This document shows, piece after piece, positions 1-64,000 of a stretch of 64,000 nt of DNA (within the stretch, counting starts at the first letter, position 1; every line of letters starts with the position of its first letter). Where the stretch lies: NCBI GenBank assembly GCA_025594325.1, contig JANHCV010000005.1:1240001-1304000 (forward strand), in the 5' to 3' direction. Source of the stretch: Blastocladiella emersonii ATCC 22665. Taxonomy: Eukaryota > Fungi > Blastocladiomycota. The notes below the pieces were generated by a model, which saw nothing but the letters and a program-made list of their open reading frames with translations, had not been told where the DNA came from and did no database searches. A program made the position numbers and the translations under genes.

Positions 1-1326
1 TCGAGCTGCTCAAGCTCGTCGCGACTGGCGGCCAGGCGTCGGTCTTCCTCGCGCGGCTGCCGCTCGACCACAACTCGCTCGTCATCGTCAAGGTCTTCTT
101 CAAGAAGCCGAGCGCGCACGAGCTCGCCGGCATGCGCGCCATGTCCATGACCAACTACGCCATCCGCCTCATCGGCGAGACCCGCGTGTCGCGCAACCAG
201 CTCCTCCCCTTCGAGCGCGACCTGAAGGGGCACCCGCACAACATCTCGATGGCCGCCTTCGAGTTCGACCCGCGCTCCGGCTACCTCACCGGGTGGTGCT
301 ACGAGCGGCTCCAGGGCGACCTCGAGCATTGTCTCCTCGAGAAGAAGACGCCCGTGGGCAACGCGATGAAGATGCTCGTCGCCCTTCAGATCGCCTACTT
401 TCTCCGCGGCGTGCACCACGTCGGGTACATTTTCCGCGTACGTTGTTTCATTCGGACCTTCGCTTGCGTGGTGCGATGCTGACTCGCTCGTGTGCATTCG
501 TGTAGGATCTCAAACCATCCAACATCCTGCTCAACACGCGCCTCGACAACGTGCCGCCCGAGGACGTCGTCAAGTACTTTGTACGTGCCTCCGCTCACTC
601 CCATCGGACCGTGATGATGCTCACCCCACCTCGCCTCGTAGTTGCAACACTACCCTGTCATCAAGGTCACCGATTTCGGCCTCGTCACCATGGAGAAGAA
701 GAGCAACCACTCGCGGTGCGCCGGCACCATGGGCTACATGTCTGCCAGTACGTTGTCCCTCCCTCCCTCACTCGCTCTCCGCTCAAGCGGCACCGGCTAA
801 CCCGCGACCACGCGCATCCCTAGAACAAATGCTGACCAGCGACTACGACCGGTCCGTGGACGTGACCGCGTACGCCATCACCCTCGCCGAGATCCTGATC
901 GAGGACCTGATCTTCGACACCAACGACAAGGACGAGGACATCGAGGCCGAGTTCCGCTCGCTGCGCGTCATCGACCGCATCGCCGCCCGCTTCGCCCGGT
1001 GCCGCCAGTACATCCCCTCGGCCCTCGCCGAGCTCATCTACGACACCCTGCGCGGCAACAACCGCAGCGTCGAGACCTTCATTGCCGTCCTCGAGGCCTC
1101 GCTTAAGGGGCTCGCGTTCGCGTTCGACGTCACCAAGTCCGACATGCAGCTCCTCAACCAGGGGATGGCGACGCCTGCCCGCCCGATCCTCGTCGGCGAG
1201 GACGGCGAGCCCGTCGCCGCTGCCGCGACTTCGACGCCTGGTGTTGGGCGGACCAGGTCCCGCCCCGCATCGACCGGCGCGCTGTACGCCACGGTCGCGG
1301 CGTCGACGCCCGCGCGAGGGTGGTGA
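1..1326 (+). CDS. Protein kinase (TKL/Ser-Thr-like), 5' end outside window; introns 438-505, 581-641, 748-823
   Basis: Spliced translation gives LVATGGQASVF (Gly-loop-like), IVKVF, IFR|DLKPSNILL, IKVTDFG, GTMGYMS and DYDRSVDVTAYAITLAE. All three introns are GTACGT...YAG with branch-like sites and restore frame. Confidence 0.9.
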
Positions 1327-1915
1327 GGGAGTTTGGAGTAGTGTAACATATATATGAGAAAATCGTTTTTGGTCACCGGCGCGACGCGACGCGTTTCAAA
1401 AAGGTATGACCCGCACGTCTCAGAAACGCATGACCAGCGTCGGCACGGACGAGCGCTCCCTCCCCTAACGTTGGCGCCCGCCACCCATGCATCTCATGAA
1501 TTCGGAACTTGCCGCAACATGATGCAACGTCCTGCATGACGTCAAGTTCCGTTGATGACGTGCGATTGGGAGACCGCGTGATCCGAGTTGCGACGGAGCA
1601 CTTTGCGTTTAAGATGTCCTCGGGCGACAGATTCAAGCGCTGCGCTGAAGGATCGGGCGCGCGAGACTCCTCGTTTGGGCTACTTGCTCGACTCGCGCTT
1701 CGCGGCCGGACCGACTTGCCGCGTTCGACCTCGCCGTTGCGTTCTGGCGTTTGTGAGCTCGATCCCGAGAGAACTTGCTGGCGGGCGTCGGTCGCGTTTG
1801 GCCTGTGGCCGGCTTGCACCTGCAACGATAAATAGCGCCCGCGCCCGCGCTCGCACTCGGTCGAGCTCTCTCTCTCCAACGAGTCCTTGCTCCTGACCTT
1901 CTGCCGCTGATCACG

Positions 1916-3105
1916 ATGCCGCCAACTCCTCGCACCACCTCCTGTCCGGCCGCCGCGCTGTCCGCGCCGTACCCACGTCCTGCTCCGGCTGCCGCACTCG
2001 CTGCCGTTGGTCCTGCGCCCGCTGCGGAGGATCGCCATGCGCCCCTCGTGGCAGCGACGCGCAAGCACGCCGACAAGGACACGGTCGCCCTCGCCCTGCA
2101 CGCCTACTTTGTCAACCAGATGCCCACGGCGGTGATCGCGGCGTGCTTCGGCAAGAACGAGCGGACCGTGCTGCGCTGGATCGCCGCCTACGAGTCCGAG
2201 GACCGCGTCGGCCCGCTGCCCGAGCGTGCCGCGGTGCCCCGCAAGTTCTTTGCGCCGCACGTCGAGTGGATCGTCCAGTACTACCGCGATAACCCGGCCG
2301 GCACGCACGAGACGGTCAAGATCGCGTTCGAGGCGCACTGGAACTTGAGCATTAGCGCGTCGTGCATCAGTCGGCTGCTCGCGCGCGCGACGCAGGTGCG
2401 TCTGTGCATACTGTTGCAACTTGTCAGCAACGCTCACTCACATCAAACGCCTGCACACTCTAGGATGCCGAGTTTCGCGCTTCTCGGGTCGACGCGGCTG
2501 ATCTCGCTCGCTTCACCACCGAGCTCAACGAGCTTGGTTGGGTGCAGGACGCGCTCGTTTTCGCCGACATTGCTTCGTTCGACAGCCGCGACATGTGCGG
2601 CGCGCCCGGCCACGAAACCGCCCAGCAGATCTCGCTTCTCCTCTTCGCTGGCGTCGACGGGCTCCTCAAGGTGTACGCGACGGACGGCGAGTACACGCGG
2701 CACAGCTTTGCGGTCTGCTGCGACAGTCTCGCGCGCTCGGGCAAGGTCTACCAGCACCCCGGCCGTCACTCGATCTGGGTCATGGACCCCGCCACGGCCC
2801 GCTGCAACGAATACATTGCCAAGCACCTCAGCGACTTTGGCCTCGCCCCAATCATGCTCCCCGCCAACTGCCACTTCCTCAACCCCGCGCGCATCCTCGC
2901 GGGCGCCATCAAGCGCGAGCTACGCCGCCAGTACGCCGAGCGCCGTGCCTCCAACGACGGCCTCCTCGCCACGCTCATCCCGATTCTCCGGCCGCTCTAC
3001 GATACGTGTATGCGCGACCTGTACTCGCACTGCGGCTATGTTCTCCCCGGTCCGTTTGATCCAAAGGACGCGGCTCGCCCTGACGTGACGCAGGGGCGGG
3101 GTTGA
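1916..3105 (+). CDS. IS630/Tc1-mariner-family transposase-derived protein (HTH + DDE_3-like), intron 2396-2463; probably catalytically dead or domesticated
   Basis: HTH region AVIAACFGKNERTVLRWIAAYE; second HTH-like WNLSISASCISRLL; DDE-like motifs VFADIASF, IWVMDPA and LPANCHFLNPAR (usual NPIE Glu absent). The GTGCGT...CTAG intron joins the two ORFs in frame. Confidence 0.8.
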
Positions 3106-3151
3106 TCAAGGACGCGGCTCGCCCTGACGTGACGCAGGGGCGGGGTTGATC
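3064..3151 (+). repeat. Perfect 44-bp tandem duplication spanning the transposase-like gene stop codon
   Basis: aaggacgcggctcgccctgacgtgacgcaggggcggggttgatc at 3064-3107 and 3108-3151. Confidence 0.95.
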
Positions 3152-3512
3152 AAGGTTTGTGGAATGCGACGGATCGGCGACTTGCTTGCTAGACAATAAA
3201 GTTGTTTGACGAACTCATCTACACTCAACTGAGAGTCTCTGCGTGGGATGAGGAGCCCAGGTCAAATTCACGATGTTGAAAGCTGGTGTACGCGTAACCA
3301 CGACGAAAACGACGGTAAGAGAATACTCGCAGTGTCGTTATTGACGGTTTTCACGATGACCAGGGACGCGTCGATCATTTGCGAGACATCACGTGGGGTT
3401 GAGACATCACGTGCGCGTGTGATTCGCGCAGCCGCCGGGCTTGCCGTGGCGCGACTCATTCCCACGCTCAGCGCGCCCTCATCCCCTCGCTCCCGATGAG
3501 ACCCAAACGCTC

Positions 3513-5800
3513 ATGAATCGAATGGATAACTTGATGCATCACGCTAGCGAGGGCCCGGGCGACCGTTCACTCGCTCGCCTTCCCGCCGAGCTCGCGAGCG
3601 CTGTGCTCCAGCTGGCGAACCCGCGTGCGGCCATCCCCGCCGCCTCCCTTTCGCTTCATGCTTCGGCTCGCACCGACTGTGTCGTGTACCAGTGGACCGT
3701 CGCGGTCATCGAGCGACTTTTTAAGTTTGCCATCCACGAAAACATACGGCCGAATCCCAGCGCGCTTCACCGTCTCTCCATGGTGGATCTTAACCCCGCC
3801 GAGATCCGGCAGGCGGGCTACGATAGCGGAATGCCCTACGATGGCGTCCCCGCACCTACCCAAGTTCTCGTGAACTTGGCAAACCTGCTGCGCCGCCGTA
3901 TTCGACTCGACAACGTCAACCCGGATACTCTTCGCCAACGCCTGGAGTCGGCCATCACCGCGCAGCACGCTTCCATCTTGACGTGCCCGCTCTCCACCCT
4001 CGCCTGTCTCATTGTTACGGCGACCACGCACGGCTGGACGGAGCCGCTCCGTCAAATTCTTGATGTCGCCGTTGCTCATTTGCCGCAGCTGCTCAATATT
4101 TCCCTCGGACTGCTCGAGTGGCTCACGCTCTTCAAGGAATTTTACGGCACGGATGACGAAGTCGACCAGCTCGAGCTACCCACGACACCGGTGCGGTTTG
4201 CTGACGTCTTGCCGTATCTCGCCATTCTGTCGCTTCGGGACCGGTCGTTCCTCCTGCTCGTCGAGAACCCTCGGTACTTGGTCGACACGCCGGCCCTCGC
4301 TTCGCTGCTTTGCCACGAGGATGCAGCCTACTTTGCGCTTTACAGCCCAGCCGACTATGCCAGGGGGCTCGGTGCGGCCGACATGTTCAAGGACATTGTC
4401 GGCTGGGTCTTCGAGCACTGCCCGACCATGTCGACGACGGTGCGCAAGTCTTACGTGCACGGCGCGGCATTCGCGGGCCACAATGTCTTTGTGCCGCTGC
4501 TCTCGCGCTTCCCCGAAGAGGTCGTGCACGCCTTTTATGCCTATCTCGAGCTTCGCGACATTTACGTCATGCAGTGGTTTCCCGTCTTCAGCCTTGAGGA
4601 CGAGGTGATTGAGCTTGGGTTCCACATCACCGACTGGTTCGATCGCGGAATGTCCGTCGAGGACCTCGAGCTGCTCGATTCGCACGGACTCGTTGCCCCA
4701 AAACGCTGGGCCGGCTTTCTTGGCACCGCGATTGCTCGCGGGGAGTGGGCTTTTGTTCAGCGGATTCGCGGGCGGTACTCTGCCGAGGAGTGGAAGCAGC
4801 TGCTTCTGAACGGTACGAGTTTTTGCTGTGTCGCAGTGATCGTAGAGACTGACATTGTTGGTTTGGTGTAGCGTTCCGCAGCGGCCTCGGAGGGCATCAG
4901 CCTCGGCTTCGCAAGGATATCCGCAAGTCTGTGCTTCGCTTTGCGCTCGTTCCAAATGACCGTGGCGGTACAGACTGCCAGCTGACTCTCGATAACTTTG
5001 TTGACGCTTGCCGTCCGCATTCGACGTGGCGCAGTCACAAGATTCCGACTGCAGACTTTCTACTCGATAGCTATGGGACGCTTGTGATTCCGACTGAGCT
5101 TCTCCAGTTTCTCTGCTCGCGCCCCGACAACGACGCTTCGACCTGGTCGACTTGTGTCACTATCGCGCGGCTGCTTGCATCGGTGTACTCTTTCACGAAG
5201 ACGAGCAAGCGCCTCGTCAAGTCGATCAAGACTTCTGGCGCCGCGCATTTGTACCTTCGCGTCACAATTCGGGCTCTGTTTCACCACGACGGCGCGCCGT
5301 GCATGCACGATCGCTTCAACTTCGTGGACAAATCCGCTCTCATTCTGGCGCCCGAATGTTCGCTCGCTCCGAAACAGCTGTGGCGCAGTCTCTTCAAGGC
5401 TTTGCTGAAACTGTGCAAACGAGAGCAGTCGAAATCGCTCGCGTCCCTCGTTGGCGACGTTTGGACCCGGCTGTGCGGTTGCTTCGACGGTCGCTGCGGC
5501 GAGAATCCGTGCGTCAGCTTCAAGTCGGCTCGGCTTGTCGCGCGCACGCTCTTTGATGCCGATCCGCAGGCTGCGTTTGACGCGCTCCAGCGCGAGGCAA
5601 ACGCTGGCGGCCTCCCCCTTTCGGTGCTGCGTCTCCCTCCGAGCGGCACTTTCGACGGCCGTGCGACTCCGGAGGAGCTGGCGGCGCTGATTTGCAAACT
5701 CTACACGGACTCGGGAGTTGCGGCCGAGAAGGAGGGGGCCACGCACACGTTCGAAGTCTTGGCGCCAGAGGCTTCCAAGCTGGTCAGCCTCGACCTGTAA
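3513..5800 (+). CDS. Orphan-family protein with F-box-like N-terminus and degenerate helical (ankyrin-like) repeats; intron 4813-4871
   Basis: ORFs 3441-4871 and 4931-5800 are joined in frame by a GTACGA...TGTAG intron (LLNG|AFRSGLG). N-terminal SLARLPAELASAVLQLA is F-box-like, and GAAFAGHN is ankyrin-like. Confidence 0.6.
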
Positions 5801-6287
5801 ACGGTTTCGTTTTGCAGCTGCTGTGCGCGCGGGTCGACCTACCGCTTTTGTATCTTGCCCCGTATCGTCGTTGATTTGTTTGACCCGACGCTGGAAAGAC
5901 ATGTGTGTTTTCCTAGCAGTCTCCTTCATGTCCATCTATATATACCTCACATCGATCAATCACCCATACTCATGTACAGGCGAAACCGGTCAATTAAGAG
6001 CCGGGCAAATGCAATTATGCATTATCCTCGCAAAATTGCAGCATGGGCAAACAAATACGCGCCGGCTGACTCGTCCCTTACTTTCGTGCCGGGCCGAGAC
6101 GCGTTGCGCCACTCACGTGGACGTGAAACGACTGAGGGTTGTCAGGGCAATCCGGCTGTGGCGGATCAGAAACGCGTCGAAAGTCGCTTGATGTTTAGGA
6201 CGCTAACCTACGACGGCTTACCTGCCCCAAAAAGAGTCGATTCAGATATTATACTTGAGGCACCTAGACGCTTCGCGTCTGGTTTTC

Positions 6288-7917
6288 AATCGAGGGCTAA
6301 AGCCCGCGCCACGTTGGGCGCTTGCGCCGTTTCGCGCGTGGCAGTACAGCGCGTCGCAGCTTTGCGCGTCGCAGCTTTGCGCGTCACAGCACAGCGCGTT
6401 CCCCTGCTGCGCGATGCGCGCGCCTCAACAAAGGATGGTGCGGTTTGGTCGCTCGCGTTGAGTGGCGGCACCGCCATGTGTCACCGGCGCGGCATCAGCA
6501 ATCGCGCTGCAGCGAGGGCGCCAAGCAAGCTCCTGCATGGCGCTCGAGGCGATAGCCGTCGCGGCAGGAGCGCGAGGCGTGGATCGATGAGTTCGTCTCA
6601 GTAAAGCTGTTTGAACCACGCGACGAGTGGTGCGTCCACGATGGCGGCCACGGTGCTTCATGTGTTTTGGGTTGAGAGGGCGCTCGGCGAGCGATCCGGT
6701 GGCGCTGGTGCGGAGCCCGCCCCCGATCTAGCCCTTGTCGACCGCCGCGGGGGCGTTTACGATGCGGACGTCGTCCAGTGCCGCGGAGACGATTGCGCGC
6801 GAAGAGTGTGCACTCAAACGCGTTCGCTTGAGTGTCGGCGACCTTGCCGCCAGTTTTTGGGCATTCGGCGCAGTTGGGGGACTCGTAGCGGTGCGGCCAG
6901 AGCTGGTGCAAACAGCCGCGGGTCGGCAGCTGGCCTGCGAGCGCGCGGAGCTGGAAGCACGGGAGCGAGTTCGCGGTGAGGGACTCGCTCGGGTGGATGC
7001 GGCGCGTGCTGCCCCGAAGCGCAGTGACAAGGGCTGGGACATCGATGGGGGAGGACGTGATGCCAGCGGACGCGGTCAGAGCGAGCCGCGGGTCGTGTCG
7101 CGCGTCGTGCAGGCGGCGGAGAGCGCGTCGCGGGACTGAGTTGAAGTCGCAGCCGCGCCTGCGCGCCGTGAAGCTCCAAGTTCACGGCGTGGCCACGGAC
7201 CCACTCGACCTGGAGCTCGCGGGCCGCGATGATCCAGCGGAGCACGGCCCACTCGAGCGAGCACGTTGCGCGGACCCGCACCCACGCGAACAGCGAGTTC
7301 CAGCGATCCGCTCACAAAGACGTCTGCGCCCGCTGCAACGTCTGGCAAACCCAAGCCACGGAGCGACCCGTCCGTGTAGCGGACCGCAACTCAAAGAGCG
7401 GATCTCTCGACCTCGCAGTCCTCACTCGAACTCACGTTCATGGGACCTCGCAAGTCGTTCTCGGTGGTGCAACCGTTGAACTCGCGCTTATGTCAACTAG
7501 CCTGCGCTAGCGGCTCCCAGGTGAACCGCGTCGTTTAAGGATGTGCACCGAACACGGGCTCCGTTCTCCAACACGCACGCCAAGCACGGGCTCCGTTAGC
7601 GGCTTACCGCGCTTCTGCAGCTCTCACGCTTTCATGTGCTCGGAGTCTCGCGGGCCTGGTCGAGGGTCGGTGCAAAGCGTTAAACGTTCCGCGATGGCCG
7701 AGCGGAACAGCGTCAAGCGACGCGCTTCCGGGGGTTGGGCCGAGGCCGATCACGTGCACGGCCAGGACGCGTTGCGCCACAGCGATCACATGACAAGCGA
7801 CGCGTCTGTCACGCGTTTCGAGGACATTCACATGACGAGAGGGCGACATGCTCACGTGAGCGTCGGCACCCTATCCGGCCGCGACGCGGTCTAAAAAGAG
7901 GGCTTTAGCCCTCGATT
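6288..7917 (-). mobile_element. Degenerate non-LTR (LINE-like) retroelement 3' fragment: RNase H plus Cys-rich zinc-finger remnant, bounded by an 18-bp inverted repeat
   Basis: Minus-strand frames give RYTDGS (~7380), AAGADVFVSGSLELAV, RELQVEWVRGHA, CAECPKTGGKVADTQANAFEC and AAIVDAPLVAWFKQ, with frameshifts. aatcgagggctaaagccc (6288-6305) is the reverse complement of 7900-7917. Confidence 0.7.
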
Positions 7918-7988
7918 AATGTTCCATTTGGACAACAAGCAATAAATTGAGTCATGCAGCACGAATCGTCGCGACCAAGCCCAGTAAT

Positions 7989-10534
7989 TCACTGGATTGC
8001 CTTGAGGGCTGCGGCATACTTTCGCGATCGCATCGTTACAGGAGCAGCCCGCCCGATTTCCTTTACGCAACAGATGTCACGTTGCTGCTGCAGGGCGTGT
8101 ACGCAGCGGGCAACCCAGTTGGCGTCGCGCACACGGTCCAGCGCGCCGTCCTGGATCTGGCGCCAGAACTCGATGCACTTGGGCGGAGCGTCGGCCGCAA
8201 CAATATCGAGCAGACCATTCAAGTCGACGCCAGCGATTGCGCGGATCAGCTCGCGGCTTGGATGAGAAACCTGGTGCCCGGCGCACTGAGGTTTGCAAGC
8301 AAAGGGCGTATTCACAAGGCGCATCACGAGTTTCGGATCCGCTGAGTCCTGGGCGAGCGAAGTCAAGGCTCGTTTAGCGACGGCAGGGAGCTGCGCGAGA
8401 GCACCATGAAAACGCGACAGGTCAGCAATTGTCGCAATCCAAGCCGGTTGCTGAGAGAGAAAGCACGAGTCGCACGTCCGCGAAGAATCGCTGCCAATCG
8501 GAAGGGACACCATGATGCGGTGGTCTTTGCCGTAACCCACCTGAACCAGAATCATCAAGCCAAGGAAATGTGGTGCGGCCCCGGTCTGACGCAAGAGTTC
8601 CAAGGCTCGAGCTCGCGACTCGGGACACTGGAGAGCTGCAACCGCAATCCACTGCATTAGCGTCATGTCGATAAGGTGGCCTGATCCAGCTTGACACACG
8701 ATCCGCACGGCAAGCTCAAACATTCCGAGCGCATCGCGATCCGTTGAATGCCAAAACACGGTGCCGAGGCGACATCTGAAGCGTTCCAAATGTGAATAAT
8801 GCAAGTTCCCAAGTTTAGGGGAGCGTTGGGCGTCCGCCCGAAGTGGTTGCCTGCTGAGATCAGACCTCGAGCATTCGCGATGAGTGCACTCGGTGAAGAA
8901 TTCGGATGCAAGTCGATCAATGAGCTCGTGCCGATGGTCCGGTGCGTACAACGCCCAGAAGTCAAGAATATGACACGCATCGCCCAAACTGGCCGAGAAG
9001 GCTAAACGCGTGAGTTAGCCTCAGTTTTGAAGAACCAGTGTTCCGCAAATGAGTTAGTCGTACCCTTGACAGTAAGATCCATGAGCTTGCCTGTCCCCAA
9101 GCGCGCGATCACGGCTTGCTCAAGCAGGTCAAAACCTGTTTGTTGTTCAGGCTTCGCGCTGAACATGGCAGTGAGGATGGGTAACCACGTCGCGTCGTCG
9201 AGAAGGCCACTATTGTCGAGGAAGCCCAAAAAGTCGACCCCAGCTTCGCTGGACTCGCGCCGGCAGCTCCACACGGCGAGTTTGGCCCGATCAGCAGGCT
9301 CGGTGGCAGCAGCAACTCGGCCCGCATGTTGCTCGACGAGAAGCTTGAGCGAACCGTCCAATGAGTGGGCCAACAGCTTGCTTACCAGTCCGAATTTGAG
9401 AAGTTCCTCCGCAACGACCGTGTACTCGGTCCGAAGAAGCCAATCCAAGGCTCGAGCCACACGGTCCGGGTCGTTTGAGTAGAGTGATAGCGTTTCAAGT
9501 GCTGCCCTCGTCAGGCAGTGTGGGTGCGCGCTTGCGCAAAAGATTGCATCTCCGAGCTCCTGGAGACGCGCCTCGATACCCAACGCGTCGAAGCTGACAA
9601 CCACTCCAGGGTTCCAAGCGACGACCGAAAGTCGAATGAGATACTCGAGTAGAGTCGGTAGTTCGTTTGGCATGCACATGGCGAAGCACGCAGACACTGG
9701 ATGATGCTTGGGCCAGTCTGCGCGAATCGAGAGCAATGCACCTGCGCGCGCGTACGTCGCGCTGAGCAACTTTGACGTGGTCGCTTCGTCCGACTGCGTG
9801 ACCGCTGTAACCAAGAGCTGGATGTGAGAGTAGATGGGAAAGCCCCAGCAGGACAGGAGCGGAGCCGCGATGGAGCCGTCCGACATTGATCCGTCGGGAG
9901 TGGAAACTTGATCATCGTTGGGAGTAAAAGCGTGATCATCCACGGCCTCCGTATTGCCCTCCTGGACTGTCGCGATGGTGCCGTCACCGGGTTCGAACGC
10001 CTCGTACACGTCGCCCTCCTCGGGAAGTTCGTCGTCGACAAGGTCCACGTTTGGGTGGAGGTGTGTGTTGAGTAGCGATTCGTACGCATCGTGCGGAAAC
10101 ATGGCAAGCTCCGCGAGCCACTCCGGATCGTTGCTCGAGCGGGCAAGAACGGGTTTAATGCAATCGAGAAAGAGCTCGGAAGCGCACAGATAAAAGCTGA
10201 CCGGTGGTGCTTGAGCGTCGGTTGGTGCTCTCGAATAGAGGACCGCATCGATGTCCATCCGTAAGTCACTGGGCATCGAGTCCGCGACCTTTGCTGAGAT
10301 CCAGTCAACCAGGCACCGGCGCTTCCAGGTGCGCTTGACCTCCCTCATGGACACCAAACCATAGAGCTCGCTGCTGGCCGCGCACAGGGCGCGGTGAGGG
10401 ACCGCAAGTTGAGTGACAAAGGCGAGCACCTTGGTCGGGACAGTAGCAAGAGTCTCGTGGCTGCGGAACTCCATGTCGGCAGCCAGTTGCATCAAGTTTG
10501 CATTTGCATTTGCATTCGTGCGATCTCGCTCCAT
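7989..10534 (-). CDS. Paralogue of the 3513-5800 gene (F-box-like/helical repeat orphan family); intron 9002-9063
   Basis: A GTACGA...GCTAAC...TTTAG intron joins ORFs 9002-10615 and 7989-8987 (LTVKG|AFSASLG) at the same position and phase as in the 3513 gene. Shared blocks are FLDNSGLLDDATW vs LLDSHGLVAPKRW, and QTGAAPHFL vs TSGAAHLYL. Confidence 0.6.
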
Positions 10535-10877
10535 GGTGGCTTTGCTGAGGAATCGAGCGTGGTGAGACGCGTGCGAACGCGCGACCAGGCGTCCCCCAAG
10601 CCGCGCGCCGCTCACACGATTGTTTGCCGCGTCCTTGTCTCACACACGCGTGTCTCCGATGCTTGATGCTTCCCCTTCTCCAATCAAGGGGTCGGAAAAA
10701 CGCGGAGACCTCAGCCAAACCTGCGCAGGTCCAGCTTGTCGAACCCCACTCGTTAGGGTGGATACATGGGACCGGCCGGCTCTTCGCCAACAGAAAAAGG
10801 AGTCAACGAGATAAAATTAAAAACATGTAATAATTGTTAGAGGGTAGACATTGTCGCCGATTGAAAACTATTCTAGA

Positions 10878-12400
10878 TCAAAAGTAAAACTCGTCGTCTT
10901 CAAACTCCTTGTCGTACTCGTAGTCGTAGCTGTCGCCTTCGTGGTCGAAAGCGCTGAACTGCCAGTACTCGAGGCCGTAGTGACGGTCCTGCTCTTCATC
11001 GTCTGAATCGCACGCAGGGTCGGTTGAAAATTCCCAGGCGGGACCGCTGCGATCGTCGAGTCCGGTCCAATTACGCGACGGCGTCCCGGCTTTGACAACG
11101 GTGAGACTCGTTGGTAGACGGCGTGCGAACGCGTCCAAGAACTCAACGCTCGTGTCCGGGTGCACGAGTAGCTGGCGCAGGGGTTTGGGAAGCTCGGACT
11201 GATTCAGCGCCCACAGCCCGCGCCGCTTGAGGTTCCAGTGCGAAACGTCGAGTTGCTCGAGATGTGGGGGAAGGTGAGCAGCGAGGTACTTGAACGCGCG
11301 TTCGTAGCGCGACGGAATCATGTTCATTGCGAGCCGTTTGAGCGTTGGGGGTAGCCCATCAATGAAGGTCTTGTGATGGCGATACTGCTCTTCGGCCGCG
11401 TTGCGATCAATGCCATATTCTTTATCGGTGTCCACAACCTCCAGAACAGCGAGGTTTGGCGGAAGAACTCGGGCGAGTTCAGCACAGTCGATCGGCCCGT
11501 TTTCGGAAAGGTCGAGCGATGTGATGTTTGGCGATAGGAGCTTGGCGAGCTGCGGGTAAGGCTCGCCATCCTCCATGAATTCGTTTCCTCGAATACTGAG
11601 AGTTGTGATAAAAGCAGGAAGGCGTTCGAATTGACCGTTTTCGGGTCGGATGATGAAACAATCGTCTAGGTTGAGGTTCTCCAGGGTCGTTGGGAAGAAG
11701 GACTTGAGTGCGGTTACCGTGCGCTGGCAAAACTGGTTACCAGCGAGGTTCAAATACTAGAGCGTGTCAGGAAGTGGGCCGCAAACAAAAAACGGAGCGA
11801 GCGTCTGGCCGTAGCGGTGAATCGAGCGCAGCGTCAACGTAATAAGTTTGGGAGGAAGCCAGCTGTCGCCGTTTGGGGGGCGATCGGGCAATAGGCGCTC
11901 GAGGAGCCGAGGGGATTTTGAGAGAGGTCAAGATGGAGGACACTGCTTGGGAGCTGAAGCAAGCGGACCTTAGCGAGGACAAGTCCGCAGTCCACGAGCG
12001 AGACACTCGAGACGCGTTGCAAGGCGCTATTGAGGGCTTTGCCAAGGCGACGTGCGCCCCATTCTGAAATAATCATATGCGAGAGCTTGACGGAAACCAG
12101 TTGACCGGCTTCAATAGCGGGGGCAGTCAAAAGGACCGCCAAATTGCCTCGGAGTGCGCGGCGTTCGGGCGACTCGGAGATAGCCGACTCGTTTGTGAAG
12201 ACGGATTTGGACACACGCCGGCAGGTTTCGGGGATGAGCTTACGTGGGAGCACTCCGAGGTACTGGCAAGCCGCGCGCAGATCGAACGGCGAAGCAACAC
12301 GGCTTTGCTAAGGATCGTGTCGATCAGGTGCGGGATCTTGAGCGACCCTCGGATGGCACGTTGCATGTGCTTTCCATGTTTAGTTTGGCTCTTTCGCTGC
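10878..12400 (-). pseudogene. Leucine-rich-repeat (RNI-like, possibly F-box/LRR) gene, disrupted
   Basis: LRR units LHLDLSQNPL, YLNLAGNQF, LENLNLDDC, ITTLSIRGNEF, ITSLDLSENG and LEQLDVSHWNL. An in-frame TAG near 11758-11760 and frame changes near 11830 and 12200 are not explained by introns. Confidence 0.65.
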
Positions 12401-13559
12401 ATGGTAGTCGGGTTTGAGAGCGGAGATGCCGTGCAAGCAGGGGCGAGCTTCAAGCGGCGCCACTCGGTTTCATCACGTTTCCGCTCACATGATAGTTTGA
12501 CGCGTCGCTGTCTCGCGCTTAGGCGGCCCTTAGTGATCATGCTTCGGCACCGGTAATGTTATCCCTATCGATGACGGCAATGGATACAGCAACACCGTTC
12601 CTCTCAACGTAGGTCGGGCTGCGAGTTAAACAGCTTGCAACGACGCGATCCCTTCGGACGGCGCGGACTTTTCACGCCGCTCGAACGAACTGTGTCATGG
12701 AATACTTGAACCACGTCCAGGCGCCTTCGAGAGATTTTATTGGTTGTTGCAGTGCAATATGTACCAGCAACTGCTCGATTGAAGTGCGACAAATGCGGTC
12801 CCAACCTTAAGAACAAGTGCCGTGATCGCGCCATTCGCGTTCCCAGCCGAGAATAACGCGATGATGTCGAAACTAAGGATGTTCGAGAGAGAGAGGAACA
12901 CGGTTGGGCCGCTCCGTCGCGCGAGTCGCCAATGGGTTGTGCAAGACAGGCGTTGTTGGACGAAACTGGGTCTGTGCACTCAGATCTGCTGAGCGGCGAT
13001 CTCCGCGTCGGTCATACCTGCAACAATAACCGCCCGCGCAGCTTTGAGGACTGCGTTGATGTCGACATCGCTGGTCTCAACCGTATCCGAACCCCTAGCG
13101 AACCACTGCGCACAAACAGAATCAAAACGCCAAGCATCCCAGTAAGCCTGATAGCCCATGCGCAAAGTTTCGAGCGGCGAAGACGGATGTACTCGAGTTC
13201 CCGGAGGCCTTGTCAGCAAGAGCATGGCCAGCTTCGCCCTGCTGCGGCTGCTGCGCCAAGGAACCTGGTCGGCTGTGAGGCCCGCAAAGCGGTAAGGTGC
13301 ACTCCCAAGCCGAATGCAGGTAGTTTACATTGAAATGCCATACATAGTAATACGCTAGGGGAGCTTTGACCCGCCGCGGTCGCGCGGAAGACGAAGTTGA
13401 GCCGGCCGAGTCCTCAAAGCGGCCCATGTGGTGGCGCCGCACGTTGAGTTCGCCAAAGTTGCTTGCTCACCCGGTTGCTTACTTTCCGTCGGGCCAAAGG
13501 AACCTCTCAGTCCTCGCCGCGCAGAACATATAAGGTCGAGGCACCAAGCAGCACGCTGG

Positions 13560-13595
<36 letters not shown>
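13560..13595 (+). repeat. A-rich tract (about 23 A, GAG, 10 A)
   Basis: Direct reading of the sequence. Confidence 0.95.
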
Positions 13596-13652
13596 CGGAG
13601 AGGCTCGAATTCCATGCGATAAATAGATTACTGTTCGGCGACCGCCCGACCC

Positions 13653-14804
13653 CTACCCCTTCTCGCCCTTGGCCCAGTACTTGGTGAGGGCGGCAGCCTC
13701 GTCGAGGTCGATCTGCGGGATGACGACGACACGCTTCGACGGCGCGCCGGGGGTGTCGTCGACCTTGATCGAGTGGTACTCGGGGGCGAACGACCACATG
13801 CGGCCGTCGCGGTCGGGCACGATATGGGCGGTCTGGGTGCGGCGACGGACTTCCTCGACGACAAAGACGACGTGGGCGCCGTCGTCGATGGTCCACTTGA
13901 TATCGGCGTGCTCGGGCCCGGTCCAGCCCTGGGCGGCGTTGAGCGACTCGAGGTGGGCGCGGACGCGGGCGAGGAACGGGTCGGTGGCGAGCGAGGGCGC
14001 CGGGTGGTAGGGGACCAGGCGGAAGTACCACACGGGCTGCTTGGGTGCGTCGGCGCGGACCGTGGTGCGCGCCATGAGGGCGCCGAGCGTGTACTTGAGG
14101 CGCTGCGGCGGCTTCGAGTAAGTCTCGGCGACGGGTTCGGCGGCGGCGGCATCGGGCGATGCGGCGCGGGACTCGGCCTTGACCTTGCCGGACCGGGTCG
14201 ACGAGGACGTGGCGGCGGCGGCGGAAAGGCGCGCGCTGGACCGCGTCGGCGTGCGGCCGCGGGACGCGCCCCGTCCCCTGCCCCGCCCGCGACCACGACC
14301 GCGACCACGGGACTTGCTCGTTGCCCGCCGCTTCGCCGGCCGCTCATCCTCGTCGTCGTCGTCATCATCATCATGATCTCCGTCGTCCTCCGGATCGGAC
14401 TCGGGAGCAGCAGCATCGGTCGGCGACTGCGCCGCGTCGCCATCCTCCTCCCCCTCCTGCTTCACCGCGGCGGCCGTAGACGAGCCAGCGGCCGCGACGG
14501 CAGCCGACGCTTCGTTGGACAGGATCAGGCTGACGTCGTTGGGGATCCAGAGCCACGGGGTCGGGTTGGGGAGGACGACGACGTCGAGCTCCGCGAACAC
14601 GGTCTCCGGGTTGAGCTGCGGCGAGAGCAGCGGGTCGTCGGCGCTCTCGGCCGAGGCATCGACGGTGCCGTCCTCGCTGACGGCGACGGCGACCTCCTGC
14701 TTGCGTTTGCGCGACGCGGCGGCGGGTGCGGGCCTTGGCTGCGCCGGCGGCGCGGTCGCGGGCGCGAGCGGCAGGTTGGCGGACGGTGCGTGTGTGTGAT
14801 CCAT
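13653..14804 (-). CDS. Hypothetical nuclear protein (basic/acidic low-complexity middle with RGRGRG tract, globular C-terminus)
   Basis: Long GC3-rich ORF with an NLS-like RKRKQ, an acidic tract, RGRGRG and an ordered C-terminal region. Family not recognised. Confidence 0.7.
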   Translation of the reverse strand: MDHTHAPSANLPLAPATAPPAQPRPAPAAASRKRKQEVAVAVSEDGTVDASAESADDPLLSPQLNPETVFAELDVVVLPNPTPWLWIPNDVSLILSNEASAAVAAAGSSTAAAVKQEGEEDGDAAQSPTDAAAPESDPEDDGDHDDDDDDDEDERPAKRRATSKSRGRGRGRGRGRGRGASRGRTPTRSSARLSAAAATSSSTRSGKVKAESRAASPDAAAAEPVAETYSKPPQRLKYTLGALMARTTVRADAPKQPVWYFRLVPYHPAPSLATDPFLARVRAHLESLNAAQGWTGPEHADIKWTIDDGAHVVFVVEEVRRRTQTAHIVPDRDGRMWSFAPEYHSIKVDDTPGAPSKRVVVIPQIDLDEAAALTKYWAKGEKG

Positions 14805-15097
14805 GGATGCGTTGCGGCAAGTTATAACGGGTGCATGGCCCTTATACAGGGACGGGTGAGAGAGCCCGCTAAGCCTGGCGGGGTCGGCGCGATCGGGAGG
14901 CAAATCTGCGCCACGCACGTGGGCCTCGCGCGGCATGTGAGATGGCCGCTCGCCGTGTCGCAACCGCGCCGTTTCGCGCGTGGTCCGCTCGGGGCGACTT
15001 TCTCTCCCCTTCGCCGCCCATCTCCCACAAAATCGATGGATCCCATGTTGCCGCGCTCGCTCGCACCGCCACCGCTGCACCCGCACTTGCATCCACC

Positions 15098-17284
15098 ATG
15101 ACGACGCGCCGCACCAACCGGCTCCGGATCGACGACAGCGACGACGACGACGTCCCGGCCCCGGCCCCGGCCCCGGCCCCGGCCCCGGCCCCGGCCCCGG
15201 CCCCGGCCCCGGCCCCCGCGACCCGCGCGCGCCGTGCGGCCACCGCCGCCGCCGCCGCCGCCGTCCCCGAGACCAAGCACATCAACCTGATCAGCAGCAG
15301 CGACGACGACGACGATGCGCCCGCCCCCGCGGCTCCGGCTCCTGCCCGCTCGCCCATCGTGACGCGCAAGCGTGCTGGTGGCCCCGCGGCGCCCGCACCC
15401 TCGTCACCGAGCGCGGGAGCCAAGCGGCAGCGCACCACGTCGTCGTCGCGCCGCTCGGCCTCGCCCGAGAAGCCGCCCGAAGTCCTCAAGCTCAACGTGC
15501 CGGCGATCCCCGCCGCCCTAGCCGCCGCTGCCGTGTTTGGCGGCGCGCCGCTCGCTGCGCCGCCCTCCTACTCGTCCATCCCCGTGCCGTCGCCCAACGT
15601 GACGGCGGCGGCGGGAGCGGAGGCCGCGGCGGCGACGACGATCTCGCGCCCCGCCATGGGCCGCCGCCCGAAGCCGTTCCGCAAGAAGACGTCATTGCCG
15701 ACTCCCGCTGCGCCGCCCGCGGGTGATGCGGCGGCTGCGTCTGATGCTGCTGCTGCGGGTGCGCCTGCTCCTGCCGCGGCCCCCGTCGTCGATTTCTCGG
15801 CGCTGTTCGACCGTACCGAGGATACCGAGCGGCACGCCAAGCCGATTCGTACGGTTTCTCTGCTGTCTTTGTTGTGACTCGATCTGACGCGTATCCCTCG
15901 GGTAGACATCACGACCGAGATCGCCCCGCGCTCCATCTACACGCGCGAGACCGTGATGCCCGACCTCGACTCCGAGTACGCTCGCTTCCCCCAGTCTCGC
16001 CTCCATCCATCCGAACCATGACCACTAACCCTTCCCTCCGTGCAGCGACGACGATATAGTCACGACCAAGACCGAGTCGGGCCTCGTGACCGTCTCCTTC
16101 ATGACGCCCGCACCCCCGCGCGCTGCCACCCCGCCACCACCGCAGCCCGCCGCCCCGCAGCGCGTCGTCACCCCGCCGCCCGCCGCGCTCGGCAACCTGC
16201 AGGACAAGTACGCTTTGCACACCTTCACTCCACTCACTCAATCGATCCCATGCGCTAACCAACCGACGCTCGCAGCAAAAACCTCCTCAAGCGCGCGTCC
16301 GAGTCGATCCACCTGCCGTCCAAGATCCAGTCCATCATGCAGTCGGGGGCCGCGTCCGCGTCGGCGTCCGGGTCCGCGACCCCGCTGACCGCCGGCCCCG
16401 GTCCCGGCGACACGGGCAGCGGCGGGAACAGTCCGCATCTCGGCGCGTTCATGTCCCAGGCCCAGTCGCAGCTCATGACGCAAACTCAGTTCATGACACA
16501 GTCGCAGCCCGACCCCGCCGCCACCAACGGCCGCGCCACGCCGACGGGCCCGCACGACGTGCAGCGGTCGTTCAAGCTGCAGGTGATCCCCGTGTACCCG
16601 GACCTGAACACGGCCGACCCGTACGAGGTGATGCTCAAGCAGAACGACCGGCTCGAGCTGGTGGCCGCCCGGGCCGCCGACGATTTCGGGGTCCCGACGA
16701 GCCAGGTCATCATCGCGCGCAACGGGACCACCCAGCTCCACATGTTGACGCCCGTGAAGCTCAATTTCAAGGCGTTCGAGATGATCTGTACGTTTCCTTG
16801 CTTGCCGCGGTGCTGGTGGATGAGACTGACGTTGCTAGGATGAACAGACGTGCACCCGTCGCGCGACGTGTTCATGCAGTACGAGAAGCAGCTCAAGGCG
16901 CAGCGCGCCGAGGAGCTCAAGCAGGCCGCCGCCGCGCTCGCCGCCGCCGCCCCGGCCCGGCCCGCCCTTCAGCCGCGCGTCCCGCCCCGCAACGCGACGC
17001 CGCAGCCGCAGCCCGAGGCCGAAGAAGACGAGTCGGGGGCGGGCGGCGGCGAGATGCTGCGTCTCAAGCTGCGCGACAAGTCGGGGCACGAGTTCAAGGT
17101 TCAGATGCCGTCGACGCGGACCGCGAACACGCTGCTGCGGGCCTTCTGCGCGAAACACGGGCTCGACGCGTCGCGCGCGGTGCTGCAGAACGCGGACGGG
17201 GACGATGTCGATGGCGAGTCGACGCTCGAGGACGGGGATATCATGGACGAGGATATGCTGACGGTCGTGTTCCGGAACGCGTAA
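15098..17284 (+). CDS. Rad60/Esc2/NIP45-like protein with tandem SUMO-like domains (multi-exon)
   Basis: Low-complexity N-terminus, then a ubiquitin-fold-like segment (SFKLQVIPV...DRLELVAARAADDFGV) and a C-terminal SUMO-like domain (LRLKLRDKSGHEFKVQMPSTRTANTLLRAFCAKHGL...DGESTLEDGDIMDEDMLTVV). Four GTACG...AG introns at about 15849-15905, 15976-16045, 16208-16275 and 16789-16839. Confidence 0.72.
15157..15216 (+). repeat. (GGCCCC)10 coding hexanucleotide repeat encoding (Ala-Pro)n
   Basis: Ten perfect GGCCCC units in exon 1 of the Rad60-like gene. Confidence 0.95.
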
Positions 17285-17333
17285 GAGAGTAGGAGAGACA
17301 AAATCGGAGGAGAGTGTATTGTTATCAGCGTGT

Positions 17334-18379
17334 CTACTCGACCTTGAGGAGGATCTTGCCGACCGTCTTGCCTGCCTCGATCTCGGTGTGCGACTCGGCC
17401 GCGGCCGACAGCGGGTACACCTTGTGCAGGCGGACCTCGAGCTTCTTGGCCTCGAGCAGGGCAAAGAGCTCCTGCGCGACTACAAGTTTCAGGGGCAGTT
17501 GTTAGGACGCGGTCGAGAATACGCAGGAAAGCGGGACGTACGCTCGAGGAACTCTTCGTGGGTCTTAATGTACTCGAACAGCGTGGGCCGGGCGAGGTAC
17601 ACGTTGTTCTTGGTGAGGCTGAACACGTTGACGTCGGGCACCTTGCCGGACGCGTTGCCGAAGGTGAGGAGGAACCCGCGGCGGCCGAGCGAGTCGAGCG
17701 ACGCCTGGAACGTGGCCTTGCCGACGCCGTCGTACACGGCGTGGACGCCCTTACCCCCAGTAATCTCCTTGACGCGCTCGGCAATGTTCTCGCGGTCGTA
17801 CCGGATGACGTGGTCGGCGCCGAGCCGCGTGGCCTCGGCGACCTTGGCGTCCGACGACGTGGTCCCGATCACGGTCGCGCCGAGGTGCTTGGCGAGCTGC
17901 ACCAGCAGGCCGCCGGTCCCGCCCGCCGCCGCGTGGATCAGCACCGTGTCGCCCTGCTTGATCGGGTACGCGAGCTTGACGAGCGTCAGCGCCGTGAGCC
18001 CCTGCAGGAGCCCCGCCGCGGCCGTTTCGAGCGAGACCGACGCCGGGATCTTGGTGACGTGCGTCGTGCCCATGGCCGTGTACTCGGCGTACGAGCCCGG
18101 GCCCATCCACGCGACGCGGTCGCCGACGGCAAACTCGGTCACGCCATCGCCCACGGCCTCGACGACGCCCGCGCCCTCGCGGCCCGGAATGAAGGGCAGC
18201 GGCAGCGGGTACAGGCCGCCGCGGTGGTACGTGTCGATGAAGTTGACGCCCGAGTAGGCGTTCTTGACCAGCACCTGGCCCGCGGCCACGGCGGGGCGCG
18301 CCACCGACGTCGTGTAGGTGAGCACCTCGATGCCGCCCGTCTTGGCGACCTGGATGGCTTTCATGGTGGTCGACGACAT
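17334..18379 (-). CDS. ZTA1: NADPH:quinone oxidoreductase (zeta-crystallin/MDR family); intron 17480-17541
   Basis: MKAIQVAKTGGIEVL, GVNFIDTYHRGGLYP, LIHAAAGGTG, GVHAVYDGVGKATF and C-terminal GKILLKV. Confidence 0.92.
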
Positions 18380-18605
18380 TGTGATTCGTATCTCTGGGGA
18401 GAGGGAGAGAGCGCGATATTGCGCCGTGAGCGCTGACAAAGCGTTGGGGATGAGTCGCCGCAGCCACGAAAAACGCGAAGTCCTTTTCGCGGACGCGCGC
18501 GTCAGGCCGGCGGCCCGCCACGCCCATCGTCGCGCCGTTCGCTCCTTCCCTCACCCCCCTCCTCCAACGCTCCTTCTCCGCAACGAACCACCCTCACTTG
18601 CTGCA

Positions 18606-19716
18606 ATGAACTCGAGCGCCGTTGTCGCGCGCCGCAACGATGGACCCGGGTCCAGTCTCGTCGCCGGTGGACCGGGGGCGGCCGGCACGCTGATCCGCAC
18701 CGAGGCGCCGCGGACATCCAAGCTGCTCGCCCCCATCATGCGGCTCGACGGGCACGACGGCGAGGTGTTTTCCGTGAAATTCTCGTCCACGGGCGAGCAT
18801 CTCGCGAGTTGCTCGTTTGACCGGAAAATCCGTACGCCGCTTCGGCCCCTGCGACCGCCCAAAACCGCAAGACTGACCGCGCACCGCCCGCGTAGTGCTC
18901 TGGGACGTGTACGGCGAGTGCAAGAACTGGGGGATGCTCGAGGGCCACAGCAACGCGGTGCTTGACCTCGAGTGGTCGCGCGACAACAGGGAGCTGTACT
19001 CGGCGTCGGCCGACCACACCATCGCCGTGTGGGACGTGGAGACGGGCGCGCGCGTGCGCCGCGGCAAGGGCCACACGGGGCTCGTGTCCTCGCTCGTCCG
19101 CACGCGCCGCGGCCACGAGCTGCTGGTGAGCGGGTCCGACGACGGGTCGTGCAAGGTGTGGGACCCGCGGTCCAAGCACGCCGTCGACGACCTCGCCACG
19201 GGGCTCCCCGTCACGGCGCTCGCGTGCTCCGAGACCGCCGACCTCGTGTTCACGGGCAGCGTCGACAACCTCGTCAAGGCGTGGGACATGCGCGCCAAGG
19301 CCGTCGTTTACACGCTCGCGGGCCACGCCGATACGCTGACGGGCGCGCACCTGAGCCCCGACGGCACCGCGCTGCTGACGAATGCCGCCGACAACACGCT
19401 GCGCGTGTGGGACGTGAAGCCGTTCAGCGCGGTGCCCACGCGGTGCACGGGGGTCCTCGAGGGCGCGCCCCACGACTTTTCGCGGTCGCTCGTCCGCCCC
19501 GAGTGGTCGCCCAACGGCCAGTTTGCCATGTGCGGGTCGACCGCCGACCGGTCCGTCGTCGTCTGGGACGTGCTCCGCCAGCAGATCCGGTACAAGCTGC
19601 CCGGCCACCGCGGCGGCGTCGCGGCCGTCGCGTGGCACCCGACCGAGCCCATTGTGGCGAGCGGCGCCCTCGATAAGACGATTTTCCTCGGCGAGCTCGA
19701 TCTCGTGTCGGCGTGA
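18606..19716 (+). CDS. SNRNP40: U5 snRNP 40 kDa WD40 protein; intron 18832-18895
   Basis: RTSKLLAPIMRLDGHDGEVF, LLWDVYGECKNWGMLEGHSNAVLDLEWS, LLTNAADNTLRVWDVKPF, and YKLPGHRG...WHPTEPIVASG. Confidence 0.92.
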
Positions 19717-19761
19717 GGCGGGGGGAATATATGATCAACTATTTTTGTATTCTATAGAGTT

Positions 19762-20265
19762 TTACAGGACCGCGAGCGCGGCCACGACCACGGCCACGAG
19801 TCCCGGCACCGCCGCTCCACGCGCGGCCGCGTCGCTGCTCTGCTGGTTCACGCCCGGCCCAGCCGCGATCCCGCTCGCCGCAGCCGGCTTAATCCGCGCC
19901 GTCGCCGTCCCCGCTGCCCCGCTTGCCGGTGATGGCGCTCCAATCCCAAAGATCTCGGCCGCGCTCGGCGCGCCGGGCGGCAGCGGTCTCGCGCCGGCGG
20001 CCTTGGCGCGGTCCGCGGCGATCAGCTCGTCGCAGAACGGGAACGCCGGGTCGTCGGTCAGCTCAAACTCTTGCTCGAGGAACTGCGGCGAGTCGGTCGG
20101 CGCGGGGCGACGAGGGGAGGGCGAGGTCGGGTATAGGGGCGGACCGGGGGGAGCGGGAGCGGCGGCGGCGGCGAGGTTGTACGAGTAGTCCTCGGCAAGC
20201 GCGGCGGGGGTCGCGGCGGCGAGGACGGCGAGGAGGAGCGCGAAGGCGAGAAGTGGTGCGCGCAT
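19762..20265 (-). CDS. Small secreted, probably GPI-anchored, Pro/Ala-rich protein
   Basis: N-terminal signal peptide (MRAPLLAFALLLAVLAAA) and a C-terminal SSDAAARG plus hydrophobic tail. Confidence 0.65.
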   Translation of the reverse strand: MRAPLLAFALLLAVLAAATPAALAEDYSYNLAAAAAPAPPGPPLYPTSPSPRRPAPTDSPQFLEQEFELTDDPAFPFCDELIAADRAKAAGARPLPPGAPSAAEIFGIGAPSPASGAAGTATARIKPAAASGIAAGPGVNQQSSDAAARGAAVPGLVAVVVAALAVL

Positions 20266-20933
20266 GGCGGGAACAAGTCGAGTTGTCGTGTCTGATCGTT
20301 GGGTGATGGTGCACGCGGCCGGCGCGTGTTGATGAGACCCGCTCGAGGAATTTGGCTCAGCGACGAGGGTCGCGGGGGCCCTCGCGACTATTTAACAGCA
20401 GCAGGCCGTGCGACGCCGGCACTGTGGCGGCGCTCGAGCGACACGTCGAGCAGGCTGGGTCGGGCTTGCCGCGACGGACCGACCTGGCAGCAAGCCGACG
20501 CGCCCCATTGCTTGACCGCGTAGCGTGCTTGCGACCTGCAACAACGTTACGTTACAAGGAGGAGGCACGTAGAGGTGCGACGTCGCGGAGGTGCGTCGGC
20601 GTCCTGGCGGCAAGGGTTCTGCTGGCGGCGGGGGTCACGTCGCGAACAACGGTCGGCGGGGCGAGGCGAGCATCGCGAGAAGACCTCTCGTCGAGATCGG
20701 CCGAAGCGCAAGGTCGCTGGAAGCCGTGTTCATGGGGTTGCATGTCTGTCGACATCTCGAGGGAGAAGAAAGCAGCGACAGGAGGGGGAGGGGACGAAAA
20801 AGTGCGGTCACCTGATGTGATACTTGGGCGTTCAACACTCGCGCCGTCGGCCTGCCCCGCCGCGGGCCCAACGACGTCGCCCCGGTGAAGCGCGCCCCGC
20901 CAGCGTCACCGCCACCCGCTGCAACGTAATCGC

Positions 20934-21575
20934 ATGATGATGATGATCCGCACCGCTGCCGCGCGCCGCGCTTATACGACCGGCACCGCCGCCGCCGCCT
21001 CGCAGTCCGCGTCCGCGTCCAAGGCCGTGACCAAGGTCGAGCCCATCGAGCAGACCGACGTCGCCGTCGCGTCGGGCGCCCCCGAGCTCATGCGCCAGCG
21101 CGCCGTCCGCATCTTCCGCCCCGCCAAGACCGCCATGCAGAGCGGTCCGTGACTCTTGCTTTGTGAACGATTTGGATCGCGCGATCCAAAGTGGGGGAAC
21201 CGGGCATGGGCTGACGCATTCATCGACGCGTTTCCTCGCACAGGCAACGACAACACCCGCTTCTGGAAGCTCGAGTGGAACAACGAGGACCGCTGGACCA
21301 ACCCGCTCATGGGCTGGGCCTCGTCGGCTGGTCCGTAGTCTCATTGCTCCCACCCACGCACCGTGCCCGCTCGCTCACTTTCACCTACGCGTGCAGACTA
21401 CCAGCAGGCGACCTTCCTCAAGTTCCGTACCGAGGAGGAGGCCGTGCGCTTCGCCGAGCGCCAGGGCTACCAGTACGAGGTGGTTGCGCCGCCCGAGCCC
21501 AAGTTCGTCGTCAAGTCGTACGCGACCAACTTCCACTACAAGACCGGCAAGCTCCGCTTCCACCACACCAAGTAA
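20934..21575 (+). CDS. NDUFS4: Mitochondrial complex I subunit NDUFS4 (18/21 kDa accessory); two introns (~21146-21243, ~21330-21396)
   Basis: VRIFRPAKTAMQSG, RWTNPLMGWASSA|DY, LKFRTEEEAVRFAERQGYQY and KSYATNF. Confidence 0.93.
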
Positions 21576-22149
21576 GTCAGCCGGACTGGCGGCAACCTCG
21601 GCCGCCGCCACCGCTCTCTCGCTTACCTTCCATCACCCCATCCCTACCCCCCTACCTTTGTTGATACATTTGCCCTCGTCCGTCCTCCCCCGCCTTGTGC
21701 GCTGCCCGCCCGCTCACCCCCCATCTCGGCTACCTCGGCGCGATGCGTGAAAACCGACCCGCCCACGCCGCCGCCCGACGTGCCACACTACACGCTGAAC
21801 CTTGTAACGGGAACCACCTTGGCCATGAGCGCTCCGCCGGAACGCTTGCACCAAGTCGATCGTGAGCGCGCTGAGACGCGTCTTCTCGATCCTCAGCGAT
21901 CTGCACGTCGTGTCTTGGCGCCCGCGCTGACAGTGTGGCGCGACGCGCAACGAGGCCTTGGTCGAACGCACCGGTTCATGCCGAAGTTCCCGACGCCCGG
22001 AGCGCCGCCCCAGATGCAAGTTGGTGAGTGCTTGGCGTGATGACCGACGCGCTCGCCCTTCAAAAGGGTCGCTCCCCCGCCGTCCTCTCCATCGACCCTC
22101 ACCGCCTCGCGTCTCCTTGCACTTTGCTCACAGCCACTGACGCCTCAAC

Positions 22150-23850
22150 ATGGTCAACACCGAGACGCCGCGCGCGTCCGACGATGTCATCGCGACGACC
22201 CGGCTCACGCAGCCGGCCGACGCGCCCAAGTCCTCGCGGACCTCCACGTCGCCAATTCTCTCGCACCGCCGCGCCTTCGCTCGATTCTCGTCGTTCATCT
22301 ACTGGACCACGTTCGTCATCCTGCTCGGCTTCACCTTTGGCTACGTACTCCTGCTCCAGACCATCATCTTCAAGGGCGTGCGTACACTTCGCCGCGAACC
22401 GTGGTTTCTCTGATCATTCGTCTGATCACGATCGCCCCGTCACCCGTAGAACGTGTTCCCCTCGGCTGGCAGCAACATCGGGTGGGCGATCCACGCGCCG
22501 ACGGGCATCGTGTACTTCTTCCTGGGATTGCTGCAGTTCCACCCGACGGTCCGCCGCCGCTGGCCGCGCCTCCACCGCGCGTGCGGGTACGCGTACCTCG
22601 TGCTCAGCGGCCTGACGACCGTGGGCATCCTCATGATCCTCGCGTACGGCTCGCACGCGGCCGAGTCGGCGGTCCTCGCGAGCTTCACGGGCGGCGCGCT
22701 ATGGATCGGCTCGCTCGTCGCGTCGACACGTGCGATCCTGCGCGGCGACGTCGAGTCGCACCGCCGGTACCAGATCCGCGCCTTCGCCTTCTCGTTCTCC
22801 ATCGTCATGATGCGCCCCGCCGTCGGCGTGCTCATGGCCATCAACCCGAGGCTCGATATTGGCACAGCGCTCAAGACGGGGATCTGGTGGTGCTTCTCGT
22901 GGGCGATCGCGGGCAGCGAGATCTACCTCGCCGTCGAGGACAAGCTCGCGGGACCGACCATGTCGATCGTCAACGCGGCTGACGGGCGTACGCTCACGCT
23001 GCCCGTAGTCCCCGCGCGCGGCCAGCTCGCGACGGACCTCGTGCTCCCGTCGCCGTGGGCGCCCGCGACGATTCATGAGGCCGAGTACCTCAACGCACGC
23101 ACCGTCCGCGTCGTGTTCAAGTGCGACCCGACGGCGCCGTTTGTCGTGCCCGGCTACGTTGCCGCCGGCCAGCACGTTGGCCTGCGCTACTCGGCCGTTG
23201 ACGGCAAGGGGATCGTGCGCGCGTACACGGTCACGACGCAGGACTCGACGCGCGCGGCCGACGGCTACGTCGAGCTCGTGATCCGGCTCGCGGCGGGCGG
23301 CGCCATGTCGTCGCGTCTCGCGGCCGCCATCGAAGAGCTCAACGATGCCGCCGTGGTTTCGTCGCCGTGGTCGCTCGCGTTCGCGCAGTCTCCCGTGCCC
23401 TTCTTCCCCGGCGTCACGACCCCACTCATCCTCGTTGGCGCGGGAACCGGTCTCACGCCGCTGCTCAACCTCGCGCGCCTCGCCATGGTCACGGACCGCG
23501 TCCACCTCGTCCACTTCGAGCGCACCATCGGCGACGTGTTCCTGCGCGACCGCCTCGAGTCGCTCGCTAAGGCGTCGGGCGGCAAGTTCACGTTCGAGAT
23601 CGTGCTGACCAAGGGCGACGCTGGGTCGGAGGCGGCCGTCGTTGATCTCGGCGCCAAGGGCGTGCTGGCAGGGTACATTCGCTCGGCCATGGCCACGGCC
23701 ACGGTTGCGGGCGACGGTGATGACGTGAAAACGGCTCTTGTTGTGGGGTGCGGGCCGCCGGCGTTCGGCCAGCGGCTCGTGGCTACGGTGCGCGACGAGT
23801 TGAAGATGCGTGAGGATCAAGTGTTTGTGTTTGGTGTGACGGATCGCTAG
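22150..23850 (+). CDS. DUF2306-like multipass membrane domain fused to an FNR-type FAD/NAD(P)-binding oxidoreductase; intron 22378-22449
   Basis: Membrane part: LLQFHPTVRRRWPRLHRACGYAY and HRRYQIRAFAFSF. Reductase part: GQHVGL, VRAYTV, GGAMSSRL, LVGAGTGLTPL and VVGCGPPAF. Confidence 0.8.
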
Positions 23851-24229
23851 CGGACTACATGACGTTGACGTTGATGATGATGATGTTCAAGTCAGTGTAC
23901 TATCTCACCCTTTTGTCTCACGCGATCCCGTGTTTGATCGACGCGTCCTGAAACGGGCTTCGTGACAGGCGTGTGTTGAGGGCTGAATGAAGATGTGTAT
24001 CCATCCTGCCCGCCTTGGCGACACCGATTTAAGACAGTCGCGGTCGAAAACGCAGCAATGAACAGAGATGGCGACTTGCGCGACGAGTTCACCGCCCTCA
24101 AGCCGAGGTCGGAAGGTGCGGTGCCACGCGTCGCACATCTCATCCGGGACGCGTCGCGCGAAATCGAGGGCGAGTCGCGGCCATTTCCCACGCTCTTCGA
24201 CATCCTGCCGCCGTACTCGTTACTCGACC

Positions 24230-25066
24230 ATGAAGCACTGGTTTGCACTTGCAGTTCTTGCACTCTTTTTATGTCTCATGGACGGCGTGGTGGCGCCTCC
24301 GCCGGGCCTTGTGATCCCGGGTCCAGTGTCTCGACCGATCACCAACCTGACGCCTCGGCCTCCCATTCGGCCGCCCACGACGTTCGTTTCCCCACCGAAA
24401 CCCGCGACGCTCACGATAAGGCCGTCGGTCTCGCCGCCGGCAGGTCGGAGCTCCCGCTTCGTGTCCGCGATCCAACGGAGTCTTTCGCGGCCGACTTTGG
24501 CAAGGTTCAAGCGCGGGCTGCTCAAGGCCGTCAAGGCGGCGGTGCACAAGGCGATCAAGGACGAGGTCAAGGAGCTGATCAACGACCTACTTTCTGACGA
24601 CACGGCCGAGACGTACAGCGAGGTCGCTGTGGCCAACGCTCTGGGTAACGCGACGATCATCGACGCGTTGAGCGGACTCAACGGCGTGCTGACGTGCAAC
24701 TACCAGCAGCCCGCGACGTGGTTGATCTTTGACCAAGGCCAGCTGACTCCAAGCAGCGTCTCGCCCGCCTGCGGCGACCCGTTCATCCTGTACTACGCGG
24801 ACGACACGGACTACGCCATGGCCGTATTCAACCCGGCGCCGCTGGCCAAGTACGCTGACAACGCCATCCTTCGAGACGAGTGTGTCTATGATCCGCTATG
24901 GCTCTGGTACGAGGTGGCCATTGTCCAGTCGCGCGAGTGCAAGGAGCGCAGCCAGCCCACCAGCTCCTCCGCTGCCGTCGACTGTCGGCACGCGCTTGGT
25001 ATTCCTGCTGGACCCGCTGCCGTCGCTGCGCTCAGCATTCTCGTGAGCGCGATTGTGCTGCTCTGA
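24230..25066 (+). CDS. Secreted or GPI-anchor-like orphan protein
   Basis: Signal peptide MKHWFALAVLALFLCL, Pro-rich N-terminus, several Cys and a hydrophobic C-terminal tail. Single exon. Confidence 0.65.
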   Translation: MKHWFALAVLALFLCLMDGVVAPPPGLVIPGPVSRPITNLTPRPPIRPPTTFVSPPKPATLTIRPSVSPPAGRSSRFVSAIQRSLSRPTLARFKRGLLKAVKAAVHKAIKDEVKELINDLLSDDTAETYSEVAVANALGNATIIDALSGLNGVLTCNYQQPATWLIFDQGQLTPSSVSPACGDPFILYYADDTDYAMAVFNPAPLAKYADNAILRDECVYDPLWLWYEVAIVQSRECKERSQPTSSSAAVDCRHALGIPAGPAAVAALSILVSAIVLL

Positions 25067-25574
25067 GCCGCTCGCCGCGGTCCGACTATTTGTTCATCAG
25101 TTTTACGCCTCACCTCAACACGACTCAACAAAAACATGCACTTTTCATCCCTCCCAACGTTTACAGCGATCTCTTCCGAACGATAGCGAACACGGCGAAC
25201 GTCTCACAAACGCGTCTCGCGGGCAAGCCTCCTCCCCATCACGTGTTTGATCGACGCGTCGACCCGTCAGCAGGGGTTCTGCAGTCAGCCTCGCCCGTTT
25301 CGGATCAGAGCATCCCTTTCTCGCTGCGGTCAGTTCCCCTGCTGCGGTGAAGCCTCACTGCGACGAGATGGAGTTTCAGCGGGATTGAATAGCTCGCAAA
25401 AACCGCAGCGTTAGACGGCGAGCTTGCGGCGAGGAGATGAGCGGGTCGGGCGCAACGCACGGGACGCGCAGCCAGCTCTCAGCGAGCGAGGATCAAGGCG
25501 GGCCAACGAACGCGGCTGCCGCGCGACCTGCGAAGTGAGCGGTGTGCGGGTGGCGACGGTTGACGGATACGCCG

Positions 25575-27343
25575 CAGGGGGAGGCGACGAGTCCGACGTG
25601 GCCATGAAAATCGCGGCTGAACCCAGGGCCAAACCCTCCGCGCCCGCCACGTGACCTTAACGCGTCTCTCACCGCATGTCTCGCACCGCGCGTTCCACAG
25701 GAGGGATCGGAGCAAATAAATTTATCAACATTGAGACACCTCAACACTTCGCGGCTATTTTCCAATTGAGGGTTCAAGCCCGCGCAACGCAAGGCGCTCG
25801 CGCCGTGGAAGAGAACTCATGTTCAAACGGCAGCCAGGCTCACGTTGAGCGGGTCTGCGCTTCGCTGCTGCGGCAGTGCTCGTCAACCGGGTGAAAGATC
25901 GACGCGAGGCAGTACGGCGCGTAGCCTGATGCTCTGTGATGCGTGTACAGAAAGGGAGGGCGGGGCAGATGGTCCCTCGCGCCTGGTGGCAGCGGAGGGC
26001 ACCTTGGATCAGCGCGCGGCTTTGACGCTGTTCAGCGCGAGAGCCACACGTGCTCCGGAACGGCGCTCGAGGCGATGGCCGTGTCAGCGGGGAGCGCGAG
26101 ACGTGGGTCGATGAGCTCGCGCAGGTAACCAAACACATGCTTGAACCACGCGACAAGCGGTTTGTCCACGACGGCCGCGGTGCACTCGGTGCGGTTCGGG
26201 TTGAGGAACCCGCGGCGCTGGAAGCCCGGGAGCGAGCTTTCAGCGCGAGACTCGCTTCGGCGGGTGCGGCGCGGGCCGCCTCGAAGTGCGGTGGTGAGGG
26301 CTGGAACGTTGATGGATGCGGGCGCGATATTAGTGGTTGCGGTCGCGGTCAGAGCGAGCAGCGAGCCGCGTTGCGCACCGTGTAGGCGGCGGAGAGCGCG
26401 TCGCGGGCCCATCTTGATTAAAATTGCAGCCCCGCCAGCGCACCTTGAAGCACGTGTCCAGCTCCGCGGGGACGGCGGCCGCGACTCCCAGTGGCAGATG
26501 CATGGCGGCGCCCTCGTTGAACAGCGCGTCGGCCTCCTCGTTGCCCGAGTTCCCCGCGTGGCCGCGAACCCACTCGAAGTTCACTTGGAGCTCGCGGGCC
26601 ACGATGATCCAGCGAAGCATGGCCGACTCGAGCGAGCACGTTGCGCGGACCCGCACCCTCAGATAAAGTGAGAGTATCCTTACGTGAAGGCGAGCTTGGC
26701 GTTGTGGCGAGTGGAAGCAGCGGCGGCGGGTGCTCCCCACAGCTCGGAACGGAGGTTCAAGGAGTTTCCGCCAGGAACGCAACAGCGAGCTCTGGTGACC
26801 CACTCACGAAAACGCCTGCGCCCGCGGCCGCGTCCGGCGCCTGAGGACTGCGGCGTGGTGCGATCCGTCTGCGTAAACGGTCCCGCTCGCGGTGCACGCG
26901 CGTGTTCAGGAAGGTTGAGCGAGAGAACCGACTGCGCGAAGCCAGCTGACTCTAACACCGCGGCCTCGTCTATGATATGCGCGAGCTGCGCGATCTGTGC
27001 CGCGGGGTCATGAACGACTGGGGCGACCGCTTCGGGGGAGAGTGCGCGACGAGCAAAGCGGTGACGTAGCTAGCCCAAGTAGTTTGGACACGGCGAGCGC
27101 AACCAGTGGCCGCGGCGCGCGTCTGTTCAGATTTTTACACCAGTTAGTTCATAGATCCCATCCTTGTTTACCCTTTATTAATTTTGCGCGGCCAGGAGTC
27201 GCCGCTGGGTCGGCGAGGCAGACGCGTCGCGGTGCGAGACATGCGGTGAGAGACGCGTTAAGGTCACGTGGCGGGCGCGGAGGGTTTGGCCCTGGGTTCA
27301 GCCGCGATTTTCATGGCCACGTCGGACTCGTCGCCTCCCCCTG
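25575..27343. mobile_element. Non-autonomous TIR DNA transposon (MULE/Mutator-like): 116-bp perfect TIRs, 9-bp TSD, no transposase
   Basis: 25575-25690 is the exact reverse complement of 27228-27343. The flanks are GATACGCCG (25566-25574) and GTTACGCCG (27344-27352), an 8/9 match. Confidence 0.88.
25764..26950 (-). pseudogene. LINE-type RNase H plus downstream domain fragment inside the TIR element; second copy of the 6288-7400 family
   Basis: TVYADGS, AGAGVFVSGSPELAV, NLRSELWG, FEWVRGHAGNSGNEEADAL and AAVVDKPLVAWFKH. The 3' end aattgagggttcaagcccgcgc matches aatcgagggctaaagcccgcgc at 6288. Confidence 0.8.
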
Positions 27344-28913
27344 GTTACGCCGGCCCCCGAGGTCGAGCGCGTGGTGACTGAAGCAGTGCGGATCAGCGCG
27401 GATCGAATTCACGAGGGAGGCCCGGGGTGATGGCCAGCGATGACGACGACGACGCGGGCGGCGGCGAAGTGTGGCGCTCGCGCGTGGGGACGCTTGTCCG
27501 ATGGCGCGGAGCGGGGCGGCGTTGGCGTTGCAGTGTTACCGGAGACGCGCGTCAGGTTGACTCATGGTGATCTGAAACTCTGCCGAGAACAGGGCGGGCC
27601 CCGGATTGGGTTTCGGGATAGGCTGCATGGGGCTGCAGATGCGACTTCCTCGGCGAGGGTCGCTCCGAATACCGCGAGAATAGCATGGATGGGTCTCTGT
27701 GGTAATAGAAGCGTGTTGGTCGCGTCAGAGCGACAATCGCAGCAGCGATGAGCGAAAGCGGAGGTCGCGACGGTTGGAGTGGCGTCGGGTCCGCGCGGTC
27801 GGCTAGGCGCGGCGGGGAAGCGTGTTCCAGATCAGTGCGCCCTGCCCTTCTCGGTGCGCGCGGCACGCATGGATGCGGGCAACTCTAACCCAGCGACCCG
27901 CCCCGCGCGCTGCGTCGGCCCGCCGCCGACCATGTGCGGCCGCCGCTCTCTCCCTCTCGCGTCGAATCCGCAGCACATCCAGTCCAACCCCCGCCACCAT
28001 CCGATCGCTCGCGTCCCCCACCGTCGCGCGCGCGCACCACCACCACCCTTGCTTGTTGCACGCGCCCCGCTCGCCTTCTTGCTTGTTCTCTCCGCGCTCG
28101 CACCCTCTCTCGCCTCCGCGACGCGCCCCGCCCCGCGACCGCTGCAGCACCGCCCTCGCTCGACCACGGCGCCGTCGCACCTGCCCGCCCGCGCTCTCTC
28201 CCGCCGCGGCCCACCACCTTCCCGAATCGTCGCCAACCTCGCCGGATCGCGCGCGCGTGTGTGCACTGCTCCGCGCCCCAGACCCTGCCTACTACTACGA
28301 CGCCTCTGCCTCGAGGGTGAGCTCGACTCGCTCGCTCTCTCTCCCGACCGTACGCGACCATGTCCTCGCCCGGCTCGGTCGGTCCGGTTCGGTCGGCCCA
28401 CGTTGGCAGCGCCCATCGTGAACTCGTCCGCGTCGATGGGCGCGAACACGGCGGGTCCGCGCGAACCCGCGTCGTCGTCTATCGCGCGATCCGCCCGGCC
28501 TGCCTGCACGTTTGTGTGCTCGTAGGGCCCACGCTGCCCTTCTCTGCCGGCGTATCCGATGGCGCCCATCCAATTTCCGACGCTCGCTGCCGACCGAGCC
28601 GACCGGACCGCGGCCGCGACCCCCGCCGTCACACTGCAAGCACTCACACGCGGTGATGCGCGGACGTGTGTAGACTTGGTGCGCGCCCTCGTCGCGTCCC
28701 TCGCCGCGGTAGCGTGAGCCGGCGTGACCGCCAACCGACGCGTTTCCCGCCGCGTCGCGCCGCACGCCCGTCGTGCTCTCTTTCCGCCCGTCTCGCCGCC
28801 ATTGCTGCGGGCTGTATACCCCCCTCCCCACCATCCTACCCTCCGGTACGTTTTTGCGGGTACCCACCGGTGTCGACCCAGTGCTGACGCTTTACTCAAT
28901 CCCTCTAGTCGCC

Positions 28914-31900
28914 ATGCCGTCCACGACCGACTCGAGCATGGCGTTCCGCTCGCCCCTGTTCGCGCACCTCGCGCAGCAGGGCCCCTCCTCCTCCCCGTCC
29001 GACGCACAACAGTCGCAGTCGCAGTTCCCGCCGCGCGCGCACCGCCGCGACACGGACGCGAGCCTGTACGACGACTTCCACTCGGGCGCCCCCGAGCCCA
29101 TGACCGCGCCAGGCGACGCCTCGTTCCGCTCCGACTTCATGACCCCGCTGCTGCCGCGCGAGCTGCAGCTGCTGACGCCCGAGCAGGCGTTTGCCGCGTC
29201 GTTGGCCGCCGGGGGCTCGCCCGTCCCGGCCGGGTCGATGCATCAGCGCAACGCGACGTCCACCTCCTCGGCCCGCAGCCTGGCCGCCGCGGCGCACTCG
29301 CGGTCCGCGACCGGCGCGCCGTCCATCGCCATGGTCCCGCCGAGCCCGCCGCTCGCGCACGCGCCGCTGCAGCCGACGGCCGCGGGGGTGCACCACGCCA
29401 AGGAGTTCGAGTACCTGTCGCAGATCTACGGCTGGCTCGGGTCGCCCGCGCTCGGCCACGCCGCCCCCGCCGACGTCGCCCCCATGGCGGCAGCGCCGTA
29501 CGCGCAGCCCATGCACGCCGCGTCCTCGGCCAACCTCGCCGCCGCCGCCAAGTTCGGCACCTACCAGTTCCCGAGCGCCAGCGACGCGGGCATGTCGCCC
29601 GCTACGGCCGCGTCGCCGTCTTCTTCGGGGAGTGGGAGCAGTGGATGGTCGTCGTTCCTCAACGTCAACGTCAAGCTGCCGTCGTGGCGCCGCAAGCGGT
29701 CGTCCGAGGACGCGTCAACGGCGTCGCCGCTGCGCGCGTCCAACTCGGCACCCCGCAGCAACAACGCCAACGTGTTCGACGCGTCCTCGCTTGCGTCGGG
29801 CACGACGCACTCGGGCGCGTCCTCGCGGTACTCTGCGAGCTCGCGCGACTCGCGCGAAGCCGCGTTCCCGGACCGCGACGACGCGTCGTTCACGTCCTTC
29901 ACGGTGCGCGACGAGCCCACCGTCGTCGTCTCGCGACCGCGCGCCGGGTCCTTCACGTCGGTCCACGACCGCAGCTTCTCCAACCCCGACACGGTCTTCG
30001 CCATGGCCAACGACTCGTCGGTGCTGGTCGCCGGGTCCGGCGAGGTGCTCGGGACCACGGCGCCCCTGCCGTCGGCCGCGACACACATCTCGCGCGGGCT
30101 CGATGTCGAGACGGGCTCGTTCACGGCCAGCGGCTACGCGCGGCCCGAGCACCGCCGCGTCAGCAGCGACCGCACGATCCACTCGGTGCTGTCGTTCCAG
30201 ACGCAGTCGGCGCAGCCGATCGGGTCGTCGGCGCCCGCCAGCGAAATCCCGGAGCCCGTCCCCATCAGCATCCACCGCCATGACTCGGGGTTCCACCTCG
30301 TCGACTCGGGCATCCACCGCCAGTCGGCCGCGCCGTCCGAAAACCTGCCGCTCGGGCCCGCGTTCGGCACCTACCGCCTCACGTGCGCCCCGCCCATGTC
30401 GTCCGACTCGTTCAACAGCTCGCTCGGCGCCGACGACGACGAGAGCGACGACGAGGAGACTGCGGCGGCGGCCACTGTCATTGCCGACGAGCAGCCCGCG
30501 CCCGCGCTCCGCCCCTTCGTCGTCGTCCCGCCCCGCACCACGTCCGCGAAACCGAGCGGCACGCTCGCGTCGCCGCAGAGCCCCGCGCCGCCGACGCCCG
30601 CCACGCAGGCGCCCGCGCCCGACGCGGTCGGCGATTTCGGGCTGCCGCCCGACGGCCACCCGTTCTGGACCAACCCGCGCATCTTCGACCCTGCGCCGCC
30701 CACGTCCACCTCGGCCAAAGGCGCGGTGCCGCCGGTCGTGTGGGAGGTGAACCCGTCCGACAACAAGCGCCGGCTCATGGCAGCGTGCCCCGTGGCGCTG
30801 ATCGAGGTGCTGACGACGACGCTCGACTACCAGTTCCTGACCGACTTCTTTCTCGTGTACCGGTGCTTCATGACGCCGCTGCAGCTCGCGCTGCTGCTGA
30901 TCCTGCGTTTCCGGTGGGCGATGCTGCACCCGGACTCGGAGGAGCACGCGCTGGTCCGGTTCCGCACCTTCATCGTGCTGCGCCACTGGATCAACGAGTA
31001 CTACGTGCAGGACTTCGCCGGGTCGCGCGCGCTCCGGTACCTCATGATCGTGACCTTCGTCAATGAGATCACCGAGGACCCGGTCATTCGCGCCCACCCG
31101 CGCGACTACCGCCTCATCAAGACCCTCAAGCGCCTCCTCCGCGCCCAGGACACCGAGTACAAGCACCTCAAGGCGCTCGCCCAGGCCGCCGGCGCGCACG
31201 GCGATCTCGCGAGCTGGGTCCACCAGATGTCGGTCGAGAAGCACTTTGAGTCCGTCTACTACCCGATCCTCATGGAGGTCAAGAAGGGCAGCAGTGGTGG
31301 TTCCAGTGTGCCGCCCTCGCCGAGCACCTCCACGGCCGCCGCCGAGTCCGAGGACGACACGGCGTCGCGCGACTCGGGGATCGCGCGGTCCGGGTCCACG
31401 GGCAGCCGGTCGTTTGTCCTGGGCCGCCCGGCCTCGGGCGACGTGCGCGGGTCCACGGTGTCGATCGAGTCGCACAGCAGTACCACGTCGTCGGTCGACT
31501 CGGGGACTGGTGACCAGGCGGCGCCGGGCCCGCTCATGACGGGCTCCGCGGCGTGCGTCCCCGCGGCGCTGACGGCGCTCGTGTGCACGAAGCGGTCGTT
31601 CCTGCTGCGGTTCAAGATCGAGGCGATCGCGGCGCAGTTCCAGCTGATCGAGGAGATGATGCTGCTGTCGATCCCGTGGCCGGCGCTGCTCGCGCACACG
31701 GCCGCCGCGAAACCCGTGGCCGCGTCCCCGGCGTTCGGCATGGACCGCGGGCCCGTGCAGAGCATGATTGACCGGTTCAACACCACGTGCCAGTGGGTCG
31801 CGACCGAGGTGCTCACGCAGCGGTCCACGGACGAGCGCGTCAAGGTCATTGAGAAGCTGATCCGGCTCGCCGTCAAGTCCCACCACCTCGGAAACTACTC

Positions 31901-32381
31901 GACCGTCAACCAGATCGCGCTCGGGCTCCAGAACCCGTACGTCGAGCGGCTCAAGAAGACGTGGTCCAAGGTTTCGACCCCGGAGAAGAAGCAGTTCCGC
32001 GACCTCGTCGCGCTCACCGCGCCCATGAAGAACTTTGCGCCCCTCCGCGCCGCCATGGCCGGCGAGCTCGAGCGCGGGTGCGGGATCCCCTTCACGGGCG
32101 TCCTGCTTTCGGACCTCGTGTACAACCGCGAGATGGCCGCGCAGCTCGGCAAGACCACGCTCGCTGTTAGTGGTGCGGGTGCCGTGTCGCTCCCCGTCAT
32201 CAACTACCACAAGTTCCGCGTCATGGCCGGCACCCTCGACCAGTTCCGCCAGTTCCAGCGGTGCAAGCGCCCGCCGCAGCACTACAACCTCGACGTCAAC
32301 ATCTACGCCAACTGCCTGTGCCTGCGCACCCTCGCCAACGACGAGCTGCAGCGGCTCAGCTACGAGTGCGAGCGCAAGTAA
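28914..32381 (+). CDS. Ras guanine-nucleotide exchange factor (REM + CDC25 domains), Lte1-like
   Basis: REM: DYQFLTDFFLVYRCFMTP. CDC25: IAAQFQLIEEMMLLSIPW, RFNTTCQWVATEVL, GNYSTVNQIALGLQNPYVERLKKTW, GIPFTGVLLSDL and INYHKFR. An acceptor-like CTAG just before the ATG suggests an upstream exon. Confidence 0.88.
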   Translation: MPSTTDSSMAFRSPLFAHLAQQGPSSSPSDAQQSQSQFPPRAHRRDTDASLYDDFHSGAPEPMTAPGDASFRSDFMTPLLPRELQLLTPEQAFAASLAAGGSPVPAGSMHQRNATSTSSARSLAAAAHSRSATGAPSIAMVPPSPPLAHAPLQPTAAGVHHAKEFEYLSQIYGWLGSPALGHAAPADVAPMAAAPYAQPMHAASSANLAAAAKFGTYQFPSASDAGMSPATAASPSSSGSGSSGWSSFLNVNVKLPSWRRKRSSEDASTASPLRASNSAPRSNNANVFDASSLASGTTHSGASSRYSASSRDSREAAFPDRDDASFTSFTVRDEPTVVVSRPRAGSFTSVHDRSFSNPDTVFAMANDSSVLVAGSGEVLGTTAPLPSAATHISRGLDVETGSFTASGYARPEHRRVSSDRTIHSVLSFQTQSAQPIGSSAPASEIPEPVPISIHRHDSGFHLVDSGIHRQSAAPSENLPLGPAFGTYRLTCAPPMSSDSFNSSLGADDDESDDEETAAAATVIADEQPAPALRPFVVVPPRTTSAKPSGTLASPQSPAPPTPATQAPAPDAVGDFGLPPDGHPFWTNPRIFDPAPPTSTSAKGAVPPVVWEVNPSDNKRRLMAACPVALIEVLTTTLDYQFLTDFFLVYRCFMTPLQLALLLILRFRWAMLHPDSEEHALVRFRTFIVLRHWINEYYVQDFAGSRALRYLMIVTFVNEITEDPVIRAHPRDYRLIKTLKRLLRAQDTEYKHLKALAQAAGAHGDLASWVHQMSVEKHFESVYYPILMEVKKGSSGGSSVPPSPSTSTAAAESEDDTASRDSGIARSGSTGSRSFVLGRPASGDVRGSTVSIESHSSTTSSVDSGTGDQAAPGPLMTGSAACVPAALTALVCTKRSFLLRFKIEAIAAQFQLIEEMMLLSIPWPALLAHTAAAKPVAASPAFGMDRGPVQSMIDRFNTTCQWVATEVLTQRSTDERVKVIEKLIRLAVKSHHLGNYSTVNQIALGLQNPYVERLKKTWSKVSTPEKKQFRDLVALTAPMKNFAPLRAAMAGELERGCGIPFTGVLLSDLVYNREMAAQLGKTTLAVSGAGAVSLPVINYHKFRVMAGTLDQFRQFQRCKRPPQHYNLDVNIYANCLCLRTLANDELQRLSYECERK

Positions 32382-33118
32382 CCGGCCTCCTCCTCACTCA
32401 CTCTTCCCTCTTCACGCATTGCACCTTGATTGCAGATCCCCCCCACTCGTCTTCTTCCCACATTGCATCCCCCACCCCCACCTTTGCTCCACACCCCCTC
32501 GTCATGGCGCCCTCTCTCCCCCTTCTGGCCCAACCCTCGAGCGCGCCGCTGCTGCCTTGTGTACGCGCGGCCCGCGGGAGGGCAGCGGCGGTCGGGGAGA
32601 CGGGCGCGAATACCACACCCCCGCCCTGCTGATGATGACGATGAGACGCTCGATTATACACCACCAAAGCCGTTCCCTGCTGTGATCTCTCTGTGGGTAA
32701 CCGCGAGGCGAGGCTTAGCCGCGAGCGAGGACACGTCGTTCACCTGCATGCGCCACGCATGAGGGGCGGACGGGCGGGCAGCGCGCTCCAAACGAGGAGT
32801 CCGCGCGGTGGACGGCGGCCCGAGGGAGGGTTGTGCTGCCACGTCAACGCGGCCGAGGGCGGACACGTATAAAGCGCGGCGGGGCCCGCTTCGAAGCTGC
32901 TCCTCTGCTCATTCGTTCTATGAAGCAAACTGTCTGAGGAGTCGCCCATCGTCTTGGTCGCCCCCCTCATCAACTCCCCGAAAACTCTCCGAACGAGGAA
33001 GGAAGTGTAAACCACGCACGCGCGCTCGCTCGCCGCCGACCGTTCTTGTCGCCGCGTCCCGCCCGCTCCCCGTCCTCCCTCTCCCAACCAACCTCATCGA
33101 AATCAACAAGTCGCCGCA

Positions 33119-33874
33119 ATGTCGCTGCCCAACCAGCTCGTGTTCGCGCTGCTCATCTTCTACGTGGTGGTGCTGCTGATCCTGTGCGCGCCGCTACCGC
33201 AGGTGGTGCGCAAGGCGGTGGTGTCGTTCGTGTCCAAGTCGCGGGTCGTGGAGCAGCTGCTCTTCTTCCTCAAGATCGGCATGGTCGGCGTCACGCTCAT
33301 GTTCGCCGACACGGTGATGCGCACGCAGAAGCTGCAGGAGACGATCCGGCTCGCCAAGCAGGGCGTCCCGCACGGCGACCACATGCACCACCACCTGCCC
33401 TCGGCCGACGCGGACGCGGTCCTCCACTCCAAGCTCTTCTACTCGCAGCGCAACATGTACCTGACCGGGTTCACGCTGCTCCTGTCGCTCGTCCTCAACC
33501 GCGTCTACTCGCTCATCAAGGAGGTGGTCCGCAACGACGAGCGGTCGGCCGTCGTCGTCCGCCAGGCCGATAACAACGCCAAGCAGCTCGCGGCGCTCGT
33601 CGACGGCAAGGACGACGCCGCCAAGGAGGTCGCCGCGCTCAAGGCTAAGCTCGCCCTCACCGAGGCCGCCGCCCGCGACCTCGACGTCGTCAAGGCCCAG
33701 GCCAACGCCAACAACGAACAGTACATGGAGCTCGCCGACCGCTACACGGCGCTCGAGGCCAAGTACAAGCGCGTCGCCGCCGAGCACGGCGTCCCGCTCG
33801 ACGCCGAGGTCGAGGCCGCCGGCGCCGCGATCCGTCGTCGCTCGGCTGCGTCGACGGGCAAGAAGGAGGAGTAG
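33119..33874 (+). CDS. BCAP31: B-cell receptor-associated protein 31/29 (Yet) family ER membrane protein
   Basis: Three N-terminal TM helices, KLFYSQRNMYLTGFTLLLSLVLNR, a coiled coil and a C-terminal KKEE ER-retrieval-like end. Confidence 0.9.
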   Translation: MSLPNQLVFALLIFYVVVLLILCAPLPQVVRKAVVSFVSKSRVVEQLLFFLKIGMVGVTLMFADTVMRTQKLQETIRLAKQGVPHGDHMHHHLPSADADAVLHSKLFYSQRNMYLTGFTLLLSLVLNRVYSLIKEVVRNDERSAVVVRQADNNAKQLAALVDGKDDAAKEVAALKAKLALTEAAARDLDVVKAQANANNEQYMELADRYTALEAKYKRVAAEHGVPLDAEVEAAGAAIRRRSAASTGKKEE

Positions 33875-34492
33875 TGTGATTTGTTGTATACCACGTATCA
33901 TTACCGCCCACACCACACAAACAGAGTGATATATTCTTCATCCCCTACGTATCCCGATAGCGTCACGCACGAGTGAGCTCCCACGGTCGGTCGGTCGGCG
34001 GACGCGACGCGTTTCATGCTTGCCCTTGCGCGGTCGCGTCGAAGCGGCAGTTGGCTCCCCTCGCTTCTCACGGCTGCCGCTGAGCCACACACCTCTCGCC
34101 TTGCCCGCCTGGGAACATGGAGCCTTCACGCAATCAAGCATGCACTTCCAGCAACGGCAACCGATGATGATGACGGTGGCGAAGGCGCGACCTTGGATGC
34201 ATCCAAGCGGGCCGCCTCCGCCCGCCGCGCGGCCCTCGATCCGCGCCCTCCCGCCTCGCTCGCCGTTCGCCCATATCCGAGCGGGTGCCTGGGAAGCGTG
34301 GCGGCAGCGGACGTGGATCCATCCAGTCCAACGGCGACCCGCCGCCGCCCGTCGTTGCGGGCGAGCGGGGCGGCGGGCGAGAGTATAAGACCCGCGCCGT
34401 CCCCGCCTTCGACTGAGCTCAGCAGACGCAGCAGCAGCAACGCATCGACAACCACCACCGCCACCATCTACGACCTCGAAGACTAGACGACC

Positions 34493-37005
34493 ATGGCCCG
34501 CGCCCGCGCCATCCCGACCCGCCGCCGCAAGGCGCTCCTTCCGCTCCTCGCCGTCGCGGTCCTCCTCGGCCTCGCCGCTCGCGCTGCTGCCCTCCCCATC
34601 TCGCCCACGGCTGCCGACGGCGGTGGCGGCGCGACCATCATCAAGTCGACCGTGATCATCGGCCCGCCGTCGCTCGACGCTGCCCCGACGCCCGTGCCCG
34701 CTGCTGCTACGGCGCCGGTTCCCGACACGACGCTCGGCCCCGGGTCCGTCATGGCCGTCCCGCCCAACCTCACCTCGACCACCGCGACCTCCGCCACCTC
34801 GCCCGGCGGCCCGGGCATCGTCATGTCCGTCCCGCGCACCGCGGCGGGCGACGCCGCTGCGAACCGGCTCAAGTACGCGCGCCCGGTCCCGCTCGTCCCG
34901 TCGGCCGTGTTCGTGACCGACGTCGACATGGACCCCGTCTCCCTCGCCGTTTCCGACGCCGCGACGGACCCCGAGACCCTCGCCCTGCGCCTTGCCGAGA
35001 CCGTCCTGCAGGTGCCCGCGTCCGAGCTCCGCGTGCGCGACGTCGTCAAGACCGCGACGGGCGTGGTCCCGCGCACCGCCGCGGACGCGGTCCCGCCGCC
35101 CCCGCTCGCGCCGCACCCGCCCACGACCAACGATGGGGGTGTCGTCACCGCCGTCTACCTGCGCCAGGTCGTCCACGGGCTCGATGTCGCGAACGGCGAC
35201 CTCAACGTCAACGTCGACGCCAAGACGGGGCGCGTCGTCGGGTACGGCGACCGCCTGTTCCACGGGATCCGGCCGGTCCTCCCGCCGTTTTCTTCGGGCA
35301 CGGGTGGGGGTGCGGCGGCGGTCGCGGCCGCGGGGCTCGTCACGCCCGAGGACGCGTTCGCGGCGCTCGCCGCCGTGCTGGGCATCGAGCCCGACGTCGA
35401 AGACGTGCAGGAGGTCCCGACCATCCCGTCGGGCGACGACACGAGCGGCACGACCTCGGCCGCCGCGGTCGCGGGCGCGGTCCGCCGCGCGCCCGTCTTC
35501 GAGCTCACGACGCCCGCGACGCCGGCCCCCGTCTCCGCGACCTTCGCGTACCTGCAGACGTCGGCGGGCGAGCTGGTCCTCGTGTACGAGTTCACGGTCG
35601 ATCTCGGCGCGCGGTGGTACAGCGCGCACGTCAACGCGGGGTCGGCCAAGGTCGAGTCGGTCGTCAACTGGGCCGCCGACGCGTCCTACGCCGTCCTTCC
35701 GCCGCAGGCCGACGACGACCCGGCGCAGATCCGCGTGGTCGAGATTTTGGGAACGGGGACCGCCGGGTCGCCGCTCGGCTGGCACGATATGGGCGTCGAG
35801 GCCGGCGGCAAGTTCACCGACACGCGCGGGAACAATGTGCTCGCCGAGGAGAACCGCGCGGGGAACGCCGGTGTTTTCGGCACGGGGCATCGGCCGGACG
35901 GCGGGGCGGGGCTCGCGTTCCTCGACGTGCCCGACCTCAGCAAGGACCCCGCCGACTCGGACGCGAGCGCCGCGGCCGCGACAACCTCGGCCTTCTTCTG
36001 GACCAACCTCATGCACGACGTCGCGTACCGGTTCGGGTTCGACGAGCAGGCCGGCAACTTCCAGCAGAACAACCTCGGCCGCGGCGGGCTCCAGTTCGAC
36101 GCGGTTCAGGCCACGGTCCAGGACGGCGGCGCGCCTAACAATGCGTACTTTGCTACGCCGCCTGACGGTTACAGGTACGCTTCTTTGCTACGTATCGCTC
36201 GCGGGGACAGGAACTAACGGATCCACCCAACGCACGCACACGTAGCCCGCGCCTCGTCGCCGGCATCTTCGCGTCGACGACGCCGCGCCGCGACACGGCG
36301 CTCGACGTGCCGGTGCTCGTGCACGAGTACACGCACGGGATCGCGTCGCGTCTGACGGGCGGCCCGTCCAACGCCAACTGCCTGGGCACGCTCGAGTCGG
36401 GCGGGCTCAACGAGGGGTGGGCCGACACCCTCGCGCTCGTCCTGACCGCGAAGCCCACCGACACCCGCACCACGCCGCGCGTCATCGGCGCGTGGGTCTC
36501 GGGCAACCCCGCCACGGGCCTGCGCGCGTTCCCGTACTCGGCCGACGCGCTCGCCGCGGGGACCAACCCGCACACGTTCGCGTACGTCGCCCGCCAAGAG
36601 TACCACGAGGTGCACCGGCTCGGCGAGGTGTGGGCGGCGGTCCTGTGGGAAGTCTACTGGGCGTGCGTCGACATGTTCGGGTTCCGCGCCCTCGTCGACC
36701 CGTCGGGCGCCGTCATGGAGGCCAACGGCGGGCCCATGAACGGGAACGAGTTCTTCACCCTCGTCGTCCTCAACGCGCTCAAGCTCCAGCCGTGTAACCC
36801 GACGTTCGTCGAGGCCCGCGACGCGATCTTGCTCGCCGAGGCCGCCCTCACGGGCGACGGGACCAGCGCGTCGGGACGGTTCGCGTGTCTCCTCTGGTTC
36901 GCGTTCGCGAAGCGCGGGCTTGGGGTGGGTGCGGCCGGGTCGATCCGCGACGGGTTTGTCCAGGAGAGCTTCGAGGTGCCTGAGTGGTGCCCGCAGTGGC
37001 AGTAG
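34493..37005 (+). CDS. Fungalysin (peptidase M36) with FTP propeptide; intron ~36174-36245
   Basis: Signal peptide; VYLRQVVHGLDVANGDLNVNV (FTP); YRFGFDEQAGNFQQNN; NNAYFATPPDG; HEYTHG; GGLNEGWAD; EVHRLGEVWA; LKLQPCNPTFVEARDAILLA; FAKRGLG. Confidence 0.95.
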
Positions 37006-37089
37006 GAGGGAGGGATGGGTTTTGATGGGCAATACACTCGGTTTTGTGCAACACTATCACGACTATCGGCACGAGAATGATCCGCTGGC

Positions 37090-37842
37090 CCGCCGCAGCT
37101 CGGCCATAGCCACGACCGCGGTGCTCGGACTGGGCCCAAGTGCCTCGCGCCCATCCAGCACGCGACCTCGGCCACGGCGCGCCCAATCGCTGCTGGGTTG
37201 ACGGACCTCAACGCGCGGCTCGCCGGCCGCGCCGTCTACTGCGCCATGGTTGCCGCGAGCGAGCACAACAACGCGACCTGCACGTCGTCGTCTGCACTCT
37301 ACATCGCAGTTCCGCGTCGCCGACCGAGGAAGAGGACCGGGAGCACGCCCAAGAGCGCCGACCGAAGCCACGACGTTCTCGTCGTTGGTCTTGAACCGGT
37401 CGGACGGTCCCGCAATGCGAAATTATGGGCCTCGGGTGCGTATGAGATTGGCGAGCGCAGCCGAGTCTTGGTCTGCGAGTGCAGCTGAGCGGTGGTCCGC
37501 GATCGCAGCAGAGTCGTCTTGCTGATATGGAAGAGTGGGCGGCGGCGTGCTCGAAGGCAGCGATAAGGACGTGCTCGACTGGTCGCAAGGCTCGGGCGTG
37601 TTTTCGACTGCCTGGATCAGCGGGAGCTCGGCAGAGCTCGCGAGCGGTTGGGATGAAAGTGTCGAGTAAGTAAGCGCGTCGTTCGGGGAATCGCGCGAGA
37701 CTGCTGCCGCGAACCGAAGTCGCCGAAGCACCGCACCGCGAATGCAAATCAAGCTCCGATCAAGACGCGTGAGAAGGTCCTCCTCCGTCAAGCATTGCTG
37801 GTCCGCATCATCTCCTGCGTGAGGTTCGGGATCGGGCGGCAA
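37090..37842 (-). pseudogene. Gag-like array copy A (internally deleted pseudogene)
   Basis: EEDLLTRLDRSLICIRGAVLRRL...ALANLIRTRGP*FRIAGPSDRFKTND has a premature TAA and then jumps to C-terminal-like VALLCSLAATMAQ and RAVAEVACWMGARHLGPV. Confidence 0.7.
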
Positions 37843-38284
37843 GCACAGGGCGTCAGGAGGCCGTGTTGCCTGCGCCCAACTGACAAGCTGGGTCCGTGAC
37901 TTTGCTGAGAGTCATGCTAGATATTCATTTGTTTAACGCATCGTGCCAGTGGTGTGGTGGAGGAGCGTGAAGGCGGAAGAGCCTGCCTGGTGAAGTCGAC
38001 CAACGACGCCACAGTTGCGCTGCGCGACTTGAGCATCACCTGATATCGGAACGCGTCTCGCGTGTCTTGACCCCCGACCGACCTTTGACCAGCTACTCGT
38101 TCGTTCGTTGCATGAAGGCAATGGGCGTATTCGAAGTGCACGATCAGCGTCAGCAAGCTAGAGGTTCGCCTGAGAGTATCCCTCAGAACTGGAAACTCGC
38201 AGCAGCAAGGGGCACGGCTTTCAAACTCATCGGCCAACAATATCGCTCTGTTCTTCCGTACGTCTCACCAACTCAGTGCTCAAA

Positions 38285-40090
38285 TCAACTACGCTTGCCT
38301 GTGCGCTCCTCCGCAAACGCCGCCACCGCGGTCCACACGGGCACAAGACGCTTGCGATTCCACTCGCGCGGGAACTCGGCGAGCGCGCGTAGGAACCACG
38401 GGCTACGCCGAATTGCCTCGGCGTTGGCGGACGGCAGCAGATGTTTTTGCGCCGCCTGCTGCGCGGCCTCCTCTTCCATGGTCGCAGCGAGGGTGAGGGT
38501 GAGCTCGACTAGCGTGTCGTAGTCGGTGCTACGCATCGCTGAGAGCGGCGGGGAGACGCCGGCCACGGCCAGAGCGTGCTCGATGGTGCCCGCAATCCGG
38601 CCTGCGTTGGCCGACAGCGAGCAAGCGATGAGCGCGTGTCTCTGTGCAGCCGACCGCAATGACTCAAAGTGCATGCAGTACACGCACGGCGTCGCGCGCG
38701 CTCGGGCGAGTTTTGGGTCCGCAGGAGAACGCGAGCGGGTGCGGGAGCGGGAGCGAGAGCGCCGGCGGCGAGAGTGTGAATGACAAGAAGGCGATTTGGA
38801 GCGAGATGGAGACCGAGAGCGAGCCTTCTTTCGACGTAAGTGGGAGGGAGAGCGCGAACGGGAACGGGAGCGGGACCGTGAACGCTTGCGTAAACGTGAA
38901 TGAGAGCGAGAGCGCGATCGCCGGCGAGAACGTGATGAGCGGGTCGTGCGGTGCTTATTGGTTCGCGACCGCGACCGCGACCGCGACCGCGAGCGAGACC
39001 GCGAGCGAGACCGATTCCTGGTTTTCGCGCGCGAGCGTGAACGCGAGTGGGACAGTTTTTCGGTTAGTAACCGTGAACGCGAGCGAGACCGTTCCTTGGT
39101 TTGCGTGTGCGAGCGTGAACGCGACCGTGAGTGCGAATCCGTGGGCTGGCCGCGCTCAATCAAGCGCATCATGTCCGTAAGCGAGGACGTCGAGTCTGCG
39201 GCCATGGCCATAACCTCGGGAATGCGAGACGAGGGATGATACGAGAGCTTGTCGATGAAGCGTTGCTTGACCTCGACGGAGGTAGACATCACGTTAAAGT
39301 CACCCGGGCTAGCCTTTAGGTGCCGTTCAAAGCTGGCATGATAGGCGGTGGCCGACATAAAAGTGTGCGCATCGAGTGACATGACCACCGAAAGCCAGTC
39401 TGGCCGCTGCGCCGAGTTGACAAACCCTTTGAAGTGGTTCGAGGCCTCGTCGTCCGACATAGTCGGGCGGAGCGTCGCTAGACACCACAGACGCAGTTCA
39501 AGCGACATGTTGCGGCGCGCGATGAGAAGCCCGCGGGCAAGGGTCCCGCGCGGGAGGACGCTGCGAAAATGGTTGAGAAATGCGGCATCATCGTCGGTCT
39601 TAAACCGTCCCTTCGGGCCTGGAATTCGAAAGTACGGCCCGCGAGTGCGCACAAGGTCGGCGAGCGCGGCCGAGTCATCATGCCGAGGTGAAGGAGATTG
39701 GGGAGCGGCGTTTGGCGGAAATGCCGAGGGTGCTTGCAACTGGCCGCGAGGTTCGAGTTCTACTTCCGTGACGGTTGACGCCCGTCGAGCAGAGTTTTCT
39801 AGTGGTGGAGTTGGAAACGTTGAGCGTGAAAGCGCGCAGTCGCTGCCCTGCGAATCAGACGAGCCCGCCTCCGCGCGCTGTAGCCGATTCCGTGCAGCGC
39901 TGCGAATACAAAGTATGCGCTGCTCGAGGCGCGTGTAGAGCTCCCCAGCCGTGAAGCGTTGCCCGTCTGTTCCGACTTCTGCGCGAGGCCGGCCACTGGG
40001 CCCGCTGGAGGACATCACGAGCACGACTGGGCGCTCGCTGTTGGCTGCAGGCAGATCGTTAGCAGAGTCCTTTTCGTTGCTCCAAGTCAT
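38285..40090 (-). CDS. Gag-like array copy B (about 601 aa; capsid-like core, RS tract, CX2CX12HX4C knuckle)
   Basis: Intact intronless ORF homologous to copies C-F. Knuckle CVYCMHFESLRSAAQRHALIAC. Confidence 0.8.
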   Translation of the reverse strand: MTWSNEKDSANDLPAANSERPVVLVMSSSGPSGRPRAEVGTDGQRFTAGELYTRLEQRILCIRSAARNRLQRAEAGSSDSQGSDCALSRSTFPTPPLENSARRASTVTEVELEPRGQLQAPSAFPPNAAPQSPSPRHDDSAALADLVRTRGPYFRIPGPKGRFKTDDDAAFLNHFRSVLPRGTLARGLLIARRNMSLELRLWCLATLRPTMSDDEASNHFKGFVNSAQRPDWLSVVMSLDAHTFMSATAYHASFERHLKASPGDFNVMSTSVEVKQRFIDKLSYHPSSRIPEVMAMAADSTSSLTDMMRLIERGQPTDSHSRSRSRSHTQTKERSRSRSRLLTEKLSHSRSRSRAKTRNRSRSRSRSRSRSRSRSRTNKHRTTRSSRSRRRSRSRSHSRLRKRSRSRSRSRSRSPSHLRRKKARSRSPSRSKSPSCHSHSRRRRSRSRSRTRSRSPADPKLARARATPCVYCMHFESLRSAAQRHALIACSLSANAGRIAGTIEHALAVAGVSPPLSAMRSTDYDTLVELTLTLAATMEEEAAQQAAQKHLLPSANAEAIRRSPWFLRALAEFPREWNRKRLVPVWTAVAAFAEERTGKRS

Positions 40091-40365
40091 TTTAGCTTTC
40101 CATTTGTTTACTGCATTGTGGTGAGAGGGAAGAGGCGGAGGAGACGGAGGAGGCTGATGCAGGGCTTTGCCCTGAAATATTGGGTGACCCCTTCGAGTTC
40201 TATCCTGGGTCACGTGCTCTTGGCGGATTTCACTTGGTTTCATCACGTCGTACATGTCACGTGACTGTGGCTGACCGCGTTTTGCGGCTTGCTCGCGACT
40301 TTGGCTCGGGCGACGTTGCGCACTCCACTTCTCCTCCACGAAACGAAAGCTTGAGCGGCTGTAAC

Positions 40366-40731
40366 ATGCCGCAACGCGACAGTCGGCCAAGGTGGACCGC
40401 GGAGGAGTGTGACCGCCTTGTCGACTGGCTGTGCCTTGACTCGAGCAACTACGCCACCTTCGCGTCGCACGGCCACCGCGCTGCTGCCGCTCGACACGCT
40501 GCCGCCTGGCTCGCTCAACATTCTGCTCATACACGCGCCCCTGAGCCCGTCGGCAAGAAGCTCCATGAGCTGATCGACGCATACCATGGACTGCTCGCGT
40601 CGCTGTCGCTGTCCGCCGCAGATCTGCGCGACCCATCCTCTCTCTCAGCCCTGCGGCTCGCCCTCATCAACAACGACCCTACCACTGCTCTGAACTTTCA
40701 ACACGCGTGCCACCGTTCAACGCGCATGTAA
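40366..40731 (+). CDS. Short Myb/SANT-like (trihelix-type) DNA-binding domain ORF, probably truncated
   Basis: RPRWTAEECDRLVDWLCLDSSNY...VGKKLHELIDAY follows the W-T-x-E-E...L...W/Y pattern of Myb/SANT-like domains. The ORF ends after about 121 aa. Confidence 0.5.
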   Translation: MPQRDSRPRWTAEECDRLVDWLCLDSSNYATFASHGHRAAAARHAAAWLAQHSAHTRAPEPVGKKLHELIDAYHGLLASLSLSAADLRDPSSLSALRLALINNDPTTALNFQHACHRSTRM

Positions 40732-41393
40732 GCACTGCACTTACTTCAACCACCTTGTCCTCAACGGTTGCCCACAGCTCGCTTTCGGCTTCTGGTTCTT
40801 CGCCTCCGCCTACCGCATCTGCAACCGTACCTCCACCTGCTCCGGGTCTGGCGTTGATTGTCACATTTGGGCTTGCCTCATCAGGCTGATACATGTCACG
40901 TGAGTGGCTGAACGCGTCCCCTCGCCCTTTCTCCCTCGCGCGCCCTCGCTGAATCAAAGTCAACCCGCAACAAATATGTACTCTGTTGTTGCTACTTGAT
41001 GTGTCAATGACGTTTCTTGGTTGCTGTGCGACTTCGGCCGCATCCGCGCCAAGTTGGCGACTGTACCTCATTTAGCTCCCTTACAAAGTTAATTTTGCAG
41101 CTGAGCCAGGGCGGCGGTTCACCTTACGTGTTATCTTGTCACTGTCGCTCTGCGCAGCATGTTATGCGGCAACAGCAGCAGCAGCGCGGCTGAGTTGAGT
41201 CGCAGCTCCTGATCCTTGCCTTGATCGTGTCGCGATGGAGATGAGCAACCATATGCTGGGGCAGAAACTCGACAGGAACGCAATACTTTCGCTATGACGA
41301 TCTGAGCGTAACCCGAGCTAACTCAACTCGTTTGTTTGTTGACTCTCAAGCGCAGCACTCAATCCTCGTCTTGGCTCCAATTAGTGCTGCGCG

Positions 41394-41540
41394 GCAAGGC
41401 GACGCTGATGATCAACGCAAGAGGCGACGCTGGTCATTGACGCAACGAGGCAACGCTGATCACAAACTCAACAAGGCGACGCTGATCACGACGCAACGAG
41501 GCGACGCTGGTCATCGATGCAACGAGGCGACGCTGGCCGC
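41394..41540 (+). repeat. Degenerate minisatellite, about 6 units of 25-27 bp (core CAACGAGGCGACGCTG)
   Basis: Units include caacgaggcaacgctgatcacaaact, caacaaggcgacgctgatcacgacg and caacgaggcgacgctggtcatcgatg. Confidence 0.85.
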
Positions 41541-42106
41541 CTTTAAGAAGTTTCCTCGAGCTTGCCATCACGCGGAACATGAAGATCAGCGTGTTCGTTC
41601 GCGCGGCGAAGCGCAGGGTCGGCAAGCGAACATTTGTAAGCCGGGAGGTGGGCGCGCCGCACGATTTGGTCAGAGAGTACGAAAGCATGCGCGGCGCGAG
41701 GTTGGGTAAGGGCGAAAGGGCAAAGCCCTGCGCCGGTGCCAGCCGAAGGCTGTGTGACGGCAAATCAGGCGTGTAATTGCGTCACATGATATCGGAACGC
41801 GTCTCGCAAATGCCGGCCGACGGCACACCGCGCCACCGCTCGTGCCCGTCGGCATCCAGCTTAAAATTTTATCAAAATGTTTTACATCTAACCTGAAATG
41901 AAGATCGCGAACGGCGGATAGGCCGGATTACAAGGCGACTTCGCGCGGGGACAAAGCAAGTCTACCGACTCAACCCGAACAACTGTGACCGAGAGAAGGA
42001 CCACAAGCTCGCCGGATAGTGTAAGTGAATGACATGTATTGATGATGGTATTCAGTCAACAACACGCTCGGCTCTGCGCGGCCATTATCGTTCCCAACTC
42101 TCCGAA

Positions 42107-43788
42107 TCAACGACCCCTCCCCACGCGCCCCTTAGAAATCGCCGCCGCCGCAGTCCACACGGGCACGAGCAGCTTGAAGTAGAGCTCACGCGGGAAGTCG
42201 GCAAGGGAGCGCAGATACCACGGCGCGCGCCAGAACGACTCCTTGTTGAGGTCCTTGTGGCGTGCCTCCGCCTCCTGCTCCGCCTTTTTCTCCATGGTCG
42301 CAGCAAGCGAAAGCGAGAGCGCGACCAGCGCGTCGTAGTCGGTCGACCGCATGGCAGAGAGCGGCGGGAAAATGCCGACCAGGGCAAGCGCGTGCTCAAT
42401 AGTCTCCCCAATGCGCTTCGAGTTTCTCGCCTGCGGGCACCGGACAAGAGCGTGGCCCCGGGCACGTTTGCGCAGCGGTTCAAAGTGCATGCAGAACGCA
42501 CACGGCGCCACCTCCGCTCGGGCAAGTTTCGGGTCGATTGGAGAGCGTGATTGACAGCGAGCGTCAGAGAGTTGACGGTGAGAGCGCGACGTGCGACGCT
42601 GCGAGGAATTTGAGCGGCGGAAAGGTGATACGGATAGAGTCCGAGAAGGAGACCGGGACCGTGATCTTGCACGGCGAGAGCGAGAGCGTGGATGCGAGCG
42701 AGATCGGGATTTGCTGCGTGACCTCCGGTGATTTTCGGAGTCCAACCGCGGCCGCCGCGAGCGGGACCGCGGACGATTCCGTTCACCGCGAGTGCTGGCG
42801 AATTGCAAGTCCAAAGGCTGGCGTGAATCCAATCGCGGGTCACGTCCAATCAAGCGCATGATATCCGCGAGCGAGGATGACGTGTTCAAAGCCATGGCCA
42901 TGATTTGAGGGCTACGCGCTGACGGACTGTACGACAGCTTTTCAACAAAGCGCTCCTTGACCTCGGCGGAGCGAGAAAGCGCGTCAAAGTCGCCCGGACG
43001 CGCCCGCAGAAACCGCTCGAATTTTCGAATTGAACGTAAAAGTCGGCATCCGACCTCATGTTGCGAGAGTCGAGGGTCAGGAGCGACATGAGCCAGTCTG
43101 GCAGTCGCGTTGCGTTGGCAAATTTGCTGAAGTGCGTCGCGGCCTCGTCATCCGACATGGTCGGGCGGAGCGTCGCGAGGCACAATAGCCGCAGATCGAG
43201 CGCCATGTTGCGAAGAGCGACGAGGAGCCCGCGGGCAAGGGCTCCGAACGGGACGATCTCGGAGAAATGGGTGAGAAACGCGTGGCCATTACTGGTCTTG
43301 TACCGTCCCGTCGGGCCCGGGGTGCGGAGATATGGCCCGCGAGTGCGCACGAGGTCGGCGAGCGCGTTCAAGTCGTCCTGCTGAGACGGAGAAGCGGGAA
43401 GAGGAGCGCTTGGCGGCAAGGACGAGCGTTTGTCACACCGATCGCGAGGTTCGCGTGCTGCTTCCAAACTCCTGGTCGCTGCATGCTGAGATGAGATCCC
43501 GAGCGGTTGGTATAGAAGCGTAGAGTGTGATAGGGCGTGATTGATGTTCAGCGAGTCATGCGAGACCGCCGCCGTTGCGAGCCGTAGCCGTTGCCGCACG
43601 GCACTGCGAACGCAATATAAACGCTCCTCAAGGCGCGTGTAGAGCTCCGCCGCTGCCAAGTTTTGCGCGTCCGTCTCGTCACCTGCGCGAGGCCCGACAG
43701 AGGCCCGCGTGAGCGGGAGGTCGCTGGTGTCCGCAAGCAGCTTGTGAGCGGTGTCATTACCATTGCAGCAAGTCATGGTGGTTTTCAT
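42107..43788 (-). pseudogene. Gag-like array copy C, single frameshift at ~43020
   Basis: ORFs 42886-43962 and 42107-42901 are contiguous once an 8-nt insertion (CAATTCGA-AAATTCGA-GCGG) is removed. Knuckle CAFCMHFEPLRKRARGHALVRC. Confidence 0.8.
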
Positions 43789-44153
43789 TTGCTTACTGCA
43801 TCGTAGCCAGGGTGCGGAGGAAGGCGGACAGCAGCGGTGAGACCGCATCACATGATAAATGAACGCGTCCCGCAAGGGCCTGACGCGCCGACCTCCGGCT
43901 GCGTGCTTTCTTCCGCCGCTCGCAATCCAATGACCAAAGTTCGCCCTGCTCCTACCTGCCACTTACTTTCGTTAGGCGACGCCGCCGCCGCCACACGCTC
44001 CATTTGGCGGCGAACTTGACTGACTGATACACTCACTGCCAGCTTGCTGCGATGACGAAACCACCAAGCGACGTGGCCCATCAGCTCAGGCGCGAGAGGG
44101 GCAGCGGATTCGGCGGATAATTCAATCATATATCCAAGTTCAGCTCACTACGG

Positions 44154-45794
44154 TCAACCCACCCTTCGCCGCTTGTCCATCTTGATTGCAACATTCCGCC
44201 AGATCGGAGCCAGGTGCGTGCCGCACATGTTGCGCGGGAACTCGGTCAGCGCACGGAGGTAGGTCGGGGTACGCTTGATCGATTCGACCAAGTGCGGCTT
44301 CAGAGACAGGACCTCATCTCGAGTAATCCGCTCCAGGGTATCAGCAAGCTCCAAGCACAGCGCGATGAGGGCGTCGAAGTCGCCGCTGATCATGGTCCGT
44401 ACTGGTGGACTTACGCCGGCCATAAAGAGGGCGTTTTCAATCGATCCGGCGATTCGCGTCGAGTAAGCGGCGTGCATGCAGGAGGGGAGCGTGTGTAGGT
44501 GTGCCTTGAACCGCAGCGTGGCAAAGTGCTGGCAGTACACGCAAGGCGGGACATTAGCGCGTTCGAGTTTTGACTCGACGGGACGTGGCGAGCGGCAAAG
44601 TGAACGAGAGCGAGATCTGGACGATAGCGTTGAGCGAGACCGGCCTGAACATCGACGCGATTGGCTTGAAGCTGAGCTTGACCTACGTCTCGAACTCGAG
44701 CGCCTCGAACTCGAGCGTCTCGATTTGCGCCTTGATTTTGAGCGCGATCGAGGACGCGGAGGTGAGCGTCGGCGGGATCGCGACCGCGACCGCGACCGTG
44801 AGCGCTCACGAGCCGGAAGGCGGGGGCGCACCCGCAAGCGTGAGCGTGATCTTGACCTTGAACGCGAACGTGACCGTCCACGAGTCCGAGAAGGCTCCTT
44901 TTGAATAGGTTGGACGACTCGCATTCGCGGTCGGGACTGCAGGTTCGACCGGTTCAGCGACAAGCGCTCGTCTTCCTCGATAAGGCGAGCGATATCGCCA
45001 AGCGTGGATCTCGAGTCGTCGGCCATGGTCATGATTTTGGCATTGCGTGAGGAAGCGAAGCAGGACAGCTTGTCGACCAGAAGCTGCTTGAAGTCTGGCA
45101 AGCGGTTGAGCACCTCGGAATCCCCTCCGCTCTCGCGGAGGACCTGCTCGAACATGGCGAGGTACTTTCCGACGGAGCCGAACGCGAGCGGCTCGAGCAA
45201 TTGCAAACGAACGACCCAACCTGGGCAGGCCGTTTCAGCAAACTCGCGGAAGGTCGCTGCGGCAACGGAATCGGACATGTAGGGCCGTATACTCGCAACG
45301 CAGGCCATGCGGAAATCAAGTGGTAGGTTGTAACGCGCGACGAGAAGCCCCTGAGCGAGCGCTCCGGGTGGGACGAGTGTGCGGAATAGGCGAAGGAAGT
45401 CGTCCGCGTCATCCGTCCTGATCCGGCTCCTCGGCCCCGCGATGCGAAAGTACGGTCCGCGTGTGCGCACGAGAGTAGCGAGAGCAGCCGTTGTTGCCGA
45501 ACCACCGTCTTGGGGCGGAGGCGGGTGCGACGGAGCCGCCAAAGTCGCAAGTGGATGGACTGGACTGTTTTGAGGAGCCGTCGCCGCGACTTGTAGGCGT
45601 TGCTGCACAACGCTGCGAATATTGAGTAGGCGTTGATCCAAGCGCGCATAAATCTCCTTTTCTGCCATGGGTTTCCCGCCTGCGTCGACTCCTTCGCGTG
45701 TGCCGAGGGAGGGCGGAGTGAACGCGACGGGCGCCTTGATTTTATCGCGTTCGAGGGGTCCACAATTCATGTTCGTCAGATTGCAGCAAGTCAT
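44154..45794 (-). CDS. Gag-like array copy D (546 aa)
   Basis: Intact ORF. MHR-like RLQLLEPLAFGSVGKYLAMFEQVL, RS tract and knuckle CVYCQHFATLRFKAHLHTLPSC. Confidence 0.82.
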   Translation of the reverse strand: MTCCNLTNMNCGPLERDKIKAPVAFTPPSLGTREGVDAGGKPMAEKEIYARLDQRLLNIRSVVQQRLQVAATAPQNSPVHPLATLAAPSHPPPPQDGGSATTAALATLVRTRGPYFRIAGPRSRIRTDDADDFLRLFRTLVPPGALAQGLLVARYNLPLDFRMACVASIRPYMSDSVAAATFREFAETACPGWVVRLQLLEPLAFGSVGKYLAMFEQVLRESGGDSEVLNRLPDFKQLLVDKLSCFASSRNAKIMTMADDSRSTLGDIARLIEEDERLSLNRSNLQSRPRMRVVQPIQKEPSRTRGRSRSRSRSRSRSRLRVRPRLPARERSRSRSRSRSRRRSPPRPRSRSKSRRKSRRSSSRRSSSRRRSSSASSQSRRCSGRSRSTLSSRSRSRSLCRSPRPVESKLERANVPPCVYCQHFATLRFKAHLHTLPSCMHAAYSTRIAGSIENALFMAGVSPPVRTMISGDFDALIALCLELADTLERITRDEVLSLKPHLVESIKRTPTYLRALTEFPRNMCGTHLAPIWRNVAIKMDKRRRVG

Positions 45795-45868
45795 GGTGGT
45801 CCTTCATTTGTTTATCATGTCATGGGAGTAGGGCAGGGAGAGCGGCGAGGCCCTGTGGCTGCGAGTCA

Positions 45869-45890
45869 TCACATGATACCTGAACGCGTC
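45869..45890. promoter_or_regulatory. Representative copy of the bipartite TCAC(A/G)TGA-N7-ACGCGTC motif upstream of a Gag-like gene
   Basis: tcacatga-tacctga-acgcgtc, about 75 bp upstream of the copy D ATG. Equivalent sites at 12485, 38036, 41782, 43848, 48391 and 52639. Confidence 0.6.
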
Positions 45891-46027
45891 TCTCGAGCCA
45901 TGGTGGTGCTAATCCCTCATCTACAACAAGCTCCTCGTAGGGATATAAATATACTCAAAGAACAAGGATACGCTCGATCAACCTCCGTGATGTGTCGCTC
46001 TGGATCACATCACTTCTCCTTCACTAC

Positions 46028-48301
46028 TCACCGTTTGCGCCGGTTTTTGGCGTGCTTGGCTAACGCTCTGCAGATCGGGGTCAGATGCGTGCTACACATG
46101 GACGGCGGGAGCTCGGCGATTGCGCGAAGGAAAAGCGGGGCGCGCCGAACCGCCTCCGCTTTGCTAGCTGGAACCGAGTTCAGGTTCGCCTGCTCCGCTT
46201 CCTGCTCAACCGTATCCGCAAGCTCAAGCGACAACGCGATAAGCGCGTCGTCGTTGTGGAGTTGCGCTTGGGAGGCAGTCGGGAAAATGTTCAGTGTCGC
46301 TAAAGCACGCTTGATGACAGTCGCAATCTGTTCCACCTTTTCAACCATTTGACAATCCGAAAGCGCATGAGAGCCGGTGACGCGCTCAAGCCAAGGAAAG
46401 TGCGTGCAATATACGCACGGACGAGCACTGGCGCGCGCAATCCGTTGCTCGGCCGCCTCCTCGGGAGGCGTCGTCAAGGGCGAGGATGCTCGCACCGCCG
46501 TACTGGAAGGCGGCTGTACCTGTGGACTCAAAACTAGAAGCGGCTCACGCAAGCGACGCGCGAGTGCAGGCGAAAGCGACGAAGTGGGAGAGCTCGAGCG
46601 CGACCAAGCGAGGCGAGATCCAGGGCGTAAGGGCCGCACCGGGGACCGCGAGCGCGAACGCGATTGTGAGCGAGAGTCATGTTCCAAACCGGCCGATGCT
46701 TCGTCATCAAGCTCGGGGCAACCGTGGTACATGAGGAAGCGGCGCGAGAGCCGCTTGTTGGGCCCGATTGCACTGACAAGCTCGTCGAGCGTAGAAGTAA
46801 AGTCATTCGCCATGGCCTCGATGTTAGGGCTGCTCGCTGCAGGAATAGTCGATAGCCCCTGTAAAAACGTGTTCTTGAACACGGGCGATTTGTTAAGCAA
46901 GCCTTGATCGCCCCGGCCCTCGAACAAAAGCCGCTGGAAAGCCGCCAAGTATACCTTGACAACGCTAAAGCTGTCCGGGTCAATCGTCTTGAGACGGTTG
47001 AGCCAGTCGGGAAGCACCGTAAGCTGCGCAAGTTCAATGAAGCGGGCCGCCGCCTCGCTATCTGGCATATCTGGGCGAAGCGCGGCCGCACAAAGCATTC
47101 GAATTTCCGGCGACATGTTGTGACGTACGGAAAGCAGGGCTTGAGCAAGCTGACCACGCGGAACAAGCACCGCGAGTCGCTGCAAGGATACGGCCGGGTC
47201 GTCGGTTACGAATCGGCTTTTCGGAGCAGGGACACGGAAGTAAGGACCGCGGGCGCCAATCAATTTAGCAAGCGAAAGTTCGAGAGAGTCGGCTGCAGAA
47301 TCGTCAAGCTGTTGGTTAGGTTGTTGCTGCTGTTGCGGTTCCTGGTGTTGTTGCTGCTGTTGCTGCTGCTGCTGTTCTTGCTGGATCGGCGGCGATGGCG
47401 GCCGAGGAAGAGTAACAGGCGACGCGGATGCCGGTACCGCGGCCGGAGAAGGCAAGGATGAGAGTTGCGCGGGCGTCGGCATCGAGAAAAGCGGAATCGC
47501 GGCAGAGACAGGCAGGGATAGCACCGGTGCGGGCGTCGTGAAGGAAAAAGGCGGTGCGACAGCTGGCGTAGGCATGATAGGCGCTGGTGCAGGCGCTGAG
47601 AGCGAGAAAATAGGTGCTACATTTGGCGCAGGCAAGGTCGGCGCTGGTGCGGGTGCTGGAATCGAGAATAACGGGGCCACAGTTGGCATGGGCAAGTTCG
47701 GCACCGGTGCGGGTGCTTGAACCGAGAATAGCGGGGCCACAGCTGGTGCATGCAAGTTCGGCAGCGGCGCGGGTGCCGAAAGCGCAAAAAGAGGTGTCAT
47801 GGTCGGCGCAGGCAAACTTGGCATTGGCATAGGTGCTCGTGGCACTAGTTGCGGTGGCGGTGGAGTCGGCGCCGGAGGTGAGGAAGAATGCGGTGACGAG
47901 TTGAGCGTGTTCGGGTGCTCCGAAACAGACCGTTGTGAGGCACCAGCTGTGCGCGCAGAAGCTTGTAGCGGTCGTTCAAGCACCGCACAAAGTTGTTCCA
48001 GCTCGTTCACGGAAGCAATAAGTCGGGTGGCGCCCGGTGCCGCAAGAGCGTTCGTCCCTGGCTGCGCCCGCCGCTGACCAAGAACGGTCGTAAAGAGGTT
48101 GGAGCGCTCTTCAAGGAGACGGCAGAACGCTCCTTGAAGCAGGTTCCGCTGGTCTTGCTCGGCGGGCGGCAGGACAAGAGTCGACTCGAAGGCGCGCATT
48201 GCCGTCGCTGCGACGGCAAGGTCGCCGCCACCCGACTGTGTCGGGTTTGTTGCGCTAGTCCCGTTGCCTGGAGTCATTGATCCAAGTAAAGAGTTATTCA
48301 T
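46028..48301 (-). CDS. Gag-like array copy E (about 757 aa, with Pro-rich 20-aa repeat insertion and polyQ)
   Basis: Intact ORF. LNRLKTIDPDSFSVVKVYLAAFQRLL...TFLQGL; knuckle CVYCTHFPWLERVTGSHALSDC. Confidence 0.8.
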   Translation of the reverse strand: MNNSLLGSMTPGNGTSATNPTQSGGGDLAVAATAMRAFESTLVLPPAEQDQRNLLQGAFCRLLEERSNLFTTVLGQRRAQPGTNALAAPGATRLIASVNELEQLCAVLERPLQASARTAGASQRSVSEHPNTLNSSPHSSSPPAPTPPPPQLVPRAPMPMPSLPAPTMTPLFALSAPAPLPNLHAPAVAPLFSVQAPAPVPNLPMPTVAPLFSIPAPAPAPTLPAPNVAPIFSLSAPAPAPIMPTPAVAPPFSFTTPAPVLSLPVSAAIPLFSMPTPAQLSSLPSPAAVPASASPVTLPRPPSPPIQQEQQQQQQQQQHQEPQQQQQPNQQLDDSAADSLELSLAKLIGARGPYFRVPAPKSRFVTDDPAVSLQRLAVLVPRGQLAQALLSVRHNMSPEIRMLCAAALRPDMPDSEAAARFIELAQLTVLPDWLNRLKTIDPDSFSVVKVYLAAFQRLLFEGRGDQGLLNKSPVFKNTFLQGLSTIPAASSPNIEAMANDFTSTLDELVSAIGPNKRLSRRFLMYHGCPELDDEASAGLEHDSRSQSRSRSRSPVRPLRPGSRLAWSRSSSPTSSLSPALARRLREPLLVLSPQVQPPSSTAVRASSPLTTPPEEAAEQRIARASARPCVYCTHFPWLERVTGSHALSDCQMVEKVEQIATVIKRALATLNIFPTASQAQLHNDDALIALSLELADTVEQEAEQANLNSVPASKAEAVRRAPLFLRAIAELPPSMCSTHLTPICRALAKHAKNRRKR

Positions 48302-48524
48302 TGGTTTCTCGCATGGTCTTCGGGGAGCGGCAGCTGGGGCGCCGAGCGAGCCGCATATTTGCTCGCGTGCGGCGGTTTCAGGAGACCTCCTCACGTTATT
48401 CCTCGACGCGTCTCGCGGTGTCTCCCCACTCGCGCAACGGGCGGACATGCCCGATAAGTGGCACATGAGGGACATGGTGTTTGAGGTACAAGGTGCTAGT
48501 TTATTCTTCTCACTCATTCTCAAC

Positions 48525-49157
48525 TTAGTGCTTGTGGTAGCGCTCGGACGCGAGGTACGCCTTGACCTTGTCGTTCTGGGCGACGGCGTCACGGACTTTG
48601 ATGAGCGCGGGCGCGTTCTCGGCCGTGATGGCGCCGGGCATGGCGACGTTGACGGCACCGATCTGCGCAAACAGGGCGAGCTCGAGGTACGTCAACTTGC
48701 CAGCAAAGTAGAACCCGTTCTCGCCGTTGGCCTTGAGGAACTTGGTGTGCGCGGCGACAAACGCGGGCAGCGTCGTGGCCAGGAACTCGGCCTTGGCGGC
48801 ACCCTTCTGCTCCTCGGGCGTCTTGTACACGATCTTGACGACGGCGTTCTGCAGGTCAACGATCGACTCGTAGTAGCCGTCAGCGAGCAGGCGCTGGTGC
48901 TCGTCGGCGTGGACCAGGTCGAACTTGGCGGCGAGGTGGCGCACGATGGCCGAGGTCTGCGCAACCAGCTGGTCGGCGTGCGTGTTGTCGTCGTGCACGA
49001 TCAGGGCGGGGAGCTGACCGAACGGCAGGTTCGGCTTCTCGGCGGGCCAGTTGGTCGGGTACTTGTTGGCGTAGGTGACGCCGGCGGCCTCAAACACGAG
49101 GCGGATGAGCTCGGCGCGGCCGCGGATCGGGAAGTAATAGACGGTGTAGGAGACCAT
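48525..49157 (-). CDS. GST: Glutathione S-transferase (sigma/alpha-like N-terminus)
   Basis: YTVYYFPIRGRAELIRLVFEAAGV, LPFGQLPAL, QTSAIVRHLAAKFDL and GKLTYLELALF. Confidence 0.93.
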   Translation of the reverse strand: MVSYTVYYFPIRGRAELIRLVFEAAGVTYANKYPTNWPAEKPNLPFGQLPALIVHDDNTHADQLVAQTSAIVRHLAAKFDLVHADEHQRLLADGYYESIVDLQNAVVKIVYKTPEEQKGAAKAEFLATTLPAFVAAHTKFLKANGENGFYFAGKLTYLELALFAQIGAVNVAMPGAITAENAPALIKVRDAVAQNDKVKAYLASERYHKH

Positions 49158-49668
49158 GTTGCTGAGGAGGTTTGGTGCTTGGGTGTGCTGCTGGGTGGAC
49201 GAGCTGATAGAGATTCAGTCAGTCCGATGCGCGGGAACGCCGCGGCTTTATAGCGCCGCGCGCGTGGTGCGTCCGAACTGCGAGCGACTGTGGTCCGGTG
49301 AAGAACGGCTGACGCAGCAGGCATGGGCGCACCGCGGAAAATAGTTGCACCGGAGGCGGCGGCTGGTGGCTATTTCGAGCGAGCTTGGGCGTCAGCGTCA
49401 GCGGGTGGCGCAGCAGCTCACGTCAGCAACGAACGCCCTGAACGAGAGCGGTGCACCCATTTTTGCCGCCCAACTCGAGAGGCGCGTCGCGTAAGCGGGG
49501 CTCTTGCGCCGCTGGAACGGCCATTCAGCCCGCTTGCAACTGATGCTGTCATGGAGAGCGAACGAGGCGAGCGAACATTTCGCACTTTGAGGAAAACTTT
49601 CACGAAGGGGATGTATCAGGGAACAGACCAACAAGCCGAGAACAACCAGTTGATCGCGGGAGAGATGC

Positions 49669-50490
49669 TCAGTCTACGATCGCGCCGTCAGCGCGAGCCC
49701 GGGCCCTGGCCGCGTCGAAACTGGCCACGAGCTGGTCGCCGGCGGGGCAGGAGCAGCGCGCCGCCAGTGCTTGGCGGCTGTGCGTGCGGAACCACGACAT
49801 GGGCGCGTAGTTGACGGCCTCGGAGCAGTGTCGAGACAGGCGTAGTACGCGCCGGGGAAGACAACCTAGACAGGGTGACGCATGTATCAGAGGAGGACGA
49901 GATCATGGAGAGGAGCGACGCGAGATGTACGAACCACATAATCGCCCGCGTTCTGCACGATGCAGTGCACGTTGACGCCGGCGCCCTTGAGCTTGAACGG
50001 GTTGAGGAACAACGGTTTGCGTCGCAACGGGTTGTCGCACTGCTGCTCCTCGTCTGTGAGCTCGACCCACTCGCGCGCGAGCTGCTCCACGCGAGCCGCG
50101 TCCATCAGGTGCACGATTACCAGATCTTGGGCGCGCCAAAGAACAAGTAGCTGATGATAAAAAGGTGGTAGTCCTCGACGTGCCACGGGAGGATCGTGCG
50201 CCACGAGCCAAAGAAGATGTGGGACGAGCACGCAGCCGCGACGTGCTGGTCAAAGTACATGATCGCATTGCCGCCCAGCGCGCGCATGTTCCAAGTATCG
50301 CTTGAGCTGGCGCTGTCTTCGTGGGGCGAACCGACGTAGAGGGTGGAGAGCGGCAAGTTATGGTCATACCGCTTGTAGTATTTGTCGGTAGTCTGATAAA
50401 TGGCGTGTTTGAAGAGGAGCTTGACAAGCGCGACTGCATCGCGCAGCCCCAGCTTGTAGGTGGCTGCGTCAATAAGATCGCGGTGCGAGG
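49669..50490 (-). pseudogene. KDM4/JMJD2-like JmjC histone demethylase fragment, frameshifted
   Basis: DTWNMRAL, HIFFGSWRTILPWHVEDYHLFIISYLFFGAPKIW, frameshift, CDNPLRRKPLFLNPFKLKGAGV, QNAGDYV, intron, VVFPGAYYA, frameshift, EAVNYAPMSW...CSC. Confidence 0.78.
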
Positions 50491-50503
50491 ATCCATGGTA
50501 AAG

Positions 50504-52573
50504 TTATATTTCTCGCTTCGTCCTCGCATCCGCAAGCCCCGCGATCATCGTCCAGATCGGCACCAGTCGGCTCTTGTTCATGGCTCTGGGAAAGTCCGCG
50601 ATGGCGCGCAAGTACCACGGCGCGCGCCGAAGCCCCTCGTCCATATCGTTTGGCGCCTTGGCACGCGTGCCCTTGGCGACCACCTTTTCCATGGTTTCGG
50701 CGCACCGAAGCGATAGGCTCACGAGCTCGTCGTAATTGGTGCTCCTCATCGCGGCCTGCGGCGGGAACACCTCGGCCATGGCCAGCGCGTGCTCGATGGA
50801 CCCAGCGATGCGCTCGATGCCGCTCGCGGGCGGGCACTTGATGAGGGCGTGTTTGGGTGCGTTGTGCGCGAGCGGCGGGAAGCGTACGCAGTAGACGCAT
50901 GGCCGAGCCTGTGCGCGTGCCGATTTAGGGTCGTGGTCCAAGTCGCGCAAACGCGGTCGCGACCTTGAACGAGAGCGAGAGCGAGAATGCGACGCGCGTC
51001 GGCAGCTTCGACCACGGTTTCGCGAGCGCGACCTTGAACGAGATCTTGATCGAGGTTTCGTGCGAGAGCGAGACCGAGACCGATAGCGTGTTCGAGTTTT
51101 TCCGCGGTCGCGGCTCTCACTCGAGCTCTTGCCTTGGTCCGGGCGATAGCTACCGGCGTTAAATAGGTTTGGCGAGCGAAACCACGTCGCTGATTGTACC
51201 CGGTCCGCCGCGTACGGCGTGCGCTCGAGTGACCAGGATTTTGGAAAGTGACGGAGTAGGTCAACAAGCGCGATGCTTGGATTTTGAATGAGAGGTGTCA
51301 CGTTCACGTCGCGCGAGCGGAAGGCAAGTAAAAGCCTGTCGCAGAAAAAGGCCTTGACATCGGAAGCGCGTAATAGCGCGTCGCTGTACCCGGGGCACCC
51401 GCGAAGAAGACGCTCAAATTTGGAGAGAAAGTGTTTTGCCCTGGGAAACAGCAGTGGGTTAGAATCCTCGAGGGCCGTCAGCCATGGTGGACGAGGACCT
51501 GCCTTGCGATCAGCTGAAGCGATAGCGAGGAAGGTCGCGGTCGCATCCTTGTCAGACATTTCGGGTGACAGCTGAGCAATGCAAGGAAACCGGATTCTAC
51601 GTGGTAGCTCGCAGCGATGTGAAAGCAAGGACTGGGCAAGGGAACCGGGTGGAACCGAAGCTCGAAGCCGATTGAGAAGTTCATGCGCATCGTCGGTTGA
51701 GTATTGATCCGTGGTCCCCGTCAGCCGGAAGTGAAGTACACGTTTGTCCATGGGCACTTGGCTGGTCGAGTGTTTGTCGGTCGCAGCAGCAGGTGGCGGG
51801 GCAATTTTTGGTCGCGGCGGCAAGGAAGGCAAGCCGTATGCGTAGTTTTTCGGCCAGAACGAAGGGAGATGGTGCAGAAGCTTCTTCAGTGAAACTCTTG
51901 GGTCGTGTATCTTGCCGACAATCAGAGACAGTTGCGGCGCAGTGAGGAACGTAAACTGATCAACGAAATACCGCTTGACGTTGACCGAGCACATGAGGGC
52001 TTCGCTGCTTGCTGAAGACTGACGAACTTGACGTTCAAACTCGGCAAAGTAGTGCATGACCCGCGCGAACTGAGAGGGGTGTAAATCTTTCACGGCCGCC
52101 ATCCACGGAGGCTGTGAATCTGGACCGTTACGGGACGAAGCATCGGGATGACGAGGCGGGGCATTCGGGTGGCTGGACTGCGGTGACGGCGGCAATGAAG
52201 GTGAAGTATCGGGCGATGGTGGTCGAGCATCTGGATTTTGAGCTCTGGAAGTGACCATGGCAAGCGACTCTTCAAGTTGCACGAGCGAGGATTCGAGCGT
52301 CTGGCGCCGTTGGTCAAAGTTTGCAAGAAACGCGAGCGAATCCGCATCGCTACTGTTTGCCGCGATCCGCTGCCGAAGTACAAGGTGGATGAGCTCCAGT
52401 CGATGTTCCATCATCTTTCGAAGCGTTTCGTAGAGATCTGTTTGCTGACAAGCCTCTCCCACAGGCTCCTCTGGGCCACACTGTGCTGCCGCGGCAAGAA
52501 TTGCGTCAGCGGTAGCTTTTAGTTCATTTGTTTCATTGCACAAAGTCGCTGCTTCATTTTGAGAGTGTTCCAT
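50504..52573 (-). CDS. Gag-like array copy F (about 689 aa; core domain appears partly duplicated)
   Basis: Intact ORF. Two related core segments (PPWMAAVKDLHPSQFARVMHYFAEFERQV and PPWLTALEDSNPLLFPRAKHFLSKFERLL); knuckle CVYCVRFPPLAHNAPKHALIKC. Confidence 0.8.
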   Translation of the reverse strand: MEHSQNEAATLCNETNELKATADAILAAAAQCGPEEPVGEACQQTDLYETLRKMMEHRLELIHLVLRQRIAANSSDADSLAFLANFDQRRQTLESSLVQLEESLAMVTSRAQNPDARPPSPDTSPSLPPSPQSSHPNAPPRHPDASSRNGPDSQPPWMAAVKDLHPSQFARVMHYFAEFERQVRQSSASSEALMCSVNVKRYFVDQFTFLTAPQLSLIVGKIHDPRVSLKKLLHHLPSFWPKNYAYGLPSLPPRPKIAPPPAAATDKHSTSQVPMDKRVLHFRLTGTTDQYSTDDAHELLNRLRASVPPGSLAQSLLSHRCELPRRIRFPCIAQLSPEMSDKDATATFLAIASADRKAGPRPPWLTALEDSNPLLFPRAKHFLSKFERLLRGCPGYSDALLRASDVKAFFCDRLLLAFRSRDVNVTPLIQNPSIALVDLLRHFPKSWSLERTPYAADRVQSATWFRSPNLFNAGSYRPDQGKSSSESRDRGKTRTRYRSRSRSRTKPRSRSRSRSRSRNRGRSCRRASHSRSRSRSRSRPRLRDLDHDPKSARAQARPCVYCVRFPPLAHNAPKHALIKCPPASGIERIAGSIEHALAMAEVFPPQAAMRSTNYDELVSLSLRCAETMEKVVAKGTRAKAPNDMDEGLRRAPWYLRAIADFPRAMNKSRLVPIWTMIAGLADARTKREI

Positions 52574-52739
52574 GGTGGTGGCGGTGGGAAGCGCGCGGAG
52601 CGCGTCGTTCGCCACTCGAGGCGCCACAGCGGGGATGGTCACATGATTGATCGACGCGTCTCTCCTCCTCTCGGCTCCTTGTTGCAGTCACGTGGGCCGA
52701 ACGCAGCCGCAAGCTGCTTCATGGCGGCACAACAAGATG

Positions 52740-53620
52740 CTAATAGAACTCATATATGTTATACCCGTGATCGATCCAACATTGCTTCACTTCGGTCCAG
52801 CGGGACTCAAACGCCGTTTTTGTGTACTTCATTGGAAGGCCGGACTCGAGCCAGAGTTTGACCACTGCAACGTGTCCATTATAGCTAGACAAGTCAAGTG
52901 CCCACGTTGAAAATTTAAGTTGCAGCTTGCTTGCAAACCACCACTTGACCACGACTTCGTGCCCATTTGCGCTCGCGTCGTCGAGGGCCTTGCTTGTAAA
53001 GAAAACTAGTTCACCAAACCGATGAAACCACCAGTTGATCACGTCGAGATGTCCGTCCCGGCTGGCAGCTTCCACGTCCGCCGGACGATAGAACAGTCTT
53101 GGCTGCTCGCTGTTCGTGCGCCACAACATTTCCCGACACCGCTCTCGTAACAAGTTGATGTCAACAGTGTTTTCGTCGTCGAAACAGCTAGGAAACTCGA
53201 CCCGAAGCCAGCGTTCGAGCACGTACACGCCATGTCGTAGCGAGGCAAACCCAAGGCTGGGTGGCGGAAAAAGTAGTCGAGTACTTTGACGCACCCAGCC
53301 TTGCACATGAACGCCAAAAGGTTGTACGTCGTGGACCAGCCGATGTCGAGCTCGCCTTTAAGATCGAAGTACTGCTGGTAGATCACGAGTCGATCCACCC
53401 GATCGTCATAAAGGACGTGGATAAGCGACATGTTCGGAGCGACGTGGAACAGCAGTTGGCGGAGCCGGGTCAGTCCAAAGGTGACAGCCGCGCACACACT
53501 GACGCGCCTGCACCATGAAGATCCGTCTGTACGTGTATCGAGGCAGGGAGCGGCGGCGCGAAGTGATTGCTCAACAAAACACAGACGGTTGCTGAGAGCG
53601 CAGAGTATTGAGTCGTGTTC
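52740..53620 (-). pseudogene. Degenerate ankyrin-like repeat protein (AS-x-x-GH...WW type), frame break near 53250
   Basis: AASRDGHLDVINWW, DDASANGHEVVVKWW, DLSSYNGHVAVVKLWLESGLPMKYT and MCKAGCVKVLDYF. The two halves are in different frames. Confidence 0.6.
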
Positions 53621-53645
53621 ATTCAAATAGTCCTCACCCTTTTGC

Positions 53646-55134
53646 TTACACTTCCACTGTGGCGGCAGGCCGGTGAACAGGCACCGCGACGACGAGATCG
53701 TCCCGCTCCCAGATGAACTTGCGGATCGACGTGACTTCGTCACGGGCATCCTCACACTTGACCCAGCACGCGCGGCGGGCGTCTTCGAGCTTTTCGGCCT
53801 CGTGCAGGAGCTTGACCAGGTCTTCTGCGACGGTCGAGTTGAGGTCGTAGGCGTCTGCTTGGTCGCGGTTGGCCCCGCCGCGCTCGTACACGTGCACCTT
53901 ACTCCTGCGCGTGGGCTGCTCGAGGTGCGAGTTGTTCTTGACAAGCTCCTTGATCGCGTTGCGGATCACGTCCATCTTGTCGTTCCACACGGCCTGACGC
54001 GCGCGGCCGCTGCGCGCGGTCTCCCACAAATCCTTGGCCTTGACGAGCGCCGTAGCGAACGAGTGTAGCGAGTCCTGCGCGGCCTTGTCGTGGCCAGACA
54101 CGACGTGGATGAAGAGCGAACGACGGCCGCCGTTCTCGGCGAACACGGCATGCTCGAGGAAGATGCGGCGGAGAAACTCGGCGTGGCCTGCGCGCAGGGT
54201 TCCCGAGTTGCGCTGCGGGATCAGGACGACTCGAACAGAGCGGTTGTAGTCGGTAGCTGCATCAGGCGTTCTGCCCCGGAAGCTGAGCACGAGGTTGACC
54301 ACGAGGCACTCCATGTTCTGCACGGTCACGTTGGACATGTCGGCGAGGTTCTTGGCGTACGTCTTGAGGATGGCCTTGAGCGCGCGGCCGCCTTTGGTGA
54401 ACTGCTCGATATCGACAAGCGACATGTTGACCGAACGCAGGTGCGGGGTGGTAACGTCGGGCGGCGGGCGTGCAATCTGGTGCGTCCTGTCGTCCTTGAG
54501 GGAGATCAGGCTGCGGCCGCGTTGGGGGTGATCGACCGAGACGGCAGCGCAAAGATTTCCGGTCACGCAGGTAGTGGCCGTCGTGCTGTCGCGCACCACG
54601 TCGGCGACCGTGTTGATCACCTCGTCCATGACGAGCCGCGACACCGAGATCTCGTCGTCCTTGTCGTCCTCGTCGTCCGTATCGAATGTGTCAAAGGTTT
54701 TGCTATAGCGACCGTGGCGCGTAAGTGAGACCGCTTCTCTCTTACGTGAGGCGCGAACATGTCCACGTACAGGATGGCCTTTGGCGTTAGGCCGTCGATG
54801 ATGATATCCACAGACTGCGGCTCTTGTCCCAGTACCTAGAGATGTTCGGTGAGTCGGAAGAGGTTCGAATGGTGGGTGAGCAGTTGAACCAGGTTGCGCC
54901 GCGGGACGAGGGTCAGCTCGCATGCGGGCGATGAAAGAGGCGTACCATCTCGAGATCCCGGTGAATCGTCTCCTTGGACTGGCCGAAGTCGCCCACGCTC
55001 GCGCATTGACCAAATCCACGAGCCGTCGTCTGCGCGTCGATGACCACGCAGCCGTCTTCGCGAACACGCGGGAAAGTCCCGTTGCCCGTAGGGAGCTCGG
55101 GGCCCTCGCCGCTACACGAGACGCCGCGGAGCAT
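53646..55134 (-). CDS. Hypothetical protein, three exons (introns ~54838-54945 and ~54705-54773)
   Basis: GTACGC...CTAG and GTACGT...ATAG introns join MLRGV...HRDLEM|VLGQEP...KAIL|KTFDTFDTDDED into the long ORF. No family recognised. Confidence 0.55.
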
Positions 55135-55380
55135 TAGTCATCAAGTCGGGCTGACCTGATGGAGCAAAGCTGACGTACGTGAAGTAGATCCACGCGCGTG
55201 CGCCGTCCGTAGGGCAAACGTCAAGTGTTGTCATGGTTTTTCATGCGATGTTCGTGGTGCGACCAAGCGGGGGGCGCGACGGGGGCAGAGCTCGCAGTTT
55301 TATACCGCGGCAGGGGGACGAGGCGGGGCGCGGGACGAGTGTGCTCGCGCCAAAGCGACGACGGATCTCGGCTCTCCCAG

Positions 55381-55452
55381 GACGCGTCTCCCGGCGCGTC
55401 TCCCGGGACGCGTCGCGTCACGTGAAAGTCACGCCTTTACGCGACGCGTCTC
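55381..55452. promoter_or_regulatory. Cluster of ACGCGT (MCB-like) and CACGTG (E-box) sites upstream of the 55134 gene
   Basis: gacgcgtctc...ggacgcgtcgcgtcacgtga...cgacgcgtctc contains three ACGCGT and one CACGTG in about 70 bp. Confidence 0.5.
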
Positions 55453-55747
55453 GCAAAGCTCGAGACTGAGCCCTCAACGCGGGCTATTGATCAAAATCAA
55501 ACTCAAAATCAAAATCAAGATTCGTTCACATCGTATCCATGATCGATCCAGCATTGAATGACTTCCTCACTGCACCTTTCGAACTTGAGCTTCTTGCGCT
55601 TGATTGGGCGCCTGTATTCGAGCCAAGCCTGCCATCGATGCCAAGCAATTTCGAAACGCGAGGGCGGCTCCAACTCGACAATCAATCACGAGAGTCACGC
55701 ACAGAGTATAATTATTGGAACACGAATTATCCACCACGGAATCTAGC

Positions 55748-58700
55748 CTACACGCCGACCGTGGCCGCGCCCGTCGTGACGCGCAGGAACACGTCCTCGA
55801 GCGAGCAGGTATCGACGGACCACTCGGACACGCCGACGTGCTTGGCCTCGGCCGAGACGGCGCGGACGAGCGCCGCGAGCGCGGCGCCGGCGCTGGCCTG
55901 GACGGCCGCCGCCATGCCGGGCTGCTGCTCGGTGAGGCCCGACAGCCGCACGCGCGGGATGCAGAACTCGAGCTTGATCTTCTCGGCGAAAAACGGCGTC
56001 ACGTCGGCCAGCGTCGTCTCGATGACCTGCGGCAGCTGGAACGTCGAGACCGCGGCTGCGAGGAGCTCCGGGCTGCCAGCCTTGGCCGCCTCGGCCGCCG
56101 CCGCGACGAGCGTGTCGACGCTGTCGAGCACACCGTCGTCGTTACCCGCGGCCATGGCCGAGAGCGGGAGCGGCGACTTGGCGTCGGCGGCCTGGCCGTA
56201 CTCGCGGCTGCCGTTCTGGCTGTTGGCGTTGCTGCTGCTGGCGCTCGACGAGGACGCCGCTGCGATCGCGGCGTTGGCCTTGGCGGTGGCCGCTTTCGCG
56301 GCGCGCGTCGTCGCGTGCATGTAGCTCGCGTACACGACGGCCGGGAGCGACGCGACCCACTCGCGGACCTCGGGCGCGGCGAATCGGCCGCACTGGAGCG
56401 TCAATCGCCACGCGTCGCCGTACTTGCGCTTGAGGTCGGAAGCGGTACCGAGGCACTGGAGCTGTCCGCGGGCCATAATCGCGATCCGCTCCGACAGGTA
56501 CTGCACCTCGTCCATGTTGTGCGAAACTAGGACGATTGCGAGTGCGCGGGAGTCGCGGAGCATAGCTAAAAGACGCCAGATGCTCCTTTGATGATGAGGA
56601 TCAAGGTGCGTCGATGGCTCGTCAAACACGCATGTCGTAACGTCTCCGAGGAGTGCGACCGCGAGACTGACCCGACGCTTCATGCCGCCCGAGAGGGTCC
56701 GGGCCGGCTGGTCGAGGAACGGGCCGAGGCCGACGAGCGCCGAGGCAGCGAGCGCGGCCTTGCCCGAGACGCGCGGCGAGTATCCCTTGAGGTGGGCGTA
56801 GAAGCGCAGGTTCTCGACCACGGACAGGTCGTCGAGCAGCACGTTGTCCTGCGGGCACAGTCCGAGGCGGCCCGACGTCTTGACGCGGCCCTCGGTCGCG
56901 CGCATCTGGCCCGTGATGATGTTGACGACGTGCGTCTTGCCGCACCCGCTTGGGCCTGGACATGGGGGTGGTTCGAGGTTAGTGTCCCGAGTTCAAGTGT
57001 GAGTCAGCAGTCGCAACGTACCCAGCAACCCAAACGACTCCGTCGCCCCGATCCCAATCGAGATACCGTCGAGCACGGGCGCGGCCTGCCCGCGGTACCG
57101 CTTGGTGACGCCGTCGAGCAGCACGGCCTTGCCGTCCTCGGCGCCCGGCTCGTGCACGCGCTCGGCCTCGAGCCCGACCTGGCTGTCGACCGAGAGCAGG
57201 CTGGTCATGGACATTTCGCGGCTGTGCATGCCCGGCGGGTGCTGCTTGCGCGCCGCGGACGAGGAACCGGGTCCCGCGACGCCGCCGCCGCGGTGCAGCG
57301 CCTCGCTGCTGGCGGGCGACTCGACCTCGATATCAGGCACGGCAGCGGTCGCGGCGGCACCCGTCGTAGACCTGCGCCGGCGATGCGAGAGGACCGGCGG
57401 CGAGCCCACGTTCGCGCGCGCCGAGACGTCCGCGAGGCTCGGGACGCGCTCGAGCGACGCGGCGGACCCGGGCAGCGCGGACCGGTACCCGACCCACCCC
57501 AGCACAACAGCGCGGGCGGCGACGAAGATGGGCGCCCACGCGATCCCCTGGACGACCGAGATGGCGACGCACGCGACGTAGCACGCGGCGCCGACGCCGG
57601 CGAGCCACGCGTACGCGAGGTAGAGGAGGTCGAGGTCAAAGTTCTGGAGCACGACCCGCAACGCAAACGCGATGGCGAGGCCGGGGAACGCGAGGTTGCC
57701 GCGGGTCAGGGCAATTGGGACCGACAGCACGTCGCTGTACACCCACAGGACGCAGGGGAGCGCGACCGAGAGCGGGAGAAGGTACGCGAGGAACACGGCC
57801 ATGTCGCGCGACCCGCCGAGCAGCGGGACCGCGATCGCCACGTACAGGAACGCCGCGCCGATGACGGCGTGCGTCGACAGGAGCAGCGTGACGATCAGGT
57901 GCGGGACGTTGGCCGACGGGTAGCTGAAGGCGAGCGTGCCGCCGAGGACGACGAGGAACGGCAGCGAGTACATGAGGCAGTACAGGTAGTGCGACGCCCA
58001 GTACGCGTTGAGCGAGAGCCCGTTGACGCGGTAAAAGTCGAGGAACACGCCGTGCTCGGCGACGGGGACCAGGATGAACATGGTGAAGAAGAGCCACAGC
58101 AGTACGCACACGAGCGCGTTCATCAGCAGCTCGTCGCGCGTCGAGTACTGCAGGTCGGGCACTGCCATGTAGTCCGAGAACACGACCTCGCCCGGCCCGA
58201 CCGCCGTGCGCGCGAGCGACGTGGTCGCCGACGACACCATGTGCCGGACGGGTCCGTCGAGCAGCCACAGGCCCTCGTACTTGTTGCGGTTGGTCTCGGC
58301 GATGGTCAGCGGCCACCCGGTCTGCGCCGTGAGCGGCGCCTGGCCCGCGCCGAGCGACGGCTGCTCGCCCAGCAGCTGCGGCGCGACGGGGCCCCAGAGG
58401 TCGGGCGACGGCGCGGCGCCGAGGAGCGAGCACTGCGACGTGTTGGACAGCGGCGGCTGCGTGCCGGCGGACGCGGCGACCGTCGGGAACATGAACCCGG
58501 CGAACGGGTACGTGAAGGTGCCCCAGTACCGCAGGTCGATCTGGACGCGAACGGGCGACGACGAAGACGCCGGCGGCTTCGCAATGGTATCGGCCGACGT
58601 CTGCACGTCGAGCGTAAAGTCGGGGAACAGCGGGGCAAACTTGGCCTCGGCGTCGGCGACCGACTTGGCGAGCGGGAGCGCGCCCATGGACTGCGCGAGC

Positions 58701-61700
58701 TTGAGACACGCGGGCGGGTACACTTTCGCGGCGTCATCGAGCGACGCGGGCGCGGCCTTGGCCGCATCCCGCTGGCTCGCCTCGATCCCGCCCATCCACG
58801 CGTTGACGGGCGACTCGAGGAAGTTGAGGACGCGCGGGCGCTGGAGGACGAGCGGCGAGACGGATCCCCAGTTCCCGTCGAACCCGGCGAGACTGGCCAT
58901 GGCGGCCATATCGACGCGCGGGCCGAGGACAGGGAGCGTGAGCTGGTTGCGGATCGTGGTCTGCCACGCGGGCGGGGCGCGGACCCAGAGCCGCGGCGGC
59001 GAGGTGGCGAGCGAGTGGTAGCGCGTCTGCTTGAGCGGCGCGTAGTCGGGGACGCTGCATAGGTTGGACGCCGAGGGCACGCAGATGGCGAGGCGGTCGC
59101 GGACGCGCGTCTTGTAGACGCCGACGTCGCACGACGGCTGGCCCGTGACGAGGTCGCGCAGGGTGAAGGGCGAGGTGCCACCGGCGATCGCGGCGCTGCA
59201 CTGGTCGTGGCCGCCGAGCGACACGAGCAGCGTGAGGGCGATCATGACGCTGACGAACAGCGTCAGGAACAGGACGTTGTGCTTGACCTGGCGCAGTTGC
59301 AGCTGCAGGTTCTTCTTGAGCATGCCGAACACCTGGTGGAACAGGACCGCGATGCGCCACGGGTTCTCGGGCAGCGGCGGGAACGCGGACCCGAGCGGGC
59401 CGTGCTCGGCGTCGCCGCCGCCGCCGCCGCCTTCGCCTGGACGCCGCGTCAGCGTGAGCCCGGTCCCGCCGTGGGTCTCGGTGCCCGGCTGCGGCGGGAG
59501 GTACGACTCGAGCGACGTGTAGAGCTCCCAGTCGAGGACGGGCGGGGTCTCGAGGAACCGGGCCACGTTCGGGAAGTCGGCGCGCGCGACCGACACGAGC
59601 GCGGTGCTGCCGGACAGCACGCGGCACTGCTTGACGAGGGCGCGCGGGAAGTGCGCGGCCGCGTCCTCGGGGTTCTTCATGGTCACGAGGATATCCATGG
59701 CGGCCTGCTCGTGGCGCAGCTCCATGAGGTTGCGGTGCAGCACGACGCGGCCGCCGGGGGCCGCCAGGACGACCACCTCGTCGCTGAGCGCCTGGATCTC
59801 CTGGGACGAATGGCTGGTGATCAGGACCGCGACGCCGCGCGATTTGAGCGATGCGACGATTTCCCACACGTGCCGGCGCTGCACTATATCAAGGCCATTA
59901 GAGGGTTCGTCGAGGACCAACTACAAGAATCCTCGGTTAGATCGAGTGCACATGACCGCGTTGCGCCACAGCTGCGCTCACGCGCGTACCACTTCGGGGT
60001 TCCCGACGCACGCGGCCAGAATCGACAGGCGGCGCCGCATCCCGCCCGAGTAGGTCCGGAGCTGGGCGTCGGCCTTGGCCGTGAGCGACACCGTGGCGAG
60101 CATCGTGGCGATATACTCGTCGAGCGCCGCACGAGGGACGCCGCGGAACCGCGCCCACAACGCCAAATGCTCGCGGGCCGTGAGTGCGGGGGCCACGACG
60201 TCGACCTGCGGGCACACGCCCATGGCCGCGCGGGCCGCGCGCGAGCCGAGCGGCGCGCCAAAGACGTGTCCGTCGCCGCCCGTCGGCCGCGCGCTGCCCA
60301 TGAGCACGTCGAGGCAGACCGACTTGCCGGCTCCGTTGTGACCCAGCAGGCCGTGGCACACGCCGCGGGCGAGCGAGAGCGAGAGGCCGTCGAGGATGCG
60401 CACGCTGCGGGCGCGGGAGCACACGCCGGGCTGCGGGACCGAGAACTCCTGCTTGATCCCGCGCAGCTCGACGCGCGAGTGGTCCCACCCGCCGTTCGCG
60501 GCGTTGTGCTGTTGGAGCCAGTGTCGCGGGTACACGCCCCAGTAGCTCGGGAGGACGGGAAAGTACCACAGCTGGCGCCAGCGGTGGGTGCGGCCCGTGA
60601 CCTGGTTGGCGTACCAGGCGAGGACGAGGCTGCCGGCGACGAGGGCGGGGAGCCACAGGGCGGTCACGGAAAAGGGCGTGAGGTCGCGCGCCGAGAAGGC
60701 CGTGGCGAGGTCGAACTGGTAGTTGTACGTGTGCTGGATCAGCGTCGTCGTGTTGGCCGCGAGCCGGGTGGCCGTCGCGTTGCCGAGCGTGCCCTTCCAC
60801 GTGTAGTCGAGCGCGACGCCCATGCCGCGGCCGAGGTGAAAGAAGGGCATGAGCGCCAGAACGTAGAAGAGCGTGCCCTCGACGCCCGAGGCCGCGGGGA
60901 CGAACCGCTCCCACCACGGGACAATGGTCGCCGAAACGTAGAGCTGGTTGAGGTCCGTGAGGCTGAGCACGAACAGGAGCAGGGCGGCGACGGCGATCGA
61001 CATGACCGTGACGACGGACGTGGTGTAGGGGCTGGACGAGCACGCGACCGCGAGGAGGGCGCCGACGCCGCACAGCGCCATGCCGTAGAGGAACAGGACC
61101 AGGAACACGTAGACGGGGCTCATGGCGTTGATGGGCGGGTAGTCGGCGACGACTGCGGGCACGACGGCGAGCCCCGCGGCGGCGGCGTTGATGACAAAGG
61201 TCACGACAAAGACCGCGGCCCAGTACGCCGACTCGAACAGGTTCATCTGGCGCAGCACGCCGAGCATCCCGTCGAACTTGTCCTCGGCGAGGTTGCTGAC
61301 GACGAGCAGCATCGCGGGGAACGACCCGATCGCGAGGAGGCACCCCATGACGATATTCGACGCGTAGTGCGACAGGATGACCATCTGGTTCATGGACTCG
61401 ATCTGCGTCGCCGACATGGTGGTGGACTGGTCGGTGCCCATTTTCGCCGGGTCGATGGCGACGCCGTTGTTCACGACGGTCCCGTTGCCGCCCGGGTTGG
61501 ACCAGTCGCGCACGCCGGGCGGCGACGCGACGCGCGGGAACGTGGCGAGGTTGAGGCGCACCTCGTGGCGCTTGCCCGACCGCACGTTGACGATGGCCGT
61601 GTCGAGGAGCAGCTTGAACGCGAGCATGGTGCCCTTTGTCAACGAGTAGTCGCGCGGCAGCTGCGGGTCGTAGTAGGCGCCGACCGGGTTGCCGTTGCCC

Positions 61701-63598
61701 TCGCCGAGCGTGTACCAGGTCCCGTTGAGCGCCGCGGCCGCGGCCGCCGGGTCTTTTGGGGGAGGCGACGACACGGGATCGGTCCCGTTGACGAACGTGT
61801 TGAACTGGACAATGTAGTGCCGCGGGCGACGCTGCAGGGCGCGGTTGCGCGCGTAGTAGTCGTCGAGCATGTTGGCGGGCGTCGGGAACCCCCACACGTC
61901 GCGTCCGGGCTCGAGGCTCGCGAGCGCCGCGAGCTCGCGCATGATGGCGCCGTGGTGCGCGTCGTTGGGCGCGTAGCTGACAGCGACGCGGCAGTACAGC
62001 CCGCCGGCGGGACACTCGGGCAGCCCGATTGTCCGCGCGGCGGTCCCGTTGAGGTTGAGCGCCGACGGGAACACGGCCTTGGCGAGCGTATCCGAGAGGA
62101 ACCGGAACGCGACGGCCGACAGCCACACGGCGAGCGCGGGTCCGAGGACGGCGAGGAGCAGGAGCAGCGGCGTGCCGCGCACCATGACCTTGGTCGACTT
62201 GCGCACCAGCGCCTCGAGCTGCATGAGCCACGCGACTATCGGGTTGTTGATCAGCGGCGGCGGCTTGTACTGGACCAGCGACTTGCGCGCCTGCGACCGC
62301 GTCGGCCGACGGATGCTGCGCGACACGAGGCCGGCCGCGTGCAGGCTCGCGCGGAGCGAGCTGAGCGCCGCGGCGGCGGCAGTCGAGGGCGACCGGCGAT
62401 GACCCGGCCGCTCGCCGGGCGGACGCAGCGTCGGCGCGGGCTCGCCCGTTGTGCCAGCGGCGGCGGCGGCGGTGAAGTCGCCGTTGGGCTGGCTGCCGGT
62501 ACGCGAGTGCAGTCCGCCGGCGATGGACCCGGGGACCCAGTTCGCCCATCGGCGGCGGCCACTCGCGGACCGCGTCCGCGCGGGGTCGTCGGGGAACAGC
62601 CGCTGCGGCGGCGCCGATGCCGCCGCGTTCGCGGCCGCGGCCTCCTTGGCCATGGGGTCCTGGAGCAGCGCCGCATAGTCCCTACCGCCATCCTCTGTAG
62701 CCGCGGCCTGCGGCCACGCGGGCGTGCCGAGCGACGTGAGCATGCGCGGCCGCATCCGCGGCGGGTGCAGCTCGGCGGCGCGCGGCGGCGAGGCCAGGGC
62801 GTCGCTGTCGGACCCGTGCACGGCGGGCCGCATTGGGCTCGTGTTCTCGGCGCGCAGTTGGGCGGAGGGCGAGAAGACGTCGCGGATCGAGCGCATGGCA
62901 GCGGACGGCGGGGCCCACGACCGCGAGTGCGCGTGGTTCCCGCGCGGGGTCGCGGGGCGCAGCGCGTCGGGCGTTTTTGGTGGTGGTGGTGGCGCGGCGG
63001 CGGTGGTGGCGGTGGGTTGAGGAGGGGGCGTGGAGGAGGAGGGGGCGGCGAACTCGTCGGGATCGACGAGCGCCGAGCGCACGATCTGCGGCTGACTGCC
63101 GCCAACAGCGCGCGAGGCGGCGGATGAGACCGACGCGGCGGACGGGGCGGGCTCGCGGCTGATGTACGACGGCGGGCTGCCGGAGTGCTCGGTGCGGGCG
63201 GACCCGGACAGCGAGCCGGCAGCACCCACAGTCGACCGCGCGGGGCTCTGGTGGTGGTGAGACAGGAGGATCTCGGGGAGCGACGCCTGCGGGCGCGGCC
63301 CGCTGCTGCGCGCCGGCGAGTGCGTCGCGGAGAGCGGGAGCGGCGACGGGCGGGTATAGGGCGACTCGTGCGCGTGGCGCGGCGAGAGGGGCGACTCGGG
63401 GACCGCCGGGAGTGCGGCAGGGGCGGCGGGATCGCGTAGGGCGCTGGCGAGGTCAATGTACAGCAGGCCGCCGTGGCCGCCGGTGGCGGCGCTGCGCTGC
63501 GAGCGCGACGTGCTGGTGGCGGACGTCGCGTCGTCGCTGTGGTAGGCGCGGTGGCGCGACGTCGGCGTCGACGGGGGGTGTGGTGGTTGTGGGTCCAT
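55748..63598 (-). CDS. Full-length ABCA-subfamily transporter (2 TMD + 2 NBD); introns 59921-59989 and 56956-57021
   Basis: NBD1 GHNGAGKS, YSGGMRRRLS and VLDEPSNGLD; NBD2 GPSGCGKT, LSGGMKRRVSLAVAL and FDEPSTHLD. The large extracellular loops are typical of ABCA. Confidence 0.93.
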
Positions 63599-64000
63599 GG
63601 TTTGGACTAGACGCGCAGGTTCGGGAGGTGAGTTACCGCGCAGGTGGTGCACGTCCGGCGGCGAAGCGTACATGAGGGTATGGGTAGGAGATATGTGAGG
63701 AGGTGCAGGTCGCAGCAGCAGCAGCAGGGCTGGGTATGCGTCAGGTCGCCGTCAGGTCGTCGTCGTGTCGGTCAAGTCTGTGGTTGCATAGCGCGATCTA
63801 GTCAGAACAGGTTCGGGGAGAGGGCAGCGGGAGACGCAGACGCCACCGAAGAGAGTCGTCGAGTGAGGTTACGCTACGCCAAGAGCGTGGTGGTGGGTGG
63901 CGACGCGGCGGTCCGCAGCAGTCCGGGTGTTGACACACACGCGCGCGCGGCGGGATGGTTCGAGAGTTTCGATGCCGAAGGGCGTGCGGGCGGCGCGTCC

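Follow-up and report, generated by a model that had tools for sequence, protein, structure and literature searches.

The capsid protein (CA) is folded into two lobes, which a flexible linker connects (PMC6525542). In the Gag proteins of Ortervirales (orthoretroviral and Ty3/Metaviridae Gag), a basic tract and a Cys/His zinc site, the C-X2-C-X4-H-X4-C knuckle, follow this all-alpha core, and the elements, which carry pol, protease and LTRs, occur as dispersed insertions. Mammals carry domesticated Gag genes (PNMA, PF14893; Arc; RTL/SIRH including PEG10), which are intronless, pol-free ORFs of the gag-only type under purifying selection. These genes are single-copy or form small dispersed families and are syntenic across many species. 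Fv1 is a restriction factor derived from Gag. The Ty1 restriction factor p22 is encoded within Ty1 itself (PMC4599808). For Scheffersomyces yeasts, a preprint describes STORM, a tandem array of four domesticated totivirus-like capsid genes (bioRxiv 10.64898/2026.05.24.726934).

Here, we analyzed a stretch of 64,000 nucleotides (the window) of Blastocladiella emersonii ATCC 22665, contig JANHCV010000005.1 (100% identity over 22,917 nt). On its minus strand lies a cluster of one gene family, which consists of four intact genes (B, D, E, F), a frameshifted copy C and the 5' remnant A. These copies represent a real, new and B. emersonii-specific gene family, which is possibly gag-derived. Our preferred reading, to which we assign a probability of about one half, is that the cluster is a small outlier of a large B. 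emersonii family, the core of which is capsid-like and of Gag origin, and which is now a resident gene family.

With the mammalian genes, the family shares the intronless gag-only-type ORFs, the lack of pol and the signature of purifying selection, but it was found in one species, comprises dozens of copies or more, is arranged in tandem, is very divergent and includes pseudogenes. The likeness to p22 and Fv1 would be one of concept only (a pol-free capsid-derived protein possibly disturbing the assembly of related elements) and, unlike the situation with p22, a cognate retroelement with a related Gag was not found for the B. emersonii family. STORM is similar in that fast-evolving capsid-like genes are lined up in tandem at one locus of a fungus without the remainder of the virus. 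However, STORM is of clear totivirus descent, whereas the descent of the B. emersonii family is uncertain, the family is far larger and no totivirus capsid was among its matches in BFVD.

Copies and shared architecture of the cluster

The first-pass annotation had listed six minus-strand paralogues, four of them with intact ORFs despite strong divergence. For B, D, E and F the positions were confirmed, and the longest ORF of the region (887 codons) exceeded by far those of shuffled sequence (mean 234, maximum 413 codons). Six copies are indeed present, but copy A (37372..37972, not 37.1-37.8 kb) is only a 5' remnant, which retains the N-terminal helix and about 30 core residues and lacks the remainder of the gene. 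When B and D were used as tblastn queries, A was found to be broken into two frames with at least one in-frame stop. A separate comparison matched its core start at E 2e-9. Copy B (38285..40636) is an intact ORF of 783 amino acids, in which an internal Met may be the true start; it encodes the core at 39116-39679, the RS-rich linker at about 38726-39115 and the zinc site with the helical C-terminal domain at 38288-38725. Copy C (42107..43962) is full-length and free of internal stops and has one frame change; a single indel of this kind could also be an assembly error. Its nearest relative is B (59% amino acid identity in core and C-terminal domain). Copy D (44154..45794) is an intact gene of 546 amino acids with the core at 44940-45497, an RS linker and the zinc site plus C-terminal domain at 44157-44582. 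Copy E (46028..48517) encodes 829 amino acids from its first ATG at 48517, and its stop-to-stop ORF (46028-48670) overlaps a glutathione S-transferase (GST) gene. A long N-terminal extension precedes its core (46724-47287) and C-terminal domain (46031-46456); in this extension, tandem units of 20 amino acids rich in Pro and Ala (47526-47796) are present together with a polyQ tract (47320-47383). Copy F (50504..52642; 689 amino acids from the first ATG) is intact and the most divergent of the copies; it carries the core at 51215-51778, the C-terminal domain at 50507-50938 and, at 51854-52141, a further, incomplete copy of the second core half. All copies lie on the minus strand with gene-to-gene gaps of at most about 1.5 kb, and a 138-nt direct-repeat family (D1) is common to A, B, C and D.

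The B, D, E and F proteins can be aligned along their length with 36-44% identity and 92 invariant columns. This alignment confirmed the order of parts proposed before, which runs from an N-terminal helix through a Pro-rich spacer, an all-helical core of about 185 residues and an RS-rich linker to the zinc site and the C-terminal domain. An internal repeat was not seen when the two core halves were compared by hhalign. The linker is basic and variable, and Arg plus Ser account for up to 88% of the residues in a 40-residue window. The zinc site, C-X2-C-X12-H-X4-C, had been called invariant; this holds for the five copies B-F, but the site is missing from A. All four ligands are invariant across the 22 family sequences compared, and the spacing in relatives varies as X11-14/X3-5. 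The C-terminal domain, which begins with the zinc site and is helical, is conserved as claimed, but measures about 130 rather than about 90 residues.

The former interpretation of the zinc site as a Gag nucleocapsid (NC) knuckle was not supported. The middle spacing is X12 instead of X4, and the site is modelled as the start of the 130-aa helical domain, for which no known fold was matched. Taken by itself, the X2/X12/X4 spacing resembles that of classical-type zinc fingers. In our model, the ligands are surrounded by short helices and not by a beta-hairpin, and there was no zinc finger match in Pfam, so that the site does not correspond to a classical C2H2/C2HC finger.

Similarity of the core to capsid proteins

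Two AlphaFold models were built on copy D, using alignments of window sequences and retrieved database proteins, and reached pLDDT values of 91 and 93. The core model (pLDDT 91, pTM 0.81) is all-alpha with about 11 helices and an N-terminal beta-hairpin. The core resembles Ortervirales CA in its length of about 185 residues, in its all-alpha composition with helices enough for two lobes and in the predicted hairpin; as in Ortervirales Gag, a basic tract and a Cys/His site follow the core. Searching PDB with Foldseek, we found the CA of MLV at rank 1 and retroviral CA among 9 of the top 50 matches (best E 0.72, non-significant). In BFVD, retroviral Gag occupied ranks 1 and 2 (probability 0.90 and 0.57; best E 0.12, non-significant), and about 11 of the top 50 matches were Gag or caulimovirid coat proteins. 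Matches of the whole core gave TM scores of 0.27-0.38 at rmsd values of 11-19 A, and unrelated helical proteins (acyl-CoA dehydrogenases, 14-3-3, globins) scored almost equally. Whole-protein TM scores can drop for CA because of its two lobes and flexible linker. The capsid fold postulated by the first-pass annotation is therefore backed by the ranking of the structural neighbours, but not by E-values (0.12 or higher) or TM scores.

Profile comparisons gave a similar picture. None of the four window proteins matched Gag or PNMA domains of Pfam, and no family sequence tested reached the curated thresholds of Retrotrans_gag (PF03732) or PNMA (PF14893). For one paralogue, the chimeric model P0003, PNMA was the best Pfam match (E 9e-5, 22.4 bits vs a cut-off of 25) and Retrotrans_gag also appeared (E 0.033), both sub-threshold. 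These matches fall on the segment that had been called similar to the major homology region (MHR-like). Noise-level Gag/PNMA matches (E 0.03-0.045) were obtained for one out of 22 core domains. Among PDB sequences, neither the core profile, built from 22 sequences, nor the profile of the C-terminal domain gave more than chance matches. The C-terminal domain had no Pfam match, and Foldseek retrieved only generic helical bundles (E > 1) for its model.

The low significance of these matches leaves room for a different origin, which we consider possible but rather doubtful. The proteins may constitute an orphan, lineage-specific nuclear family with an RS domain and a zinc-binding site, born de novo or from a host gene no longer recognizable, that acts in RNA processing or chromatin regulation and has no link to Gag; the capsid likeness would then be the usual cross-matching of all-helical proteins. 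Consistent with this view are the absence of any significant Gag match by sequence or fold, the lack of pol and LTRs in the window and in the contig-8 loci described below, and the finger-type rather than knuckle-type zinc spacing. Moreover, RS dipeptide tracts are a hallmark of SR-type proteins, and the weak matches of the full proteins involve only RS-region families (RSB_motif, RSRP; RS tracts of SRSF1 and DHX8). However, retroviral Gag/CA ranks first in two independent structure libraries, and the only sub-threshold Pfam domain matches, PNMA and Retrotrans_gag, coincide on the same segment. The RS tract does not define the family, since it is weak or absent in many contig-8 paralogues. Although the long Arg-Ser runs resemble those of SR proteins, Pfam found no RRM in the window proteins, which consequently lack the combination of RRM and C-terminal RS domain, and no other SR-protein or host domain was detected. 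In addition, codon usage differs from that of host genes, with GC3 values of 0.57-0.81 for the family and 0.90-0.97 for the neighboring host genes.

Distribution of the family and its genomic surroundings

Searching 1.84 billion representative proteins with the core profile, we obtained seven matches, all of them encoded on contig 8 of B. emersonii, and no homologue outside this species. Relatives were also absent from 2.9 million viral contigs and from metagenome contigs. The alignment of 22 family sequences was so divergent that search patterns could not be derived from it. The window genes themselves are missing from protein collections: an exact-sequence look-up of D returned no record, and word-indexed searches with whole D or with the C-terminal domain alone gave nothing, probably because the RS tract took up the words in the case of whole D. 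In seven sampled stretches of contig 8 (about 154 kb in total), we detected 51 further core copies, whereas a control locus (L006) had none. The copies form same-strand arrays, mostly with one orientation per locus, and several are fragmentary. The sampled arrays are spread across about 1.1 Mb, and the family appears to dominate this part of contig 8. These data agree with the earlier proposal of a lineage-specific expanded family. In contrast, the term domesticated is not supported, since among the 1.84 billion representative proteins no homologue, and hence no syntenic orthologue, turned up beyond B. emersonii.

The reported absence of pol and LTRs was confirmed. No RT, PR or IN match of Pfam was obtained in the window, the cluster has no LTRs (long direct repeats were looked for in the window and not found), and scanning the window for Rfam families and tRNAs gave no match. 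Neither the seven contig-8 loci nor the database matches showed linkage to pol or LTRs, with the sole exception of a sub-threshold rve-like ORF on contig 8, which is separated from the closest family copy by several kb and by a helicase ORF on the plus strand. Besides the zinc site, differences from Ortervirales Gag concern the lack of any significant match, of pol, protease and LTRs, and the arrangement as tandem arrays.

The surroundings on contig 8 bear on an alternative that we regard as unlikely, namely that the family encodes a structural or nucleic acid-binding protein of an uncharacterized large mobile or virus-derived DNA element on this contig and that the window cluster is a transferred fragment of it. 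Around the arrays, we found ORFs of the kind that characterizes mobile DNA, namely two helicases of the Herpes_ori_bp type (E 4e-16 and 4e-11), fragments of PIF1, a DDE transposase of the Harbinger type and the sub-threshold integrase core-like ORF. Annotated genes number about 0.21 per kb in that region of contig 8 vs a genome mean of 0.57 per kb, and GC3 is below that of host genes. CpG and TpA statistics gave no sign of methylation- or RIP-type decay that could account for the low GC3. The window cluster itself argues against such an element. It is flanked by host genes, on the left by a convergent fungalysin (Peptidase_M36) gene (34493..37005, plus strand, GC3 0.92-0.96) and on the right by an ABCA-type ABC transporter gene (55748..63673, minus strand, three ORF pieces, GC3 0.92-0.94). 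An ordinary host gene outside the family, the GST gene mentioned above (GST_N + GST_C_3; 48525..49157, minus strand, GC3 0.93), is situated between E and F, and no mobile-element gene adjoins. The copies are old and diverged (28-59% amino acid identity within the cluster), unlike recent insertions, the array shares no nucleotide similarity with the contig-8 loci and is not bounded by terminal repeats, and the viral contigs contained no relatives. A giant-virus origin was also considered and rejected, as neither BFVD, the viral contigs nor the literature searched provided a supporting match.

Coding constraint, family growth and possible role

Pairwise dN/dS ratios (NG86) between paralogues ranged overall from 0.15 to 0.55, the least saturated pairs (dS 0.66-0.75) giving 0.29-0.43, and they were clearly below 1 in the core and the C-terminal domain alike. 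The value of about 1 that the first-pass annotation had linked to mere transposon remnants was thus not observed. These ratios point to constrained genes rather than decaying remnants; the intact copies are held under purifying selection. It is very improbable that the copies are functionless gag-only remnants of dead LTR, LINE or DIRS retrotransposons. Two of the six window copies are indeed broken, several contig-8 copies are fragments and codons are poorly adapted. On the other hand, four ORFs (546-829 codons) have stayed intact at a core identity of 28-47%, both domains show dN/dS values far less than 1, the zinc ligands are invariant over 22 copies, as are core residues, and the head-to-tail same-strand arrays are devoid of LTRs, pol debris and target-site-like repeats.

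According to our preferred reading of a resident family with a Gag-derived core, this core would be an old and much-diverged CA-like domain from a retroelement Gag, which became joined to a new zinc-helical domain and has persisted as a resident gene family. Growth of the family would have proceeded by tandem and segmental duplication rather than by transposition. The core would mediate self-association, and nucleic acid, most likely RNA, would be bound by the RS tract together with the zinc domain. Packaging of RNA, which the first-pass annotation had suggested alongside restriction of retrotransposons, would likewise be a hypothetical function. The proteins may function in genetic conflict, either by restraining or competing with mobile elements or by self-serving amplification. 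Such a role fits a family that diverges rapidly, amplifies in tandem, turns over pseudogenes and is poorly adapted in its codon usage; rapid divergence and copy-number expansion would also be in line with Gag-derived restriction factors. More tentatively, and with considerable doubt, the proteins may be regarded as an independent capsid-fold family, which lost the other retroelement parts, gained the zinc-helical domain, spread into tandem arrays and satellite clusters and is self-amplifying or defensive. If this were true, such a system would have no counterpart among known domesticated Gag genes.

If truly derived from a capsid, the core would make this family, in a lineage close to the root of the fungal tree, the first example outside animals of a large gag-only family amplified in tandem. 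It would also show that arrays of capsid genes can be maintained and can diversify in the absence of the machinery of reverse transcription. Regardless of the capsid link, the family makes up a sizeable part of the B. emersonii genome and contributes two confidently predicted domains for which the searched structure libraries gave no significant match; one of these domains would be a new zinc-binding helical domain. B. emersonii is under development as a model for cell biology and optogenetics (PMC9730499) and its gene catalogue therefore matters. In this species, the family is almost wholly unannotated or mis-modelled, and some of the annotated models merge adjacent paralogues.

Composition and setting of the array

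The assembly (GCA_025594325.1) has been described (PMC9730499), and positions on JANHCV010000005.1 correspond to the window position + 1,240,000. The best relative of a reductase encoded near the array comes from B. emersonii ATCC 22665, and the genomic locus of that relative matched window 12150-35066 with 100% identity (22,917 nt). The GC content of the window is 56-74% and its genes are long, intronless or intron-poor, and eukaryotic. On its minus strand we found four long ORFs, copies B (38285-40636), D (44154-45794), E (46028-48670, a stop-to-stop frame) and F (50504-52642), which aligned over their full length with 36-44% identity and 92 invariant columns. The longest ORF observed comprised 887 codons (shuffled sequences: mean 234, maximum 413) and a chance origin of ORFs this long is excluded. 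Domain-wise tblastn located two further copies: copy C is full length and spread over two frames with no internal stops, and copy A (minus strand, bounded by 37372-37972) is a 5' remnant that spans two frames and contains at least one stop. The C-X2-C-X12-H-X4-C site was exact in B-F, and in copy F the second half of the core, an all-helical domain of about 185 residues, is present once more in partial form. These data indicate that the array of related ORFs noted in the first-pass annotation was sound. Its inventory overlooked a complete GST gene (48525-49157, minus strand; GST_N + GST_C_3, 210 aa, GC3 0.93), which is located within the array between copies E and F. Its 3' end is overlapped by the open frame upstream of E and, since the stop-to-stop frame of E extends into the GST gene, translation of E most probably begins at the first ATG or downstream of it. 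At its N-terminus, E has an extension with about 4.5 tandem 60-nt units (47526-47796), which encode 20-residue repeats rich in Pro and Ala, and with a polyglutamine run (47320-47383); both are lacking in the other copies. The 1.4-kb B-C spacer contains a 26/51-nt tandem repeat (41397-41535; about 5 or 2.7 copies).

The array is flanked on the left by a fungalysin gene (34493-37005, plus strand) and on the right by an ABCA transporter gene (55748-63673, minus strand). The latter consists of three ORFs (55748-56905, 56993-59920, 59978-63673), apparently separated by short introns or frame breaks.

Extent and evolution of the family

When a profile of the four intact window cores was compared with 1.84 billion representative proteins (cut-off E 1e-3), only seven matches were obtained (best E 1e-13), and all seven were B. 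emersonii "hypothetical proteins" encoded on the 1.8-Mb contig JANHCV010000008.1 (contig 8). The window's own genes were not among the matches and, since they are missing from the protein collections searched, they are probably absent from the deposited annotation. No relatives were found in viral or metagenome contigs. Six-frame profile scans of seven contig-8 loci (about 154 kb, record 0.19-1.30 Mb) yielded 51 core-domain matches, a number that refers to the sampled stretches and not to the total copy number because sampling was biased toward sites with an annotated member. Within each locus the matches mostly shared a single orientation, and every sampled 20-25-kb stretch (L001-L005, L007, L008) was packed with same-strand copies; the control host locus L006 gave no core match in such a scan. 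The gene models of two annotated contig-8 relatives, P0001 and P0003, each span several adjacent paralogues and are therefore chimeric. Annotated gene density in the sampled region was about 0.21 per kb, compared with 0.57 per kb genome-wide.

The conserved architecture runs from the core over a linker to C-X2-C-X11-14-H-X3-5-C and a tail of 110-130 residues, and all four zinc ligands were invariant in 22 sequences. Whereas the window copies have a strong RS tract, many of those on contig 8 have a weak one or none.

The larger ORFs of the window array and its vicinity gave no match to RT, RNase H, protease or integrase, and none of the window copies is bounded by long repeats, either direct or inverted. 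Intergenic gaps measure at most about 1.5 kb and thus there is no room for a pol gene between copies. RT, RNase H and protease were likewise not found in the sampled contig-8 loci. There is good support for the earlier view that this is an expanded, lineage-specific family lacking pol, and the contig-8 arrays extend this family well past what had been seen.

Nei-Gojobori dN/dS values were 0.15-0.55 overall, in both domains, and 0.29-0.43 for the least saturated pairs (dS 0.66-0.75); synonymous sites are saturated in most pairs, so that these values are rough. Despite this roughness they exclude neutral decay of the copies. GC3 amounted to 0.57-0.81 for the family domains and 0.61-0.65 for whole family genes, compared with 0.90-0.97 for the flanking genes and the embedded GST; family and host genes did not differ in CpG and TpA statistics. 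No nucleotide similarity links the window array to the contig-8 loci, and the array hence represents an old branch. In locus L003, paired copies about 10.8 kb apart (69% amino acid identity) point to segmental duplication.

Possible capsid likeness of the core, and the C-terminal zinc domain

The first-pass annotation considered the proteins capsid-like. Sequence searches of the PDB gave no match, and Pfam yielded only weak matches below cut-off for the window proteins (RSB_motif and RSRP in the RS tract of F, PRCC in E). The model of the D core (11 sequences) is confident (pLDDT 91, pTM 0.81) and predicts a beta-hairpin at the N-terminus together with about 11 helices. Foldseek returned no significant match for this model in PDB or BFVD, but retroviral capsids top both lists. 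In PDB, MLV CA ranked first (E 0.72), followed by HIV CA-SP1 and EIAV p26, and retroviral CA accounted for 9 of the top 50. In BFVD, the Gag proteins of a fish retrovirus (E 0.12, probability 0.90) and of an endogenous retrovirus took the first two ranks, caulimovirid coat proteins and lentiviral Gags came next, and Gag or coat proteins made up about 11 of the top 50. The TM scores were 0.27-0.38, with unrelated helical proteins close behind. CA lobes are mobile about a flexible linker (PMC6525542). Such mobility would lower whole-domain scores; it could account for low values and counts as no evidence for a CA fold. When the chimeric P0003 model was compared with Pfam, PNMA (E 9e-5; 22.4 bits, below the cut-off of 25) and Retrotrans_gag (E 0.033) matched a Trp-rich segment that aligns with the stretch previously called MHR-like, but only 1 of 22 trimmed cores repeated these matches, and did so at noise level. 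Taken together, capsid likeness is plausible but unproven, and we consider it about 50-65% probable that the fold is truly of the CA type. Domestication, RNA packaging and retrotransposon restriction are hypotheses.

For the C-terminal domain a helical bundle was predicted with high confidence (pLDDT 93, pTM 0.87), and a structure search with this model gave no meaningful neighbour. Its four ligands lie within the first 35 residues. Unlike a retroviral knuckle, the C-X2-C-X12-H-X4-C site is modelled as the start of a helical bundle, and the proposed CCHC knuckle was wrong in this detail.

Mobile DNA and other repeats

Alternatively, the family may be part of a larger, so far unrecognised element. 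The sampled contig-8 region is rich in mobile DNA: two Herpes_ori_bp-type helicase ORFs of about 850-1060 aa (L001 3738-6917, plus strand, E 4e-16; L004 19559-22111, minus strand, E 4e-11), PIF1 fragments and a Harbinger-type DDE transposase (L003 15890-17119, minus strand) lie among the arrays. An integrase-core-like ORF (L001 850-2016, minus strand) was sub-threshold (22.5 bits, cut-off 32.6); the family copy closest to it lies several kb away, beyond a plus-strand helicase ORF. The window cluster, however, has ordinary genes on both sides.

Four long window ORFs had no Pfam match (3441-4871, plus strand; 7989-8987, 9002-10615 and 53646-55067, minus strand). A family-like GC3 of 0.67-0.75 was measured for two of the four, and two were weakly matched by tblastn in contig-8 locus L005 (2895-4104). 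These ORFs may be members of further repeated families specific to the lineage. An inverted pair of 116 nt each (25575-25690 and 27228-27343, 100% identical, about 1.5 kb between) may represent a small foldback or TIR element; it encloses a 120-aa gene of the GenBank record with a weak RNase_H match, and akin DNA (75-86% identity) occurs at 6944-7283. The window also carries a perfect tandem repeat (3064-3155, 44 nt x 2.1) and a perfect microsatellite (15154-15216, CCCGGC x 10.5).
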